Positions 1 through 64,000 of a DNA stretch of 64,000 nucleotides are shown piece after piece (position 1 is the stretch's first letter; each line of letters starts with the position of its first letter). The translations under genes were made by a program, and so were the position numbers. Source of the DNA: Alphaproteobacteria bacterium (GTDB lineage Bacteria > Pseudomonadota > Alphaproteobacteria > Rhizobiales > TMED25). The stretch is taken from positions 749,856-813,855 of the forward strand of contig JBJLFO010000001.1 in assembly GCA_045565315.1 (NCBI GenBank), in the 5' to 3' direction. A model generated the notes under the pieces. That model ran no database searches and was not told where the DNA came from. It saw nothing but the letters and a program-made list of their open reading frames with translations.

Positions 1-1063
1 CAACTTCAACCCCTAATCCAAGCCCTGGGTTTATCATAAGCTTTCCATCTCTAATGGACATTGGATTTAGAATGATATCATCAGCTAAATATTGAATACT
101 TACATTACTGAACCAATCTAATTTATTTACGACTTTTGAGATATGCCCAATACAAGCTGCACTGATCGATGAGTCACCTGCTTTACCACTAATATTCACG
201 TGCATATTATTATCTTTCATAAAATCAATAGCTCCGAGGAGATTTTTTATGCTACCAAATTTAATCAATTTTAAACTTGCTCCTTCGGCAGCATTCATAT
301 CTTTATGAATAGATAGGTCTTCCAAAGAGTGAATACCTTCATCAGCACTTAAAGCTGTGGACATCAACTCATTACATGCTTTCATTGTTTTAATATCGTA
401 ACCATTGACAGGTTGTTCCATGTAATCTAACCCAGCCTTATCAATCAATGAACAGAACAGTAGAGCACTCTTCCTATTATAGCCGGCATTACCATCAGCT
501 GTGAGTTGAACTTCATTTCCAAGCGCCACTCTTAGTCTTTCAGCTCTTTGAAGATCTTCTTTAATTGTCTTTGCTCCAACTTTGATTTTAAATGCTTTAA
601 ATCCCTCATCTCTTTTCTTCTTTGCTTCTTCAATTTCATTCTCTGATCCTGCAATTCGCCAAATTATTGGTAGGTCAGATCTTTTTATTTTTCCTATTAT
701 TTCAGAAAAGGATTTCTTTTGGGTTCTCGCAAATAGATCAATTAGAGCAGCTTCTATAGATGATTTTGCAGCAGCATTACCATAGATAGATGTTTGAACT
801 AAATTTGAAATAGATTCATATGATTGGATTTCAACTCCAACTAAAATCTCTTTCATATAATTAATTGCTTGTATCATTCCAACAGAACTTTCTCCTGTCA
901 TCGACAAGGAGGCGGCAGCTTCACCCCAACCAAAATCTCCGTCAGAACTTTTTACCCTGACCAAGATACTATTGCTTCTTTCAATAGTAATATTTGACAT
1001 ATGTATGGTTTGCCTGAGAGGTAATCCAATATTATAGATTTTTATGTCTTTAATTTTGAACAT
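1..1063 (-). CDS. Enolase-superfamily enzyme, muconate-lactonizing-enzyme (MLE) subgroup; partial, the last few C-terminal residues run off the left edge
   Basis: Absent from the ORF track because no stop lies in the window. My minus-strand translation from ATG 1063..1061 reads MFKIKDIKIYNIGLPLRQTIHMSNITIERSNSILVRVKSSDGDFGWGEAAASLSMTGES... Motifs present: FKAFKIKVG (KxK), TADGNAG, YMEQP, SADEG, SLKLIKFG. Paralog of 4488..5591. Confidence 0.75.
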   Translation of the reverse strand, partial: MFKIKDIKIYNIGLPLRQTIHMSNITIERSNSILVRVKSSDGDFGWGEAAASLSMTGESSVGMIQAINYMKEILVGVEIQSYESISNLVQTSIYGNAAAKSSIEAALIDLFARTQKKSFSEIIGKIKRSDLPIIWRIAGSENEIEEAKKKRDEGFKAFKIKVGAKTIKEDLQRAERLRVALGNEVQLTADGNAGYNRKSALLFCSLIDKAGLDYMEQPVNGYDIKTMKACNELMSTALSADEGIHSLEDLSIHKDMNAAEGASLKLIKFGSIKNLLGAIDFMKDNNMHVNISGKAGDSSISAACIGHISKVVNKLDWFSNVSIQYLADDIILNPMSIRDGKLMINPGLGLGVEV

Positions 1064-1071
1064 TAATTAAT

Positions 1072-2319
1072 CTAAAAATTAATTTTTAGCTTTCTAATAT
1101 TTACGAGCATCCAACTGAAGAATATTCCTTCAATAATTACAAGCATACCAAAAGCATAATTATAAGCAACTTTTGGATAAGAACCTAAATCGTTTGGACC
1201 CCAGATATCTAGAATGAACCCAATACTGAATTGAATTAAAAAGACCATTAAGAATGTTGAAACGGCAATTGTAGATATTGATCTTGCAGAATAGCCAGGG
1301 GGATATGTTTTATTGAGAATGGGATGAACTAAAACACCAATATTTCCAGTAAGACCCAGAATAGCCCACTGCCAATAACCGTCAGTATCGATATTTAGAG
1401 CAAAGGATATCTGAATAAGAAATAAAGCTAATAATCCTATCGCAAGATATTTTGCTCTGTTAAATCCACGTTTTGATAAATAATCAACAAGCGCACCATT
1501 CCCTAAAGTTCCAAAAGACATAGCGATTGCGACAATTAGTAAGCGAATTCCGATTTGTTCCTGTGTTAGGCCCGCGACATCTGACATCCAGCCATTAGCC
1601 CACAGACCTTGGATAGAAAAGAAACTTGCAAGTCCGAGGGCAGATACAGGAGCAAGAGTATAGAAATTCTTATTTTTAATAATTTGCATATAGACGTAAA
1701 AATTGGACTCTTTATCAGATTGAACTTCTATCTTCTTTTCTGGCATTAAAAATATGACTAAAATTAGAAGTAAAAAACAAATAATAAACCCTATAAGAAA
1801 GAGATCTCTCCAGTGATAGGTGGTCATGAAGATTTGAAGCGGCTTTGTGGATAGAATTGCACCAATCGATCCAGAAAATAAAATCATTCCATTAGCGGTT
1901 GCCCAAAACTGACTTGGGAACCAAATAGTAACAGATTTTAAAGCCGTAGTTAGACAAGATCCAATGCCAAATCCTAAGAAGGCTCTGCCAATAACTAGCA
2001 TTATGTAGCTATCAGCATATGAGGTCAGAAGACAGCCAGCTATTGCTAGTAGAATTTCCCAAATGAATATTTTCTTAGGGCCAAATTTATCTAATAGGAT
2101 TGCTAGCGGGATATATTGGATTGCTCCGGAAAAGAAGAAGATACTTGTTAAAAAGCCTATTTCTGTAGCATTTAGTGAGAATGTTGCTGATAACTCAGGT
2201 GCAAGAATTGCGTTTGTATTCCTCAGAAAGAAAGACAACATATATCCAACACCAAATGGAATGATAATTAGAAATATAAGTTTCATTTTATTGTAGACCA
2301 TAATTTTATTACATGGCAT
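1072..2319 (-). CDS. MFS-family transporter
   Basis: 415-aa ORF that is hydrophobic throughout, consistent with about 12 helices. It has an MFS-like TM2-TM3 loop (LLDKFGPKK). The start is ambiguous: M1, M7, or M12 at 2286. Confidence 0.8.
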   Translation of the reverse strand: MPCNKIMVYNKMKLIFLIIIPFGVGYMLSFFLRNTNAILAPELSATFSLNATEIGFLTSIFFFSGAIQYIPLAILLDKFGPKKIFIWEILLAIAGCLLTSYADSYIMLVIGRAFLGFGIGSCLTTALKSVTIWFPSQFWATANGMILFSGSIGAILSTKPLQIFMTTYHWRDLFLIGFIICFLLLILVIFLMPEKKIEVQSDKESNFYVYMQIIKNKNFYTLAPVSALGLASFFSIQGLWANGWMSDVAGLTQEQIGIRLLIVAIAMSFGTLGNGALVDYLSKRGFNRAKYLAIGLLALFLIQISFALNIDTDGYWQWAILGLTGNIGVLVHPILNKTYPPGYSARSISTIAVSTFLMVFLIQFSIGFILDIWGPNDLGSYPKVAYNYAFGMLVIIEGIFFSWMLVNIRKLKINF

Positions 2320-2367
2320 TATTTAGACCGACTGTCTATAGTTTTGTATGAAGTAATAGGGATTAAA

Positions 2368-3402
2368 ATGATGAATAAGAAAATTGCAGTTTTAGGGACT
2401 GGGGCAAATGGAAGTAGTGTGGCGGCTGATCTTACTAGTAACGGACTTGATGTAAAATTAATTGATCAGTGGCCAGAACATGTTGAAAAGATGCGTAAAG
2501 ATGGCCTCAAGATTGAGATGCCAAATAGAACATTAGAGACTAATGTTGATGCTTTTCATTTATGTGATGTAGCAACATTTTCAGATAAATTTGATATAGT
2601 GTTACTTTTTGTAAAAGCCTATGATACTGCATGGGCATGTGAGCTAATTAAACCTTACTTAAAGGATGATGGGATTTTGGTTGGGGTACAAAATTGTATG
2701 ATGGCTGAGTTAATCTCAGATATTGTTGGTGCAAATAGAACTATTGGCTGTGTTGCTGAATTATCCTCAGAGCTATTTAATCCTGGTGAAATTAAGAGAA
2801 ATACTCCACCCGAAGGTACTTGGTTTGGATTAGGAGCTCTTTCTCCTGAAATGGTGAACCGTATTCCAGAAGTAGAAGAAGTGCTTAAATTTTCTGGTAA
2901 GGTTGGAATAAGTGAACAAATTTTATCTGCTAAATTCATGAAGCTCGTGGTAAATGTGATGGGTATGGGCATGAAAGCTATTGGCGATATGATGCCTTCC
3001 GAGGCTTATGCTATAGAAGGCATGAAAGATGTGATGCTACAAGCTGGAGAAGAGGCATTAAAAGTAGGCGAAGGTCTTGGATATAAATTAGAGCCTATTA
3101 TGGGTCTCTCAAAAGAAGATATAGATAGTTCAAATAGAGTCCATGAGCTTCTTTTAGATACTGTATCAAAACATGTAGGTCCAACGGCCTTAAATACCGT
3201 ACTTCAAGATCATAGAAAGGGACGGCTTAGCGAGGTTGATCTTATAAATGGCTGGGTTTCCGAAGGAGGAAGAAAATTAGGAATAAGTACTCCGGTCAAT
3301 GATATGATCGTAGAAATGACAACTAAGATCCATGATGGGACTCTTCACCCATCACGAGAGCTTGTCATAGAAATCATTCAATCAATAGGGGAAAAGACCT
3401 GA
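2368..3402 (+). CDS. 2-dehydropantoate 2-reductase (ApbA/PanE) family oxidoreductase, substrate unknown
   Basis: N-terminal Rossmann motif IAVLGTGANGS; family-typical length and C-terminal helical domain. The track start at 2344 is TTG, so I prefer ATG at 2368. About 45% identical by eye to 56372..57403. Confidence 0.75.
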   Translation: MMNKKIAVLGTGANGSSVAADLTSNGLDVKLIDQWPEHVEKMRKDGLKIEMPNRTLETNVDAFHLCDVATFSDKFDIVLLFVKAYDTAWACELIKPYLKDDGILVGVQNCMMAELISDIVGANRTIGCVAELSSELFNPGEIKRNTPPEGTWFGLGALSPEMVNRIPEVEEVLKFSGKVGISEQILSAKFMKLVVNVMGMGMKAIGDMMPSEAYAIEGMKDVMLQAGEEALKVGEGLGYKLEPIMGLSKEDIDSSNRVHELLLDTVSKHVGPTALNTVLQDHRKGRLSEVDLINGWVSEGGRKLGISTPVNDMIVEMTTKIHDGTLHPSRELVIEIIQSIGEKT

Positions 3403-3403
3403 T

Positions 3404-4474
3404 ATGCCATCAAAAGAATTAGGTTTGGCGGTAATTGGATCTGGAAGAATTGGATCACTGCGAGCCATTCTATCATCTGGCCATCCAGCAATAAAGTTCT
3501 TGGGTGTTTCTGATATAAACATAAATAATGCTAAAAAGCTTGCTCAAAGATGTAATGCAAATAAATATACGGATAATAATTATGAGCTTATTTCCGATCC
3601 AAATGTAACAACAGTAATTGTATCAACCAGCGAGCACGATCATTATGACGCAGTAATGCATGCATTGGAATTAGGTAAACCTGTTTTGGTAGAAAAACCA
3701 ATCGCCTTAAATATAGATGAGGCAGATAAAATGATAAAAAAATCTAAAGAAGCAAATACTCTTTTTAGAGTTGGTTATGCACAAAGATTCAAAAGAAGAT
3801 ATTTATCAGGTAAGGACCAATTAGTAGAGGGGCGTATAGGTAATATTTTATCAATTTCAGCTCGTGCATGTAACACAAGAGCACAGGGTATTGAAATTCT
3901 AAAAAGATCTCCGACCGCAACACCTGTTGTAGATGTTTTGACTTATTGGGTTGATGTAGCATGTTGGTATCTGGAAGGAATTGAACCAGTTGAAGTTACC
4001 GCAAGAGGAACAGGAACAGTATTTAGGGAGGCAGGTTTTGATGTTAATGACACAACTTGGAGTCTTATTAAATTTAGTAATGGGGCAATTGTAAATTTAG
4101 GAGTTTTTTTTGCTCTTCCATCTCATTCACCTCAATTAGGGATGGGTGTAAGGTTTGAAGTTTATGGTGATGATGGTGCACTTATTTTAAATGATGATCA
4201 TACGGATGAGCTTTTAGTCACCAATAATGGTATTCCCCATGCATATATTCCAGATCTTGAATTTAATACAGCATTCTTATCGAGTTCTACGCCCGGTAAT
4301 TGGCATCTTGGAGATTATTGGGGTCCAGTTGCCGATGAGACAAGAGTATGGCTCGACCATCTATCAATGGGACGTCCATGCCCAATTGCATCTCCTGAGG
4401 ATGCAAGAAAAAATCTATTGATTACATTAGCAATGGAAGAGTCAGCAAAAAAAAATAGCACAATTAATTTATAA
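3404..4474 (+). CDS. Gfo/Idh/MocA-family NAD(P)-dependent oxidoreductase
   Basis: LAVIGSGRIGS Rossmann motif and the EKP motif (PVLVEKPIAL). It starts 1 nt after the upstream stop. Confidence 0.8.
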   Translation: MPSKELGLAVIGSGRIGSLRAILSSGHPAIKFLGVSDININNAKKLAQRCNANKYTDNNYELISDPNVTTVIVSTSEHDHYDAVMHALELGKPVLVEKPIALNIDEADKMIKKSKEANTLFRVGYAQRFKRRYLSGKDQLVEGRIGNILSISARACNTRAQGIEILKRSPTATPVVDVLTYWVDVACWYLEGIEPVEVTARGTGTVFREAGFDVNDTTWSLIKFSNGAIVNLGVFFALPSHSPQLGMGVRFEVYGDDGALILNDDHTDELLVTNNGIPHAYIPDLEFNTAFLSSSTPGNWHLGDYWGPVADETRVWLDHLSMGRPCPIASPEDARKNLLITLAMEESAKKNSTINL

Positions 4475-4487
4475 TTTTGAAACACAA

Positions 4488-5591
4488 ATGTTTAAAATAA
4501 AAAAAATAGAGACTTTTATAATCCAAGTTCCACTGCATGTACCTTTAAAAATGTCTGGGGTCTCCATTGAGCACTGCGATAATATGGTCGTAAAAGTTTC
4601 AGCTGATAATGGAATGGTTGGTTGGGGAGAGGCACCTTATGCCCCCTTTTTTAATGGCGAGATTACAAGAGGTATGATTGCGGTAGTTGATTTTATGAAA
4701 GAGCGTCTAATTGATGTTGAAGTGAAAAACATAGATGAAATAAAAGATATTTTAGCAGTGACTATTTATGGTAATTCTGGGGCCAAATCAGCAATCGATA
4801 TGGCATTACATGATCTTTCTGGGAAGATATTAAACAAACCTCTGTATGATATACTTGGAGGATCGAAAAGAGAAAAAGTTCCAATGATTTGGTTAGTGGC
4901 TGGTGGAGAAGATGAATTCAAGTTACTCAAAGAAAGAATAGATCTTGGTTTTGTCTCTTTTAAGTTAAAGGTCGGAACAAATGAAGTAACAAAAGATATT
5001 GAAAGGGCTTACGAAGCTCAAAAGATTCTTGATCACAACTACACCCTTTCTGCTGATGCCAATCAGGGTTTTAATAGAGAAGATGCATTAACTTTTTCAT
5101 CAAAAACTGGTGATATTGGACTAGATTTTTTTGAACAGCCGGTAACTGGAAAAGATATTGATACAATGGTGGAATGCAACGCAAGATCGTATGCACCTAT
5201 TGGTGTGGATGAAGGAATCCACAATATTGATGACATAAAGATACATCATGATCGTAAGGCAGCAAATGGCGGTAGTCTCAAAATGATCAAATTTGGAGGC
5301 GTCGCGCAATTATTTGAAGCTGCAAATCTGATGCATTCATATGACATGCATATAAATCTTGCTGGAAAAGCTGCAAATACATCAATTGGAAGTGCGGCGA
5401 TAGCCCACTTCACCAGAGCACTTCCATCTCTTGATTGGGATGCGAGTTTATCTAGTCAATATTTGTCAGATGATATAGCAGAAAATCCAGTCAAAGTTAT
5501 TGAAGGTCACATAATCACTCCGGACGACGGTCCTGGCCTCGGAATAAATATTGATGAAGATAAATTAAACCAATACAGTATTAAATTGTAA
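4488..5591 (+). CDS. Enolase-superfamily enzyme, MLE subgroup (racemase/epimerase/cycloisomerase type), substrate unknown
   Basis: SFKLKVG (KxK); metal-ligand contexts SADANQG, FFEQP, VDEG; second catalytic Lys context SLKMIKFGG. Confidence 0.85.
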   Translation: MFKIKKIETFIIQVPLHVPLKMSGVSIEHCDNMVVKVSADNGMVGWGEAPYAPFFNGEITRGMIAVVDFMKERLIDVEVKNIDEIKDILAVTIYGNSGAKSAIDMALHDLSGKILNKPLYDILGGSKREKVPMIWLVAGGEDEFKLLKERIDLGFVSFKLKVGTNEVTKDIERAYEAQKILDHNYTLSADANQGFNREDALTFSSKTGDIGLDFFEQPVTGKDIDTMVECNARSYAPIGVDEGIHNIDDIKIHHDRKAANGGSLKMIKFGGVAQLFEAANLMHSYDMHINLAGKAANTSIGSAAIAHFTRALPSLDWDASLSSQYLSDDIAENPVKVIEGHIITPDDGPGLGINIDEDKLNQYSIKL

Positions 5592-5609
5592 ATTTATAAT
5601 CTGGAAAAA

Positions 5610-6500
5610 ATGGCTCAAATAAAAATTATTGATGACTCAACTAAGGGTACACTATTCACCTTTGGTTTCATTCTGACAGTGCCATTTATTGAGGCATCTG
5701 TAAAACTTCTCGGCGATGCCATGGCGCCTCCGCAGGTTTCTTTTACCAGATTCATGCTACATTTTGTAGTATTGAGCGTTTATATATATTTGTATCTTCC
5801 AAAAGAGGAGTGGATCGCCAAACCTAGCTGGCCGTTATTAGTGAGAGGCATTCTTGCAAGTCTTGGGACATTATGTGTCTATGCCGGATTATCAGTCCTC
5901 CCACTTGTGGATGCTGTTGCTATTTTTTTCATACAACCCATCATTATAACTGCTTTGTCATCTATACTATTGAGAGAAAAAGTCGGCATTTATAGGTGGA
6001 TTGCTGTTTTGGCTGGAATGGGTGGAGCTCTGCTTGTGATCGGACCAAATTTTGATGATGTTGGATGGGGCGCAGTATTTCCAGCCCTAGCGGCATTATT
6101 TCACGGTCTCTCAGCATTGATGGCAAGAAAATGGGCAAATGCAGCAAGACTTCCCGTGTTTCAATATTATACGGCAATTACAGCAGTTATCATGATGACA
6201 GCTATATTCATTTTTGGTGGTATTACAGGATATGATCGCGTTGCACTTGTAATGCCAGACACATTCCAATGGTTTTTACTGGCAGTTATAGCTTTTGGAT
6301 CAATTATAACAAATTTACTACTAACGCAGGCATTCAGGATAACCCCATCATCAATTATTGCACCATTTCTATATTTACAAATCATTGGATCAACAATTAT
6401 GGGATATTATATTTTTAATCAACTACCGAGTTCGCAAACTATTTTTGGGGCATGTCTTGTCATATTAGCAGGTCTTCTTATTTGGTGGAGGGAAAAATAA
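5610..6500 (+). CDS. EamA/DMT-family transporter
   Basis: 296-aa ORF with about 10 hydrophobic helices arranged as two EamA-like halves. Confidence 0.8.
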   Translation: MAQIKIIDDSTKGTLFTFGFILTVPFIEASVKLLGDAMAPPQVSFTRFMLHFVVLSVYIYLYLPKEEWIAKPSWPLLVRGILASLGTLCVYAGLSVLPLVDAVAIFFIQPIIITALSSILLREKVGIYRWIAVLAGMGGALLVIGPNFDDVGWGAVFPALAALFHGLSALMARKWANAARLPVFQYYTAITAVIMMTAIFIFGGITGYDRVALVMPDTFQWFLLAVIAFGSIITNLLLTQAFRITPSSIIAPFLYLQIIGSTIMGYYIFNQLPSSQTIFGACLVILAGLLIWWREK

Positions 6501-6514
6501 ATTAATTCAAGATA

Positions 6515-7069
6515 TTAAATTGTACCATGTGATGAAATAAACAATTCACAATTAGTATCAGTTATATTACTCCAAGCATGATTAGCACTAATATTAACAA
6601 CAGTATCGCCTTGCTCTAAATCAACCTCACCTTCATCCAGTATCAATCTAATAGACCCGGTCATAACATACACATAATCTAGACTATCTTTCTTATGCAT
6701 GAATGGGTGGGCACCTTCATTTGGTTGAAATAATTCATCCGAGTTAATTGATTGATAGAATTTCTTGATATTTTCATTAGTAATTTCTCCAAAATTCTTA
6801 TCTGGTGGTATTTTGATGAATCTACAGATTGATCCAGATTTTGGGGGTATTAGGCTATGAGCAAACCCATCACTCTCCTTTTCAGCTTTTTCTCCAAAGT
6901 TTGCTGGAGATTGAAGGGTCGCCCAGATTTTAGTTGAGGAGTATCCTGGTCGAGCGGGATCTTTAATAATATCTTTTGCTATCTCATCACTGATGAATTT
7001 TATTTCACCATTGGGGTATTGGCCTATAACAATTCTTCTTTTATTTGATGTCGAAGAATTATTCATCAT
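6515..7069 (-). CDS. Cupin-domain protein, unknown function (tandem paralog 1)
   Basis: C-terminal cupin-like block DYVYVMTGSIRLILDEGEVDLEQGDTVVNISANHAWSN. Homologous to 7059..7604 (RRIVIG/RRVVVG, KIWAT/EIWTF, PPKSG/PPQNG). The track start at 7078 is TTG; ATG ATG lies at 7069/7066. Confidence 0.6.
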   Translation of the reverse strand: MMNNSSTSNKRRIVIGQYPNGEIKFISDEIAKDIIKDPARPGYSSTKIWATLQSPANFGEKAEKESDGFAHSLIPPKSGSICRFIKIPPDKNFGEITNENIKKFYQSINSDELFQPNEGAHPFMHKKDSLDYVYVMTGSIRLILDEGEVDLEQGDTVVNISANHAWSNITDTNCELFISSHGTI

Positions 7070-7604
7070 CTCCTCCAATCATTATAAATAACATTTCATT
7101 TGCACCATGAGAATTATCCCAGGAGTGAAAATGACCAAGTTGGACAATTATATCACCTTGATTCATAATTAATTCAGTATCGGGAAGCACATGCGTACGA
7201 TTTCCCTTGGTAACAACTCCATAATCTACAGTTCTAGTTCGATGCATATTCCAATGTTTATCACTCTTCATCTTTTCTGATAAGCCGGTCCTATTCATTG
7301 ACTCAAAAAATTTATCTGCTTCTTTTTGGTCTATTTTTTTATTATCTTCTTTTTTTGATTCTATAACCCTAAAATGGGCCCCATTTTGAGGGGGTGAGTG
7401 ACTAAGAGGCCTATCAGCTCCATCATTCATATTTTTTGAATTAACAGGGCAATTATCAAAAGTCCAAATTTCATTGAAATATATTGTTGAGCCTCCACCT
7501 CTATTGAATTGATATGGATTATCACTATCAGAAATTATGGCCGAATTACCATTTTTGTTTGTACCAACAACTACTCTCCTTGGTGGTTTTGGTGATAAGG
7601 ACAT
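7059..7604 (-). CDS. Cupin-domain protein, unknown function (tandem paralog 2)
   Basis: Cupin-like block VDYGVVTKGNRTHVLPDTELIMNQGDIIVQLGHFHSWDN. Its start overlaps the cyclase stop as TAATG. Confidence 0.6.
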   Translation of the reverse strand: MSLSPKPPRRVVVGTNKNGNSAIISDSDNPYQFNRGGGSTIYFNEIWTFDNCPVNSKNMNDGADRPLSHSPPQNGAHFRVIESKKEDNKKIDQKEADKFFESMNRTGLSEKMKSDKHWNMHRTRTVDYGVVTKGNRTHVLPDTELIMNQGDIIVQLGHFHSWDNSHGANEMLFIMIGGDDE

Positions 7605-8290
7605 TAAATATCAAAAACGGCAACAGCTCTTACCGGCGATCCAGTGCCACCTCTCCAAGCCATAGGTAAACAAATAAATGTAAATGTACCTTTTCCAAGA
7701 ATTTTCTCAAGATTGCATAAGCTTTCTAGGTGCGTAATATTAACTTCATGGCATACTTTATGAACAAGAGCATTCACTTTTCCAATAGGACCAGGGCGCA
7801 TCGAGTCGATTCCAAAATGAACCACCCCTTGTTCTGCAAGCCATTTTGTGGCATCTACATTTACACCGGGATTATCTGTCGAATAAGCAGGTGTTGGAAA
7901 GGTCCTTTCATGATGACCTGTACACAATAAAACAGTACCATTTTTCGGAATATTTTGCCCCGACTTTTTTACAGCATCTTCTAAATCTGACGGCGTAATT
8001 TCAGCTTTTGGTTCAATATGTCTAAGATCAATACAAATACCTTTTACTATACAATTTTCTAGTGGGTATTCATTAATTGGAATACCATCAACGCTAAAAT
8101 GACGTGGGGCATCAATATGCGTTCCACCATGATCAGACATTGAAAAATAATGAACAGAATTCCCTTGTATATTTCCTGAGTCGGCAAATGCTTCCTTGTG
8201 ACTTTTCCATACGCCATGGATTACAGGTGGTTGTCCGGGGTATTGCGGAGTACGATGATATAGTTCACGGCTTAAATCTATTATTTCCAT
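7604..8290 (-). CDS. Cyclase-family metal-dependent hydrolase (kynurenine formamidase / isatin hydrolase-like)
   Basis: Family signature HGGTHIDAPRHF; about 228 aa, typical for the family. Confidence 0.8.
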   Translation of the reverse strand: MEIIDLSRELYHRTPQYPGQPPVIHGVWKSHKEAFADSGNIQGNSVHYFSMSDHGGTHIDAPRHFSVDGIPINEYPLENCIVKGICIDLRHIEPKAEITPSDLEDAVKKSGQNIPKNGTVLLCTGHHERTFPTPAYSTDNPGVNVDATKWLAEQGVVHFGIDSMRPGPIGKVNALVHKVCHEVNITHLESLCNLEKILGKGTFTFICLPMAWRGGTGSPVRAVAVFDI

Positions 8291-8299
8291 ATTAACCTC

Positions 8300-9697
8300 T
8301 CAAAAATTTATAGCTTTATTATACATTATATTACGTTCTATGTTATTGGCAATTTGAAGAATTATATTTTCGCACCATCTTTTCCCAACTATTTGCATAG
8401 ATGTTGGCATATTATTTTTATCTTTCCCATTTGGTAAAACGATCGCAGGAAGTCCTGTGACGTTATAAGGTGCGAAAAATTGTCTATGTAAATTTTTGGT
8501 ATAATCATAATTTTGGTCATTTATCATTACCATCAAGTCGCTGATCCGAGGGGCTGTAAAAGGTACGGATGGGGATATTAAGGCATCAAATTTTTCAAGT
8601 TTTAGTTCTAATAACCTAGTCATTTTAACTTTATCTTCCATTGCCCTAAGATAGTCATCTATAGAAATATTTATTGACCAATCCATTCTTTTTTTTACAT
8701 CAGGATCAAAACTATTTGGATCTTCTTCATATTGTTTTCTGTGAACCCTCGTGAATTCTGGTCCTGCAATATCATAAAAAAGGTTTTGTATTAGTTTTAC
8801 TTCCTCAAACTTAATTTCTGAAACTTCCGCACCAAGGTCTCTCAGAATATTTATTACATTTATATAGGACTCTTGAACGGCCCTATCTATTTCTTGATTT
8901 TCATATAAATCAGGGCACATAGCAATTTTAAAACCTTTAATGGGTTCATCTAAATGGTTAAGGTTTGTGCGTTCATGTTGAATTGATCTTGTATCTAACG
9001 AGTTATATCCTTCCAATACACGATAGGTAATAGCAGTTGATATTACAGACTCACCCATAGGCCCAAGATGGTCGATGGATGGTGAATTTGGAAATACACC
9101 ATCTAAACTTATTGCTCCATAGGTTGGCTTAAAACCGACTATTCCACATAATGAAGCTGGGGTTCTAATTGATCCGCCGGTATCACTTCCAAGTGCAATG
9201 GGAACAAGACTCGCTGCGACTGCGGATGCTGAACCACCGCTCGAACCGCCAGCTATTTTATTTTTATCGTGGGGGTTTTTTGTAGAACCATAAAAATTAT
9301 TGATAGTAGTTGAAGCTGCAGCATACTGGTGAGTATTAGTTTTACCAATTAAAACAGCCCCTGCATCTCTCATTTTTTTAATACAAAACGCATCAGAATC
9401 TGGGAAGAAATTATCATATTTCTCTGATCCATTTGTCGTTCGAACACCTGCTGTATTTATTATATCTTTTACGCCATAGGGTATTCCATGTAATGGGCCC
9501 CTATAATTACCATTTGAAATTTCTTTTTCAGCTATTTTTGCCTCTGAAATTGCATCTTTTTCTAATACTGTTATGAAAGCGTTTAAATCGGTATTATAGT
9601 TGTGGATTCTGTTTAGGTAATATTCAGTTAATGTCACAGGGGACATATCACCTACTCTGATTAAATTCGTTAATTTTTTGAAGTTTATACTTTCCAT
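8300..9697 (-). CDS. Amidase-signature (AS) family amidase
   Basis: GGSSGGSASAVAASL amidase signature with upstream GKTN. The first 20 residues of the track ORF look non-coding, so I prefer ATG at 9697 (MESINFKKL...). Confidence 0.85.
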   Translation of the reverse strand: MESINFKKLTNLIRVGDMSPVTLTEYYLNRIHNYNTDLNAFITVLEKDAISEAKIAEKEISNGNYRGPLHGIPYGVKDIINTAGVRTTNGSEKYDNFFPDSDAFCIKKMRDAGAVLIGKTNTHQYAAASTTINNFYGSTKNPHDKNKIAGGSSGGSASAVAASLVPIALGSDTGGSIRTPASLCGIVGFKPTYGAISLDGVFPNSPSIDHLGPMGESVISTAITYRVLEGYNSLDTRSIQHERTNLNHLDEPIKGFKIAMCPDLYENQEIDRAVQESYINVINILRDLGAEVSEIKFEEVKLIQNLFYDIAGPEFTRVHRKQYEEDPNSFDPDVKKRMDWSINISIDDYLRAMEDKVKMTRLLELKLEKFDALISPSVPFTAPRISDLMVMINDQNYDYTKNLHRQFFAPYNVTGLPAIVLPNGKDKNNMPTSMQIVGKRWCENIILQIANNIERNIMYNKAINF

Positions 9698-9827
9698 AAA
9701 AATTTGTTTTTTTGAAAATAAATTATATACATTTATGTCATTTAAATATATAAACACAAATTATCTCATGTATAAACATCTAATTATTTTGCTTTATGGT
9801 GTTTTGATGATTTGAATACAACAAAGA

Positions 9828-9845
9828 TATCGAAAAAATTCGATA
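9828..9845. repeat. Perfect 7-bp inverted repeat tatcgaa-aaaa-ttcgata in the rplS upstream region
   Basis: Read directly from the sequence, about 45 nt upstream of the rplS ATG. Confidence 0.3.
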
Positions 9846-9887
9846 GAACATAAATGAAATCTAATTCATCTACTTAAGAGCAGAACA

Positions 9888-10313
9888 ATGAATATTATTC
9901 AAGAACTAGAAAACGAGCAACTTCAAAAATTACAAGAAAATAAATCTATACCAGATTTTAGCCCAGGCGATACTGTGAAAGTCAACGTGAAGATTAGTGA
10001 AGGTACAAGAGAGAGAGTCCAAGCTTATGAGGGGGTCGTTATCGGTAGATCTGGTGGCGGAATAAATGAAAACTTTACTGTTAGAAAAATATCTTACGGT
10101 GAAGGTGTTGAAAGAGTTTTCCCGGTCTACTCCCCAACCATAGAGTCTATTACTATATTGAAGCGTGGTAAAGTCAGGAGAGCTAAACTATATTATCTTC
10201 GAGAAAGAAGAGGTAAGTCTGCCCGAATAGCTGAAAAAATAGATGTAAATCGTAATAAAGCAAAAGATTTATCAGCAAAAAAAGACGAATCGTCAAAAGA
10301 TGAGTCTAAATAA
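9888..10313 (+). CDS. rplS: 50S ribosomal protein L19
   Basis: [31 protein letters not shown]... is typical L19. There is a short Lys/Ser/Asp-rich C-terminal tail. Confidence 0.95.
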
Positions 10314-10346
10314 ATCCTTAAATCTTAACTAAACGGGGATTATGAT

Positions 10347-11384
10347 TTGAATTACCAACTCTTAAAAACATTATGTGAGACTCCATCTGTGGCCGGGAGA
10401 GAGTCAAGAATAAGTAGTTTCATTCAAGAGAATGTAAAAGATTTTTTTGATGAAATAGAAATTGATCCTTTAGGTTCAATAATTTGTAAGAAATTTTCAA
10501 AAAAGAAAGCAAAGCAAAAAATACTTCTTCTTTGTCACATGGATGAGATTGGTTTCCTTGTTAGCCATATTAATAGTAAGGGCTTTTTATTTGTTGATCC
10601 TGTGGGCGGTTTTGATCCAAGAAATTTATTTTCAAGAAGAGTTCTAGTTTGTACTGAAAATGGCGATTATAAGGCTGTCATGAATCCACCAGGAAAACCT
10701 GTTCATACTCAAAGTGCGATGGATAGAAAAAAAATACCTGAGCCAAATGAGTTTTTCATAGACATGGGTATTGGAGAAAAAGCAAAAGATAAAGTAAAAA
10801 TTGGTGATTTTGTTGTAATGGATGAGCCATTTCTTGAACTATCAGATAAGGTAGTGTCCAAAGCACTTGATAATAGAATTGCTTGCTGGTTAGGTATGGA
10901 ACTTGCCAAATATATTCATGAGAATAAGCTAGAGTTAGATAATGATTTATATATTGTCTTTACTTCTCAAGAAGAAGTTGGGCTGAGGGGTGCAAAGACT
11001 GCATCCTTTACTGTTAATCCTGATATAGCAATTGGAATTGATACTACACTTGCATGTGATACACCTGGTGTTGCAGAACAAGACTGGATAACAGCACAGG
11101 GAAAAGGTTTTGGTCTGCACATAAAAGATGGTTCATTTATTTCTGACGCTGAACTTGTGAAGGAATTTGTAGAACTTGCAGAAAAAAACAAAATTGAATA
11201 CCAAAGAACTATCTTGAGCCGAGGTGGGCAGGATGGTGCTGCTGGGCAACAATCTGGATCAGGTGCCAAAGCAATTGGTATTGTTGTTGGGACAAGATAT
11301 ATTCATACTGTTACTGAGATGATTGAAAAAAATGATTTAGAGAATGCTTTGAGTATTCTTCAAAAATATATTGAAAATAAATAA
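10347..11384 (+). CDS. M42-family aminopeptidase (FrvX/glutamyl aminopeptidase-like)
   Basis: LLCHMDEIGFLV metal-ligand motif and SQEEVGLRGA. TTG start at 10347. Confidence 0.85.
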   Translation: MNYQLLKTLCETPSVAGRESRISSFIQENVKDFFDEIEIDPLGSIICKKFSKKKAKQKILLLCHMDEIGFLVSHINSKGFLFVDPVGGFDPRNLFSRRVLVCTENGDYKAVMNPPGKPVHTQSAMDRKKIPEPNEFFIDMGIGEKAKDKVKIGDFVVMDEPFLELSDKVVSKALDNRIACWLGMELAKYIHENKLELDNDLYIVFTSQEEVGLRGAKTASFTVNPDIAIGIDTTLACDTPGVAEQDWITAQGKGFGLHIKDGSFISDAELVKEFVELAEKNKIEYQRTILSRGGQDGAAGQQSGSGAKAIGIVVGTRYIHTVTEMIEKNDLENALSILQKYIENK

Positions 11385-11452
11385 GATTTTTTTTAATAAT
11401 AAAACTGGTACTCTAGTAATAAGTTTTATATAAATAAATTTTGGGAAAATGA

Positions 11453-12859
11453 ATGAGTAATTCAAGAACAATTTACGATAAAATTTGGGATGACCATCTT
11501 GTAAACGAAAGTGAAGACGGATCATCACTCATTTATATTGATAGACATTTGATTCACGAAGTCACCTCTCCTCAAGCCTTTGAAGGCCTGAGAGTCTCAA
11601 ATAGGAAAGTTAGGTGCCCAGAGAAAACATTGGCAGTTGTAGACCATAATGTTCCAACGACTGACAGGAAGAATGGAATTGCCGATGAAGAATCAAGAAT
11701 ACAAGTTGAAGCTCTTGCAAAAAACTGTAAGGAATTTGGAATAGAATATTTTAATGAACTAGATATTCGACAAGGTATAGTCCATGTCATAGGACCAGAG
11801 CAGGGTTTTACTCTACCCGGTACGACAATAATGTGTGGAGATAGTCATACCTCGACCCATGGAGCATTCGGCGCACTGGCGATGGGCATTGGAACATCAG
11901 AGGTTGAACATATTTTAGCAACTCAAACATTAATTCAAAAAAAAGCTAAGAACTTCAGAATTAACGTTAACGGGTCTACACCAAAAGATATTACAGCAAA
12001 AGATATTATTTTATCTATAATTGGTGAAATTGGTACAGGCGGAGGAACAGGATCTGTAATAGAATATGCAGGTAAAGCTATATCTGACCTATCTATGGAG
12101 GGTAGAATGACTGTGTGTAATATGTCTATTGAAGGTGGTGCAAGAGCCGGTTTAATAGGGCCTGACGAAAAGACATTTGCTTACATGAAAGATAAACCCA
12201 GATCACCAAAGGGAGATGATTTCGCCAGAGCTATTGATTACTGGGACTCTCTAAACACAGATAAAGAGGCCTATTTTGATAGAGAAATAAATCTTGACGC
12301 AGGATCATTACCACCTGTTGTTACATGGGGGACAAGTCCGGAGGATGTTGTATCAATTAATGGTGAGGTTCCTGATCCAGAACAAATGGATGAAAATAGA
12401 AGAGACTCAAAAAAGAGTGCTCTCGAATATATGGGATTGAAGCCTGGAACAAAGATTAAAGATATTAACTTAGATATAGTTTTCATAGGATCATGTACAA
12501 ATGGAAGAATTGAAGATCTAAGACAAGTTGCAAAAGTTGTTGAAGGACATCATGTAAATGAAAATCTAAATGCAATGATAGTTCCTGGATCTGGTCTGGT
12601 TAAAGAGCAAGCTATAAGTGAAGGTCTAGATAAAATATTTATGGCCGCAGGCTTCGAATGGAGGGAGCCAGGATGCTCAATGTGTTTAGCTATGAACCCA
12701 GATAAATTATTGCCCGGACAAAGATGTGCATCTACTTCAAACCGAAATTTTGAGGGTAGACAAGGGTTTAGAGGTAGAACTCATTTAGTTTCACCTGCTA
12801 TGGCCGCCGCCGCCGCCATTGCTGGCCATTTTGTAGATATAAGAGAATTCAATAAGTAG
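11453..12859 (+). CDS. leuC: 3-isopropylmalate dehydratase large subunit
   Basis: Aconitase-family motifs [27 protein letters not shown]; leuD follows. Confidence 0.97.
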
Positions 12860-12869
12860 GAATACTATA

Positions 12870-13475
12870 ATGGAAAAATTTACAAACTTGACTGGTGTAG
12901 CAGCACCTTTACCAGAGATAAATGTTGATACTGATAAAATCATACCAAAACAATATTTAAAAACTATCAAGCGGACAGGTCTAGGAAAGGCTCTTTTCTC
13001 GGAGATGAGATATAATGATGATGGAACAGATAACGAAGAATTTGTCCTTAATAAGGATAAATATAAGAATGCAAAAATTTTAGTTGCTGGTGATAATTTC
13101 GGCTGTGGTTCAAGTAGGGAACACGCTCCTTGGGCTCTTTTAGACTTTGGAATAAAAGTTGTAATATCAACGTCATTTGCGGATATATTTTTCGGTAATT
13201 GTTTCAAAAATGGAATGTTACCAATTGTCCTAGATCAAAAAGAAGTCAACCTTCTTATGTCAGAAGCAGAAAGAGGATCTAATGCGACATTGAGCGTTGA
13301 TCTTGAAAACCAAGAAATTACTACATCAGATGGAAATATTATTAAATTTAAAATAGATAGTTTTTTAAAACATTGTTTATTGAATGGTCTTGATGATATT
13401 GCTCTTACTCTTGAAAAAGATAAAAATATTGGAAGTTATGAAGCAAAAATCAAGAATGATAGACCATGGGTTTAG
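12870..13475 (+). CDS. leuD: 3-isopropylmalate dehydratase small subunit
   Basis: [17 protein letters not shown] swivel-domain motif; located between leuC and leuB. Confidence 0.95.
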
Positions 13476-13517
13476 TATCTTTCATATTTTCTTAAAATAT
13501 AAAAATAGGGGTTAAAT

Positions 13518-14627
13518 ATGAGTTCGTATAATTTATTAATGTTACCAGGCGATGGGATCGGACCAGAAGTCATAAAAGAAGTTGAGAGAGTGATCGCATG
13601 GTTTAATAAAAATACACAAATCAAATTTGAGACCGAGTCTGAATTAGTAGGTGGTGCAGCATTTGACTCCCATGGTGCTGCAATTTCGGAAAACGCAATG
13701 GATCTTGCCCACAAGTGTGATGCAATAATTTTTGGAGCTGTTGGAGGTCCTCAGTGGGATAATGTACCTTTTGAAGTAAGACCTGAAGCCGGTCTTTTAA
13801 GACTAAGAAAAGATTTAGATTTATTTGCAAATCTTAGACCTGCAATTTGTTACAAAGCACTTGCTGATGCATCTAGCCTAAAAAGGAATCTTGTTGAAGG
13901 ACTGGATATTCTTATTCTCAGGGAGCTGACTGGGGGTGTTTATTTTGGTGAACCAAAAGAAATTATTGATTTACCTGATGGGCAGAAAAAGGCAATAGAT
14001 ACGCAAGTATATACAACAAGTGAGATTGAACGAATTGCTAGGGTTGCATTTGAATTAGCTAAAACCCGAAAAGGGAAAGTGACTTCCACCGAAAAGAAAA
14101 ATGTCATGATATCCGGTGTTTTTTGGAATAATGTCGTTACAGAAGTTCATAAAAACGAGTACCCTGACATGGAACTTGAACATATCTTAGCTGATGCTTG
14201 TGCCATGCAGCTTGTTAGAAATCCAAAACAATTTGATCTTATAGTAGCAGATAATCTTTTTGGTGACATATTATCAGATGAAGCCGCGATGTTAACTGGC
14301 TCAATGGGAATGTTGCCATCTGCATCTTTGGGTGCTGTTAATGAAGAAACAAAGAAAAGAAATGCAATGTATGAGCCTGTCCATGGTTCTGCTCCAGATA
14401 TTTCTGGTCAGGGCATAGCAAATCCTATAGCTGAGATTGCCTCTTTTGCAATGGCCTTGAGATATTCGTTTAACCTTACAGAAGAAGCACAATTAATTGA
14501 AGATTCTATTTCTTCTGCTCTAGATACAGGAATTAGAACTCCTGATATAATGCAAGAAGGTATGCAAAAAGTTGGAACTCATCAAATGACTGATGCAATT
14601 CTTTCACAAATGAACTTAAAAAGCTGA
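13518..14627 (+). CDS. leuB: 3-isopropylmalate dehydrogenase
   Basis: NLFGDILSDEAAMLTGSMGMLPSASL signature. Confidence 0.97.
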   Translation: MSSYNLLMLPGDGIGPEVIKEVERVIAWFNKNTQIKFETESELVGGAAFDSHGAAISENAMDLAHKCDAIIFGAVGGPQWDNVPFEVRPEAGLLRLRKDLDLFANLRPAICYKALADASSLKRNLVEGLDILILRELTGGVYFGEPKEIIDLPDGQKKAIDTQVYTTSEIERIARVAFELAKTRKGKVTSTEKKNVMISGVFWNNVVTEVHKNEYPDMELEHILADACAMQLVRNPKQFDLIVADNLFGDILSDEAAMLTGSMGMLPSASLGAVNEETKKRNAMYEPVHGSAPDISGQGIANPIAEIASFAMALRYSFNLTEEAQLIEDSISSALDTGIRTPDIMQEGMQKVGTHQMTDAILSQMNLKS

Positions 14628-14637
14628 GAATTAAAAT

Positions 14638-15654
14638 ATGGCATTCAAGGTAGCAGTTGTTGGGGCGACAGGAAATGTTGGTCGTGAGATTTTAAATATT
14701 CTTGATGAAAGAGCCTTTCACTGTGATGAGGTTGTGGCTTTAGCTTCTCGAAAGTCAATTGGACGTGAGTTATCATTTGGTGACAAAATACTTAAAGTAA
14801 AAGATTTGGAAACATTTGATTTTAGCCAAATAGATATTGCTTTATTTTCTGCTGGTTCAAAAATATCGGAAAAATGGGCACCAATTGCTGCATCAGCTGG
14901 AGCAATCGTAATTGATAACTCTTCTTTTTGGAGATATCATGATGATGTACCATTAATTGTACCTGAAGTAAATCCAGACGATATTAATCATGCAAAAAAA
15001 AGAGGTATTATTGCAAATCCAAACTGTTCCACCATACAGCTGGTGGTAGCATTAAAACCTTTGCATGATATTTCAAAAATAAAACGTGTGGTTGTGTCTA
15101 CCTTCCAATCAGTTTCTGGTGCGGGTAATGCAGCAATGGATGAGTTGTTTAATCAAACCAAAGGTATATTTGTCAATCAGGCTGCAGAACCTGAAAATTT
15201 TACAAGGCAGATGGCATTCAATGTAATTCCCCACATAGATATATTTCTTGAAGATGGATATACAAAAGAAGAATGGAAGATGTTAGTTGAAACGAAAAAG
15301 ATAATAGATAAATCTATAAAATTAACGGCAACTTGTGTAAGAGTTCCTGTTTTCGTTGGGCACGCCGAAGCAGTCAATATTGAGTTTGAAAATTCTCTTA
15401 CTCCCGAAAAGGCGAGATCAGTTCTCAGAGAGTCACCGGGTTTGATGGTCGTGGATGATCCTGAAGAGGATAAATACATCACACCTATCGAATGTGTTGG
15501 CGAGTATGCTACGTTTGTTAGCAGGATACGGGAGGACTCGACAGTAGAGAATGGTCTTAGTATGTGGGTTGTATCTGATAATTTAAGAAAGGGAGCAGCG
15601 TTAAATGCTGTCCAAATAGCTGAGCTGCTAATAAATAAGAAAATAATTAGTTGA
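14638..15654 (+). CDS. asd: Aspartate-semialdehyde dehydrogenase
   Basis: VAVVGATGNVGRE and active-site context ANPNCSTIQ. Confidence 0.95.
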   Translation: MAFKVAVVGATGNVGREILNILDERAFHCDEVVALASRKSIGRELSFGDKILKVKDLETFDFSQIDIALFSAGSKISEKWAPIAASAGAIVIDNSSFWRYHDDVPLIVPEVNPDDINHAKKRGIIANPNCSTIQLVVALKPLHDISKIKRVVVSTFQSVSGAGNAAMDELFNQTKGIFVNQAAEPENFTRQMAFNVIPHIDIFLEDGYTKEEWKMLVETKKIIDKSIKLTATCVRVPVFVGHAEAVNIEFENSLTPEKARSVLRESPGLMVVDDPEEDKYITPIECVGEYATFVSRIREDSTVENGLSMWVVSDNLRKGAALNAVQIAELLINKKIIS

Positions 15655-15731
15655 GTATATTTTTATAGTATTCTTCTGACAAAATAATTATAATTATACT
15701 TATACTATACTAAACAGAAAACCATCGAATT

Positions 15732-16118
15732 ATGAATAATCCTATATCGCCACACTTATCTATATATAAATTCAAAATTAATATGATGATGTCTATTGCA
15801 CACCGAATTACAGGTGGGGCAATGTATTTTGCAATGTTACTATTATTTATCTTCTTGTTGGCTTTATCTTTCGGTGGTGGGTTTTATAATGTATTTTCAA
15901 TATTGCTTAGCACTTGGATTGGTAATTTCATACTAGTTGGGATAACATGGGCTTTATTCCATCATATGCTGGGTGGAATAAGACATATTATTTGGGATAA
16001 TGTAAAAGGATTTGATTTAAATACTATTGATCTTCTAGCAAGTGCAAGTCTCATAGGAGGCATTATATTAACCATTCTTTTTTGGGTATCATATATTATT
16101 TTCAATGGGTTATTTTAA
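15732..16118 (+). CDS. sdhC: Succinate dehydrogenase cytochrome b556 subunit
   Basis: Starts SPHLSIYKF and has the HRITG motif. Three hydrophobic helices. First gene of sdhCDAB. Confidence 0.85.
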   Translation: MNNPISPHLSIYKFKINMMMSIAHRITGGAMYFAMLLLFIFLLALSFGGGFYNVFSILLSTWIGNFILVGITWALFHHMLGGIRHIIWDNVKGFDLNTIDLLASASLIGGIILTILFWVSYIIFNGLF

Positions 16119-16480
16119 TGAATAAAGGTTTAAATAGTTGGAATCATAAGCATGCGACAAGACATTTTATAGTGCAAAGAATTACAGCTATTCTTAACAT
16201 ACCTTTATCAATATTCCTTTTGTATCTAATTTTTAATTTACCAACGATGACATATAATAATATTATAGATTTGTTCCAAAAACCGTTTGTAACAATTTTA
16301 ACTATATTTCTTATTCTAAATTTTTCTTATCATATGAAATTAGGTATGCAGACAGTTATTGAGGATTACGTGCATGATAAAAAAAATTTTAAAATAGCTT
16401 CTTTATTGAACAATTTAGTTGCTTCAATCGTTATTATTGGGTCTACATACTCAATTGTAGTTATTTTTTTAATGGATTAA
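16118..16480 (+). CDS. sdhD: Succinate dehydrogenase hydrophobic membrane anchor subunit
   Basis: Position between sdhC and sdhA; three helices. The ATG at 16118 overlaps the sdhC stop as TAATG. The track start at 16082 lies inside sdhC. Confidence 0.8.
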   Translation: MNKGLNSWNHKHATRHFIVQRITAILNIPLSIFLLYLIFNLPTMTYNNIIDLFQKPFVTILTIFLILNFSYHMKLGMQTVIEDYVHDKKNFKIASLLNNLVASIVIIGSTYSIVVIFLMD

Positions 16481-16505
16481 TTTTTAAAAGGGAAAAAAAA
16501 TAATC

Positions 16506-18323
16506 ATGGAAAACACTTATAATATTAATGGTAGAGAATATAAATTTACAGATCATACATACGACGTTGTCGTTGTCGGAGCTGGTGGTGCCGGATTAAG
16601 AGCTACCCTTGGTTCTTCTCAGGCCGGCTTAAAAACAGCATGTATTACTAAACTTTTTCCAACAAGAAGTCACACAGTTGCAGCGCAAGGTGGTGTTGCC
16701 GCTGCACTTGGAAATATGGGTGAAGATGACTGGAAATGGCATATGTACGATACGGTTAAAGGTGCTGATTGGCTTGGAGATCAAGACGCAATAGAATATT
16801 TATGTAAAGAGGCTCCTAAGGCAGTTTATGAGTTAGAGCATTTTGGACTCCCATTCAGTAGAAGAGAAGATGGAAAAATTTATCAACGACCATTTGGAGG
16901 TATGACCACCCATAATGGCGAAGGACCGGCCGCACAGAGAACATGCGCAGCTGCTGACAGAACTGGACATGCCATGTTACACACACTATATGGCAAGGCA
17001 ATAAGTCATTCTGCTGAATTCTTCATAGAATACTTTGCAATTGATTTGATCATGGACAAAAAAGGAGAGTGTAGGGGTGTAGTTGCTCTTTGTTTAGAGG
17101 ATGGTACGCTCCATAGGTTTAGAGCTCAAAAAACTATACTAGCAACTGGTGGATATGGAAGAGCATATTTTTCTGCGACCTCAGCTCATTCATGTACAGG
17201 GGATGGTAATGCAATGGTTTTGAGAGCAGGTTTACCACTACAAGATATGGAGTTTGTGCAGTTTCATCCGACAGGTATTTATGGAGCTGGATGTCTTATA
17301 ACAGAAGGTTCACGCGGAGAAGGCGGCTACTTAACAAATTCAGAAGGGGAACGTTTTATGGAAAGATACGCCCCATCTGCGAAAGACTTAGCAAGTAGAG
17401 ATGTTGTTTCTAGATCAATGACAATAGAAATCAGAGAAGGAAGGGGAGTTGGAAAGGATAAAGACCATATTCATCTTCACCTTGAGCACCTTGCCCCAGA
17501 AGTTTTGGCTGAAAGGCTTCCAGGTATTTCGGAAACAGCAAAGATTTTTTCTGGTATAGATGTTACAAAAGAGCCCATACCTGTGCTACCCACAGTTCAC
17601 TATAATATGGGTGGAATACCAACTAACTTTCATGGTGAAGTTTTAACAAAAATAGACGGTAATCCAGACTGTATTGTTGAAGGATTAATGGCTATTGGAG
17701 AAGCGGCATGTGTTTCAGTTCATGGTGCAAACAGACTGGGTTCAAATTCACTTATTGATCTAGTTGTATTTGGTAGAGCTGCAGGACAAAGAGCTGCAGA
17801 TACTACAAAACCTAATGCAAAGCAGCCCCCCCTTCCAAAAGATGCTGGAATAGAGGCTCTTCAGAGGCTTGATAGGTTTAGGTATTCAGATGGACAGACA
17901 TCAACCTCAGAATTAAGGTCAGACATGCAAAGAATCATGCAAAATAACTGTGCTGTATTTAGAGAGGGGGATGTACTACAAGAGGGACAAGAGCTTATTA
18001 ATAAAACTTGGAATGGTCTTGATGATATAAAAATCAATGATAGATCCCTTGTTTGGAATACAGATTTAATTGAAGCAATGGAGTGGGATAATCTAATTGT
18101 TCAATCAGTTGTGACTGTCGAAAGTGCTGCAAATAGAAAAGAAAGTAGAGGATCACATGCAAGAGAGGACTTTACTGAAAGAGATGACAAAAACTGGATG
18201 AAGCATACTTTAGCTTGGATTGATAACGAGAATAGAACAACAACTATAGATTACAGACCAGTTCATGAGTATACTCTTAGTAATGAAGTTGCATATATTC
18301 CTCCAAAAGAGAGGGTTTATTAG
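16506..18323 (+). CDS. sdhA: Succinate dehydrogenase flavoprotein subunit
   Basis: [13 protein letters not shown]; covalent-FAD His context [10 protein letters not shown]. Confidence 0.97.
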
Positions 18324-18331
18324 GTTCAAAT

Positions 18332-19117
18332 ATGGTTGAATTAACTTTACCAAGAAACTCAAAACTCGTAGAAGGAAAAAAGTGGCCAAAGCCATCTGGT
18401 GATAGAAAAGTACGTGAATTCAAGGTATATAGATGGAACCCAGATGATAATAAAAATCCATCTCTGGACTCATATTATATAGATACTGAAGATTGTGGTC
18501 CAATGGTATTAGACGCTCTTATGAAAATAAAGGGTGATATTGATACATCCCTTACTTTTAGGCGATCTTGTAGAGAAGGTGTATGTGGTTCTTGTGCAAT
18601 GAATATTGGAGGAGTCAATAGGCTTGCATGCACTACAGCTATAGAGGATGTAAAAGGAACTATAAGCATATATCCTCTACCCCATCAGAAAGTTATTAAA
18701 GATTTGGTGCCGGACCTAAAGAATTTTTTTGATCAACACAAATCAATCGAGCCATGGTTGCAAACTAAGAAAACAAATCCAGATAAAGAATGGTTGCAAT
18801 CTAAAGAAGATAGAGAGCAATTAGATGGTTTGTATGAGTGTATATTATGTGCCTGTTGTTCAACATCTTGTCCAAGCTATTGGTGGAATTCAGATAAATA
18901 CCTTGGGCCAGCAGCATTATTACAGGCTTATAGGTGGATTATTGATAGTAGAGATGACGAACGAAATGAAAGGTTAGACAAGCTTGAGGACCCATTTAAA
19001 TTATACAGATGTCATACTATTATGAACTGTGCTAAAGCTTGCCCAAAAGGACTAAACCCAGCCAAAGCAATAGCTAATATTAAAAAGATGATGGTCGAGA
19101 GATCGATGACTCAATAA
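18332..19117 (+). CDS. sdhB: Succinate dehydrogenase iron-sulfur subunit
   Basis: Three Cys clusters: [35 protein letters not shown]. Confidence 0.97.
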
Positions 19118-19131
19118 CTTAAAAGAGAGAA

Positions 19132-19317
19132 TTATTTTTCTTCTTTTGGATCAAGTATTTGCTTTCCTCGATACATACCAGTTTTTAAATCAAGATGATG
19201 CGGCCTATGCAACTCGCCAGTAGATTTATCTTCAACATATGCTTCACCCTTGAGAAAGTCTGTTGATCTTCGCATTCCTCTTTTTGATTTTGTCACCTTA
19301 CTTCTTGGGACTGCCAT
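19132..19317 (-). CDS. rpmF: 50S ribosomal protein L32
   Basis: [19 protein letters not shown]-terminus; 61 aa. Confidence 0.9.
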
Positions 19318-19453
19318 TATAAGTATCTCCAGTTTATAATTGTAATATTGTAATTTTAATACATATACATATTCATTTATTATTTGTCATCATTTATATA
19401 TTAAATATAATCTTTTATTATATTTAATAAATTTTTTAATTACATGGAATACA

Positions 19454-20335
19454 ATGAGTACTGAGGAAAAATACGTTACTATAAGAAAAGATATAGATAA
19501 ACGTCTCATTGATTATCTTTATTCTGCAAATTATCCCAAAAATATCATAGACCCTATTAAATATATTTTTTTAGGTAAGGGAAAAAAGATTAGAGCAATA
19601 CTTTTAATTGAGTCATGTAGTCTATTTAATATTGATTATGAAGATGTTAAGGATATTGCTCTTGCTATTGAGTGTATTCATACTTACTCACTAATTCATG
19701 ACGATTTACCCGCAATGGACGATGATGATTATCGTAGAGGTGAATTGACATTACATAAGAAATATGATGAGGCAACTGCGATATTGGTTGGAGATGCTCT
19801 AATATCTCTAGCTTTCGAACTAATTACAAATGAAAACCAAGCCTTGTCTGCAGAATGTAAAATCCAGATAGTCAATAATTTAGCGCGATTTAGTGGTGGG
19901 TTGGGGATGGTTGGAGGTCAGATGCTAGATATGTATATGGACCCCTCAACTTCCAGTATTAAAGATATAAATAGTATGCAATTCATGAAGACAGGAGAGT
20001 TATTCCGTTTTGTATGTACAGCTGGTCCTATTATAGGATGTGGGTCCGAAGATGATATCGAGAACTTATCTAAATTTGCAGAACTATATGGTTCAATATT
20101 TCAAATAAGTGATGACCTTATTGATATTGAGTCTACTCTGGAGATAGCAGGCAAGTCAGTTAAAAAAGATATTAAGGCAGGTAAATCAACACTTATAGGA
20201 CTTTTAGGAATAGAAGAATCAAAAAGAAAAATTGCTATAAATTTACAGCAGGTTGAAGCCATATTAGAGAGATATGGTAATAAGGGTAAGGTATTATATA
20301 ATTTATGTCTTCAGCTCGTTGATCGAAAGTCATAA
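19454..20335 (+). CDS. ispA: (2E,6E)-farnesyl/geranylgeranyl diphosphate synthase (polyprenyl synthetase family)
   Basis: Two Asp-rich motifs: LIHDDLPAMDDDDYRRG and FQISDDLID. Confidence 0.85.
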   Translation: MSTEEKYVTIRKDIDKRLIDYLYSANYPKNIIDPIKYIFLGKGKKIRAILLIESCSLFNIDYEDVKDIALAIECIHTYSLIHDDLPAMDDDDYRRGELTLHKKYDEATAILVGDALISLAFELITNENQALSAECKIQIVNNLARFSGGLGMVGGQMLDMYMDPSTSSIKDINSMQFMKTGELFRFVCTAGPIIGCGSEDDIENLSKFAELYGSIFQISDDLIDIESTLEIAGKSVKKDIKAGKSTLIGLLGIEESKRKIAINLQQVEAILERYGNKGKVLYNLCLQLVDRKS

Positions 20336-21187
20336 TATAAGATTATCTATAAGCCTCGTAGCCCCTATTTTCGCTGCTAATAAGAGAATATATTTTTTTT
20401 CACTATAGTGAAAATTTTCTACTGGAGTGAGATCATCACTGTGTCTAATCTCTAAATACTCAATATTAAAACCACTTTTTTCTATGATAGATACTTCCTT
20501 TTTCAAAATTGATTGAATTTTATTTGGGTTTTTTAAAATTGCATCACTAATATTTACTAGGCACTCATATAAGAGTGGTGCCTTCTCTCTCTCATTTTTG
20601 TTAAGGTATTGGTTTCTTGATGACATTGCAAGGCCGTCACTTTCACGAACAATAGGTGATAGAATTAATTCAATTGGCATAAATAAATTCTCAATCATAC
20701 TTTTGATAATTAAATATTGCTGATAATCTTTTTGACCAAAAATTACAATGTCTGGCTGCAAAAGATTAAATAGTTTATTTACAACTATTAGTACTCCATT
20801 GAAATGTCCTACCCTATTTATACCACACAAGTCTGCCATTAAAGTATTATTATCAATTTTCAATTCACCTAAATTTTGTATGGGATACATTAATTGTTCA
20901 TTTGGGCAGAATAGTAGATCGACATCTAAGTCTGCAAGTTTTTTACTATCAGCTATTAAGGTCCTTGGGTAATTATTATAATCTTCACTTGGACCAAATT
21001 GCCTTGGATTGACAAAAATACTTACAATAATTTTATCAACATTACTTTTCTTAATTTGCTCGATTAGGCTGAGATGTCCTTGATGAAGATTCCCCATCGT
21101 AGGAACAAATCCAATTTTATATTCGTTCCTTTTCCAAGCTGAAATAAACTCATGAACTTCATTAAAATTATCGGAGATTAATTGCAT
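20330..21187 (-). CDS. panC: Pantoate--beta-alanine ligase
   Basis: VPTMGNLHQGHLSL motif. I prefer ATG at 21187, 1 nt after the panB stop. The track N-terminal extension would overlap panB. Confidence 0.9.
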   Translation of the reverse strand: MQLISDNFNEVHEFISAWKRNEYKIGFVPTMGNLHQGHLSLIEQIKKSNVDKIIVSIFVNPRQFGPSEDYNNYPRTLIADSKKLADLDVDLLFCPNEQLMYPIQNLGELKIDNNTLMADLCGINRVGHFNGVLIVVNKLFNLLQPDIVIFGQKDYQQYLIIKSMIENLFMPIELILSPIVRESDGLAMSSRNQYLNKNEREKAPLLYECLVNISDAILKNPNKIQSILKKEVSIIEKSGFNIEYLEIRHSDDLTPVENFHYSEKKYILLLAAKIGATRLIDNLIL

Positions 21188-21188
21188 A

Positions 21189-22004
21189 TCACTTGAAGGA
21201 ATATTTTTCTGATGGATATTTTTTTGTTTTAACTTCCTGAATGTAAGAGGCAATTGCTTCTTGAATTGTGTTTTTACCAGTCATATAATTTTTTGAAAAT
21301 TTTGGAAGTTTGCCAGGTGTTAACCCTAAAATATCATAAAGGACTAAAATTTGAGCATCTACATCTGAGCCAGCACCAATACCAATTATTGGAATATTAA
21401 TTGCTTCAGTAACTTTTTTAGCTGTTAGGGATGAAACGCATTCTAATAATAAAATATCCGCTCCCGAGTCTTCAATTCGAACTGCTTCATCGATAAGATT
21501 TTCTGCTTCACGATTTTCTTTACCTTGAACTTTATAACCACCCATTTTATTTACCGATTGAGGCCTTAGACCAATATGTGCGCATACCGGAATATCCGAC
21601 ATAGCTAGTTTTTCAATAATATTTAATTGTGACTGATTTCCCTCCAGCTTTACCATATGGGCTCCTCCATCTTGCATAAGTCTCTTTGCATTCTCTAGGG
21701 CAATATCTGAATTATAAAAACTCATAAATGGCATATCAGATATTAGAAAGGCACTTTTTATAGAAGATGATACATTTTTTGAGTGGTAGATCATATCTTC
21801 AATTTTTACAGGAACAGTAGTCTTATGACCCTGTATAACCATACCGAGAGAATCTCCAACTAATATAATTTCAATACCTGCCTGATCAAGTTGATATGCA
21901 AACGTAGAGTCATAGGCTGTCAAGCAGGCAATCTTCTCTCCTTTTGACTTAAGTTCTTTGATTGTACTCAAAGTTACAGTTTTTTGGTCATTCCCATCAT
22001 ACAT
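21189..22004 (-). CDS. panB: 3-methyl-2-oxobutanoate hydroxymethyltransferase
   Basis: LTAYDSTFA and LVGDSLGMV motifs; upstream of panC. Confidence 0.93.
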   Translation of the reverse strand: MYDGNDQKTVTLSTIKELKSKGEKIACLTAYDSTFAYQLDQAGIEIILVGDSLGMVIQGHKTTVPVKIEDMIYHSKNVSSSIKSAFLISDMPFMSFYNSDIALENAKRLMQDGGAHMVKLEGNQSQLNIIEKLAMSDIPVCAHIGLRPQSVNKMGGYKVQGKENREAENLIDEAVRIEDSGADILLLECVSSLTAKKVTEAINIPIIGIGAGSDVDAQILVLYDILGLTPGKLPKFSKNYMTGKNTIQEAIASYIQEVKTKKYPSEKYSFK

Positions 22005-22013
22005 AATCTAATC

Positions 22014-23231
22014 CTAGTTATTCTTCTGATACTTTTCATTAATATAATTATACAGGATTTCTTTAAACTGACCTGAAATATTTTCTCCTCTAAGCGTCTT
22101 ATATTTCTCACCGTCAACAAATACTGGAGCCGCCGGTTGTTCTCCAGTACCTGGCAAAGAAATACCAATATTTGCATGCTTAGATTCACCCGGACCATTC
22201 ACTATACAACCCATCACCGCAATTTTAAGTGTGTCTATACCAACATAATTCTTTTTCCAAATTGGCATCTCTTGTTCAATGAAATTTTCTATATCAATTG
22301 CAAGCTCCTGAAAAACAGTAGATGTTGTTCTTCCGCATCCAGGGCAAGATGCAACATCAGGCCTATATGATTTTATATTCAGAGCCTGTAATATTTCTTT
22401 TGCTACTTTGACTTCCTCCACACGGTCACCATTTGGTTTAGGAGTGAGAGATACTCTTATAGTATCACCAATATTTTTATTTAATAAAATAGAAATAGCA
22501 GCTGCAGAGGATACAACTCCCTTTATCCCCATACCCGCCTCCGTTAAGCCAAGATGAAGAGCATAATCTGTTTGGCTAGCCAAGTCTTCATATACTTTGA
22601 TCAACTCACTAACATTACTTACTTTTGCTGATAATATAATTTTAGATCTCTCTAGACCAACTTCTGTTGCTCTTTCTGCTGATTTTATTACTGAACTAAC
22701 CAGAGAGTCACGTAGAACTTCAATTGAAGACTTTTTGATTTTCTGCTCATTATTCTTATTCATCATTATAGTGAGTAATTCTTGATCAATACTACCCCAA
22801 TTTGCTCCAATCCTGATTGGTTTATTATTTTTGCAAGCAATTTCAATTATCTCAGAAAATTGTTTATCTTTTTTATTTTTAAAACCAACATTACCTGGGT
22901 TTATTCTGTATTTATCAAGACTTTCTGCGCATGCGGGATAGTCTCTTAATAATTTATGTCCTATATAATGAAAATCTCCTACCAATCCAATTGAGTAATT
23001 TTTTTTCTCTAGAGATTCTCTTATATATGGAACCGCCTCAGCAGCCTCAGGTCTATCAACTGTTATTCTCACAATTTCCGATCCTTCCTCATAAAGATCA
23101 ATAATTTGTGCTACTGTTTTATTTATATCTGCAGTGTCAGTATTTGTCATAGACTGAACTACTATTGGGTTCTCACCACCAATTATAACGTTGCCAACCT
23201 TTACAGCTATGGAATTTCTTTTTGAAAGCAT
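22014..23231 (-). CDS. ispG: 4-hydroxy-3-methylbut-2-en-1-yl diphosphate synthase
   Basis: GcpE family; C-terminal Fe-S ligand contexts SCPGCGRT and [10 protein letters not shown] prefer ATG at 23231 over TTG at 23243. Confidence 0.95.
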
Positions 23232-23311
23232 TAAAATTACCAAAAAATATAGTTCAATATATAAATATATATGAATAAATGAATAAAAAAAATAAAATAC
23301 CGATAAAAATT

Positions 23312-23329
23312 ATCAATTTCTAAATTGAT
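23312..23329. repeat. 18-bp palindrome atcaattt-ct-aaattgat in the ispG/cbiX divergent intergenic region
   Basis: Read directly from the sequence; significance uncertain in AT-rich DNA. Confidence 0.2.
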
Positions 23330-23487
23330 TGATGGATATTTTTTCATTTTCTTTTAATATAAAATTATTGAGTATTACTTCGTTGTAATTAACACTCTAA
23401 TAACTGACCCAAATCGGGAGTTAAATTGAGACCTTTCATTGAATAGTTCTTTTATTTCCTCCATGAATAAATATAAGCAGGTAAAAA

Positions 23488-24507
23488 ATGTTATCTAAAA
23501 TTAAACTAAAGAAACTGGAAGACTATTTTTCTAAAGCGCCCGCAAGAAGAGGTATAATGCTGTGTGGTCATGGAAGTAGAAGTGAGGCTGCAGTCCATCA
23601 ATTTGCTGGGCTCGTTGATAAATTAAAAATGATTTTACCTCAAATACCTATTGAGTACGGATATCTTGAGTTTGCAAAGCCTATAATTAATGAAGGATTA
23701 GAAAAACTTAGAACAGAGGGTGTACGAGAAATAATTGCGATACCAGCGATGTTATTCGCTGCAGGCCACGCTAAAAATGATATACCATCAGTTCTTAATA
23801 GATACGTTGCCGATAATCCTGATATGAAGATTCAATATAGTAAAGAATTGGGTATTGATAATCTTATGATAAGGGCTGCAGCTGATAGGGTAACTGAGGC
23901 TATAGGTAGTTCAGATAATTTAATAGATAAGCATGATACTCTACTTTTGGTAGTTGGAAGGGGGGCCTCTGATCCAGATGCAAACTCTAATGTGACGAAA
24001 GTTACGAGATTGTTATGGGAAGGGATAGGTTTTGGCTGGGCGGAGACAGCATATTCAGGTGTAACATTTCCTCTTGTGGAGCCAGCATTAGAGAAGCTGA
24101 TTAATGTGGGTTATAAAAGGATAATTATTTTCCCATATTTCTTATTTACAGGAATCTTGATTGATAGAATTTATCAATCAGTTGATTTAATTTCTTCAAA
24201 ATATAGAGAAATTGAGTTTATCAAAGCACCTTATTTAAATGACCATCCTCTGGTAATTGAAACTTTTTGTGAGAGAATACTAAATGTAATTGATGGCGAA
24301 ATAAATATGAACTGTCAACTCTGCAAGTATAGAGAACAGGTGCTGGGTTTTGAGGATGAAGTTGGGCTAGCCCAGGAAAGCCATCATCATCATGTTGAGG
24401 GGGGGGCTCATAATCATCATAACCACAAACATGATCATGATCACACACACCATCACCCATATCCACATAGTGAGCATCCTTTAGGTCCTGTAACACTAAA
24501 GAAGTGA
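23488..24507 (+). CDS. cbiX: Sirohydrochlorin cobaltochelatase, long-form CbiX with MxCxxC motif and His-rich C-terminal tail
   Basis: Two CbiX-type half-domains (LCGHGSRS..., LLVVGRGASDPDAN...). MNCQLC motif at 24307..24324. Then 16 His in 32 residues at 24382..24477. First gene of the corrin cluster. Confidence 0.8.
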   Translation: MLSKIKLKKLEDYFSKAPARRGIMLCGHGSRSEAAVHQFAGLVDKLKMILPQIPIEYGYLEFAKPIINEGLEKLRTEGVREIIAIPAMLFAAGHAKNDIPSVLNRYVADNPDMKIQYSKELGIDNLMIRAAADRVTEAIGSSDNLIDKHDTLLLVVGRGASDPDANSNVTKVTRLLWEGIGFGWAETAYSGVTFPLVEPALEKLINVGYKRIIIFPYFLFTGILIDRIYQSVDLISSKYREIEFIKAPYLNDHPLVIETFCERILNVIDGEINMNCQLCKYREQVLGFEDEVGLAQESHHHHVEGGAHNHHNHKHDHDHTHHHPYPHSEHPLGPVTLKK

Positions 24508-24519
24508 TCATTAAGAGTT

Positions 24520-25155
24520 ATGCAAAATTATATCAAAGATCCAAATAAAATATATAAAAAATCCTTTGATATTATCTCATCTGAGGTAAACCTTGAAGCG
24601 TTTGATGATTATCACCAAAAATTGATTACTAGAGTTATTCATTCGTGTGGAGACACGTCAGTTATGGATGATTTATTTATATCAAAATATGCAATTTCTG
24701 AAGGCCTTAAATCTATTCGTTCAGATTGTAAAATCCTAACGGATAGTGAAATGGTTAGGGCTGGAATTATGAAAAAAAACCTACCAAGGAATAAAGTTGA
24801 ATGTTTTTTGAACAACAAAGATGTCCAAAGAATTGCTAGCATGTATAATACTACTCGCTCCGCAGCAGCGGTTAATTTATGGAAGAATTATATAAAGAAT
24901 TCTATTATCATTATTGGAAATGCTCCTACTGCTCTTTTTAGGCTCATTGAAATAATTAAAGAAAATAATTTTATTCCAAGTTTGATTATTGCCATGCCCC
25001 TAGGTTTTGTTGGTGCAGTTGAATCAAAAGAGGAACTGATCGATTTACATAATTCCTTAAATTTGAATATCATCACGATCCGTGGGAGAAGAGGAGGTAG
25101 TGCAATGGCTTGTGCGGCAATGAATGCGATTGGATTAATATATAATAATGAGTGA
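24520..25155 (+). CDS. cbiC: (Cobalt-)precorrin-8 methylmutase
   Basis: CbiC/CobH-like VIHSCGD and IIGNAPTALF motifs; 211 aa. Confidence 0.9.
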   Translation: MQNYIKDPNKIYKKSFDIISSEVNLEAFDDYHQKLITRVIHSCGDTSVMDDLFISKYAISEGLKSIRSDCKILTDSEMVRAGIMKKNLPRNKVECFLNNKDVQRIASMYNTTRSAAAVNLWKNYIKNSIIIIGNAPTALFRLIEIIKENNFIPSLIIAMPLGFVGAVESKEELIDLHNSLNLNIITIRGRRGGSAMACAAMNAIGLIYNNE

Positions 25156-26362
25156 AAAGATTAAATTAATCGGGATCGGTGATGATGGATTTGAGGGTCT
25201 CTCCAAAAAGGTTCAATCAATTATATTAGATGCTGAGATTATTATTGGTGGTTTACGACATCTGTCCATGCTTCCTGAGGTAGTAGCAAAAAAAATATCT
25301 TGGTCAAAAGATTTAAAGCAAGATATTAAAAAAATTAATGAATATAAATCGAAAAAAATATGCATTCTCGCAAGTGGAGACCCATTATTTTATGGTATTG
25401 GTAGATTATTATTAGAGCACTATTCAATCTCAGAAGTCGAAGTTATTCCTAGTCCGTCAAGTTTGTCTCTGTGTTGTGCAAGAATTGGATATAATATAAA
25501 AGATATTGAAGTCGTCTCTCTGCATGGTAGGGAATTTGATGATATTATTAAATACATTCAGCCAAATAATCGAATATTTGTTTTATCTCATGATAAAAGC
25601 ACCCCAAGTAGGATCATCGAGTTACTAAATACACTCAGATTTGAGGATAGCAATCTTTATATTTTCGAAAACATAGGTGGTGAGAATGAAACTATTACAA
25701 AGAAGAGAGTAAATGAACCTGTTAATGAAAAATTTTCGGATCTAAATTCTATTCTTATAGAGTGTATCTCCAATAAAGATTCAATTTATTATCCAAATTT
25801 TACTGGCATTGCTGATAAAGAATTCGAAAATGATGGACAAATTACTAAAAGTGAAATCAGGGCAATAACAATTTCTCAATTAGAGCCAATGGAAAAGTCA
25901 ATACTATGGGATATTGGAGGTGGATCAGGTTCAATTTCTATTGAATGGTCAAAAATTCATAAAAATACTACCATAAGCATTGTTGAAAAGAATAAAAAAC
26001 GTATTCAATTTATTAAAAATAATATTAAAAAATTTGGCATCAATAATATAACTATTATGGAAAATATAGCTCCGAAAATTTTGTATGATATGGATAGACC
26101 AAATAGGATTTTTATTGGAGGTGGTCTCTCAAATTTAGATGGCATGGAGATAATCCAAAAGTCAATAAATAGTCTGCTTCCATCTGGTATATTGGTTGCA
26201 AATGGAGTAACGACTGAAACTGAATTACTACTTTTCAATATTTATAAAAAATATGGAGGAGATTTATCAAAATACTCAACATCGAGTATAAAAAAAGTCG
26301 GGAACCTCCATGCGTGGGATCAAAAAATGCAAGTTACGCAGTGGAAGTATATAAAGAAATAG
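25148..26362 (+). CDS. cbiET: Fused CbiE-CbiT (CobL-type) (cobalt-)precorrin-6B C5,C15-methyltransferase/decarboxylase
   Basis: The N-terminal half is tetrapyrrole-methylase-like (LIGIGDDG, ILASGDPLFYG). The C-terminal half is a class I SAM methyltransferase (LWDIGGGSGSISIEW). Confidence 0.85.
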   Translation: MSEKIKLIGIGDDGFEGLSKKVQSIILDAEIIIGGLRHLSMLPEVVAKKISWSKDLKQDIKKINEYKSKKICILASGDPLFYGIGRLLLEHYSISEVEVIPSPSSLSLCCARIGYNIKDIEVVSLHGREFDDIIKYIQPNNRIFVLSHDKSTPSRIIELLNTLRFEDSNLYIFENIGGENETITKKRVNEPVNEKFSDLNSILIECISNKDSIYYPNFTGIADKEFENDGQITKSEIRAITISQLEPMEKSILWDIGGGSGSISIEWSKIHKNTTISIVEKNKKRIQFIKNNIKKFGINNITIMENIAPKILYDMDRPNRIFIGGGLSNLDGMEIIQKSINSLLPSGILVANGVTTETELLLFNIYKKYGGDLSKYSTSSIKKVGNLHAWDQKMQVTQWKYIKK

Positions 26363-26363
26363 T

Positions 26364-27056
26364 ATGGTTGGAAAAGTTTATGGAATAGGAGTTGGACCCG
26401 GGGATCCAAAGCTACTTACTGTTAGAGCTGCTGAGGTTATAGGGAGTCTAGATATACTTTTTTACCCAAGTTTTGGCAAGATTAATATGGCTCTTAATAT
26501 TGCAAAACCATATTTAAATAATAGAACCAAAAAAATAGAAATGAAGGTACCTCTCTCGCCACCAAAAGATAAATTTAAGGCTTATTATGAGTACTCTGGT
26601 AAAATAATGAGTTATTTAAATGAAGATAAAGATGTTGGAGTTTTATGTGAAGGCGATCCACTTTTTTTTGGATCATTCATAAATATTTGGCACAATATAC
26701 GAGATGAATTTAAAGTTGAAATAATACCAGGAATTTCATCAGTTATGTCAGCATTTAGTCAAATAGATGAATATATGGCAATAGGAGATGACTCTGTAAG
26801 TATAATAACAGCCAATGTGATTAATAAAGTTATTAAGGAAAAGATAAATTCATCAAATACAACAATTATAATTAAAATTGGAAATAAGTTTCAAAAAATA
26901 AATAAATTGATAGCTACAATGGGTTTATCAGATCATTCTATATTCCTGTCAAATATTTATAGTGAGCGACAATTTATTAGCAAGCTAAGCAAGATTAAAA
27001 ATAATCCTACGGATTATTTTTCAATAATAATAATAAAGAATAACAATGTTCATTAG
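26364..27056 (+). CDS. cbiL: (Cobalt-)precorrin-2 C20-methyltransferase
   Basis: YGIGVGPGDPKLLTVRA and CEGDPLFFGS tetrapyrrole-methylase motifs; 230 aa. Confidence 0.85.
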   Translation: MVGKVYGIGVGPGDPKLLTVRAAEVIGSLDILFYPSFGKINMALNIAKPYLNNRTKKIEMKVPLSPPKDKFKAYYEYSGKIMSYLNEDKDVGVLCEGDPLFFGSFINIWHNIRDEFKVEIIPGISSVMSAFSQIDEYMAIGDDSVSIITANVINKVIKEKINSSNTTIIIKIGNKFQKINKLIATMGLSDHSIFLSNIYSERQFISKLSKIKNNPTDYFSIIIIKNNNVH

Positions 27057-28844
27057 ATGAAATCTACACGTACAGTCATAATTATACTATCTGAAGCAAA
27101 TATTAAATTAGCACAGTCTATATCTGATAAGATAATAGGGAGTGAGATACACTCAATGAATATGAAATCAGATCAAATAAATTCTACATTTTCTAGTCTT
27201 TCAAAGCATTTAAGATCCTTACAAAAAGAAAAATGTCATATAATTGCAATATGCTCGATTGGAATTATCATAAGGTCACTAGATAGTAATTTTTTGCCAA
27301 AGAAAGATGGTTATCCAATAGTTGCCCTATCACCAGATGGAAAGTACGCTATCCCATTATTAGAGTCTCATTCTGGAGGGAATAAACTTGCTTTAGAGTT
27401 AGCTAATATTGTTAACTGCAAAGCGGTAATCACAACTTTAAGTGATGCAAAGCTAGAGATAGCATTAGATGATCCACCAAAAGGATATATTTTAAATCCA
27501 AAGTGCAATTATAAAGGCTTTATTTCAAGGTTATTAAAAGAAGGGTCTGTTAATAAATTACCTAGGCTCTCATGGCTACGTAAATCAAAAATAGAATTAT
27601 CAGATAAATCTGAATTAAAAATTGAAAGCTCAATCTATGTAGAGTCATTTAATAAAGATACAACACTTTTATACCATCCTCAAAAATTAGTGATTGGCGT
27701 GGGCTCAATTTCAGGAGCTAGAACCAATGTATTATACAAATTTATTATGCAAATATTACAAGACAATAATTTATCTATTCATTCTATTAGTGCCATTGCA
27801 ACAATAGATATAAAAAGAAACGAGATAGCTATAAAACAACTTGGTAAAAAACTTAAAAAACCAATATTATATTATAGTAGCACAGAATTAGAGAGTGTAT
27901 CGCATCAACTTCTATCACCATCGGAATATGTATATGATACAGTTGGATCTCATGGAGTTGCAGAACCTGCAGCTTTATTAGCCGCAGGAGAAGGATCAAA
28001 AATCATTGTTGCGAAACAAAAAATCTCAGAGGCAACCTGTTCTATTGTCTGTAGCCGAAGAATAAAAGATTTTTCATTAATTGAAGAGGGGGTTTTATCA
28101 ATCATAGGCCTTGGACCAGGTGATGAGAATTGGAGAACGCATGAAGTGGAAAATATAATAAAAAAGTCTACTCACTTAGTTGGATTTTCTGGTTATTTAA
28201 ATCAAATTAGAAAAACAAAAAATAAAAAATTTTTTCCATATGAAATAGGGCAAGAAGAAGATAGGGCAAAAAAAGCAATGGAACTCGCAAGTCAAGGAAA
28301 GAGCGTTGCTCTAGTTTGCTCTGGAGATCCTGGTATATATGCAATGGGTTCAGTGGTTTTTGAACTGATTGATAAAGGAGGGAAAAAATATAAAGATATA
28401 AATATTAATATAACTCCTAGTATTTCAGCTTTTCAAGCTGCATCTGCGAGGGTTGGAGCCCCATTTGGTAATGATTTCTGTATAATTTCATTATCAAATT
28501 TATTAACACCAGAGGAGGTAATAATGAATAGGTTATATTCAGCTTTAACAGCAGATTTTGTTATTGGTATTTATAATCCATCATCTCGCAAAAGAAAAAA
28601 ATTCTTTTTAGTAGCATTAGAAAAAATCAAAAAAAATAGATCTGGCGATACACCCATTGTAATTGCAAGAGATATTGGAAGGAAAAAAGAGAAAATTAGA
28701 TGTATAAAATTAAGAGATATTGACCCAAATGAAATTGATATGTTTACAATGCTAATCATTGGATCTCGTTCAACTAAGGAATATGAAGCAGCTGATTTGT
28801 CAAAAAGAGTATATACACCTCGAGGATATAACCTTGACTCATAA
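27057..28844 (+). CDS. cbiGH: Fusion protein: CbiG (cobalt-precorrin-5A hydrolase) N-terminal domain and CbiH/CobJ (precorrin-3B C17-methyltransferase) C-terminal domain
   Basis: Residues 1 to about 335 are CbiG-like (VIGVGSISGA..., HGVAEPAALLAAG). Residues from about 340 to 595 are tetrapyrrole methylase (LSIIGLGPGDENW, VCSGDPGIYAMGS). Confidence 0.85.
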   Translation: MKSTRTVIIILSEANIKLAQSISDKIIGSEIHSMNMKSDQINSTFSSLSKHLRSLQKEKCHIIAICSIGIIIRSLDSNFLPKKDGYPIVALSPDGKYAIPLLESHSGGNKLALELANIVNCKAVITTLSDAKLEIALDDPPKGYILNPKCNYKGFISRLLKEGSVNKLPRLSWLRKSKIELSDKSELKIESSIYVESFNKDTTLLYHPQKLVIGVGSISGARTNVLYKFIMQILQDNNLSIHSISAIATIDIKRNEIAIKQLGKKLKKPILYYSSTELESVSHQLLSPSEYVYDTVGSHGVAEPAALLAAGEGSKIIVAKQKISEATCSIVCSRRIKDFSLIEEGVLSIIGLGPGDENWRTHEVENIIKKSTHLVGFSGYLNQIRKTKNKKFFPYEIGQEEDRAKKAMELASQGKSVALVCSGDPGIYAMGSVVFELIDKGGKKYKDININITPSISAFQAASARVGAPFGNDFCIISLSNLLTPEEVIMNRLYSALTADFVIGIYNPSSRKRKKFFLVALEKIKKNRSGDTPIVIARDIGRKKEKIRCIKLRDIDPNEIDMFTMLIIGSRSTKEYEAADLSKRVYTPRGYNLDS

Positions 28845-28856
28845 GGGAATTTTTCC

Positions 28857-29612
28857 ATGAAAGTTTATTTTATTGGTGCGGGTCCTGGTGACCCTGAGTT
28901 ATTAACTTTAAAAGCACATAGGATAATAAGTAATATAGAACTTTGCCTATATGCTGGCTCTCTTGTTCCTGTAGAGATATTATCATTTGTTCCCAAAGGG
29001 GCAACTGTAGTGGATACCGCAAACCTAAATTTAAAAGAAATTGAAAGTTATTATATAAATGCTAAACAAGAAAATAAAGATGTAGCGAGGATACATTCAG
29101 GAGATGTAAGCGTTTACGGAGCACTTTCTGAGCAAATAGATATTTTGGATAAGCTAAATATTGAATATGAAATCATAGCAGGTATTCCAGCATATGTTCA
29201 AGCTGCAGCTATTCTTAATACGGAACTAACGATACCTGGTAAGGTTCAAAGTGTTATTTTGACAAGAACATCATTTAGTTCAACGCCCATGCCGGAAGGA
29301 GAAGATTTAGTAAATCTTGCAAAGACAGGATCCACGCTAGTAATTCATCTTTCAATAAGAAGAATGAAACATATCGCAAGAGAGTTATCTCCTATTATTG
29401 GTAATGATGCAATCGTTGCTGTTTTATATAGAATTGGTTGGTCAGATCAATTGGTCATAATAGACCGATTAGATAATATTGCAAAAAAGGTTAGGGAAAA
29501 TAAAATAACAAGGACGGCTTTAATTATTACTGGGAAAAATTTTAAAAAGAAATCAGAAATGAACTCTGTTTTATATGACTCTCATCATAATCATTTATTC
29601 CGACCTAAGTAA
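28857..29612 (+). CDS. cbiF: (Cobalt-)precorrin-4 C11-methyltransferase
   Basis: VYFIGAGPGDPELLTLKA and HSGDVSVYGA motifs; 251 aa. Confidence 0.9.
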   Translation: MKVYFIGAGPGDPELLTLKAHRIISNIELCLYAGSLVPVEILSFVPKGATVVDTANLNLKEIESYYINAKQENKDVARIHSGDVSVYGALSEQIDILDKLNIEYEIIAGIPAYVQAAAILNTELTIPGKVQSVILTRTSFSSTPMPEGEDLVNLAKTGSTLVIHLSIRRMKHIARELSPIIGNDAIVAVLYRIGWSDQLVIIDRLDNIAKKVRENKITRTALIITGKNFKKKSEMNSVLYDSHHNHLFRPK

Positions 29613-30337
29613 GAAAGTGTATCTTTCATCAGCACATCAATTTGAGAAGATTTTCTTGGAGTGTTCTCATTTCTATCTATCATAATTATTTCAATTCCGA
29701 GAATTCTAGCTGCTTCCACTTTGGCATAAGTTTCAATACTACCGCTATTTCTTGAGACTAAATGAGTAATTTTATTTTCTCGAAGAAGTATTAATTCTTG
29801 TGAGACATGGAACGGACCTCTCCCAGTAATATATTTTCTATTTCCCTGCGGTTGTGCAATATATGGGTCTATTGTTCTTATCATCAGCCATTGTTTGCAA
29901 TCAGAGAACAATGGTATATACTTTTTTCCTATTGTCAGGAATAAACGAGATTCGCGAGGTAGTGTCTCTACTATAGCTCTTGTATTATTAAAGCTATTTG
30001 TATGTACCCACTGATCGAAGTACTTTTTCTGCCATTCAGGTCTATGCAGAATGAATAGTTTAATTTTCAATTCTCTCGCGGCAAGTTTAACGTTATTTGA
30101 AATTTGGGTTGAGTATGGGTGCGAAGCATCAATTATAATATTTATACAGTTGTTATTTAAATAGTTTTTTAACCCATCTATTCCTCCAAATCCACCTGAC
30201 CTTGTAACATAATTAACTTGTCGTGGTTGGAGGGTATTACCCTGGAGCGATAATACTGACGAATAATTATTTTCATTTAAAGAAGAGGCTATCTTGAATC
30301 CCTCTGCTGTTCCTCCTATTATTAGTATCTTATGCAT
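29591..30337 (-). CDS. cbiJ: (Cobalt-)precorrin-6A reductase
   Basis: CobK/CbiJ-like: ILIIGGTAEG N-terminus, about 250 aa, downstream of cbiD with an 8-nt overlap. Confidence 0.85.
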   Translation of the reverse strand: MHKILIIGGTAEGFKIASSLNENNYSSVLSLQGNTLQPRQVNYVTRSGGFGGIDGLKNYLNNNCINIIIDASHPYSTQISNNVKLAARELKIKLFILHRPEWQKKYFDQWVHTNSFNNTRAIVETLPRESRLFLTIGKKYIPLFSDCKQWLMIRTIDPYIAQPQGNRKYITGRGPFHVSQELILLRENKITHLVSRNSGSIETYAKVEAARILGIEIIMIDRNENTPRKSSQIDVLMKDTLSYLGRNK

Positions 30338-31418
30338 ATCTAATATCAGTTTGAGCTAAGATTTCTTCTTTTCTGTCAATGATCATCACATCTATACCAA
30401 TTTGGGTTTGTTTGAGCATATTTAAAATTTGGTCTTGCGCCATTTTTGCAATACTAAGTGATAAGTCGTATTTTATATCTCCTAGTATTTCAAGACATTG
30501 GTTAGCAGTTGTTATTCTTTTGATATCTTTAAATTTTTCCCCATCAATTTTTAATTCCTTTATATGCTCAATAAGCGATAACAAATCAACCTGACTTCTG
30601 CTTGAGTGAAGGTCCATTGAGCCTTGAGATAATTTTACAAGCTTGGCAAACCCCCCAGCTATGGTTATTCTAGGGACAGTATTTTTTTTTAAATACTTTA
30701 ACAATCCTCCAACAAAATCTCCCATATCAATCATAGCTTGATCTGGAAGTTCAAAATAATTTTGGGTTACCTTCTCTGATATCGAGCCTGTACATGCAGC
30801 AATATGAAGTAAGTTTGTTTTCTTTGCAACATCAACGCCCCGGTGGATAGAGTGTATCCAAGCGGCGCAAGAAAAAGGAATAACTATGCCGGTGGTTCCA
30901 AGAATTGATATTCCATTCTGTATTCCCAATCTTGTATTCCAAGTCTTCTTAGCAATTTCATATCCCTCGGGCACTTCAATAGTAATATTCACTTCAAGTT
31001 TTACACTATTTTGTATTGCGACTTCTTGAAGTGTATCTATGATCATTTTTCTTGGTCCAGGGTTTATTGCCGGCTCACCAACATCCAGTGGAAGACCGGG
31101 AAGGGTTACAGTGCCGACACCATTACCCGCAAAAAATTTTACTCCATTATTTTCATGACACGTTTCAACTTTTGAAATTATAAGTATTCCATTTGTTACA
31201 TCTGGGTCATCCCCAGCATCCTTGATTATTCCTGCACTGACTGATTGATGATTTACATCTTGATATGCTATAGTAAAAGTCGGACTTTGGCCATTTGGTA
31301 GCGTGATTGTAATTTTATCAGGGCATATACCTGTTAGAAGCCCTATATAAGCAGCTTTAGATGCTGCTGTTGCGCATGCACCGGTTGTCCAACCTCTGCG
31401 TAATTTTTTTTTTAACAT
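30330..31418 (-). CDS. cbiD: Cobalt-precorrin-5B (C1)-methyltransferase
   Basis: LRRGWTTGACATAASKAA N-terminal signature of CbiD. Confidence 0.9.
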   Translation of the reverse strand: MLKKKLRRGWTTGACATAASKAAYIGLLTGICPDKITITLPNGQSPTFTIAYQDVNHQSVSAGIIKDAGDDPDVTNGILIISKVETCHENNGVKFFAGNGVGTVTLPGLPLDVGEPAINPGPRKMIIDTLQEVAIQNSVKLEVNITIEVPEGYEIAKKTWNTRLGIQNGISILGTTGIVIPFSCAAWIHSIHRGVDVAKKTNLLHIAACTGSISEKVTQNYFELPDQAMIDMGDFVGGLLKYLKKNTVPRITIAGGFAKLVKLSQGSMDLHSSRSQVDLLSLIEHIKELKIDGEKFKDIKRITTANQCLEILGDIKYDLSLSIAKMAQDQILNMLKQTQIGIDVMIIDRKEEILAQTDIRYA

Positions 31419-31428
31419 ATGAACAATA

Positions 31429-31445
31429 ATAAATTTAAAATTTAT
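31429..31445. repeat. 17-bp A/T-only palindrome ataaattt-a-aaatttat centred in the 29-bp cbiD/cobA divergent gap
   Basis: Read directly from the sequence. Confidence 0.25.
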
Positions 31446-31447
31446 AA

Positions 31448-32242
31448 ATGCAAATATTCGATAAACTTAATTTACCTGAATTCAAAAAAGGAGAGGTGTG
31501 GCTCGTTGGAGCTGGCCCCGGAGACCCAAGGCTACTGACAATATTTGCCTTATATGCTCTATCAGAGGCTAATATTATTATATATGATGCGCTAGTCTCA
31601 GACGAAATATTATCCTTATCCTCTAGGAATGCAACACTTGTATATGCTGGGAAGAGAGGTGGAAAGCCATCCCACTCTCAAGAAAACATATCTGAACTAG
31701 TTATTAAATATTCTTTAGAAGGTAAAAAAGTTCTAAGATTAAAAGGGGGGGATCCTTATGTATTTGCAAGAGGCGCTGAGGAATCATTCAAATTAAATGA
31801 GAATAAAATATCATATAGAGTTATTCCTGGGATAACCTCTTCTATTGGAGGAATGGCTTCAGCATCAATTCCTGCAACTTCTAGAAATACTAATTCTTGT
31901 ATTTTATTCCTTACGGGTCATAACTCGAATGGAGAAGTGCCTGATGATATTGATTGGGCAGCTGTTTCAAAGATACCCGTCGTTGTGATGTATATGGCTC
32001 TGAAGCACCTTCCTGTCATAATTAAAAGGCTTATATTGGAGGGAAAAAAGAAGGATGAGCCAATAGCAATAATTCAAGATGCTACTCTGGTAAGTCAAAA
32101 AGTATTGGAGTCAAAACTAAGTGATGTCAATAAAGATATAGAAAAATATAATATAAAATCCCCTGCAATTATTATCTTAGGTCCAGTTGTTGATTTACGC
32201 TCAAAGTTAATTGAGAATGTGATAAAAGATGCCATCACTTAG
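31448..32242 (+). CDS. cobA: Uroporphyrinogen-III C-methyltransferase (SUMT only; no dehydrogenase/chelatase domain)
   Basis: VWLVGAGPGDPRLLT and RLKGGDPYVFARGAEE motifs. At 264 aa it has no CysG N-terminal domain. Confidence 0.9.
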   Translation: MQIFDKLNLPEFKKGEVWLVGAGPGDPRLLTIFALYALSEANIIIYDALVSDEILSLSSRNATLVYAGKRGGKPSHSQENISELVIKYSLEGKKVLRLKGGDPYVFARGAEESFKLNENKISYRVIPGITSSIGGMASASIPATSRNTNSCILFLTGHNSNGEVPDDIDWAAVSKIPVVVMYMALKHLPVIIKRLILEGKKKDEPIAIIQDATLVSQKVLESKLSDVNKDIEKYNIKSPAIIILGPVVDLRSKLIENVIKDAIT

Positions 32243-33539
32243 TTTGTGTATATCCGCTGCAATGACAGGAAGTGGTAAGACTATATTTACATCTGCACTA
32301 ATCAATACATTATTAAAAAAAGGTTATTCTATATCCGCTGGTAAAGTCGGCCCTGATTACATAGATCCTACATATTCAAGATCCCTGACTAAAAGGGATG
32401 TATTCAATTTTGATACGTGGGCTATGAATGAAAACACTCTGGATAATTTAATGGTAGAGTCTTCTAATGCTGCCGACTTCCAAATATTTGAGGGTGTAAT
32501 GGGATTATTTGATGGCACAAGTAACCAGCAGTCATCCACTGCAAGCTTTGTAAAGAAATATAAAATACCGGTATTATTAGTAATTGATGCCACATCACAA
32601 TCTCAAACTCTTGCAGCAATCTGTAAAGGGCTGATGAGTTACGACCCTGAGGTTGATTTTATAGGGGTTGTTCTTAATAAGGTTGCAAGCGAAAGGCATT
32701 TTTTGCTTATTGATGAAGAGCTAAAAAAAAATAATATAAATGTTATTGGATATTTACCTACAACTCCTGATTTGGTTTTTCCAAGGCGTCATTTAGGTTT
32801 ACATTTAGCACATCAAATAAATGAATATAAATCACTTATAGATAAAGCCTCAGCTGTAGTAATGAGTAATATTAAAATTGATCAAATTTTATCGTTAGCT
32901 AAACCACTAAAGGATATAAGGCCAAAAAAAGATTTGCCATCTCCTATCAATTTAGGACAAAAAATTTCAATTGCCAGAGATGAAGCTTTTTCATTTATAT
33001 ATGACCACACTCTCTATCAATGGCAAAAAGAAGGAAGAGAACTCAAATTCTTCTCACCACTAAATGATGAATCACCTGATAAAAGTTCTACCGGCATATA
33101 TTTACCAGGTGGATATCCAGAACTTCATTGTGAAACGATATCGAAAAATAAAAAATTTTTAGAATCAATGAATAAAGCTCGGATTGAAAATAAAATAATA
33201 TATGGTGAGTGTGGGGGATATATGGTACTTGGAGAGTCGATCTTCAATAATAAAAATAAAGAATATAAAATGCTAGGTTTTTTAGATCTAATAACAAGTT
33301 TTCATGAAAGGAAATTGAACCTTGGTTATAGAAAAGTCAGTGCAAATCATAAATGCAAATATTTTGATAGGAAATTATTTCTTACAGGTCATGAGTATCA
33401 CTATTCAACCATTATCAAAGAAAAAGGGGAACCTCTTTTTTTGGAAAAAGAAAAAACTTTAAGTACTAATGGATATGGTTTAATTAAGAAAAACGTTTTC
33501 GGCTCATTTTTGCACTTAATAGATCAAAAATTAAAATAG
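32229..33539 (+). CDS. cbiA: Cobyrinate a,c-diamide synthase
   Basis: N-terminal nucleotide-binding motif AAMTGSGKT and C-terminal glutamine amidotransferase Cys context YGECGGYMVLG. Confidence 0.9.
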   Translation: MPSLSLCISAAMTGSGKTIFTSALINTLLKKGYSISAGKVGPDYIDPTYSRSLTKRDVFNFDTWAMNENTLDNLMVESSNAADFQIFEGVMGLFDGTSNQQSSTASFVKKYKIPVLLVIDATSQSQTLAAICKGLMSYDPEVDFIGVVLNKVASERHFLLIDEELKKNNINVIGYLPTTPDLVFPRRHLGLHLAHQINEYKSLIDKASAVVMSNIKIDQILSLAKPLKDIRPKKDLPSPINLGQKISIARDEAFSFIYDHTLYQWQKEGRELKFFSPLNDESPDKSSTGIYLPGGYPELHCETISKNKKFLESMNKARIENKIIYGECGGYMVLGESIFNNKNKEYKMLGFLDLITSFHERKLNLGYRKVSANHKCKYFDRKLFLTGHEYHYSTIIKEKGEPLFLEKEKTLSTNGYGLIKKNVFGSFLHLIDQKLK

Positions 33540-33551
33540 GGGAGTTAATAA

Positions 33552-34085
33552 ATGATATATGAATACCAAGGTAAAAGACCGCAAATACATGAAAATTGTT
33601 GGGTAGCATCAAATGCAGTTCTCATTGGAGATGTTATTTTAGAAGAAGAAACAAGTATTTGGTGGAATGCAGTCTTAAGAGGGGATAATGAACCAATAAC
33701 TATCGGTAAAGGTTCTAATATACAAGATGGTTCAGTAGCTCATACAGATCCTGGCTATGGACTCACAATTGGACAAAATGTCACAGTTGGTCATATGGCA
33801 ATGATCCATGGTTGTACTATAGGAGATAACTCATTAGTTGGAATTGGGGCTATCATCCTAAATGGAGCAAAAATTGGTAAAGGGTGTTTGATTGGGGCAA
33901 ATTCATTTATTCCCGAAAAGAGAGAAATACCTGATAACTCAATAGTACTTGGGGCCCCAGGAAAAGTGATTGGTGATGTTCAGGATAAACATAAAGCTAT
34001 GATGAAAAGAGCTCAAGGTAGCTATGTTAAAAGATCATATTTATATAAATCAGAGCTTGTGGAAATTACTTCTGAAGTTTTATAG
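33552..34085 (+). CDS. Gamma-class carbonic anhydrase-like / hexapeptide-repeat (YrdA/PaaY/CaiE) family protein
   Basis: Left-handed beta-helix hexapeptide repeats. Three conserved His contexts: SVAHTD, VGHMAM, IHGCTIG. A GGGGAG Shine-Dalgarno lies in the 12-nt gap after cbiA. Confidence 0.85.
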   Translation: MIYEYQGKRPQIHENCWVASNAVLIGDVILEEETSIWWNAVLRGDNEPITIGKGSNIQDGSVAHTDPGYGLTIGQNVTVGHMAMIHGCTIGDNSLVGIGAIILNGAKIGKGCLIGANSFIPEKREIPDNSIVLGAPGKVIGDVQDKHKAMMKRAQGSYVKRSYLYKSELVEITSEVL

Positions 34086-34171
34086 TATTATTATGGATTG
34101 AACTTTATCTAATTTTATTATAATAATATTAAATAGATCTGTTGATATTATGAAATAAAAAGGAGATAGGC

Positions 34172-34390
34172 ATGAATAACAAATTAGTAATGGGAGCAAT
34201 TGTTGCTGTTGTTGTTGCAGTAGCGGCTTATTTTATTATGACCAACGCTGGAAAAGATAACACTGGGTCTTCCTCTACAGGTGGCGCTCTTATGAGAACA
34301 AACCAAACTGATGAACCTGTGGTTGTTGGAAGTAAAACTGTTGAAATCGAAATGCTTGATGAATTTGCAACATACGGGCAAGCTTTCTAA
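34172..34390 (+). CDS. Small (72 aa) single-pass membrane protein, unknown function
   Basis: AGGAG Shine-Dalgarno ending 6 nt upstream of the ATG. N-terminal helix GAIVAVVVAVAAYFIM followed by a Gly/Ser/Thr-rich linker. Two hairpins follow. No family recognised. Confidence 0.55.
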   Translation: MNNKLVMGAIVAVVVAVAAYFIMTNAGKDNTGSSSTGGALMRTNQTDEPVVVGSKTVEIEMLDEFATYGQAF

Positions 34391-34401
34391 GTGCTATATC
34401 G

Positions 34402-34421
34402 TTGCTATTTTTACATAGCAA
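34402..34421 (+). terminator. Hairpin ttgctat-ttttac-atagcaa immediately after the small ORF
   Basis: 7-bp perfect stem read from the sequence; no U-tract of its own. Confidence 0.3.
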
Positions 34422-34436
34422 GTCATCAAAATAAAG

Positions 34437-34458
34437 AAGGGCTAATTTAGCCCTTTTT
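34437..34458 (+). terminator. Candidate Rho-independent terminator aagggct-aattt-agccctt followed by ttt
   Basis: 7-bp stem that is G+C-rich for this genome, 5-nt loop, T-run after the stem. It ends the cob/gamma-CA/small-ORF unit before zapE. Confidence 0.55.
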
Positions 34459-34536
34459 CCTATAAATTGAACTATTTGCTTGTTTTACTCTAATTTCTAT
34501 AAGAAATCATAATTACCTCTTGAATATAGCCAAATA

Positions 34537-35655
34537 ATGAATATTGATATTGATAAGAATTTTGATCAATTACTTAAAGATAAACAAATAGAATATGATC
34601 AAAAGCAGTATGATTTAGTAAAAGTTCTCGTTCAGAAGAATAAAATATTTCATAAATTTACTTACAAAAGTTCAATTCTTGAAAAACTCAGAATAAGCAA
34701 ACGGACTCCACCAAAAGGCATGTATATATATGGTCAAGTTGGAAGAGGTAAATCAATGCTAATGGATTTATTCTTTGACAGCATTAATATTAAAGAAAAA
34801 AGAAGGGTTCACTTTAATGAGTTTATGAATGAAGTGCATGAGGAGATATTCAAATGGCGTGAAAAGAATAAATTACAACCATCTAAAGAGGAGGATAAAG
34901 ATCCAATTTTAATGGTTGCAAAGTTAGTTAAAAAACAATGCAAACTATTATGTTTTGATGAGTTTCAAGTTGAAGATATTGCAGATGCAATGATTTTAGG
35001 TAGGCTATTTAAAATACTTTTTGATATGAAAATATTAATTATAGCTACGTCTAATATACATCCTAGAGATCTATATTCTGAAGGGCTGAATCGCGATACG
35101 TTTCTTCCATTTATAGATATTCTAGAAGAAAATATGGAAATATATCATCTCGATGCTGAGAAAGATTATAGGATAGATAGATTGAGGGACCAAACAGTTT
35201 ATTTTTCGCCAAATAATAAAATCAATCGTATTAACTACAACGAAGCTTGGCAAAAGCTTAAGGGTAGTATAGAAGTTATAAATAAGATCCTAAAAGTAAA
35301 GGGTAGAGATTTAATTATTCCGAATTCTGCTGGAAAATATGTAAAATTTACCTATGATGAATTATGTATAAAGCCGTTAGGTGTAGCTGACTATTTAGAA
35401 ATATCAAAAAATTTTAATGTGATCTTTATTTCAGAGATACCAAAAATGAATGTAAAAAAAAGGAATGAAATAAAAAGGTTTATTAATTTAGTCGATACAT
35501 TATATGAAGCGAGAAGTATTTTATTCATTTTAGCAGATTCTCCAGCAAAAGATTTACTGGATGGAGGTAAGGATGCTAAAATCTTTCAAAGAACAGTATC
35601 TCGGTTGGAGGAAATGCAATCTGCAGATTATCTGAATAATATAATCAAGCAATAA
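34537..35655 (+). CDS. zapE: AFG1-like ATPase / cell division factor ZapE
   Basis: Walker A GQVGRGKSMLMD and Walker B LLCFDEFQV. The position upstream of mdh is common in Alphaproteobacteria. Confidence 0.85.
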   Translation: MNIDIDKNFDQLLKDKQIEYDQKQYDLVKVLVQKNKIFHKFTYKSSILEKLRISKRTPPKGMYIYGQVGRGKSMLMDLFFDSINIKEKRRVHFNEFMNEVHEEIFKWREKNKLQPSKEEDKDPILMVAKLVKKQCKLLCFDEFQVEDIADAMILGRLFKILFDMKILIIATSNIHPRDLYSEGLNRDTFLPFIDILEENMEIYHLDAEKDYRIDRLRDQTVYFSPNNKINRINYNEAWQKLKGSIEVINKILKVKGRDLIIPNSAGKYVKFTYDELCIKPLGVADYLEISKNFNVIFISEIPKMNVKKRNEIKRFINLVDTLYEARSILFILADSPAKDLLDGGKDAKIFQRTVSRLEEMQSADYLNNIIKQ

Positions 35656-35666
35656 TTTAGAAGTGA

Positions 35667-36644
<978 letters not shown>

Positions 36645-36671
36645 TTTATCACCGATACAAAGTTTTTAAAT

Positions 36672-37847
36672 ATGAATATACATGAATATCAAGCAAAGCA
36701 ACTTCTAAGCCAATACAATATTCCAGTATTAGATGGCTTTGTCGCCTTTAATCAAGAGGAACTTGGAAAAAATATTAGCAGTCTCAATGGACCAAAATGG
36801 GTTGTAAAAGCTCAAATACATGCTGGGGGTAGAGGCAAAGGTGGTGGTGTAAAAGTTGTAGATACAATTGAAGCTGTGAATGAAGTTTTCAATGATATGA
36901 TGGGAATGAAACTAATAACAAACCAAACTGGCCCAGAAGGTAAGGTTGTTAATAGAATATATATTGAGGATGGTTGTAACATTAGCAAAGAATTTTATTT
37001 GTCATATTTGGTTGATAGAAAAACAAATTCAATATGCATAATTGCCTCATCAGAAGGCGGAATGGATATTGAAGAAGTAGCAGAAAATAATCCAGAAAAA
37101 ATAGTAAAAATTTATTTGAGTAATGACGATAAAAAAATTAAGGAGTCGGATCTTAGTAAAATACAAAGTATTTTTGGTCTAGACACACATCATAACGGAA
37201 AATTGGGTGAGATATTAAATAATATTTATAAGTTATTTTGTGAAAAAGATGCAAGCTTATTAGAAATAAACCCTTTTGTTTTAACTCAAGACGAACATTT
37301 TGTATGTTTGGATGCAAAGATGAATTTTGACTCAAATGCTCTATTTAGACATGATGAGATAGTGGGGCTAAGAGATCTCGAGGAGGAGGACCCACTTGAA
37401 ATACAGGCATCAAATCATGGATTAAACTATATTAAATTAGATGGATCTATTGGCTGTATGGTAAACGGCGCAGGGTTAGCAATGGCAACAATGGATATTA
37501 TAAAATTATACGGAGAAAAGCCGGCTAACTTCTTAGATGTAGGAGGTGGGGCCACCAAAGAACAAGTGATGAGTGCATTTAAGATTATTTTAAGTGATGA
37601 AAATGTTAAGGGTATTCTAGTAAATATATTTGGTGGGATTATGCGTTGTGAAATTATTGCACAAGGAATTATTGAAACTGCTAATGAATTAAATTTAAAT
37701 ATTCCGCTAGTTGTCAGACTAGAGGGGACAAACGTTGAACTTGGCAAAAAATATTTAAATGAATCAGGGCTTAATATCATATCAGCAGATAATTTAGATG
37801 ACGCGGCAAAAAAAATTGTAAAAGCAGTGTCAGGAGCAAATAATTAA
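36672..37847 (+). CDS. sucC: Succinyl-CoA synthetase beta subunit
   Basis: [13 protein letters not shown]-terminus and ATP-grasp fold; followed by sucD. Confidence 0.97.
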
Positions 37848-38713
37848 TGGCTATTTTGGTAGATTCTAATACAAAAGTTTTATGTCAAGGCTTTACAGGT
37901 AAGCATGGCACCTTTCATTCGCAACAGGCAATTGAGTACGGAACAAACATTGTGGGTGGTGTTACCCCAGGAAAAGGTGGAACAAGTCACTTGGGGCGTC
38001 CGGTATTTGATAATGTTGTAGATGCGGTTAAAAATACTGGTGCAAATGCAACCTCAATCTATGTTCCACCTCGTTTTGCGGCCGCCGCTATACTGGAAGC
38101 AATAGCTGCTGAAATTGAAATAATTGTATGCATAACAGAAGGTATTCCTGTATTGGATATGCTCCAAGTAAGGTCTGCTCTCAATAAGAGTAATTCAACC
38201 CTAATTGGGCCTAATTGTCCTGGTATAATTACACCAAGTCAGTGCAAGATTGGTATCATGCCCGGGCATATTCACAAGGCTGGATCAGTTGGGATTGTAT
38301 CTCGGTCGGGGACTTTGACATACGAAGCCGTAGCTCAGACAACAGCTGTAGGTTTTGGGCAATCAACCTGTGTAGGAATTGGTGGTGACCCAATAAAAGG
38401 TATAGATTTTATTGAGATTATTGAAAGTTTCCTCGCCGATCCTCAAACAGATTCGATTATAATGATTGGAGAAATTGGTGGTTCAGCTGAAGAAGATGCA
38501 GCAGATTTTATTAAAAAGAGTAAATCAAAAAAACCTATTGTTGGTTTCATAGCGGGGATTACAGCTCCACCTGGTAGGAGGATGGGGCACGCCGGTGCAA
38601 TTGTGGATGGGTCTTCCGGATCAGCTGAAGCAAAAATTGATGCAATGAATAGTGCTGGAATTATTGTATCAAAGTCTCCAGCTCTACTTGGTGATACTCT
38701 AAAAAATATATAA
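37847..38713 (+). CDS. sucD: Succinyl-CoA synthetase alpha subunit
   Basis: [12 protein letters not shown] motif and phosphohistidine loop RMGHAGAIV. Confidence 0.97.
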
Positions 38714-38717
38714 AGGA

Positions 38718-39710
38718 CTACGAATTATCCGATACAAGCCTAAGATGATTTTCTTTATTTCTTGGGTGAGCTTTTTTATGAATATCTAGTAGCTCTGTTT
38801 GATTTACTTTTGTGTACATTTGAGTTGTTGAAAGGCTCGCATGACCGAGTAGCTCTTGAATTGATCTTAAGTCTACACCTGCCTGTAAAAGATGAGTTGC
38901 ATAAGAATGTCTTAGTGAATGTGGTGTTGCATTTTTAGGTAGACTCAGATTACTCCTCATTTTCTGCATTATGATTTGAACAATCCGAGGACTGAGTCTA
39001 TCTCCTTTAACACCAATAAAAAGTGGGTCTTTTAAATTATATTTCTTTGGGTATAAATCTAAATATTTTTTAATACCATCTTTTATATCAGGGAGTATTG
39101 GAATCTCTCGATATTTATTACCTTTTCCTCTGACTCTAATAGTATCCTGCCAGTCTTCCATTGGCGCATCATTTATATTCAGCTCCAAAGCTTCACTTAC
39201 CCTCAAACCACATCCATATAAGAGCAGAAAAATTGAAGTATTTCTTGCCTCAACCCATCCAGCTTTACTCTTTGGATTCTTATTATTATCATTCGATATC
39301 ACATCTTTTGCTTGTTCCAAAGAGAGTGGTTTCGGAATACTTTGTGGTAATTTTGGCATACGAATATGATTTAAGGCATTATTCTTCAAGATATCAATTT
39401 TATCTAAATATTCAAATAGTGATCTAATACTAGACATAACTCTTGCGATCGTTTTCGAGCAATTACCATCTCTTCTTTTTTTCGCCATAAAAGCACGAAA
39501 GTCAGCAGCAACTAAATTCTCAAGATTTTTAATTGAGAGTGGTCCACCAATATGATCAATCAAAAAATTTATAAAAGCATCAATATCTCGATAATAGGCA
39601 TCAATAGTATTTGGTGAGACTCTTTTTTCATTTTTGATAAATTCAATCCAAGAATTTAGAGCAAGATTCAATTCGTCTTTTACTAAATTTATTTCGTATA
39701 CTTTATTCAT
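38718..39710 (-). CDS. Tyrosine recombinase, XerC/XerD family
   Basis: N-terminal SAM-like domain (RVSPNTIDAYYRDIDAFINFL). Catalytic contexts GLRVSEAL, HSLRHSYATHLL, LGHASLSTTQMYTKV. Confidence 0.8.
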   Translation of the reverse strand: MNKVYEINLVKDELNLALNSWIEFIKNEKRVSPNTIDAYYRDIDAFINFLIDHIGGPLSIKNLENLVAADFRAFMAKKRRDGNCSKTIARVMSSIRSLFEYLDKIDILKNNALNHIRMPKLPQSIPKPLSLEQAKDVISNDNNKNPKSKAGWVEARNTSIFLLLYGCGLRVSEALELNINDAPMEDWQDTIRVRGKGNKYREIPILPDIKDGIKKYLDLYPKKYNLKDPLFIGVKGDRLSPRIVQIIMQKMRSNLSLPKNATPHSLRHSYATHLLQAGVDLRSIQELLGHASLSTTQMYTKVNQTELLDIHKKAHPRNKENHLRLVSDNS

Positions 39711-39717
39711 TCTGTTT

Positions 39718-40374
39718 CTAATTTATTTTTTGCCCAGTTTTTTGCCAGTCACTTAAAAAGTTTTCCAGACCTATGTCCGTTAAAGGGTGCTTTACTAGAT
39801 CTTTTAAAATTTTGGGAGGGACTGTCGCAACGTCTGCCCCCAGCATTGAAACTTGTATTACATGGTTTGTATTTCTAATTGATGCTGCTAATATTTTTGT
39901 ATCTAGATCTTGATAATTATCATAAATGACCCTGATCTGACTGATTAATTCTACTCCATCAATTCCGGAGTCATCAAGCCTTCCAATAAAAGGAGAAACA
40001 TAAGTTGCACCAGCTTTTGCGGCAAGTAATGCCTGTGCTGCAGAAAAGCATAAAGTTACATTTGTTGGAATTTTTTCATTTGATAATCTGTTACATGCCT
40101 CAAGGCCATTCCATGTTAATGGGAGTTTGACAATAACATTTGATGCTATACTGTATAATACTTTACCCTCTTCAATCATACCCTCAGTCTCTGTAGAGGT
40201 AACTTCTGCACTAACTGGTCCTTTTACAATTTTACAAATATTAGAAATTGTATCTTTAATATTCTTACCAGATTTAGCAATTAAAGATGGGTTTGTTGTA
40301 ACACCATCTATAAGATTTGAACTTAACAAGGCTTTTATCTCATCCAGTTCTGCTGTATCGACAAAAAATTTCAT
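39718..40374 (-). CDS. tal: Transaldolase, short Fsa/TalC type
   Basis: [21 protein letters not shown], and Schiff-base Lys context VIVKLP. I prefer ATG at 40374. Confidence 0.9.
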
Positions 40375-40509
40375 ATTTTCTCCAATCACATTAAATATAG
40401 GAAGAAGCCATATATATAAATGACAAATAAATAAAGTTTACCTAGAATATAGATAATAATTGGTAATTATTATTACTTAGTTAAATAATCACGAAATACC
40501 TAATTTTAT

Positions 40510-42678
40510 ATGAATAATACTAATAATTTATCTATTTTGCTGCCAACCAATGTAGGGAAAACATTTTTATATTCATATACTAAGAAATTAAAGATTGGAA
40601 CAATAGTTAAGGTTTCATTCTCTAATCGTGAGTCGATGGGTGTGGTTTGGAATCCATCTGATACAAATATTATACTTCAGAAACATCAAATAAAATCAAT
40701 ACTGAGCGATATCTCCTCAGAAGAACAAATTTACCTTCCACTTGATCTAATAGAATTTATAAATTGGGTATCTGAATATTATATGATGCCCCTTGGTTTA
40801 GTATTAAAGGCTGCATTAAAAGCGAAATTCATTGAAAAAAAAATGAATTATAATTTTACTTATAAGTCTAATAGAAGTTTAGTAAAAAAAATTACGCCTC
40901 AACAATCAAAAGTTCTTAATGTATTAAAAATAAAGGAGCCTCTAGACAGAAAGAGCCTAATAAAACTATCTAATGTATCTCCAGCTGTCATTTCACGCAT
41001 GATTAAAAATGAGATATTACTTCCTGAAAATCCTAAGGAAGAAAATTTGAAACTAATTAATTTATCAAAAAAAGTTACTTTCAATAAGGAGCAGAATGAA
41101 GCTGTGAAAAAAATTTCAAATGAGATTTATAATTCACAGAAAGTAATTTTAATTGACGGAGTTACGGGATCTGGAAAGACAGAAGTATATCTCGATGCTG
41201 TGAGTAAAGTTATACAAATGGGTAAGCAAGCTCTGATTATGCTTCCAGAAATTACATTAACGCATGAATTCTTAACAGAATTTCAGTCTAGATTTGGTGA
41301 CCAAATTGCTGCGTGGCATTCTAACCTGACTGGAAAAGATCGAAGAAATATTTGGAGGGGAGTTCTTTTTGGAAGAATAAAATTAATTATAGGAGCAAGG
41401 TCAAGCTTATATCTTCCATTTAATAAATTGGGTTTAATAGTTGTCGATGAAGAACATGATCAGTCTTATAAGCAAGAGGAAGGTATCATATACAATGCTA
41501 GAGACATGGCGGTTCTCAGGGCACAGAAATCAAAAGCAAATTGTATTTTAGCCTCCGCAACGCCATCAGTTGAGTCATATGAAAACGTTTTAAAGAAGAG
41601 ATATGAGAAGGTAGTTTTAGGGGAAAGGTATTCAGGTACAAAAATGCCAATTATAAATTCAATTGATATGAGGTATGCTGAGAAGGAAGGAAACTCATTT
41701 CTCCCGAGCGAATTAGTTAGAGATATTGATGAAACACTTAATAGAAACGAACAAGTCCTTTTATTTTTAAATAGGCGAGGTTATTCGCCATTATCCATAT
41801 GTGGTAATTGTGGTATAAGAATTGATTGCCCAAACTGTGATACTTGGCTGGTCTTTCATAAGAATAACTCCAAATATATTTGCCATTATTGTGGATACTC
41901 GGAAACTCATTATTCGAGTTGTAAAAATTGTGGGTCAGAAAATACAATTATACCAAGCGGAAGAGGGATAGAAAAAGTTGATGAAGAAATTGGAAAAATA
42001 TTCCCAAATGCCAATAGAGTAGTATTTTCAAGTGATTATCTAAAAAACTCGTCGCAAATGGATAATATGCTGAAGGATATCAAAGCAAACAAAATTAATA
42101 TAATTATAGGGACCCAACTTGTCTCTAAAGGTCATAATTTTCCATTTTTGACATATGTTGGGATTTTAGACGCAGATTTTGGCCTAGAAATGACAGATGT
42201 TCGCGCAGCGGAGAGGACTTACCAGATACTAAATCAAGTATCAGGTAGAGCTGGAAGAATAAAGCAAAATAGTAAAGTCAAGATACTCACGCATATGCCT
42301 GATCATCCCCTTATTGAGTCAATATTAAAAAACCAAAAAGAGGATTTTTATAGAACGGAAATAGAAATGAGGTCTAATTCACGAATGCCACCTTTTTTTA
42401 GATTAATTTCTATTATAATTAGTTCGAAGAATTGGCAACTTTTAAATCAATATGCAGAAAAATTATATTTAGATAGAAATTTCCCCCAAAATATAGATCT
42501 TTATGGTCCTATTGAAGCCCCAATTTCGAGATTAAACAGAAGACATAGAATGAGATTTTTAATCAGAGGACCAAGAAATTCAAACATTCAATTTTATACA
42601 AAACGGTGGTTGGATAGTAACAAGATGGGTGCGCAAATAAAGATCATTATTGATGTTGATCCACAAAATTTTATTTAG
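40510..42678 (+). CDS. priA: Primosomal protein N' (replication restart helicase PriA)
   Basis: Walker A GVTGSGKT, VVDEEHD box, and Cys-rich zinc-binding region CGNCG...CPNCD...CHYCG...CKNCG. Confidence 0.9.
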   Translation: MNNTNNLSILLPTNVGKTFLYSYTKKLKIGTIVKVSFSNRESMGVVWNPSDTNIILQKHQIKSILSDISSEEQIYLPLDLIEFINWVSEYYMMPLGLVLKAALKAKFIEKKMNYNFTYKSNRSLVKKITPQQSKVLNVLKIKEPLDRKSLIKLSNVSPAVISRMIKNEILLPENPKEENLKLINLSKKVTFNKEQNEAVKKISNEIYNSQKVILIDGVTGSGKTEVYLDAVSKVIQMGKQALIMLPEITLTHEFLTEFQSRFGDQIAAWHSNLTGKDRRNIWRGVLFGRIKLIIGARSSLYLPFNKLGLIVVDEEHDQSYKQEEGIIYNARDMAVLRAQKSKANCILASATPSVESYENVLKKRYEKVVLGERYSGTKMPIINSIDMRYAEKEGNSFLPSELVRDIDETLNRNEQVLLFLNRRGYSPLSICGNCGIRIDCPNCDTWLVFHKNNSKYICHYCGYSETHYSSCKNCGSENTIIPSGRGIEKVDEEIGKIFPNANRVVFSSDYLKNSSQMDNMLKDIKANKINIIIGTQLVSKGHNFPFLTYVGILDADFGLEMTDVRAAERTYQILNQVSGRAGRIKQNSKVKILTHMPDHPLIESILKNQKEDFYRTEIEMRSNSRMPPFFRLISIIISSKNWQLLNQYAEKLYLDRNFPQNIDLYGPIEAPISRLNRRHRMRFLIRGPRNSNIQFYTKRWLDSNKMGAQIKIIIDVDPQNFI

Positions 42679-42843
42679 GGGTAATATTTTCATTGAATTG
42701 TAGCTCTCTTGTTGAAATTTATTATGATTTTATTGCACATCATCAATAGCTGTGATAATGAATAGATATTTCTAATTTAAGTGTGTGCAGATCAAACTTA
42801 ACTAACTTCAATTAAGAAAATAATACAGGGATAATACGCAGTA

Positions 42844-43401
42844 ATGACACAAGAAATATCAATACCAGAAGTGTCTAAAAGATATGCAAAGGCTATATTT
42901 GAATTAGCAAGTGAGGACAAAGAACTTGATAAAATATCAAAAGATTTAATGTCCTTGGATAAAGCAATAAATGAAAATGATAGACTTTCCCGTCTAATAA
43001 CAAGCCCAACATTCTCGTCAAACGAACAAATTCAGGTAATGGGGTCACTACTTGATAAGCAAGAAGCAGCAAAAATAGTAAAAAACTTTGTGAATGTGCT
43101 CATCGATAACGGTAGAATAAATATACTTCAATCAATTATACAAGCCTTCAATGTCCTAATTATCAATAATAGTGGGGAAATAATAGCCGATGTGATATCG
43201 GCGCAAGATCTATCGCAGGAGCAGCTTTCTGCAGTAAAGTCGAGTCTTAGAAAATTGACTGATAAAGAAATAAAATTGAACACAAAATTAGACCCAGAAA
43301 TTATGGGTGGTATGATAGTTAAAATTGGATCACAGATGATAGATACCTCTGTATCCACTAAATTGAATAATCTCAAAATTCTAATGAAAGGTGCAAACTA
43401 A
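42844..43401 (+). CDS. atpH: ATP synthase F1 delta (OSCP) subunit
   Basis: [13 protein letters not shown] start; first gene of atpHAGDC. Confidence 0.9.
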
Positions 43402-44936
43402 TGGATCTAAAATCAGCAGAGATTTCTGCAATACTAAAGGAAAAAATAAAAAGCTTTGACGAAAATGCAGAAATCTCTGAAGTTGGCCAAGTGTTATCTG
43501 TGGGAGATGGTATTGCAAGAGTTTACGGTCTTGATAATGTTCAAGCTGGTGAAATGGTTGAGTTTTCAAATGGCGTTAAAGGGATGGCCTTGAACCTTGA
43601 GATGGATAATGTCGGGATAGTTATTTTTGGTGATGATAAAGATATTCACGAAGGTGATATAGTTAAAAGAACTGGTGATATTGTGGAAGTACCAATTGGG
43701 AAAGAGCTACTTGGCCGAGTTGTTGATGCACTTGGTAATCCGATAGATGGTAAGGGACCAATAAAGTCAAAACTAAATGGCCGAGTTGATATTAAAGCTC
43801 CCGGTATTATGCCTCGAAAATCTGTTCATGAGCCAATGCAAACAGGACTCAAAGCTATTGATGCACTTATTCCTATCGGAAGAGGGCAAAGAGAACTAAT
43901 AATTGGTGACAGACAAACTGGTAAGACAGCTATCGCCCTTGACGCTATACTTAATCAAAAAACAGTCAATGAGACAGACGATGAAAGTGCAAAGTTATAT
44001 TGTGTTTATGTTGCAATAGGACAAAAGAGATCCTCTGTTGCGCAATTGGTTAAGATCTTGGAAGATAATGGTGCCTTAGAATATTCAATTATAGTCGCGG
44101 CAACGGCCTCTGATCCTGCACCACTGCAATTTCTAGCACCATTCTCTGGATGTACAATGGGAGAATATTTTAGAGATAATGGCATGCATTCATTAATTGT
44201 TTATGATGATTTATCAAAGCAAGCAGTTGCATATAGGCAAATGTCACTATTATTGCGAAGACCACCCGGTAGGGAAGCATACCCAGGGGACGTGTTTTAT
44301 TTACACTCAAGATTATTAGAAAGAGCCGCAAAATTAAATGAAGATAATGGCTCAGGTTCGCTAACAGCACTTCCTGTTATTGAAACTCAGGCAAATGATG
44401 TGTCAGCCTTTATTCCGACAAATGTTATTTCAATAACTGATGGTCAAATATTTCTAGAAACAGATTTATTTTATCAAGGGATTAGGCCTGCTGTAAATGT
44501 TGGGTTATCTGTAAGTCGTGTTGGATCTGCAGCGCAAATAAAAGCAATGAAGCAGGTTGCAGGAAAGATCAAGGGAGAATTAGCTCAGTATCGAGAAATG
44601 GCAGCTTTTGCGCAGTTTGGTTCAGACTTGGATGCGACTACACAGCGTCTCTTAGCTAGGGGTGAACGATTAACAGAGTTATTAAAACAACCACAATTTA
44701 GTCCACTTAAAGTTGAAGAGCAAGTTTGTTCAATTTATGCTGCAGTAAACGGATTTTTAGACTCAATACCAGTTAATAAGATTTCATCCTATGAAAAAGA
44801 GCTTTTAGAAACAATAACGAGTTCGCATAAAGATATACTATCTTCAATTGCAAAAGAATTGCAGCTTTCCGAAAAGACAGAGGCAAAATTAAAAGAGGTT
44901 ATCGAGACTCATACAAAATCATTTTCAACGGAGTAA
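43401..44936 (+). CDS. atpA: ATP synthase F1 alpha subunit
   Basis: Walker A GDRQTGKT; typical alpha-subunit sequence throughout. Confidence 0.98.
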
Positions 44937-44940
44937 TTAA

Positions 44941-45840
44941 TTGCCAAATTTAAAAGAGTTAAAAAATAGGCAAGTTAGTGTCAAATCAACTCAGAAAATA
45001 ACGAGAGCTATGCAAATGGTTGCCGCAGCTAAGCTAAGTAAGGCACAAGAAAGCGCACAAAGTGCAAGACCTTATGCAAGTCGACTAGCGACAGTGATGG
45101 GCAATCTTCTACAATCTGTTGAAGGAGGGTCCGATGCACCTAAATTAATGGTTGGATCGGGTAAATCTGAAATCTATTTATTAGTTGTGGCAACAGCTGA
45201 TAGAGGACTTTGCGGAGCTTTTAATTCGAATATTATAAAATTGGCTACTAAAGAATTAAAAGAACTATTGTCAGATGGGAAAGAAGTCAAAATACTCTGC
45301 ATAGGCAAAAAAGGTTACGACTTACTTCGAAGAAATTATAAGGATAATATTGTCGACTTCATTAGCCTTAAGGAAATAAAGAACATATCATATCCCGAAG
45401 CTGCAAATGTTGGAAATAAGGTCGTTAAAATGTTTGATGAGGGTAATTTTGATGTTTGTAAATTATTCTACTCAAGCTTTAAATCGGTTATTTCTCAAAT
45501 ACCTATTTCAAAGCAACTTATTCCCCTTGAATTCAATAATGACTTCAAAGACGACGAAGAGAAAGATCCTGCCTTAAGTAGTAAAGCAATTTATGATTAT
45601 GAACCTGAAGAAGCTGATGTAATGGAGGAGTTATTACCTCTAAATTTAAATATTCAAATTTTTCAGGGCTTATTAGAAAATGCTGCAAGCGAACAGGGTT
45701 CCAGAATGTCTGCAATGGATAATGCCACAAGAAATGCAGGCGATATGATAAATAAATTAACATTACAATATAACAGAACTAGGCAGGCAATAATTACAAA
45801 AGAATTAATTGAAATTATTTCTGGTGCAGAAGCTCTTTAA
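44941..45840 (+). CDS. atpG: ATP synthase F1 gamma subunit
   Basis: LKELKNRQVSVKSTQKITRAMQMVAAAKL N-terminus; TTG start. Confidence 0.95.
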   Translation: MPNLKELKNRQVSVKSTQKITRAMQMVAAAKLSKAQESAQSARPYASRLATVMGNLLQSVEGGSDAPKLMVGSGKSEIYLLVVATADRGLCGAFNSNIIKLATKELKELLSDGKEVKILCIGKKGYDLLRRNYKDNIVDFISLKEIKNISYPEAANVGNKVVKMFDEGNFDVCKLFYSSFKSVISQIPISKQLIPLEFNNDFKDDEEKDPALSSKAIYDYEPEEADVMEELLPLNLNIQIFQGLLENAASEQGSRMSAMDNATRNAGDMINKLTLQYNRTRQAIITKELIEIISGAEAL

Positions 45841-45853
45841 ATTTACGAGGTAG

Positions 45854-47284
<1,431 letters not shown>

Positions 47285-47299
47285 TTTTGAGGCTATAAT

Positions 47300-47698
47300 A
47301 TGGATAAATTTAAATTTGAGTTTGTTACACCAGAAAAACTATTATTTTCAAGTGAAGTTGAGCAAGTAATAATACCTGGATCTGAAGGTGAGTTTACAAT
47401 TCTTGCTGAACATTCACCAATTATATCATCTATGAAGGCTGGTTTAATAAGAATATATTCCGATATAAATAGTGTACCCGTCGTATATTTTGTTACAGAA
47501 GGATTTATTGATATGGCCTCAAACAGCTTAACAATATTGGCTCAAAATGCTATTGAAAAGGATCTTTTAGATGATCAGAAATTAGTTAGTTTAATTGATG
47601 AGTATCAAATGGAAATAGATAACACAGATAGTGATATAAGAAAAAATAAATACAATATGAAGATTGAAAATATTAAAGCTATCCAGAGTGATATTTAG
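47300..47698 (+). CDS. atpC: ATP synthase F1 epsilon subunit
   Basis: Position after atpD; N-terminal beta-sandwich-like sequence; 132 aa. Confidence 0.9.
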   Translation: MDKFKFEFVTPEKLLFSSEVEQVIIPGSEGEFTILAEHSPIISSMKAGLIRIYSDINSVPVVYFVTEGFIDMASNSLTILAQNAIEKDLLDDQKLVSLIDEYQMEIDNTDSDIRKNKYNMKIENIKAIQSDI

Positions 47699-48226
47699 TC
47701 AAAGCATTCTAATATTTTCAAACTCTTTTAAGACCTTTTTATAAGTCTCTGTCTTGAAATCAATTACTTGATCTAATATTTTTTCAGGATTTTCCCATTT
47801 CCAGTCTGCAAATTCTTGGTAGTTTCCAGAATTTTCATCTGGAACCAAATTGACATCATTATCATTACCCAAATGTTGTAAAAGGAACCATTTTTGTGTT
47901 TGTCCAATAAATTTACCTTTATAATTATTTAATATTGTTTTTGGTATTTCGTATTGATACCAGTGGTCTGAGACTGCGAGTATTTTGATATCTTTTAGGC
48001 CCGTCTCTTCATACACCTCTCTGAAAACAGCTTCTTCTGGTTCCTCTCCTGGATCAATACCTCCTTGTGGCATTTGCCAAAGCTTTCTATCTTTATAATT
48101 TGATATTTCTTCTAGTCCCTCTTTTTTTATTTTAGTAATTCGCTTTCCGATCCATATTTGAGATTTATCATTAATAATCATAGCACCAACACAGGGTCTG
48201 AATTTTTCATCTAGTTTGTCAATCAT
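47699..48226 (-). CDS. rppH: RNA pyrophosphohydrolase (Nudix)
   Basis: Nudix box GGIDPGEEPEEAVFREVYEETGL. Confidence 0.85.
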   Translation of the reverse strand: MIDKLDEKFRPCVGAMIINDKSQIWIGKRITKIKKEGLEEISNYKDRKLWQMPQGGIDPGEEPEEAVFREVYEETGLKDIKILAVSDHWYQYEIPKTILNNYKGKFIGQTQKWFLLQHLGNDNDVNLVPDENSGNYQEFADWKWENPEKILDQVIDFKTETYKKVLKEFENIRML

Positions 48227-49428
48227 TTCATCTTCCTTGAGTATCGGGAGTTAATAAGTTTTTGTGCAAACTCAAGTTGGAAGTCATAAGAATCATCATT
48301 AGAAATATTATTTTCATTCTCAATTATATAAAGAGGTTTGATACCTATCTTATCTATTGATATATCGTTAGGTGTATAATATTTTGCAGTCGTAAGCCGA
48401 ATTGCCCCATCCTTCTTTGATCCAAGAGGTATAATTGTTTGAACAGATCCCTTTCCATATGTTTGGGTTCCGATTACAGTTGCTCTTGCATTATCGCCCA
48501 TGGCACCTGCGAATATTTCGGATGCTGAAGCAGACCCACCATTGGTAATAATGATAATATCAGAACCATTTGTAATATCACCTTTTTTAGCGAAAAACCT
48601 AGTTTTTCTTTTTTGTTCTCTCAGCTTTGTTGAAACTATTTCGCCTTTATTTAAGAAAAGATCTGTAACTTTAATTGACTGATCCAGAAGGCCCCCAGGG
48701 TTATTCCTAACATCAATTATAAAGCCTTTTATTTTATTACCAGATTCCTTATTTAACTCATTTATGGCAGTAACAATTTTTTTATCAGCAATATCATTAA
48801 ATGAGGATATTCTGATATAGGCAATATTTTCATCAAGAAGCCTATATTTTACAGGTGTGATTTGGATTATTTCTCTTATTATCTTAACATCGAATGTGGA
48901 GTCTTCGCCTTCTCTAAAGATTGTGAGTGTTATGGGTGTATTAGCATAACCTCTCATAAGAGATACCGCTTCATCCAGAGTCAAACCGTATACATCTTCT
49001 CCATCTATCGATGTTATATAATCACCAGTAATAATTCCGGCTTTTGCTGCCGGAGTATCATCAATTGGAGAGATAACTCTTACAAAGCCATTAGCATCGA
49101 GGGTTACTTCAAGACCAAGCCCACCATAAAAACCCTTGGTATCAACTTCCATTTCTTTGAAGTCATCTTCTGATAAATATGTAGAGTAGGGATCCAATGA
49201 CTGGAGCATACCCCTTAATGCTGAATACATAAGTTCTTTGCTATCAATATCATCAACATATTGGTCTTCCACTTCACTAAAAACACGAAGAAATAACTTA
49301 AATAGCTCAATATTTTCATCATGGTCGTCTGCAAAACTAGGTTTTGTAAATAGAGAGATTAATAGGACTAAGATTATTAGAGGTAATGCTGTATTCTTTT
49401 TTGTGGTTTTATTATTTTTAATGGTCAT
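48223..49428 (-). CDS. ctpA: Carboxy-terminal processing protease (S41 family, PDZ domain)
   Basis: N-terminal signal/anchor, PDZ block (GLGLEV...PAAKAGI), catalytic Ser context NGGSASASEIFAGA. Confidence 0.9.
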   Translation of the reverse strand: MTIKNNKTTKKNTALPLIILVLLISLFTKPSFADDHDENIELFKLFLRVFSEVEDQYVDDIDSKELMYSALRGMLQSLDPYSTYLSEDDFKEMEVDTKGFYGGLGLEVTLDANGFVRVISPIDDTPAAKAGIITGDYITSIDGEDVYGLTLDEAVSLMRGYANTPITLTIFREGEDSTFDVKIIREIIQITPVKYRLLDENIAYIRISSFNDIADKKIVTAINELNKESGNKIKGFIIDVRNNPGGLLDQSIKVTDLFLNKGEIVSTKLREQKRKTRFFAKKGDITNGSDIIIITNGGSASASEIFAGAMGDNARATVIGTQTYGKGSVQTIIPLGSKKDGAIRLTTAKYYTPNDISIDKIGIKPLYIIENENNISNDDSYDFQLEFAQKLINSRYSRKMK

Positions 49429-49429
49429 T

Positions 49430-49915
49430 TTAATCTCTATGATATGGGTGGTTTATTATTATCGATAATGATCTGTATAGTTGCTCAATTAGAATAACTC
49501 TTGCCATAAGATGTGGAAGTGTCATTTTACTTAATGAAATTGTCTCGTTAGCTATCTTTGAAAGATCTCTAGATGTTCCATCAGGTCCTCCAATAATGAA
49601 ATTTATTTCACTCCTTGGTTGATTTAGATATTTATCCAACATATTTTTAAATTCCTGGGTTGTGAGGGGCTTTCCTTTTTCTTCTAATATAATATTTACT
49701 GACTCTTTTAAGTTAATTTTTTTCAGTATCATTTTACATTCTCTATCTTTTCGAGAATCTGGATTTTTATCCAAAGCCTTATTGATTTCGATCATTTCTA
49801 CATTAGTTATTCCAATTTGCTTATTAATTGCATTAATATTTTTTAAATAATGATCACACAATAATTTGAATTTACTATTAGTAATCTTACCTATAGCCAA
49901 CAATCTAAGATTCAA
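49430..49915 (-). CDS. rlmH: 23S rRNA (pseudouridine1915-N3)-methyltransferase (SPOUT)
   Basis: YbeA/RlmH-like length and C-terminal LSLSKMTLPHLMARVILIEQLYR motif; TTG start. Confidence 0.85.
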   Translation of the reverse strand: MNLRLLAIGKITNSKFKLLCDHYLKNINAINKQIGITNVEMIEINKALDKNPDSRKDRECKMILKKINLKESVNIILEEKGKPLTTQEFKNMLDKYLNQPRSEINFIIGGPDGTSRDLSKIANETISLSKMTLPHLMARVILIEQLYRSLSIIINHPYHRD

Positions 49916-49919
49916 CTGT

Positions 49920-50273
49920 TCAACCTATTTTTGTTTCATCATTAACAACCAAATTCTCTGACCAGATTTTTTCTATCCTATAAAATTCTCGAACCTCGGG
50001 CTTAAATATATTGATAATAACATCAAAAGCATCTATTAGAACCCAGTCACAATTTTGTAGTCCTTCAACTTGGATATTCTTATATGAATTATTTTTTAAT
50101 GTTCTTTGTATCTTATCGGCGATTGAGCTTATGTGTCTAGAGGATGTTCCACTTGAAACTACCATATAATCTGCAATTGAACTTTTTTTACTTATATTGA
50201 TGATAGTTGTATTTTGTGCTTTCATCTCTTCGAGACAATCACTTACGATTTTAATAATTTTTTTATCGATCAT
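49920..50273 (-). CDS. rsfS: Ribosomal silencing factor RsfS (iojap)
   Basis: 117 aa with ADYMVVSSGTSSRH motif; position between nadD and rlmH. Confidence 0.85.
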   Translation of the reverse strand: MIDKKIIKIVSDCLEEMKAQNTTIINISKKSSIADYMVVSSGTSSRHISSIADKIQRTLKNNSYKNIQVEGLQNCDWVLIDAFDVIINIFKPEVREFYRIEKIWSENLVVNDETKIG

Positions 50274-50910
50274 TTTGGATATGTATATTTAAATTTTTAC
50301 GAATTTCAGTTGATGAATTAAAGTTACGTTTATTATGAATGAAAACCCAACATGGTGTCTCTGATTTTGTAATACTAGCTGCATCGTTTTCGTCAATTCT
50401 ATATTTCTTATATTTATTTGCAAAGATAGTTGAGCAGACATCTAGAGAAGATCTAGGTCTATCAATAATAGCTATTGGTATTTCTCTAATTAATTTCTCC
50501 CAGTCCATCCACAGATGAAAATCTCTCAGATTATCAGCACCCATTATCCATACAAATTTTGTATTTGGATATCTTTTCCTTAAATATTCTACTGTACCAA
50601 TAGTATAGACGATACCGGCTCTCTGCTCCATATCATTTATAATTATTTTTTTTGTTTTCGATTGATTTTTAGCAGAAGAGGTTCTTTTTTTGAAGTCAAA
50701 AAGCACATCATATTGTTTAAGTGGATTTCTAGGGCTTACTAACCACCAAATGAAATCTAAATTTAATTTCTTTAGAGCTTCTTCACTAATATTTATATGA
50801 CCATCATGACTTGGATTAAACGACCCCCCAAGGATACCAATTCTTTGATTACTAGACGCAAACTTTGTATTACCTATAATCCATCTATTTATTTTAGGCT
50901 TGCTTATCAT
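50263..50910 (-). CDS. nadD: Nicotinate-nucleotide adenylyltransferase
   Basis: GILGGSFNPSHDGH nucleotidyltransferase motif. Confidence 0.85.
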   Translation of the reverse strand: MISKPKINRWIIGNTKFASSNQRIGILGGSFNPSHDGHINISEEALKKLNLDFIWWLVSPRNPLKQYDVLFDFKKRTSSAKNQSKTKKIIINDMEQRAGIVYTIGTVEYLRKRYPNTKFVWIMGADNLRDFHLWMDWEKLIREIPIAIIDRPRSSLDVCSTIFANKYKKYRIDENDAASITKSETPCWVFIHNKRNFNSSTEIRKNLNIHIQNDR

Positions 50911-50923
50911 TTTAATATTTTAC

Positions 50924-52178
50924 TCAAGACCTAACCTGTCCGCTCCCACGAACAATATATTTAAAGGTAGTTAACTGCTCTAATCCAATTGGACCTCTTG
51001 CATGCAATCGACCAGTTGAAATACCGATTTCTGCACCAAAACCAAATTCACCTCCATCTGCAAATTGTGTCGATGCATTGACAAGTATAATTGAACTACC
51101 TACATTTTTTTGAAAGTACTCACTAGACTCACTGCTCTCGCAAACTATAGCTTCAGTATGGCCGGTACCATATTTTTCAATATGTGAAACTGCCTCTTTG
51201 ATATCATTGACAATTTTAACTGAAATAATAGCATCAAGATACTCTGTTGACCAGTCAGTCTCATTAACAGATTTTGTTTTATTGAATAATTTCTTTATAT
51301 TTTCATCACCTCTTATTTCACATCCTAGATGGTCAAGTTTTTCTAGTATTTTTGGAAGAAAGTTATTTGCAATAGATTTATCAATTAATAATGTCTCTGC
51401 AGCACCGCATATTGATGGGCGTCTCATTTTTGCATTTAAACTAATATTTATAGCATTATCAAGTTTTGCACTTTCGTTGATATAAACATGGCATATACCC
51501 TCAAGGTGACCAAAAACTGATACCTTTGCCTCTTTTTCTACTCGTGATACCAAACTTTTGCCACCCCTTGGCACAATTACATCGATATTAGAGTCAAGAC
51601 CATCAAGCATCATCCCAACTGCATTCCTATCAGTTACTGGAACAAATTGTATTGAATTATCATCGAGCTTGGTTTTTTCGAGCGCGTCCCTAATTGATTT
51701 GTATATAGCGTAACTTGAATAAAAACTATCAGAACCACTTCTTAATATGGATGCATTTCCAGATTTCAAACACAAGCACGCTGCGTCTGCTGTCACGTTG
51801 GGGCGACTCTCATAAATTATTCCTATAACACCAATTGGAATGCTCACTTTATCGATTAATAAACCATTTGGTCTCTCCCAACTGCTTATTATTTTTCCAA
51901 TAGGGTCATCTAAGCTAATAATATTTTTTATGCTTATTGAGATATTCTTGATACTATTTTTATCAAGTAATAATCTATCAATAACGGATTTTGGTTTATT
52001 TTTTGAAATTGCAATATCAAGATCTTTTTGATTTTCATTCAATATTTCTTTCGTATCCTTTTCAATATTCTCTGCGATAATTTTGAGTGCATTATTTTTT
52101 TCATTAGTTGTAGCTATTGCAAGTTTTGAATTTGCTTTTCTAGCATTAGAGCCAATAACATTCATTGTTTGTTTAATA

Positions 52179-52189
<11 letters not shown>
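50924..52189 (-). CDS. proA: Gamma-glutamyl phosphate reductase
   Basis: Aldehyde dehydrogenase-like, with ICGAAETLLI catalytic Cys context; downstream of proB. Confidence 0.93.
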
Positions 52190-54337
<2,148 letters not shown>

Positions 54338-54420
54338 CTATACCATAACATCATTATTTTAATGACGTAAAATGTTATTAATGTATCTTGAGATTTGAAT
54401 AGTTATTAGGTGTACAAATA

Positions 54421-54678
54421 TTAATTTGTTTCTATAACATTAATTGTTCTTCGACCGCTTCTTTTATCAATAAATTTGACAGTACCTGTTTTTTTCGCAA
54501 AGATTGTATGATCTTTACCAATTCCAACATTTTCACCCGGGTGCCAAGTTGTACCTCTTTGCCTAATAATTATATTACCGGGGATTACTTGCTCACCACC
54601 AAATTTTTTAACGCCAAGTCTTCTGCCTGCTGAGTCACGACCGTTTTTTGATGAACCACCTGCTTTTTTATGTGCCAT
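54421..54678 (-). CDS. rpmA: 50S ribosomal protein L27
   Basis: [24 protein letters not shown]. Confidence 0.97.
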
Positions 54679-54725
54679 AATTTTCTCTTAAATTCTATTT
54701 TTATATAGTTTTTTAAGTCCCTTTA

Positions 54726-55214
54726 TTATTTTTTCTTAACATCTTTAGTTGAAGCACTTACTTTCTTGGTAGTTGCTTTTTTTGGAGCAGCAGCTTTTTT
54801 CACTGGTTTTTTGACCGAATCAGCTTCTACCTTTTTTGTAACTTTTTTGACTACTTTTTTCTCTTCTTCAGTTACAACTTTTTTTACTACTTTTTTTGAG
54901 CTAGATGTTGCTATATCTATAATCTTAAGTTTTGTTTGTAATTGTCTATGCCCCATTGTTCTTCTATAATTTTGTCTTCTTTTCTTCTTGAAGACAATAA
55001 TTTTTTTAGATCTACTCTGCTCAATTACTTGAGCAGTTACGGAAGCATTTTCTACATATGGAGTACCAACAAGAGTCTTCTCTCCTTCAGTAATCATTAA
55101 TACATCACTAAAAGTTATTGTTTTGCCTTGTTCTTCAGGTAATTTTTCTACAATGATTATATCATCTTTATTAACTGAATATTGTTTTCCACCAGTCCTA
55201 ATAACTGCAGTCAT
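54726..55214 (-). CDS. rplU: 50S ribosomal protein L21 with about 59-aa Lys-rich repetitive C-terminal extension
   Basis: [14 protein letters not shown] core of about 103 aa. It is followed by [49 protein letters not shown]... Confidence 0.95.
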
Positions 55215-55272
55215 TTTCTTGCTTTCGTATAAATTTTTATATTTAATAAGGTATAAATTAAATTACTATCAA

Positions 55273-55301
55273 TGTTTAATATTTTAAATCAATTAAGTCA
55301 A
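55273..55301 (-). promoter_or_regulatory. Candidate sigma-70-type promoter for rplU-rpmA (-35 TTGACT, 17-nt spacer, -10 TAAACA)
   Basis: Read on the minus strand, about 55-85 nt upstream of the rplU ATG. The -10 is weak and AT-rich DNA produces many look-alikes. Confidence 0.3.
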
Positions 55302-55382
55302 CTTTTCTTTATTAAATGAATTAAAAAATTATTATTGATTGAAGTAGTTTTTTTACTTTGAAAAAAATAGCTGGTTAATTAA

Positions 55383-56375
55383 ATGAAAACAAAATCTATA
55401 AAATTATATGAAGCAGGCAATATAGATAATATGAAATGGGAAGAGACTGATCTGCCTGACCCTTCAAGTGGGGAGGTTCTTCTGAGACATGAATTTATTG
55501 GCTTTAACATGATAGATACTTATCATCGTTCAGGAATTTATCCAACGCCGGAAAAACCATGTGGACTTGGAACTGAGGCCTCAGGTATTATTGAAGATAT
55601 TTCCAAAGATGATATAGATCAGTATTTCAAAGTGGGAGATAGAGTTGCTTATGCAGGAAGTGGGAGTGGTCTTGGAGCTTATTCATATAAAAGAATAATC
55701 AGATCAAAAGATTTGATTAAAGTTCCAGATTGGATGGGGCTAGATATTGCAGCCGCAATATTAACAAAAGGTCGTACCGTAGAATACCTTTTTAATAGGA
55801 CATATAACTTAAAAGAAAATGAATATATATTATTTCATGCAGCAGCTGGAGGTGTCGGTCAAATAGCAGGACAATGGGCACGTTCAATTGGAGCTATAGC
55901 AATAGGCGTCGTGGGAAATAAAAATAAAGAAGAATATGCAAGAAAATGTGGATATAAATTCGTATTTAATATGGAAGATCATGATATTGTTTCCGAAATC
56001 ATGAAAATAACAAATAACAAGGGTGTTGATGTTGTATATGACTCTGTTGGTCTTACAACATGGAATATTTCACTTTCTTGTGTAAAGAAACTTGGACTTA
56101 TAGTTAGTTTTGGAAGTGCCTCTGGTAACCCGCCACTTTACGATATTGCAAAAGATGGTATAAAAAACTCAGCATTTATTCACAGAGCTACGATGGTAAA
56201 TTATATGACATCTAGTAAAATTGCGAGGGACAGTGCCGCGAGAGTTTTTGAAAAAATAAAAAATAAAGAAATACAATTAAATTTAAATAAAAATTACCAA
56301 TTAAAAGATGTGAAAATAGTTCATAGAGATGCAGAGGCTAGAAAAACAATTGGGCAAATTGTTATGAAAGTTTAA
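55383..56375 (+). CDS. Quinone oxidoreductase-like medium-chain dehydrogenase/reductase (zeta-crystallin type)
   Basis: MDR fold with HAAAGGVGQ nucleotide-binding motif; no catalytic-zinc Cys pattern evident. Confidence 0.8.
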   Translation: MKTKSIKLYEAGNIDNMKWEETDLPDPSSGEVLLRHEFIGFNMIDTYHRSGIYPTPEKPCGLGTEASGIIEDISKDDIDQYFKVGDRVAYAGSGSGLGAYSYKRIIRSKDLIKVPDWMGLDIAAAILTKGRTVEYLFNRTYNLKENEYILFHAAAGGVGQIAGQWARSIGAIAIGVVGNKNKEEYARKCGYKFVFNMEDHDIVSEIMKITNNKGVDVVYDSVGLTTWNISLSCVKKLGLIVSFGSASGNPPLYDIAKDGIKNSAFIHRATMVNYMTSSKIARDSAARVFEKIKNKEIQLNLNKNYQLKDVKIVHRDAEARKTIGQIVMKV

Positions 56376-57403
56376 CTATACTCCATAAAATCTATGAGAT
56401 TTTCAATTGAGGGTTTTATTTCCCCCGCATGAATCTTTTTCGTGATATTTACAATTTTCTGATTAATTGCAGTGTCTATTCCCATTTCTTTCCCCATCTT
56501 TACAACAAGACCATTAATTTCATCAACTTCACTGTAACGACCCTTAAGATGATCGTGAAAAACAGCGTCTCTTGCATTCGGTCCGATATCTTTTATTAAT
56601 TTATCTAGCATTAACTCAATAGGGTTATTGGAATTATTAATTTGGTCTTCGCTTAGACCAAATATCGGTACAATTTTGTAACCTCTTCTCTGGCCTACTA
56701 AAAGAGCTTCTGTACCAATTTTCATTATAATTTCTCTCATTCCTGTTATCTTGAATCCTTCATATAAACTAGTTCCTAGCATTGCGAAAGGACCCATACA
56801 CATTGCATTAATAATTAGTTTCATCCACTTTGCAGATACAATATCTTCTATAATATCAACATTGCCAACAGATGAGAGGATTTTTTTTATCTCAGGCAAG
56901 CGAGTTTCCATAGAATTACATAGCGCTCCAATACCAAACCAAGTCTTCTGATTTGGTGTATCTCTTTGAATTATGCCAGGTGTGAATAATTCAGATGATA
57001 ACTCAACAACACAACCGAGAGTCCTATCAGATCCAACAATGTCAGAAATTCTATCATTAGTCATAGCATTTTGTACCCCGATTATGATAGCTTCTGCATT
57101 TAGATAGGGTGTAATTAGTTTAGTCACCCACTGTGTATCGTAAGCTTTAACAAATAAGAATACATAATCAAATTTTATATTCATCTCTGCCAATTGACAT
57201 AAATGATAAGCAGATACATTTACTTTTTTGGTCTCATCGGGAAGATTTATTACCAAGCCGTTGCTATTCATTGAATTAACATGATCCGGCCACTGATCAA
57301 TTAAAATAACATCGTATTTATCTTGGGTCATATCTGCTGCAGCACAACTTCCATTTGCCCCAGTTCCAAGGATTGCAATTTTTTTATTAGAAAGATCTAT
57401 CAT
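56372..57403 (-). CDS. 2-dehydropantoate 2-reductase (ApbA/PanE) family oxidoreductase, second paralog
   Basis: IAILGTGANGS Rossmann motif. Colinear with 2368..3402 (shared LIDQWP, FLFVKAYDT, GVQN, ELSSELF, SAKWMKL blocks). Confidence 0.75.
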   Translation of the reverse strand: MIDLSNKKIAILGTGANGSCAAADMTQDKYDVILIDQWPDHVNSMNSNGLVINLPDETKKVNVSAYHLCQLAEMNIKFDYVFLFVKAYDTQWVTKLITPYLNAEAIIIGVQNAMTNDRISDIVGSDRTLGCVVELSSELFTPGIIQRDTPNQKTWFGIGALCNSMETRLPEIKKILSSVGNVDIIEDIVSAKWMKLIINAMCMGPFAMLGTSLYEGFKITGMREIIMKIGTEALLVGQRRGYKIVPIFGLSEDQINNSNNPIELMLDKLIKDIGPNARDAVFHDHLKGRYSEVDEINGLVVKMGKEMGIDTAINQKIVNITKKIHAGEIKPSIENLIDFMEYS

Positions 57404-57442
57404 TTATAAATTTGATTTATTATTAAACTATAAGAGTAGAAG

Positions 57443-58177
57443 CTAGGCATCGATTTTCTCACCCTGCCAATCAATAATATCACCACTCTGACTTACATCA
57501 ACGTCATTAATTATATTAACCAAATACTCAGCGGCTTGATCTCTTTCAAATATTTTCTTATTTTTCATCCTATCAGTGAAAGGGCTAGATAGGTTTGTGT
57601 CAACAGTACCTGGATGAAGTCCAATACAAATAGCATTCTTATTTCTGTAAGTAAGTTCTAAAGATAGAGTTTTTATTAACATATTTAGAGCAGCTTTAGA
57701 GGATCTGTAACTATACCAACCCCCAAGATTATTGTCTGAAATACTCCCCAATCTCGCGGAGAGAAAAGCAATTATAGAGGTGTTATTCTTGTTTAAGAGT
57801 GGAGTGAAATATTTTGATATTAAGAATGGACTGAAGGTATTTATTTTAAAAATTTCATGCAAGTATTCGTAACTAATTTCCTTAAATGTTCTTTCGGGCT
57901 TATAGTCCCCAATGTGTAATATGCCAGTTGCATTAATTATTATATCTAAATATCCATAATTATTCTTTATATCCTCAGCGCAGTTTGATATGGATTGCTC
58001 GTCTAGCATATCAATCTGATATTGCTTTTCATGCTTTCTTGTCCTTACAATTTCTATAACTTCATTTTCACTGTCTATTTCAAATATCTTATGAATGATT
58101 GCTGATCCAATACCACCATTGGCACCAATAATAGCTATTTTTGACTTTTTAAAACGAGAATTTTTATTTTTTGTCAT
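57443..58177 (-). CDS. Short-chain dehydrogenase/reductase (SDR)
   Basis: IAIIGANGGIGSA and YRSSKAALN catalytic motif. I prefer ATG at 58177. Confidence 0.8.
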   Translation of the reverse strand: MTKNKNSRFKKSKIAIIGANGGIGSAIIHKIFEIDSENEVIEIVRTRKHEKQYQIDMLDEQSISNCAEDIKNNYGYLDIIINATGILHIGDYKPERTFKEISYEYLHEIFKINTFSPFLISKYFTPLLNKNNTSIIAFLSARLGSISDNNLGGWYSYRSSKAALNMLIKTLSLELTYRNKNAICIGLHPGTVDTNLSSPFTDRMKNKKIFERDQAAEYLVNIINDVDVSQSGDIIDWQGEKIDA

Positions 58178-58304
58178 TATATATAATTCTATGAGTATCA
58201 ATAAATGAAGATTTAAAGTTTAATTTATATTAATTTAAACTATTTTATAGAATAAAACGTAATTTAATAGTCATATTTTATATGATGAGTATTGTAGATT
58301 TATA

Positions 58305-58853
58305 ATGTTAGAAATAAATAAGGAATTTATAAAAAAATTTCAAATCAATAAAGATCGTAAAGATTTTGAGGTTATCTTTAGGTACTACGCGCCAAGAATA
58401 AAATCTTTATTGATAAAGGGAGGGGCAGACTCAGCACAAGCTGAGGACATTATGCACGATACTATGATAAATGTTTGGGAGAAACTTCATATGTATAATT
58501 CTGAAAAAGGTTCATTTAGTTCATGGATTTTCACAATTGCAAGAAATAATAGAATTGATTTATTAAGAAAAAAATCATCAAAGCCATACACAGATATCTA
58601 TGAGATAGAGATAGCTTCTGAAAAAGATAATGGGCAGGATATTGCCGAACAAAAATCACTATCACAGCAAGTAAAAAATGCTATAAATCTTCTCCCTTCA
58701 AAACAAAAAAAAGTTATTGAACTCTCGTTCATGAATGACATGACCCAAGATGAAATTGCATCCAAACTTGATATTCCAATCGGTACAGTGAAATCAAGAA
58801 TGCGTTTAGCTTATCAAAAAATAAAAGATAATTTAAAGGAAATTACAGTATGA
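58305..58853 (+). CDS. rpoE: ECF-type RNA polymerase sigma factor (ChrR-partnered, RpoE-like)
   Basis: Region 2 (SWIFTIARNNRIDLLRK) and region 4 (MTQDEIASKLDIPIGTVKSRMRLA). ATGA overlap with the anti-sigma gene. Confidence 0.9.
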   Translation: MLEINKEFIKKFQINKDRKDFEVIFRYYAPRIKSLLIKGGADSAQAEDIMHDTMINVWEKLHMYNSEKGSFSSWIFTIARNNRIDLLRKKSSKPYTDIYEIEIASEKDNGQDIAEQKSLSQQVKNAINLLPSKQKKVIELSFMNDMTQDEIASKLDIPIGTVKSRMRLAYQKIKDNLKEITV

Positions 58854-59506
58854 AACATCACCCAGACCCAGCAACATTATTAGAATACGCAAGCGGTACT
58901 TTGAGCACACCATTCTCTATTCTAGTATCAGCGCACATTGAGACTTGTCATGAGTCCAAACAAATAGTTAAGGTAGGTGAAGAGATAGGCGGCGACTATA
59001 TAGATAACATTGAACCGAACGAAGAACAGACAATCGATTACAGCGCCTTTCTAAAAAAACTTGATAGCAATGAACTAAAAAATAAGAATAAAAAACATAA
59101 ATATAATTACGACCGAAAATCAGTCATACCTTCAGTACTCCAACCATATATCGGGCAAAATTTTAATAATATTGATTGGTCATTTTTAGCTTTTGGTATT
59201 AAAAAATATCAAGTCAATATTGATAATGATCCAAGTAACTCACTTACATTCTTAAAAATCAAGCCAAAAAAGAAAATACCAGCTCACGGACATACAGGAC
59301 GTGAAATGACCCTTGTGCTGCAAGGCTCATTCGATGATGAACATGGATCTTATGCAGCTGGTGATATTGCGGAACATGATGGTGTTGAAACACATCAGCC
59401 TATTGTATCCTCAGATGAAGATTGCATTTGTATTATATCTACAGAAGGTCCGTTGATATTTAATAATTATCTTGCAAATAAGCTACAATCACTCATTCGT
59501 ATTTAG
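58850..59506 (+). CDS. chrR: ChrR-type anti-sigma factor (N-terminal anti-sigma domain and C-terminal cupin)
   Basis: The N-terminus KHHPDPATLLEYASGTLSTPFSILVSAHIETCHES aligns with R. sphaeroides ChrR as I recall it. The C-terminal cupin carries HGHTGREMT...THQP ligands. Confidence 0.85.
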   Translation: MKHHPDPATLLEYASGTLSTPFSILVSAHIETCHESKQIVKVGEEIGGDYIDNIEPNEEQTIDYSAFLKKLDSNELKNKNKKHKYNYDRKSVIPSVLQPYIGQNFNNIDWSFLAFGIKKYQVNIDNDPSNSLTFLKIKPKKKIPAHGHTGREMTLVLQGSFDDEHGSYAAGDIAEHDGVETHQPIVSSDEDCICIISTEGPLIFNNYLANKLQSLIRI

Positions 59507-60280
59507 ATGTACAAAAACTGGAAATCTGTATGGATTACCGGTGCGAGTTCCGGAATTGGGTATAGCCTGGCAGAGTCACTTGCGGCTTCCGGGGCAACCG
59601 TTGTTGGATCAGCTAGAAGAAAAGATAAATTAACTGAACTGGCATCACGTCACGATAATATAATTCCGATTGAACTCGATGTTTCAAATATTACTGATGT
59701 TAAAAGTAGATATAAGGAAATAAACAAAAATTTTGATAACGGTATTGATTTGGTGATCTTAAATGCAGGTATTAGTAGGCTTTTTACCCTTGAGGATATA
59801 AACAAGAGGTATGCTGATATTATAAAAACTATGGAGACCAACTACTTTGGCGTTACAAATTGTCTCTCAGTAATAATTCCTGATATGATAAAAAGAAAAA
59901 AGGGCCATATTGCAATTATGTCATCTATTGCAGGTTACAGAGGACTTCCAAATTCTATCGCTTATAGCCCTTCAAAAGCTGCTTTAATTAATTTGGCGGA
60001 TATATTAAAATCCGAACTACTTCATCATGGTATTACTGTATCTATAATCAACCCCGGGTTTGTTGATACGGATGCAACAAAAGTTAATAACTTTAATATG
60101 CCAAGTCTTGTTTCAATAGATTATGCTACAAAAAAAATTATTCATGGACTAAGTAAAGAAAAATATGAAATATGTTTTCCTTTTTTGTTATCTTTTACTT
60201 TCAAGATTATGAGGTTCATCCCACATAAATTATACTTTTACATAATTAAAAAATTTATTTGGAAAGAGTCTCCTAAATAA
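59507..60280 (+). CDS. Short-chain dehydrogenase/reductase (SDR), co-operonic with rpoE-chrR
   Basis: VWITGASSGIGYS and YSPSKAALINL motifs. The ATG directly abuts the chrR stop codon. Confidence 0.85.
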   Translation: MYKNWKSVWITGASSGIGYSLAESLAASGATVVGSARRKDKLTELASRHDNIIPIELDVSNITDVKSRYKEINKNFDNGIDLVILNAGISRLFTLEDINKRYADIIKTMETNYFGVTNCLSVIIPDMIKRKKGHIAIMSSIAGYRGLPNSIAYSPSKAALINLADILKSELLHHGITVSIINPGFVDTDATKVNNFNMPSLVSIDYATKKIIHGLSKEKYEICFPFLLSFTFKIMRFIPHKLYFYIIKKFIWKESPK

Positions 60281-60285
60281 ATAAA

Positions 60286-61440
60286 TCATTTTGGCGTTAA
60301 TTTAAATACACTAACGAATATTGATTTTTCTGAAAAACCAGCTTCACAGTAAGATAAATAGTAATTCCATATTCTACTAAATTTTTCATCGTAACCCATA
60401 GTTTTAATTTTGGGCCACTTTTGATTAAATCTCTCTCTCCATAATCTTAGTGTTCTGACGTAGGAAGAATTTAAATCTTCAATAATTTGAACATCTAAAC
60501 CCTCATCATTTGCTTTTTTTATTAGAGTATCTTTACTTGGTAAAAAACCACCGGGAAAAATATACTTTTGAATAAAATCAACCTGATTGCTATATTCTTT
60601 ATATTTTTTATCGGATATAGTTATACCCTGAATGATTGCAAAGCCATCATCTCGTGTACATTCTCTAATCTTTCTCAAGTATAAGGGTAAGTATTTTTCA
60701 CCAACGGCTTCAATCATTTCAATTGAAATAATTTTATTGTAGTTTGTAAATAGATTTCTGTAATCTTTTATATCAAAAGAGCAATTATTGAACGAGTCTT
60801 TAATATTAAGTTTTTTAACAAAGCTTAATTGTTCTTTGGAGATTGTTATTGCATCTATATCTATTTGATTATTGTTAAATAGATATTGAGAGAGAGTTCC
60901 CCAACCACATCCAATTTCAAGTAATTTTTCTCCATCATTTAAAGATAGATAATTCTCAAGTTTTTTAAATTTATTCTTTTGTGCTTCTTCAAGGGTTTGA
61001 TTATCTCTCTCAAAATGTGCACTTGAATATTGCATATTACTATCAAGCCATTCCTCAAAGAAGTCGTTACCCATATCATAATGGGCACGTATATTTTTTT
61101 TCGCTCCTTTTATTGTATTCTTTCGAAAGAGATGAAAAATATATGAAATGTTAATTTTAAATATTTTAAAACGTATCATCTTATCAAAATTTTCTTTATT
61201 TCTTAGATAGAAAATGAAGAAATCAGTTAAATTGCTGCATTCAACATCACCATTAACATAACAATCGCCAAATGCATTGGGTCCACTTAAAAAATAACTA
61301 CTTACAATTTTATAATTATTAAATTTTATTTCTAAAGAGGAGTGTTCGGAGCCAAATAAAAAATATGATTTATCTGGAAATATTAATTTAATTGATCCAA
61401 CTGGTTTCCAATCAAATAGTTTTAATATGTATTTCTTCAT
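60286..61440 (-). CDS. Cyclopropane-fatty-acyl-phospholipid synthase-like SAM-dependent enzyme
   Basis: LLEIGCGWGTL SAM motif and CFA-synthase-family length and C-terminus (YYLSYCEAGF). Confidence 0.85.
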   Translation of the reverse strand: MKKYILKLFDWKPVGSIKLIFPDKSYFLFGSEHSSLEIKFNNYKIVSSYFLSGPNAFGDCYVNGDVECSNLTDFFIFYLRNKENFDKMIRFKIFKINISYIFHLFRKNTIKGAKKNIRAHYDMGNDFFEEWLDSNMQYSSAHFERDNQTLEEAQKNKFKKLENYLSLNDGEKLLEIGCGWGTLSQYLFNNNQIDIDAITISKEQLSFVKKLNIKDSFNNCSFDIKDYRNLFTNYNKIISIEMIEAVGEKYLPLYLRKIRECTRDDGFAIIQGITISDKKYKEYSNQVDFIQKYIFPGGFLPSKDTLIKKANDEGLDVQIIEDLNSSYVRTLRLWRERFNQKWPKIKTMGYDEKFSRIWNYYLSYCEAGFSEKSIFVSVFKLTPK

Positions 61441-61444
61441 TTAA

Positions 61445-62218
61445 TTAATTGTTAGTTTCGCTAAAATAAAAAATTTGGGACTTTGGAGCTAAGGGTTTCT
61501 TCTTTAACCTGAGGCCCTTAAAAAAGAGCTTAATTGCTTCAAGATGGATGGCTAAAATAACCTTAAAGGTCAAAAAAGCATTTCTCTTCAAAGAGCGGAT
61601 CAATTCTTTATCAGATAAATTTACTTTTTTGCTAGTAAAAGAAGCTTTCAATATTGGCTTATTATCTACTTGGAGATTGATCCCCATATTAAATATTCCA
61701 TCACTATCTGTTATCTGAAAACTATAAATACCACTATCACCATTGAAAGGTGATATAAATAATTTTTTTTCACACTTTTGATAGATTGTTTTCTTATAGT
61801 TATCATTAACTGGGATAACGTAAATAACTCGCTGACCAAATGTATTATTTACTTCATAGACCATAACTTCTATTAAGTCATTCTCGTTAAAGCCAATATA
61901 AACTGTTATTGGGTTAAAGACATAGCCAAGAATACGCGGGTATGCAATCATCGAGAAGCGTTTTACAGGCTTTCTTGTTACTACATTATCACGGATCTTT
62001 TCAAGGAAAGTGCCTATACTAACATCATCTCCATGATCTTTATCAAAAATGCTGAAAAGGTTAAATTTATTATAAGAAAAGATTTTTGACTTTTTAAGTG
62101 TATCATGCAAATTATCACAGTCTATCATTACAGCAAAAACATTATAATCAAGCTTATGCTGAATCGGGAAGACTCTTTTATGTATAACTTTTCCAACTAA
62201 TATTTTATTATAATTCAT
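61445..62218 (-). CDS. DUF1365-family protein
   Basis: VIHKRVFPIQHKLDYNVFAVMIDCD N-terminus resembles the DUF1365 pattern. It sits between the amine-oxidase-like and CFA-synthase-like genes, a recurrent triad. Confidence 0.7.
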   Translation of the reverse strand: MNYNKILVGKVIHKRVFPIQHKLDYNVFAVMIDCDNLHDTLKKSKIFSYNKFNLFSIFDKDHGDDVSIGTFLEKIRDNVVTRKPVKRFSMIAYPRILGYVFNPITVYIGFNENDLIEVMVYEVNNTFGQRVIYVIPVNDNYKKTIYQKCEKKLFISPFNGDSGIYSFQITDSDGIFNMGINLQVDNKPILKASFTSKKVNLSDKELIRSLKRNAFLTFKVILAIHLEAIKLFFKGLRLKKKPLAPKSQIFYFSETNN

Positions 62219-62241
62219 GATACGTATAGATAAATTCAGTA

Positions 62242-63546
62242 TTAATTTGCAAGCCTATTCCAGCTTTGATCAGTTGTCCATGGTCTATTTCTTTTTGAAA
62301 TATCCTCAGCAACAAGAAGACCGCTTTGAATCCCATCTTCATGGAATCCATACCCAAGGAAGCTACCACATATCCATATATTATTTTTGCCTTGTTTTTT
62401 AATTATTTCATTTTTTAAAATCCGATTTTTAGTATCGAATATTGGGTGGCTAAATCTTATTACTTTATGAATGGACTCTTCTTTTATTTGAGAGTATGGA
62501 TTTAAGGTCAGGAAAAAATTTAAATTCGTTTTTAGTTTTTGAATACTATTTAGCCAATAGGTAATAGACAAATTTTTGCTATTTTTAGAATTATCTTTTT
62601 TAATATAATTCCAGCTGGACCAAAGTTTTTTTGTTTTAGGCATTTGAGATGAGTCATTATGTAGTATGGCAACATTTTCTTGATATTCAAAGTTAGCAAG
62701 AATTTCTGCTAGTTCAGAGTCAAATGATTGGATTATTTTATAACTCTCATTAGCTGGAGTCGCAAAAATCAATTTATCAAAAGTTTCTTTTTCTTCGTCA
62801 CCAGTTGATATCTCATATTTATTTTTATTTTTCTTAATTGCTATTATTTCAGTATTCAATTTTGTAACGAACGAGCTACTATTCACAATTCCGTCAACAT
62901 ATTTAACACTACCACCGATTATTGATTTCCAGAGGGGTCGTTTGGAAAGTTTAAACAATCCGTGATTTGCAAAGAATCTTACAAAGTCAAGTGCAGGGTA
63001 GTCAAGCATCTTTTCAGGACTACAGGACCATATGGCACTACACATTGGAATAACGTGATTTTGGATAAAATACTCTGAGTATTTTTCTGCTATTAGGAAT
63101 TCTCTTAAAGTTGAATTACTAGCATGTTTTCTTATATTTTTTTCAGCATTTAAGTAAAATTTTCGGATATAAAAGAGTTGCTTCCAGTGGTTCAAATTAA
63201 ATAAATTTTTGATTTGTCCAAAATAGCCAGTTAAACCCGATCCTGAATACTCATAATTTAATGAGTCAACAGAAAGAGAAAAACTCATATCTGAGCTATA
63301 TGAATCGATCTTAAGATTTTCAAATAATTTTATTAGATTCGGATAATTCTCATCATTATAAACCATAAATCCTGTATCTATATTTACTATATTATCAACA
63401 TCTTTGACTTCTACCGTGTGAGCATGCCCTCCAAGATAACTATTTTTCTCAAAAAGAACCACCTCACTATCTTTTGATAAATGCCATGCTGCGGATAAGC
63501 CTGAAATACCTCCGCCAATAATTCCTATTTTTTCAGTTATACTCAT
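62242..63546 (-). CDS. FAD/NAD(P)-binding amine-oxidase/phytoene-desaturase-like oxidoreductase
   Basis: IGIIGGGISGLSAAWHL dinucleotide-binding start; 434 aa. Confidence 0.8.
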   Translation of the reverse strand: MSITEKIGIIGGGISGLSAAWHLSKDSEVVLFEKNSYLGGHAHTVEVKDVDNIVNIDTGFMVYNDENYPNLIKLFENLKIDSYSSDMSFSLSVDSLNYEYSGSGLTGYFGQIKNLFNLNHWKQLFYIRKFYLNAEKNIRKHASNSTLREFLIAEKYSEYFIQNHVIPMCSAIWSCSPEKMLDYPALDFVRFFANHGLFKLSKRPLWKSIIGGSVKYVDGIVNSSSFVTKLNTEIIAIKKNKNKYEISTGDEEKETFDKLIFATPANESYKIIQSFDSELAEILANFEYQENVAILHNDSSQMPKTKKLWSSWNYIKKDNSKNSKNLSITYWLNSIQKLKTNLNFFLTLNPYSQIKEESIHKVIRFSHPIFDTKNRILKNEIIKKQGKNNIWICGSFLGYGFHEDGIQSGLLVAEDISKRNRPWTTDQSWNRLAN

Positions 63547-63576
63547 GTCTAAAATTTCTACCTTTTTAAATAAAAT

Positions 63577-63605
63577 TGATCTATGCTGTATTTGTATACG
63601 TTAAG
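63577..63605 (+). promoter_or_regulatory. Candidate ECF (ChrR-partnered sigma-E type) promoter: TGATC-N17-CGTTAAG
   Basis: TGATC at 63577..63581, exact 17-nt spacer, CGTT at 63599..63602, about 29 nt before the DUF2177 ATG. It resembles the TGATC...CGTA pattern I recall for this ECF group. Confidence 0.35.
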
Positions 63606-63630
63606 TATTTATCAATCAAACGGTATAGTT

Positions 63631-64000
63631 ATGTCAAAGTACTTCCTAACATATATTATTGTCCTAACAATATTCTTGGCTATTGATGCTGTATGGCTTG
63701 GTCTAATTGCAAAAAAATTCTACTTTAGTAATCTTGGATATATTCTTGCAGATCGACCTAATATGGTTGCTGCTGGTTTATTCTATTCATTATATGTGAT
63801 TGGGATACTCATCTTCTCGACTATTCCTGCCCTTAAAGAAAATTCATCCTCAATAGCAATAATCTACGGAGCTTTATTCGGTTTTTTTGCATATTTGACA
63901 TATGATATGACAAACTATTCAACCATAAGGGATTGGCCTCTTCAAGTTGTATTTGTTGATACTATTTGGGGAACATTTCTAACTGCCACTTCCTCTTATC
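63631..64000 (+). CDS. DUF2177-family membrane protein; partial, runs off the right edge
   Basis: Absent from the track because no stop lies in the window. My translation reads MSKYFLTYIIVLTIFLAIDAVWLGLIAKKFYFSNLGYILADRPNMVAAGLFYSLYVIGILIF... This is a small multi-helix membrane protein of the type found next to ChrR regulon genes. Confidence 0.65.
   Translation, partial: MSKYFLTYIIVLTIFLAIDAVWLGLIAKKFYFSNLGYILADRPNMVAAGLFYSLYVIGILIFSTIPALKENSSSIAIIYGALFGFFAYLTYDMTNYSTIRDWPLQVVFVDTIWGTFLTATSSY

What the first reader, a model, noticed from the sequence alone, without database searches (positions are those of the whole stretch)
1..9757. Regulator-less catabolic island of unassignable function, next to rplS where trmD would be expected
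Ten genes lie in three tightly packed units. Unit one (minus strand) is MFS plus an MLE-type enolase that runs off the window. Unit two (plus strand) is KPR-like reductase, Gfo/Idh/MocA dehydrogenase, a second MLE-type enolase and an EamA transporter, with gaps of 1-18 nt. Unit three (minus strand) is amidase, cyclase-family hydrolase, cupin and cupin. I cannot map this combination to any described pathway. The mix of two enolase-superfamily epimerase/cycloisomerase-type enzymes, two NAD(P) oxidoreductases, an amidase and a metal-dependent cyclase-family amide hydrolase suggests uptake and breakdown of an N-containing organic acid such as an amide, lactam or N-acyl compound. No transcription factor is present. 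The island abuts rplS, which in many bacteria closes the rpsP-rimM-trmD-rplS operon, so this may be an insertion or rearrangement point.
Basis: partly seen in the sequence, partly recalled or inferred. Interest (0 to 1): 0.55.

Follow-up and report, generated by a model that had tools for sequence, protein, structure and literature searches.

The report
Conserved PS1-clade catabolic gene block
The ten genes are real, but they are an old, vertically inherited set of small catabolic operons of unknown substrate in an abundant marine alphaproteobacterium (PS1 clade), not a recently inserted island.

Summary
All ten genes are present at the stated coordinates, with the stated families, and none is a transcription factor. 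The organism is a PS1-clade marine alphaproteobacterium. The block runs past the window start (GST, Ldh_2 dehydrogenase, TPP enzyme). It shows no sign of being a mobile island: GC matches the flanks, and there are no tRNAs, integrases or flanking repeats. The same block sits next to rplS-M42-leuCDB-asd in every PS1 lineage sampled, down to 48-51% amidase identity. trmD lies directly upstream of rplS in 53 of 77 other alphaproteobacterial species. It is missing from every PS1 locus, so the break is ancient. Ten other species also lack trmD nearby.

No described pathway matches, and every enzyme scores below its family cut-off. Outside PS1 the parts separate:
- The two cupins always travel as a pair, mostly with TRAP transporters and GntR regulators. 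Natural fusions show they form a split bicupin of the 3ES1/StrC family.
- The cyclase-family hydrolase is 70-79% identical across phyla and there sits next to an SDR.

Best reading: two or three separate, constitutively expressed modules for N-containing organic acids. Interest is modest.

The parts
1..1063 (-). MLE-type enolase 1. It is 364 aa in full, and its last ~10 codons lie beyond the window start. It is the second gene of the MFS-enolase-GST operon.
   Evidence: Pfam MR_MLE_N/C. The full-length gene is seen in L005 11257-12351. The KxK, D/E/D and Lys catalytic positions are invariant in alignment A4. It scores 142.9 bits on TIGR02534 against a cut-off of 334.95.
1072..2319 (-). MFS transporter, the first gene of unit 1
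   Evidence: Pfam MFS_1 1.3e-33. It lies below every NCBIfam cut-off. It is 74-88% identical across the PS1 lineages compared.
2368..3402 (+). Ketopantoate-reductase-like NAD(P) oxidoreductase. The ORF could start at TTG 2344. It is divergent from the MFS gene with only 48 nt between them.
   Evidence: Pfam ApbA + ApbA_C. TIGR00745 scores 130 against a cut-off of 141.35. Gene callers give 344 aa.
3404..4474 (+). Gfo/Idh/MocA dehydrogenase
   Evidence: Pfam GFO_IDH_MocA plus C-terminal domains. The inositol 2-dehydrogenase model scores 135 against a cut-off of 355.
4488..5591 (+). MLE-type enolase 2, a paralogue of enolase 1 (about 42% identical)
   Evidence: Pfam. The best PDB matches are 2p88 and muconate cycloisomerases at 1e-39 to 1e-42. 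Catalytic residues are invariant, as is a subfamily-specific 'N-L-A-G-K' lysine.
5610..6500 (+). EamA/DMT transporter, the last gene of unit 2. It lies inside a recent inter-lineage recombination tract (about 5000-6500).
   Evidence: Pfam EamA.
6515..7066 (-). cupA, the C-terminal-type half of a split bicupin
   Evidence: Pfam Cupin_2. It always lies directly downstream of cupB. It is 38% identical to the C-terminal half of the fused 390-aa protein in L092.
7059..7604 (-). cupB, the N-terminal-type half of the split bicupin (no Pfam hit)
   Evidence: A profile of its family hits PDB 3ES1 (1.7e-12) and 8X0U, which is StrC (3.5e-10). The AF2 model has pLDDT 93.5. Foldseek gives TM 0.71 to 3ES1 and StrC. 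H121, D127 and H160 are conserved across the family.
7604..8290 (-). Cyclase-family (PF04199) metal-dependent amidohydrolase
   Evidence: Pfam 1.1e-35. The HGGTHIDAPRH motif is visible in the sequence. The arylformamidase model TIGR03035 scores 77.9 against a cut-off of 223. PDB matches are the 8F9X phosphotriesterase, KynB and isatin hydrolase. Homologues 70-79% identical occur in hundreds of clusters across phyla.
8300..9757 (-). Amidase-signature enzyme, the first gene of unit 3. The true start is possibly ATG 9697, giving 465 aa.
   Evidence: Pfam Amidase 5.7e-107. AtzE and GatA models score 317-327 bits, below their cut-offs. The GGSSGGS signature is present. Other lineages have 465-470 aa versions.
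9758..9887 (.). A 130-nt AT-rich divergent intergenic region between the amidase operon and rplS. This is where the trmD-rplS link is broken.
   Evidence: Sequence. No trmD or rpsP occurs in the window or in any PS1 locus.
9888..10313 (+). rplS (bL19), followed by an M42 peptidase, leuC, leuD, leuB, asd and sdhCDAB

Best explanation
This is part of a core, vertically inherited catabolic neighbourhood of PS1-clade marine alphaproteobacteria. It consists of two or three separate small operons that have no dedicated regulator.

Module A is amidase-cyclase-cupB-cupA. The genes are translationally coupled, so they are read as one operon. The inferred mechanism has three parts:
- A binuclear-metal cyclase-family hydrolase cleaves one C-N bond (formyl, acyl or lactam).
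- A Ser-cisSer-Lys amidase cleaves a second amide.
- A heteromeric split bicupin with a His-Asp-His site in each half carries out a metal- or acid/base-dependent step on the carbon skeleton. Candidates are isomerisation, dehydration or cyclisation as in its only characterised relative StrC, or alternatively ring cleavage.

Module B is the two divergent operons MFS-enolase1-GST and KPR-Gfo-enolase2-EamA, probably together with the Ldh_2 dehydrogenase upstream. The inferred mechanism is uptake of a pair of related hydroxy- or amino-carboxylates. Two paralogous MLE-type enolases then abstract the alpha-proton (epimerisation, cycloisomerisation or beta-elimination), and NAD(P)-dependent oxidoreductases interconvert keto and hydroxy groups.

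Shown here: gene content, intact catalytic motifs, conservation across PS1, native composition, the modular distribution outside PS1, the cupin fusion, and the ancient loss of the trmD-rplS link. Inferred: the substrates, the order of steps, and whether modules A and B serve one compound.
For: - Gene families and motifs.
- The organism is PS1 clade and very abundant. Its rplS occurs in 275 blocks of the collection.
- Identical synteny next to rplS occurs in all PS1 lineages found.
- Between the window and L012, block proteins are 67-93% identical and housekeeping neighbours 81-90%. This points to purifying selection.
- In the deep lineages L140, L145 and L148, the amidase is 48-51% identical, the cyclase 80-82% and LeuC 84%.
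- There are no island hallmarks.
- The cupB-to-cupA pair is adjacent in every locus where the sequence reaches downstream of cupB.
- A natural cupB-cupA fusion exists in the same order as the genes. Many two-domain proteins of 340-395 aa appear among 2,357 related representative clusters.
- Fold and profile searches link the cupins to 3ES1 and StrC. StrC is reported as an aromatase in fungal alkyl-salicylaldehyde pathways (PMC13463297).
- Outside PS1 the cupin pair sits with TRAP, MFS or TTT transporters, GntR regulators and assorted hydrolases, never with the amidase, cyclase or enolases.
- Close cyclase homologues in a Bradyrhizobium genome and a MAG labelled Nitrospinota sit beside an SDR.
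- A 52%-identical homologue of enolase 2 sits with PrpD, an SDR and a non-orthologous Gfo.
Against: - No substrate is identified, and no enzyme reaches a curated family cut-off.
- Persistent adjacency within PS1 could mean that all units serve one pathway. The flanking housekeeping synteny is equally conserved, so adjacency alone cannot decide.
- The cupins' chemistry is extrapolated from a fungal relative only 21-24% identical.
- Operon structure is inferred from spacing only. Promoter-like and terminator-like sites are not above chance.
- Only about 60 non-PS1 cupin loci and three non-PS1 cyclase contexts were examined.
Confidence: 0.55

Rival explanations
1. This is one dedicated pathway. 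All ten or more genes act in sequence on a single N-containing organic acid. The steps would be uptake, hydrolytic C-N cleavage, epimerisation and redox conversion to a central metabolite.
For: All units are contiguous and conserved together across deep PS1 lineages. Two transporters plus hydrolases, epimerase-type enzymes and oxidoreductases form a plausible full set.
Against: No pair of units recurs together outside PS1 in any of the loci examined. Housekeeping flanks are conserved just as well, so synteny is not specific evidence. Three separate transcription directions and two or three transporters suggest more than one substrate.
Confidence: 0.22
2. Module A is a ring-cleavage route for an N-heteroaromatic or aminoaromatic carboxylate. 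The logic resembles the nicotinate/picolinate or kynurenine pathways, recalled from my own knowledge. The bicupin would act as an Fe(II) dioxygenase opening the ring to an N-formyl amide. The cyclase-family enzyme would deformylate it, and the amidase would release ammonia. The GST would isomerise the cis-dicarboxylate, and the MLE-type enolases would process muconate-like products.
For: A 2-His-1-Asp arrangement occupies the canonical cupin ligand positions in both halves. The cyclase is related to kynurenine formamidase and isatin hydrolase. The best NCBIfam model for both enolases is muconate cycloisomerase. The GST hits maleylacetoacetate isomerase weakly. In other lineages the cupin pair sits beside an Abhydrolase_3 or Amidohydro_2 hydrolase.
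Against: The only characterised relative of the cupins, StrC, is a non-oxidative aromatase. All family scores are far below cut-offs. Many cupin-pair loci carry only a transporter and a regulator, with no hydrolase. No hydroxylase that would prepare a ring for cleavage is present.
Confidence: 0.13
3. This is an N-acyl-amino-acid racemase route that converts D-amino acids or N-acyl amino acids, as in the Bacillus cereus N-succinyl-Arg/Lys racemase or the marine DgcA systems (recalled from my own knowledge). The amidase or cyclase would act as the deacylase.
For: The best PDB hit of enolase 2 is 2p88, at 3.1e-42. From my own recollection 2p88 is an N-succinyl Arg/Lys racemase; the PDB entry names it only as an MR/MLE family protein. 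The DgcA and L-Ala-D/L-Glu epimerase models hit weakly. Two amide hydrolases are adjacent.
Against: No acyltransferase is present in the block. The scores are generic for the MLE subgroup. The hydrolases lie in a different operon from the enolases.
Confidence: 0.08
4. This is a recently acquired genomic island inserted between trmD and rplS.
For: trmD is the usual upstream neighbour of rplS. The cupin and cyclase families are shared across distant taxa.
Against: The block sits in the same place in every PS1 lineage sampled. GC equals that of the flanks. There are no tRNAs, integrases or repeats. trmD is not on the far side of the block within about 19 kb.
Confidence: 0.02

Closest known systems
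3ES1/StrC-type cupins. 3ES1 is a Novosphingobium protein of unknown function. StrC, VirC and PaltE are fungal cupins of alkyl-salicylaldehyde pathways.
   Same: They share the cupin barrel with a roughly 100-residue N-terminal extension that starts with an 'RRVVTG' strand. They also share the His, Asp and His positions. Profile E-values are 1.7e-12 and 3.5e-10, and Foldseek TM is about 0.71.
   Different: Identity is only 21-24%. The proteins here are bacterial and come as an obligate adjacent pair or fusion. They are linked to carboxylate transporters and hydrolases rather than to a PKS and SDRs. No function is known for any bacterial member.
Kynurenine formamidase (KynB), isatin hydrolase and Ruegeria C-PTE, all in the cyclase family PF04199
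   Same: The HxGTHxDxPxH metal motif and the overall family are shared. 8F9X is identified as C-PTE in PMC12135135.
   Different: TIGR03035 scores 77.9 bits against a cut-off of 223. No kynA or kynU is nearby. This orthologue group is unusually conserved, at 70-79% identity across phyla, and has no assigned function.
AtzE, GatA and allophanate-hydrolase-type amidase-signature enzymes
   Same: The amidase signature fold and the GGSSGGS motif are shared. Scores are 317-327 bits.
   Different: It is below all equivalog cut-offs. No small partner subunit (AtzG or GatC) lies adjacent. It is the fastest-evolving gene of the block.
MLE subgroup of the enolase superfamily: muconate cycloisomerase, N-succinyl-amino-acid racemase, dipeptide epimerase, cis-3-hydroxy-L-proline dehydratase
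   Same: The KxK motif, the D/E/D metal ligands and the beta-6 lysine are invariant. PDB hits reach 1e-33 to 1e-42.
   Different: It is below every family cut-off. A subfamily-specific invariant 'N-L-A-G-K' lysine is present. The closest C-terminal matches are uncharacterised structural-genomics entries 3I6T and 3I6E.
The nic and pic pyridine-ring pathways, which combine a dioxygenase, a deformylase, an amidase and an isomerase. This comparison comes from my own knowledge and is an analogy only.
   Same: They share the logic of an oxygenase-type enzyme combined with two successive C-N hydrolases and a cis-trans isomerase candidate (the GST).
   Different: None of the enzymes is homologous to NicX, NicD, NicF or NicE as far as I recall. 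This was not tested here.

Membership tests
Genomic (mobile) island | Atypical composition, a flanking tRNA or repeats, an integrase or transposase, and patchy presence among close relatives | tested here: not met
   GC is 0.358 against 0.36 in the flank. There are no tRNAs and no significant repeats. No mobility gene is present. The block is present in all PS1 lineages sampled.
rpsP-rimM-trmD-rplS operon | trmD immediately upstream of rplS | tested here: not met
   tblastn with E. coli TrmD and RpsP finds nothing in the window or in any PS1 locus. trmD is adjacent in 53 of 77 other alphaproteobacterial loci.
Arylformamidase / kynurenine formamidase (TIGR03035) | Score at or above 223 bits | tested here: not met
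   77.9 bits
Cyclase family PF04199 | Pfam gathering score and the HxGTHxDxPxH metal motif | tested here: met
   123.4 bits against a cut-off of 23.1. The HGGTHIDAPRH motif is in the translation.
AtzE family amidohydrolase (TIGR02715 / NF006631) | Score at or above 425.75 / 461 bits | tested here: not met
   319.6 and 326.8 bits
Amidase signature family PF01425 | Pfam score and the Gly/Ser-rich signature | tested here: met
   358.9 bits. AGGSSGGSASAVAAS is in the translation.
Muconate/chloromuconate cycloisomerase (TIGR02534) | Score at or above 334.95 bits | tested here: not met
   194.1 bits (enolase 2) and 142.9 bits (enolase 1)
MLE subgroup of the enolase superfamily | KxK at beta-2, Asp/Glu/Asp metal ligands, Lys at beta-6 | tested here: met
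   K159 is nearly invariant. K161, D190, E216, D241 and K265 are invariant in 21 sequences that include both paralogues.
cis-3-hydroxy-L-proline dehydratase (NF043002) | Score at or above 500 bits | tested here: not met
   126.9 and 77 bits
2-dehydropantoate 2-reductase (TIGR00745) | Score at or above 141.35 bits | tested here: not met
   130 bits. Only the ApbA domain architecture is met.
Inositol 2-dehydrogenase IolG (TIGR04380) | Score at or above 355 bits | tested here: not met
   135.2 bits
3ES1/StrC-like cupins | Sequence-profile and fold similarity, with conserved His/Asp/His at the cupin motif positions | tested here: met
3ES1/StrC-like cupins | Aromatase or cyclase activity on polyketide-type carbonyl intermediates | not testable with these tools
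   This activity is known only for the fungal StrC (PMC13463297).
Bicupin (two cupin domains acting as one enzyme) | The two domains are physically linked or obligately co-encoded | tested here: met
   The pair is adjacent in every locus where the sequence reaches downstream of cupB. A fused 390-aa homologue has its domains in the gene order. Many two-domain representatives exist. Physical association itself was not tested.

The most novel reading that the evidence does not exclude
The amidase-cyclase-cupB-cupA operon encodes a so far undescribed route by which a globally abundant, streamlined marine clade mineralises an N-containing dissolved organic compound. At its centre would be a new heteromeric (split) bicupin enzyme class. 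The bacterial members of this class are otherwise wired directly to TRAP transporters.
Probability: 0.25. Interest if true: 0.6.

Novelty: new member of a known kind. Interest (0 to 1): 0.3.

Why it matters
PS1-clade bacteria are abundant in surface oceans. The rplS of this strain alone occurs in 275 blocks of the contig collection. Their substrate range is poorly known. A core, regulator-less block with two amide hydrolases, two uncharacterised enolases and a split bicupin marks compounds that these cells consume constitutively. Identifying those compounds would add to the map of marine dissolved organic nitrogen and carbon turnover. It would also assign function to three uncharacterised enzyme groups:
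- the bacterial 3ES1/StrC-type cupin pair;
- the very highly conserved cyclase orthologue group;
- the 'NLAGK' enolase subfamily.

The rplS/trmD aspect is only a lineage marker. It is an old operon break, not an active insertion site.

Tried and rejected
- Island signals gave nothing: tRNAs, Rfam, repeats, GC.
- Promoter and terminator scans were not above shuffled expectation.
- Literature on PS1 genomes gave nothing on this block.
- PDB-code searches for 8X0U and 3ES1 found no paper. StrC was identified only through the fold-search description and one citing paper.
- The riboflavin/lumichrome pathway surfaced in a text search. It was rejected because it needs a P450, a xanthine oxidase and a Rieske oxygenase, none of which is present here.
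- Apparent links through shared TPP, PrpD and Gfo neighbours in other genomes were rejected. Those proteins are only 26-29% identical to each other or to the PS1 proteins, so they are not orthologues.
- The first AF2 model, built from a shallow alignment, was unusable at pLDDT 38. It was replaced by a deeper alignment.
- A 'DxD' dipeptide-epimerase-like motif in enolase 2 could not be verified against reference epimerases, so no weight is placed on it.
- Ureide (allantoin) and sulfolactate readings of the Ldh_2 and TPP pair were considered. All scores lie below cut-offs, so they remain unsupported.

Full report
**What is there.** ORF listing and translation and Pfam confirm the ten genes.
- Unit 1, minus strand: MFS 1072-2319, then an MR/MLE enolase 1-1063 whose last ~10 codons lie off the window.
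- Unit 2, plus strand: ApbA/KPR-like reductase 2368-3402, Gfo/Idh/MocA dehydrogenase 3404-4474, a second MR/MLE enolase 4488-5591, and EamA 5610-6500.
- Unit 3, minus strand: amidase 8300-9757, cyclase-family hydrolase 7604-8290, a 181-aa protein without a Pfam hit 7059-7604, and a Cupin_2 protein 6515-7066.

Spacing within units is 1-18 nt or a small overlap. Units 1 and 2 are divergent with 48 nt between them. Units 2 and 3 converge with 14 nt between the stop codons. rplS starts 130 nt from the amidase start, on the opposite strand. No protein has a DNA-binding domain.

**Organism and extent.** Exact-sequence look-ups name the source 'PS1 clade bacterium' / Rhodobiaceae MAGs. The rplS protein occurs in 275 blocks of the contig collection, so this is an abundant marine organism. 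Contigs that extend beyond the window show that the gene neighbourhood continues. After enolase 1 come a GST, a divergent Ldh_2-family dehydrogenase, a TPP enzyme, a 461-aa protein, an alpha/beta hydrolase and two efflux-type MFS genes. None of these is a regulator either. The region therefore has no sharp outer edge.

**Not an island.**
- GC is 0.358 in 1-10000, 0.360 in the next 5 kb, and 0.32-0.36 in the rest of the window.
- There are no tRNA genes, no Rfam matches and no meaningful direct or inverted repeats.
- The same gene order, from asd-leuBDC-M42-rplS through amidase-cyclase-cupB-cupA, EamA-enolase2-Gfo-KPR and MFS-enolase1-GST to Ldh_2 and TPP, is found in a series of increasingly distant PS1 lineages. 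These are L012/L121 (cupB 86-87%, amidase 70-71%), L122-L124, L129/L130, L096 (cupB 78%), L097/L098 (cupB 72%, enolase 2 about 60%), and L140/L145/L148 (amidase 48-51%, cyclase 80-82%, LeuC 84%).
- Between the window and L012 the block proteins are 67-93% identical and the housekeeping neighbours 81-90%. The block genes are therefore maintained by selection.

**The trmD question.** A genome scan with RplS returned 80 alphaproteobacterial loci. A tblastn with E. coli TrmD gave the following for the 77 informative loci other than L012:
- trmD within 450 nt upstream of rplS in 53 loci;
- trmD 0.7-3.3 kb upstream in 14 loci;
- no trmD within 5-10 kb in 10 loci.

No trmD or rpsP is present in the 64-kb window, in the roughly 9 kb beyond its start, or in any other PS1 locus. 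The expectation was correct for the class. However, the break predates the PS1 radiation, and similar breaks exist in about one species in eight. The location of trmD in PS1 was not determined.

**Function of individual enzymes.** Every enzyme is a clear member of its superfamily but falls below the curated cut-off of every named family.
- Amidase: 320-327 bits on AtzE and GatA models.
- Cyclase: 78 bits on arylformamidase, against a cut-off of 223.
- Enolases: 194 and 143 bits on muconate cycloisomerase, against a cut-off of 335.
- KPR-like reductase: 130 bits, against a cut-off of 141.
- Gfo: 135 bits on IolG, against a cut-off of 355.

PDB sequence searches agree. The catalytic apparatus is intact in each:
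- the amidase signature and the HxGTHxDxPxH motif;
- in both enolase paralogues and 19 homologues, the KxK motif, the Asp/Glu/Asp ligands and the beta-6 lysine, plus an invariant subfamily-specific 'N-L-A-G-K' lysine.

**The cupins.** The 181-aa protein (cupB) belongs to a narrow orthologue group. Only 49 proteins were found by the word-indexed search, all at least 57% identical. A profile of them hits PDB 3ES1 and 8X0U. With a deeper alignment the AF2 model is confident, at pLDDT 93.5. Foldseek puts 3ES1 and 8X0U/8X0V first, with TM about 0.71. 8X0U/8X0V is 'cupin-like fold protein StrC from Stachybotrys'. StrC is described as an aromatase in fungal alkyl-salicylaldehyde biosynthesis (PMC13463297).

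At the canonical cupin ligand positions the family keeps His121, Asp127 and His160. The second motif-1 histidine is replaced by Thr. cupA shows the same His/Asp/His pattern (sequences).

cupA and cupB are paralogues, 24-31% identical in BLASTP pairs. cupB lies directly upstream of cupA in every locus where the sequence reaches downstream of cupB. A 390-aa protein in L092 is a natural fusion. Its N-terminal half matches cupB at about 33% and its C-terminal half matches the local cupA at 55%. The domain order is the same as the gene order. An exhaustive profile search finds 2,357 related clusters, many of them two-domain proteins of 340-395 aa. I therefore read cupB and cupA as a split bicupin.

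**Are the units one pathway?** Outside PS1 the parts separate.
- In about 60 metagenomic and genomic loci the cupin pair is accompanied mainly by TRAP transporters (12 or more loci), MFS or TTT transporters and GntR regulators. Less often it sits with an Abhydrolase_3, an S15 hydrolase, an Amidohydro_2, a GNAT or a CMD-like protein. It is never accompanied by the amidase, the cyclase or the enolases.
- The cyclase is strikingly conserved, at 70-79% identity in hundreds of clusters. These include a Bradyrhizobium genome and a MAG labelled Nitrospinota. In those two it lies next to an SDR, not next to an amidase or cupins. A third context was uninformative.
- A 52%-identical homologue of enolase 2 lies with a PrpD-family protein, an SDR and a non-orthologous Gfo.

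The ten-gene combination is therefore PS1-specific. The four genes of unit 3 are translationally coupled and almost certainly act together. Units 1 and 2 share a 48-nt divergent spacer and carry paralogous enolases, so they plausibly act on related substrates. Nothing beyond adjacency ties unit 3 to units 1 and 2, and the housekeeping flanks are equally syntenic.

**Regulators.** Homologous cupin modules in other bacteria carry a GntR/FCD regulator. Its absence in PS1 fits genome streamlining rather than an unusual control mechanism. This is an inference.

**Mechanistic reading and rivals.** My preferred reading has confidence 0.55.
- Module A would hydrolyse two C-N bonds, using the metallo-hydrolase and then the Ser-cisSer-Lys amidase. 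It would remodel the carbon skeleton with a His-Asp-His bicupin.
- Module B would import hydroxy- or amino-carboxylates and process them by alpha-proton abstraction and NAD(P)-dependent redox steps.

The rivals are:
- a single pathway (0.22);
- a nicotinate/kynurenine-like ring-cleavage route with the bicupin as a dioxygenase (0.13);
- an N-acyl-amino-acid racemase route (0.08);
- a recent island (0.02).

None can be settled without biochemistry.

**Side observation.** A conspecific contig (L126) is 96-99% identical in nucleotides across the block. The exception is roughly 5000-6500, covering the 3' end of enolase 2 and EamA, where identity drops to 69-82%. In contrast, contigs of another lineage (L122, L124) are 66-79% identical elsewhere but 91-98% identical in exactly that segment. 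The EamA protein matrix shows two allele classes that cut across lineages. The window strain thus carries an EamA allele recently exchanged between PS1 lineages.

**Verdict.** The 'island/insertion' interpretation is not. The function remains unassigned but is better framed. This is an uncharacterised, clade-conserved catabolic neighbourhood built from known enzyme families. It is of moderate interest, mainly because of the organism's abundance and the uncharacterised split bicupin.

Noticed in passing
window 5000-6500 (3' end of enolase 2 plus EamA): This is a recombination tract. Conspecific contig L126 is 96-99% identical in nucleotides elsewhere but 69-82% here. The divergent lineage L122/L124 is 66-79% identical elsewhere but 91-98% here. 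Two EamA allele classes cut across PS1 lineages.
   Followed up: partly
window 7604-8290: The cyclase-family protein is unusually conserved. Homologues 70-79% identical occur in hundreds of 90%-identity clusters, including a Bradyrhizobium genome and a MAG labelled Nitrospinota. In those two it sits beside an SDR. No function is assigned to this orthologue group.
   Followed up: partly
L092 17992-19164; also L092 10001-11143: This 390-aa protein is a natural cupB-cupA fusion. The same locus also carries tandem cupB duplicates that are 75% identical.
   Followed up: yes
window 8300-9757: The amidase evolves much faster than its operon partners. In deep PS1 lineages it is 48-51% identical while the cyclase is 80-82%.
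   Followed up: no
window 9697-9757, 7066-7078, 2344-2368: Three start codons are ambiguous. The amidase is 485 aa from GTG 9757 but 465-470 aa in other lineages. cupA is 187 or 183 aa. The KPR-like gene is 352 or 344 aa.
   Followed up: no
window 4488-5591 and 1-1063: Both enolase paralogues and all homologues aligned share an invariant 'N-[LIM]-[AS]-G-K' lysine at the position where MLE and dipeptide epimerases have 'G-x-M-x-E' (recalled from memory). Enolase 2 orthologues also have a 'D-W-D' motif, where enolase 1 has 'D-W-F/Y'.
   Followed up: no
window 10347-11384: An M42 peptidase gene lies between rplS and leuC in all PS1 loci. No M42 homologue was detected there in any of the other alphaproteobacterial loci, and in many of them leuC follows rplS within a few hundred bases.
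   Followed up: no
L096 18307-18840: A DUF924 gene is inserted between the GST and Ldh_2 genes in one PS1 lineage only.
   Followed up: no
L016, L022, L024, L033, L044, L052, L061, L064, L065, L072, L076, L080, L085, L088: In 14 other alphaproteobacterial species, 0.7-3.3 kb of extra sequence separates trmD from rplS. In 10 more, trmD is absent within 5-10 kb. This junction has therefore been broken repeatedly in the class.
   Followed up: partly
window 2655-2972 (-), 10967-11269 (-), 12791-13207 (-): These ORFs of 100-138 aa lie antisense within the KPR-like, M42 and leuC/leuD genes. They are probably spurious.
   Followed up: no

Follow-up and report, generated by a model that had tools for sequence, protein, structure and literature searches.

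The window (the whole 64,000-nucleotide stretch of DNA analysed here) encodes ten corrin-ring ORFs at positions 23488-33539, amounting to 12 enzyme domains, and these gene calls hold in Pfam and TIGR/NF profile scans. A 244 bp AT-rich intergenic region (23244-23487, forward strand), presumably containing the promoter, separates ispG on the reverse strand from the first gene. The first unit, on the forward strand, opens with a long form of cbiX (23488-24507; 339 aa; two domains; Pfam CbiX, 171.8 bits), followed by cbiC/cobH for (cobalt-)precorrin-8 methylmutase (24520-25155; 211 aa; Pfam, 219 bits) and a cobL-like cbiE-cbiT fusion for the C5,C15-methyltransferase/decarboxylase (25148-26362; 404 aa). 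Both parts of this fusion score above cut-off (CbiE, TIGR02467, 175.4 bits, residues 7-202; CbiT, TIGR02469, 108.4 bits, residues 231-354). Also in this unit are cbiL/cobI for the C20-methyltransferase (26364-27056; 230 aa; TIGR01467, 178.3 bits, cut-off 163), a cbiG-cbiH fusion (27057-28844; 595 aa; PF11760, PF01890 and TIGR01466, 259.5 bits, cut-off 246) and cbiF/cobM for the C11-methyltransferase (28857-29612; 251 aa; TIGR01465, 281.7 bits, cut-off 260). In the cbiG-cbiH fusion, full-length CbiG (N and C domains) occupies residues from about 5 to 335 and the C17-methyltransferase/ring-contraction enzyme residues 345-593.

The second unit is on the reverse strand. It comprises cbiD for the C1-methyltransferase (30330-31418; 362 aa; TIGR00312, 397.7 bits, cut-off 200; NF000849, 443.5 bits, above cut-off) and cbiJ/cobK for (cobalt-)precorrin-6A reductase (29591-30337; 248 aa; PF02571, 182 bits), which scores slightly below cut-off with NF005968 (219.9 bits, cut-off 231). 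cbiJ and cbiF are convergent and their 3' ends overlap by 22 bp; cbiD is divergent from cobA, with 29 bp between them. The third unit, on the forward strand, consists of cobA for a stand-alone uroporphyrinogen-III C-methyltransferase (SUMT; 31448-32242; 264 aa; TIGR01469, 260 bits, residues 15-251, cut-off 185) and cbiA/cobB for cobyrinate a,c-diamide synthase, the last ring-stage enzyme (32229-33539; 436 aa; NF002204, 438.8 bits, cut-off 254). From uroporphyrinogen III to cobyrinate a,c-diamide, precorrin-2 dehydrogenase is the only type of ring-stage enzyme that the ten genes do not supply. The gene identities and the three-unit layout (cbiX to cbiF forward, cbiD-cbiJ reverse, cobA-cbiA forward) are as given in the initial annotation, but its count of eleven genes was one too many, as the cluster had been run on to 34085.

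The additional ORF (33552-34085, forward strand; 177 aa) encodes a hexapeptide-repeat protein of the gamma-carbonic-anhydrase family (NF050158, 190 bits, below the cut-off of 250). It matches no known corrin enzyme and does not belong to the pathway. It begins 12 bp past cbiA and is probably co-transcribed with it. The same ORF follows cbiA in the PS1 sublineages L014 and L028 (82-86% identity) and is absent from this position in three relatives that are more distant but share the ring block (L017, L116 and L117; CbiX of the first two is 66-71% identical).

The Pfam scan covered nearly every window ORF of at least 100 aa, apart from short ORFs that overlap called genes and from sdhA/sdhB, priA and atpA/atpD, which were identified by their position or in other analyses. 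Within this scope, the window lacks CobN/S/T, CobG, CobZ, CobF and SirC/CysG-N, as well as CobO, CobQ, CbiB, CobU/S/T/C, BluB and any known cobalt transporter. The longest ORF in the window encodes PriA (722 aa), and thus no CobN fits there. Late genes, CobN, CobG/CobZ, CobF and SirC are likewise missing from the 10 kb past either window end (84 kb in total). A profile scan found no CysG N-terminal dehydrogenase/chelatase domain on CobA, and none of the examined copies of the ring block has a precorrin-2 dehydrogenase within it or nearby. The initial annotation was therefore correct in describing a stand-alone SUMT and in listing as missing from the window precorrin-2 dehydrogenase, the late steps and the CobG/CobZ, CobF and CobNST components.

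In the region upstream of cbiX, an Rfam scan gave nothing at the gathering threshold and no cobalamin riboswitch match even at E<=10, and a promoter scan showed no enrichment over shuffles. A B12 riboswitch was also not found in the window plus 10 kb on each side; the same search detected one in the AT-rich locus L024, which served as a positive control.

CbiX is predicted to be a class II sirohydrochlorin chelatase, for which cobalt is the probable metal. Its N-domain histidines are conserved (GHGSR, AAGHAK). The motif MxCxxC is present as MNCQLC and the C-terminal tail is His-rich, as has been described for CbiXL, the cobaltochelatase of B. megaterium (Leech et al. 2003, cited in PMC7242693). 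The nearest solved relatives in a PDB sequence search are the SirB ferrochelatases of Bacillus (5zt7/6jv6, E about 1e-27). An alphaproteobacterial protein annotated as CbiX, that of Paracoccus, is also partnered with a stand-alone SUMT and is reported to act as the ferrochelatase of siroheme synthesis (Bali et al. 2014, cited in PMC7242693); thus, going by this account, the name CbiX does not guarantee cobalt. The PDB search with the window protein returned no match labelled Paracoccus at E<=0.001, so any relationship between the two is distant at best. In the window cbiX heads a corrin operon, whereas the Paracoccus gene reportedly lies in a nitrate or sulfate assimilation context.

In Bacillus, as in the window, the cbi operon does not include a gene for precorrin-2 dehydrogenase; B. 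megaterium CbiH60 has an extra C-terminal domain that the window CbiH lacks. The B. megaterium cbi operon with long CbiX is described as an early-cobalt-insertion system (Moore et al. 2013; reviewed in PMC7242693). It shares with the window the same enzyme set (long CbiX, CbiL, CbiH, CbiF, full-length CbiG, CbiD, CbiJ, CbiE/T, CbiC and CbiA) and the two-domain layout of CbiX with MxCxxC and His-rich C-terminus. Unlike in B. megaterium, the window has CbiG-CbiH and CbiE-CbiT fusions, there is no B12 riboswitch match, the host is an aerobic alphaproteobacterium, and the methyltransferases and mutase are nearer to proteobacterial Cob than to Bacillus Cbi enzymes. Orthologues of CobA, CobI, CobJ, CobM, CobK, CobL, CobH and CobB of the Pseudomonas denitrificans/Rhodobacter capsulatus pathway are present, and the solved structures nearest to the CbiH domain (CobJ, 3nut), CbiF and CbiC (CobH of Brucella and P. 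denitrificans) are Cob proteins. The CbiG half of the fusion matches a CbiG homologue (3eeq) and CobE (2w6k/2w6l). In contrast to that pathway, the window lacks CobG/CobZ, CobF and CobNST, and has CbiX, CbiD and full-length CbiG (rather than the short CobE).

The three distant relatives retain the cbiG-cbiH fusion, as do L014 and L028, and have no cobG, cobZ or cobF beside the block. In two of the three, cobU-cobW-cobN-cobO lies within a few kb. The block of L017 runs straight into cbiB, followed by cobQ-cobO-cobN-cobW-cobU on the opposite strand; that of L116 also runs straight into cbiB, with cobU-cobW-cobN-cobO upstream of the block. A separate late cluster containing cobN was found in two AT-rich marine lineages (L019-L023 and L035, both 31% GC), where the late genes follow the L017 order. 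L019 encodes cobW and a CobN of 1240 aa, which is 48% identical to CobN adjoining CbiX blocks versus 32-34% to that of a CobG-type lineage; only the 3' end of cobN is on the L035 contig. The CbiB of the L019-L023 contigs is named Rhodobiaceae/Hyphomicrobiales bacterium, and the NCBI accession series of MAGs carrying CbiB of the L019 type are separate from those of the window lineage. Among the lineages met, four that are AT-rich have this ring block and two have the matching late cluster; one more lineage, abundant and with a GC of about 37%, carries a CobG/CobN cluster of the classical type. These counts weaken the earlier view that few AT-rich marine alphaproteobacteria make B12.

The locus was initially assigned to the oxygen-independent, early-insertion route. 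CbiX, full-length CbiG and CbiD are indeed present, but the absence of CobNST applies to the window only, and L017 and L116 have cobN beside the block. As the same block adjoins cobN-cobW in these relatives, gene content does not settle which chelatase inserts cobalt. CbiD is not a clean route marker, because Pseudomonas aeruginosa combines CobG with CbiD in place of CobF. Early cobalt insertion is thus only partly secure.

We favour, with a probability of about 0.6, a working corrin-ring module of the cobamide (vitamin B12) pathway, vertically inherited in a PS1-clade bacterium that carries the late steps at a separate locus. CobA would make precorrin-2, and sirohydrochlorin would arise from its oxidation, which may be spontaneous in this aerobe or catalysed by an enzyme whose gene lies elsewhere. 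Long-form CbiX, with its Fe-S motif and His-rich tail, would insert cobalt, and CbiA would amidate the product. Adenosylation, cobyric acid synthesis and nucleotide-loop assembly at the separate locus would then yield a complete cobamide. By analogy with related AT-rich marine lineages, this locus may resemble their cobS / cobT-cobD-cbiB / cobQ-cobO-cobN-cobW-cobU cluster.

It is possible, although we consider it rather unlikely, that cobN and cobW (with cobS/cobT or chlID) are encoded elsewhere in the genome and that CobN, or both chelatases, insert cobalt. CbiX would then have another role, such as siroheme iron insertion or metal buffering, and the route encoded by the block would not be the Cbi pathway in its purely oxygen-independent form. 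The cobN genes of L017, L116, L019 and L035 are consistent with this variant, but they are known from relatives' contigs and none lies within the window or 10 kb on either side. A Ralstonia solanacearum megaplasmid (CP023017.1) also groups CbiX, CbiD, CbiG and CbiH without CobG or CobF, and joins them to HoxN (a cobalt transporter), CobN, ChlID and CobW; L017 and L116 likewise have cobN and cobW adjoining the block. Unlike the window, which has none of these, its cluster includes CobN, ChlID, HoxN, CobW, CobO and BluB; its CbiX is within a longer 532-aa ORF, and identity to the window proteins is 25-40%. CbiX evolves under a regime unlike that of the other ring genes, being the most conserved gene of the block (65-71% identity to the distant relatives versus 29-55%). 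Its nearest solved relatives are SirB proteins, but MxCxxC and the His-rich tail are features of CbiXL, not SirB, and every copy of the block has cbiX as the first gene of the operon. For the methyltransferases and mutase, the highest-scoring relatives are Cob enzymes of the metal-free pathway from Rhodobacter, Brucella and Pseudomonas. Against the variant stand the role of full-length CbiG, defined only on the cobalt-bound lactone, and the lack of cobG, cobZ and cobF beside any copy of the block, as metal-free ring contraction is stated to require CobG or CobZ (PMC7242693).

We regard as improbable a ring-only module in a lineage without late genes, whether its cobyrinate a,c-diamide or related early corrinoid is finished by the community or the block is a remnant being lost. 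The 84 kb without a late gene fits such a module. CbiB searches gave none from window-lineage NCBI MAGs, but the method is blind to divergent CbiB: that of L035, 48% identical, has just 14 five-residue words in common with the query, at the bottom of the scored range. Cobyrinate diamide by itself has no known use, and in relatives late genes directly adjoin the block. The ring block is under purifying selection: against L014, pS is 0.71-0.79 (saturated), pN is 0.13-0.32 and dN/dS is at most 0.17 wherever computable, with all ORFs intact. Ten intact genes under such selection disfavour decay.

The cluster DNA shows no differences from MAG GCA_002168075.1 (contig NHCE01000005.1), and the public collection has 236 blocks with an identical CbiD. 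Public records label the proteins PS1 clade bacterium or Rhodobiaceae bacterium, on contigs of up to 1.42 Mb, which agrees with the initial placement in an AT-rich marine alphaproteobacterium. The comparison with the flanks that had been proposed gives a GC of 0.332 for the block and 0.339 for the whole window; tetranucleotide correlation with the rest of the window (0.82-0.88) is inside the range among other window segments. Gene order, with the ring block set among core housekeeping genes (sdh-ispA-panCB-ispG, ring block, gamma-carbonic-anhydrase ORF), is identical in L028 and L014, with ring-protein identities of 65-84% and 50-75%, respectively. The junctions with ispG and the gamma-carbonic-anhydrase ORF recur in six independent assemblies and both diverged sublineages, which removes the chimeric contig raised as a possible objection. 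This shared order, the GC equal to the flanks and the ORFs intact at saturated synonymous sites show that the block is not an island or a chimera. Recent acquisition is very improbable despite the similarity of CbiX (65-71%) to GC-richer alphaproteobacterial sequences and an integrase-family gene (38718-39710) 4.6 kb downstream, as that gene has a XerC/D domain layout and occupies the same place in loci L001-L005, and the window has no tRNA gene.

The pathway type encoded here is already known, and the block is an intact and well conserved copy of it in an AT-rich PS1-clade bacterium that is common in the sea.

Ten ORFs between positions 23488 and 33539 were identified with high confidence (Pfam and NCBIfam) as corrin ring genes, and they form three transcription units. 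The first, on the forward strand, comprises cbiX, cbiC, a fused cbiE-cbiT, cbiL, a fused cbiG-cbiH and cbiF. The second, on the reverse strand, consists of cbiD then cbiJ, and the third, again forward, of cobA and cbiA. Overlaps of 8 bp occur at cbiC/cbiET and at cbiD/cbiJ, and the convergent genes cbiF and cbiJ overlap by 22 bp. The start codons of the divergent genes cbiD and cobA are 29 bp apart (31419-31447), a spacing that is identical in L014, a diverged sublineage of the PS1 clade. Because the gap is only 29 bp, the promoters of cbiD and cobA would have to lie within neighbouring coding sequence, or some other mode of transcription would be used. CbiG is full length, with PF11760 and PF01890 spanning residues 51-330 of the 595-aa CbiG-CbiH fusion; its match to NF004466 (residues 5-331, 154 bits) is below the equivalog cut-off of 326. 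CbiD scores 397.7 bits against TIGR00312 (cut-off 200). CbiD occurs in some CobG-containing bacteria too. The ring enzymes are ordinary, and correct names for them are already in public MAG records.

The initial annotation had counted eleven genes over 23488-34085. Ten of these stand as ring genes, and the eleventh (33552-34085, forward strand, 177 aa), which starts 12 bp after cbiA, encodes a gamma-carbonic-anhydrase-family protein and not a corrin enzyme. Its identity across PS1 sublineages is 82-86%, exceeding that of most ring genes. A B12-related role for this hexapeptide ORF was dropped, given its family and its absence after cbiA in relatives outside the PS1 lineages. Following it in the window, in L014 and in a second diverged sublineage, L028, is a conserved 72-aa ORF (34172-34390, forward strand) whose N-terminus forms a hydrophobic helix and whose C-terminus is conserved (GSKTVEIE[ML]LDEFATYGQ); there is no Pfam record for it.

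The first gene of the operon, cbiX (23488-24507), encodes two CbiX domains and is thus of the long form. The histidines of the GHGSR and AAGHAK motifs are conserved, and the two in the N-terminal domain align with those of Bacillus SirB. The protein sequence contains INMNCQLCKY, with ESHHHHVEGGAHNHHNHKHDHDHTHHHPYPHSEHP after it; MNCQLC is an MxCxxC motif, and the tail is long and His-rich. Two fused domains, an Fe-S motif of the form MxCxxC at the C-terminus and a region rich in histidine characterize the CbiXL type of B. megaterium, and the latter two features were reported for the cobaltochelatase of that species (Leech et al., 2003, as cited in PMC7242693). A class II sirohydrochlorin chelatase, putatively for cobalt, is encoded with the ring genes. 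CbiX shares 65-71% identity with its distant relatives, whereas the remaining nine ring proteins share 29-55%. At E<=1e-10, CbiX has matches in more than 8000 database clusters, the best 120 of which are mostly about 60% identical or more. This high conservation could reflect strong constraint or separate gene flow.

Public records of proteins identical to those in the window carry the names 'PS1 clade bacterium' (taxid 2175152), 'Rhodobiaceae bacterium' and 'Alphaproteobacteria bacterium', and there are zero differences over the cluster relative to contig NHCE01000005.1 of GCA_002168075.1. Both lines of evidence bear out the AT-rich alphaproteobacterial backbone proposed from the sequence. 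The public collection contains the exact CbiD sequence in 236 blocks, among them a 1.42-Mb contig and assemblies from marine metagenomes. The block is flanked by housekeeping genes. Upstream are leuCD, leuB, asd, sdhCDAB, ispA, panC, panB and ispG; downstream are genes for an AFG1-like ATPase, mdh, sucCD, a XerC/D-type recombinase, tal, priA and atpHAGDC, followed farther on by obg, proB, proA and an ECF sigma/ChrR pair with its neighbours. At 58305-63546, the ECF sigma factor and ChrR-type anti-sigma factor (Cupin_7) are accompanied by genes for a short-chain dehydrogenase, a cyclopropane-fatty-acid-synthase-like methyltransferase, a DUF1365 protein and an amine-oxidase-type flavoprotein, a set that fits the singlet-oxygen regulon recognized earlier. 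The phage-integrase-family gene between sucD and tal (38718-39710, reverse strand) has the XerC/D domain layout and is in the same place in loci L001-L005; it is not a marker of an island border. In L002 (16935-17930 and 19414-20229), an assembly from the same population as the window, the called cbiX lacks 8 aa relative to the window and differs from it at many codons, and panB appears as two separate ORFs (96 and 162 aa). These differences are probably assembly or sequencing errors, with real variants a possibility.

A chimeric contig, decay and island origin were each considered for the block, and the evidence speaks against all three. A chimeric contig is argued against by the gene order and the junctions to ispG and to the gamma-carbonic-anhydrase gene, which are common to six independent assemblies and recur in two diverged sublineages. 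Decay is argued against by the intact state of every ORF in both the window and L014, and by dN/dS values of at most 0.17 between them where computable. Horizontal acquisition as an island would predict an odd composition, mobility genes or a tRNA gene flanking the block, and a patchy distribution in close relatives. GC content, compared as the initial annotation had suggested, shows no deviation (0.332 for the block, 0.339 for the window), the correlation in tetranucleotide usage between the block and the remaining window is as high as that among other window segments, the window contains no tRNA gene, and the junctions are identical in three PS1 sublineages, including L028 and L014. Identity of the ring proteins to those of the window is 65-84% in L028 (GCA_029245795.1) and 50-75% in L014; the window and L014 have diverged to saturation at synonymous sites (pS 0.71-0.79), with pN of 0.13-0.32. 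Given the composition, the conserved junctions, the saturated pS, the low dN/dS and the intact ORFs, the block appears to be a long-maintained, functional and vertically inherited module.

The Pfam scan covered nearly all window ORFs of at least 100 aa. Left out were sdhA/sdhB, priA, atpA/atpD and short ORFs overlapping called genes, and the larger ORFs among these were identified from other evidence or from position; the largest ORF of the window, 722 aa, is PriA. Among the scanned ORFs we identified no CobN/S/T, CobG, CobZ or CobF, no SirC/CysG-N, CobO, CobQ, CbiB, CobU/S/T/C or BluB, and no known cobalt transporter. The 10 kb past each window end added no cob genes. In particular, no adenosyltransferase, CobQ/CbiP, CbiB, CobD, CobU, CobS or CobT was present in the window or within 10 kb on either side, and a His_Phos_1 protein in the flank was rejected as CobC because it is SixA-like. 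These results agree with the absences listed for the window in the initial annotation, namely CobG/CobZ, CobF and CobNST, all late genes, and a precorrin-2 dehydrogenase. No ORF of NIR_SIR or CobZ type (CobG/CobZ) was found in the window plus its 10-kb flanks; by contrast, L024, an AT-rich locus of CobG type, has cobG after cobN. No CobN-type (class I) cobaltochelatase is encoded within 84 kb around the block, and CobG, CobZ and CobF are lacking near the block and near every relative's copy of it.

Regulatory elements were likewise not detected. No Rfam family reached threshold across the window, the cobalamin riboswitch (RF00174) gave no match over 22900-34700 even at E<=10, and it was also not found in L014, L015, L017, L019, L028 or L035, which are related loci carrying the ring block or AT-rich late genes. 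The positive control, L024, scored 70.4 bits. A scan for promoters and terminators showed no enrichment relative to shuffles.

The precorrin-2 dehydrogenase is lacking on a wider scale. No enzyme of SirC, CysG-N or Met8p type was found beside the block in any of six contexts (the window, L014, L028, and the more distant relatives L017, L116 and L117). Precorrin-2 is air-sensitive. Sirohydrochlorin might be formed by a dehydrogenase encoded elsewhere, or, in this aerobe, precorrin-2 might be oxidised with no dedicated enzyme.

With regard to the route, the marker genes would place the block in the early-cobalt-insertion type. Among the characters of that route, long CbiX, full-length CbiG and CbiD in place of CobF are present, and the precorrin-2 dehydrogenase was not found. 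The characters of the oxygen-dependent route, CobG/CobZ, CobF and CobN/CobS/CobT, were not found in the window, nor CobG/CobZ in its flanks. Only cobalt-bound intermediates are known to undergo ring contraction in the absence of CobG and CobZ (PMC7242693), and CbiX-dependent early insertion most likely is the mechanism. The block would work like the Cbi route of the B. megaterium type, which it matches in gene content save for the dehydrogenase.

The early-insertion Cbi route originally proposed is upheld as to its marker genes, but three observations weaken a clean assignment. The first is that the enzymes are Cob-like. The closest sequences to the methyltransferases and the mutase are enzymes of the metal-free pathway, CobJ and CobM of R. 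capsulatus and CobH of Brucella and P. denitrificans, and the Cob matches from these three sources outscore B. megaterium CbiF. The backbone is proteobacterial, with 'Cbi' character limited to the route markers. The second is the context of the block in relatives. In L017 (49% GC) and in L116 (on a 5.3-Mb contig), the identical block runs directly into cbiB, and cobU-cobW-cobN-cobO are encoded within a few kb of it; L117 has the block and no cobN within 10 kb. The absence of CobNST is established for the window only. The third is that one annotated cluster on a Ralstonia solanacearum megaplasmid includes HoxN, a ferredoxin, CobN, ChlID, CbiE, a CbiX-containing ORF, CbiD, CbiG, CbiH, CobW, CobO and BluB, so that CbiX, CbiG and CbiD together with CobN is an existing configuration in cultured bacteria. 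Judged by architecture and relatives, the block belongs to a group of proteobacterial clusters in which Cbi-type markers occur alongside CobN/CobW. As the same CbiX/CbiG/CbiD block accompanies cobN and cobW in relatives, marker genes from a single window are an unreliable guide to 'anaerobic' versus 'aerobic' pathways in Proteobacteria. The L017 supercluster also encodes, between cbiB and cobQ (10993-11859, reverse strand), a 288-aa NAD-binding dehydrogenase of the 3-hydroxyisobutyrate / 2-hydroxy-3-oxopropionate reductase family, which is absent from L019.

The steps after cobyrinate a,c-diamide were sought through CbiB, with the protein encoded after the block in L015 and L017 as seed, and the search was then run on representatives clustered at 50% identity. 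The initial search, with the L015 seed, returned only GC-rich Rhizobiales-like proteins among the matches listed. The search of representatives returned several AT-rich candidates, including P0400 and P0445. P0445 was set aside as a late-cluster lead, since it belongs to an unrelated CobG-type lineage. The names given to members of the P0400 cluster, 'Rhodobiaceae bacterium' and 'Hyphomicrobiales bacterium', are also used for PS1 sublineages. The contigs of this cluster, L019-L023 (31% GC; e.g., GCA_018701025.1), encode cobS, then cobT-cobD-cbiB, with cobQ-cobO-cobN-cobW-cobU on the opposite strand, and this gene order is that of the late half of L017. A Tara contig, L035 (31% GC), found among the matches listed from a metagenome scan, represents a second AT-rich lineage with the same late cluster, cobN included. 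By gene order and ORF sizes, it seems to share the neighbouring genes of L019 too. Proteins of L035 and L019 are 43-79% identical, a spread that resembles that of the ring genes of the window versus L014. The CobN of L019 is 48% identical to the CobN adjoining CbiX blocks versus 32-34% to that of the CobG-type lineage, and its CobO 68-69% versus 58%. BluB was not seen in the window, its flanks or the AT-rich late clusters. L114, another AT-rich locus among the metagenome matches listed, looks like a different lineage.

These late clusters are consistent with a genome of PS1 type whose ring and late genes once formed a single supercluster and later became separated; L019 and L035 would be candidate counterparts of the late genes in the genome of the window. 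The NCBI accession series of the MAGs with P0400 CbiB and of the window-lineage MAGs do not overlap. Tetranucleotide correlations are non-discriminating: they are 0.75-0.89 inside the genome itself, 0.75-0.84 against L019/L035 and 0.74-0.81 against L024, which is unrelated. That no window-lineage CbiB appeared in the homology lists was not taken as a sign of gene loss, since the word-based prefilter would miss it: an AT-rich CbiB of 48% identity has too few words in common with the query to receive a score.

B12 limits many marine algae and bacteria. The short list of accepted oceanic producers comprises Rhodobacterales, some Gammaproteobacteria, Thaumarchaeota and the pseudocobalamin-making cyanobacteria. 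The premise that B12 genes are rare in AT-rich marine alphaproteobacteria is weakened by the four AT-rich lineages with the ring block, two with a matching late cluster, and the L024 lineage. The latter (~37% GC, marine) is unrelated to that of the window, and its CbiB cluster comprises 1125 sequences. Its locus (L024 8897-20972, also in L025-L027) encodes cobT, cbiB, cobD, cobQ and cobO, and a cobalamin riboswitch (14050-14246, ~70 bits) precedes DUF1636-cobW-cobN-cobG-cobH-cobI. The cluster encodes the classical oxygen-dependent pathway, and the organism looks very abundant.

The PS1 clade is a widespread AT-rich marine alphaproteobacterial group, and its ring genes occur in hundreds of metagenome assemblies. 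A search of GTDB species representatives with CbiG-CbiH retrieved only a 37%-identical Brassicibacter locus and no PS1 genome, though MAGs of the lineage exist at NCBI; this may be due to the low-complexity, lysine-rich peptide patterns that were taken from an AT-rich protein for the search. Literature searches on PS1 clade, Parvibaculales, IMCC14465 and the assembly accession, mostly combined with cobalamin or B12, returned, within the library searched, no paper linking the PS1 clade to B12 synthesis. One match on 'PS1' was irrelevant, as the label there refers to Thioglobaceae. The novelty lies in the host, not in the enzymes.

Overall, what was first noticed is confirmed, and its interpretation is partly supported. 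The broadest reading is that the PS1 clade makes B12 de novo in the surface ocean and has gone unnoticed as a producer, using a biochemically unresolved proteobacterial mixed-marker route with a long CbiX, a CbiG-CbiH fusion and CbiD, without a dedicated precorrin-2 dehydrogenase or riboswitch, and possibly with CobN/CobW as a second cobalt-handling system; in its strongest form, the two chelatases would have distinct, non-redundant roles. We consider this reading unlikely, with a probability of roughly 0.15. If the PS1 clade does complete the pathway, a cosmopolitan, small-celled producer would join the oceanic B12 list, and two non-redundant chelatases would constitute a third pathway organisation beside the textbook 'aerobic' and 'anaerobic' ones.
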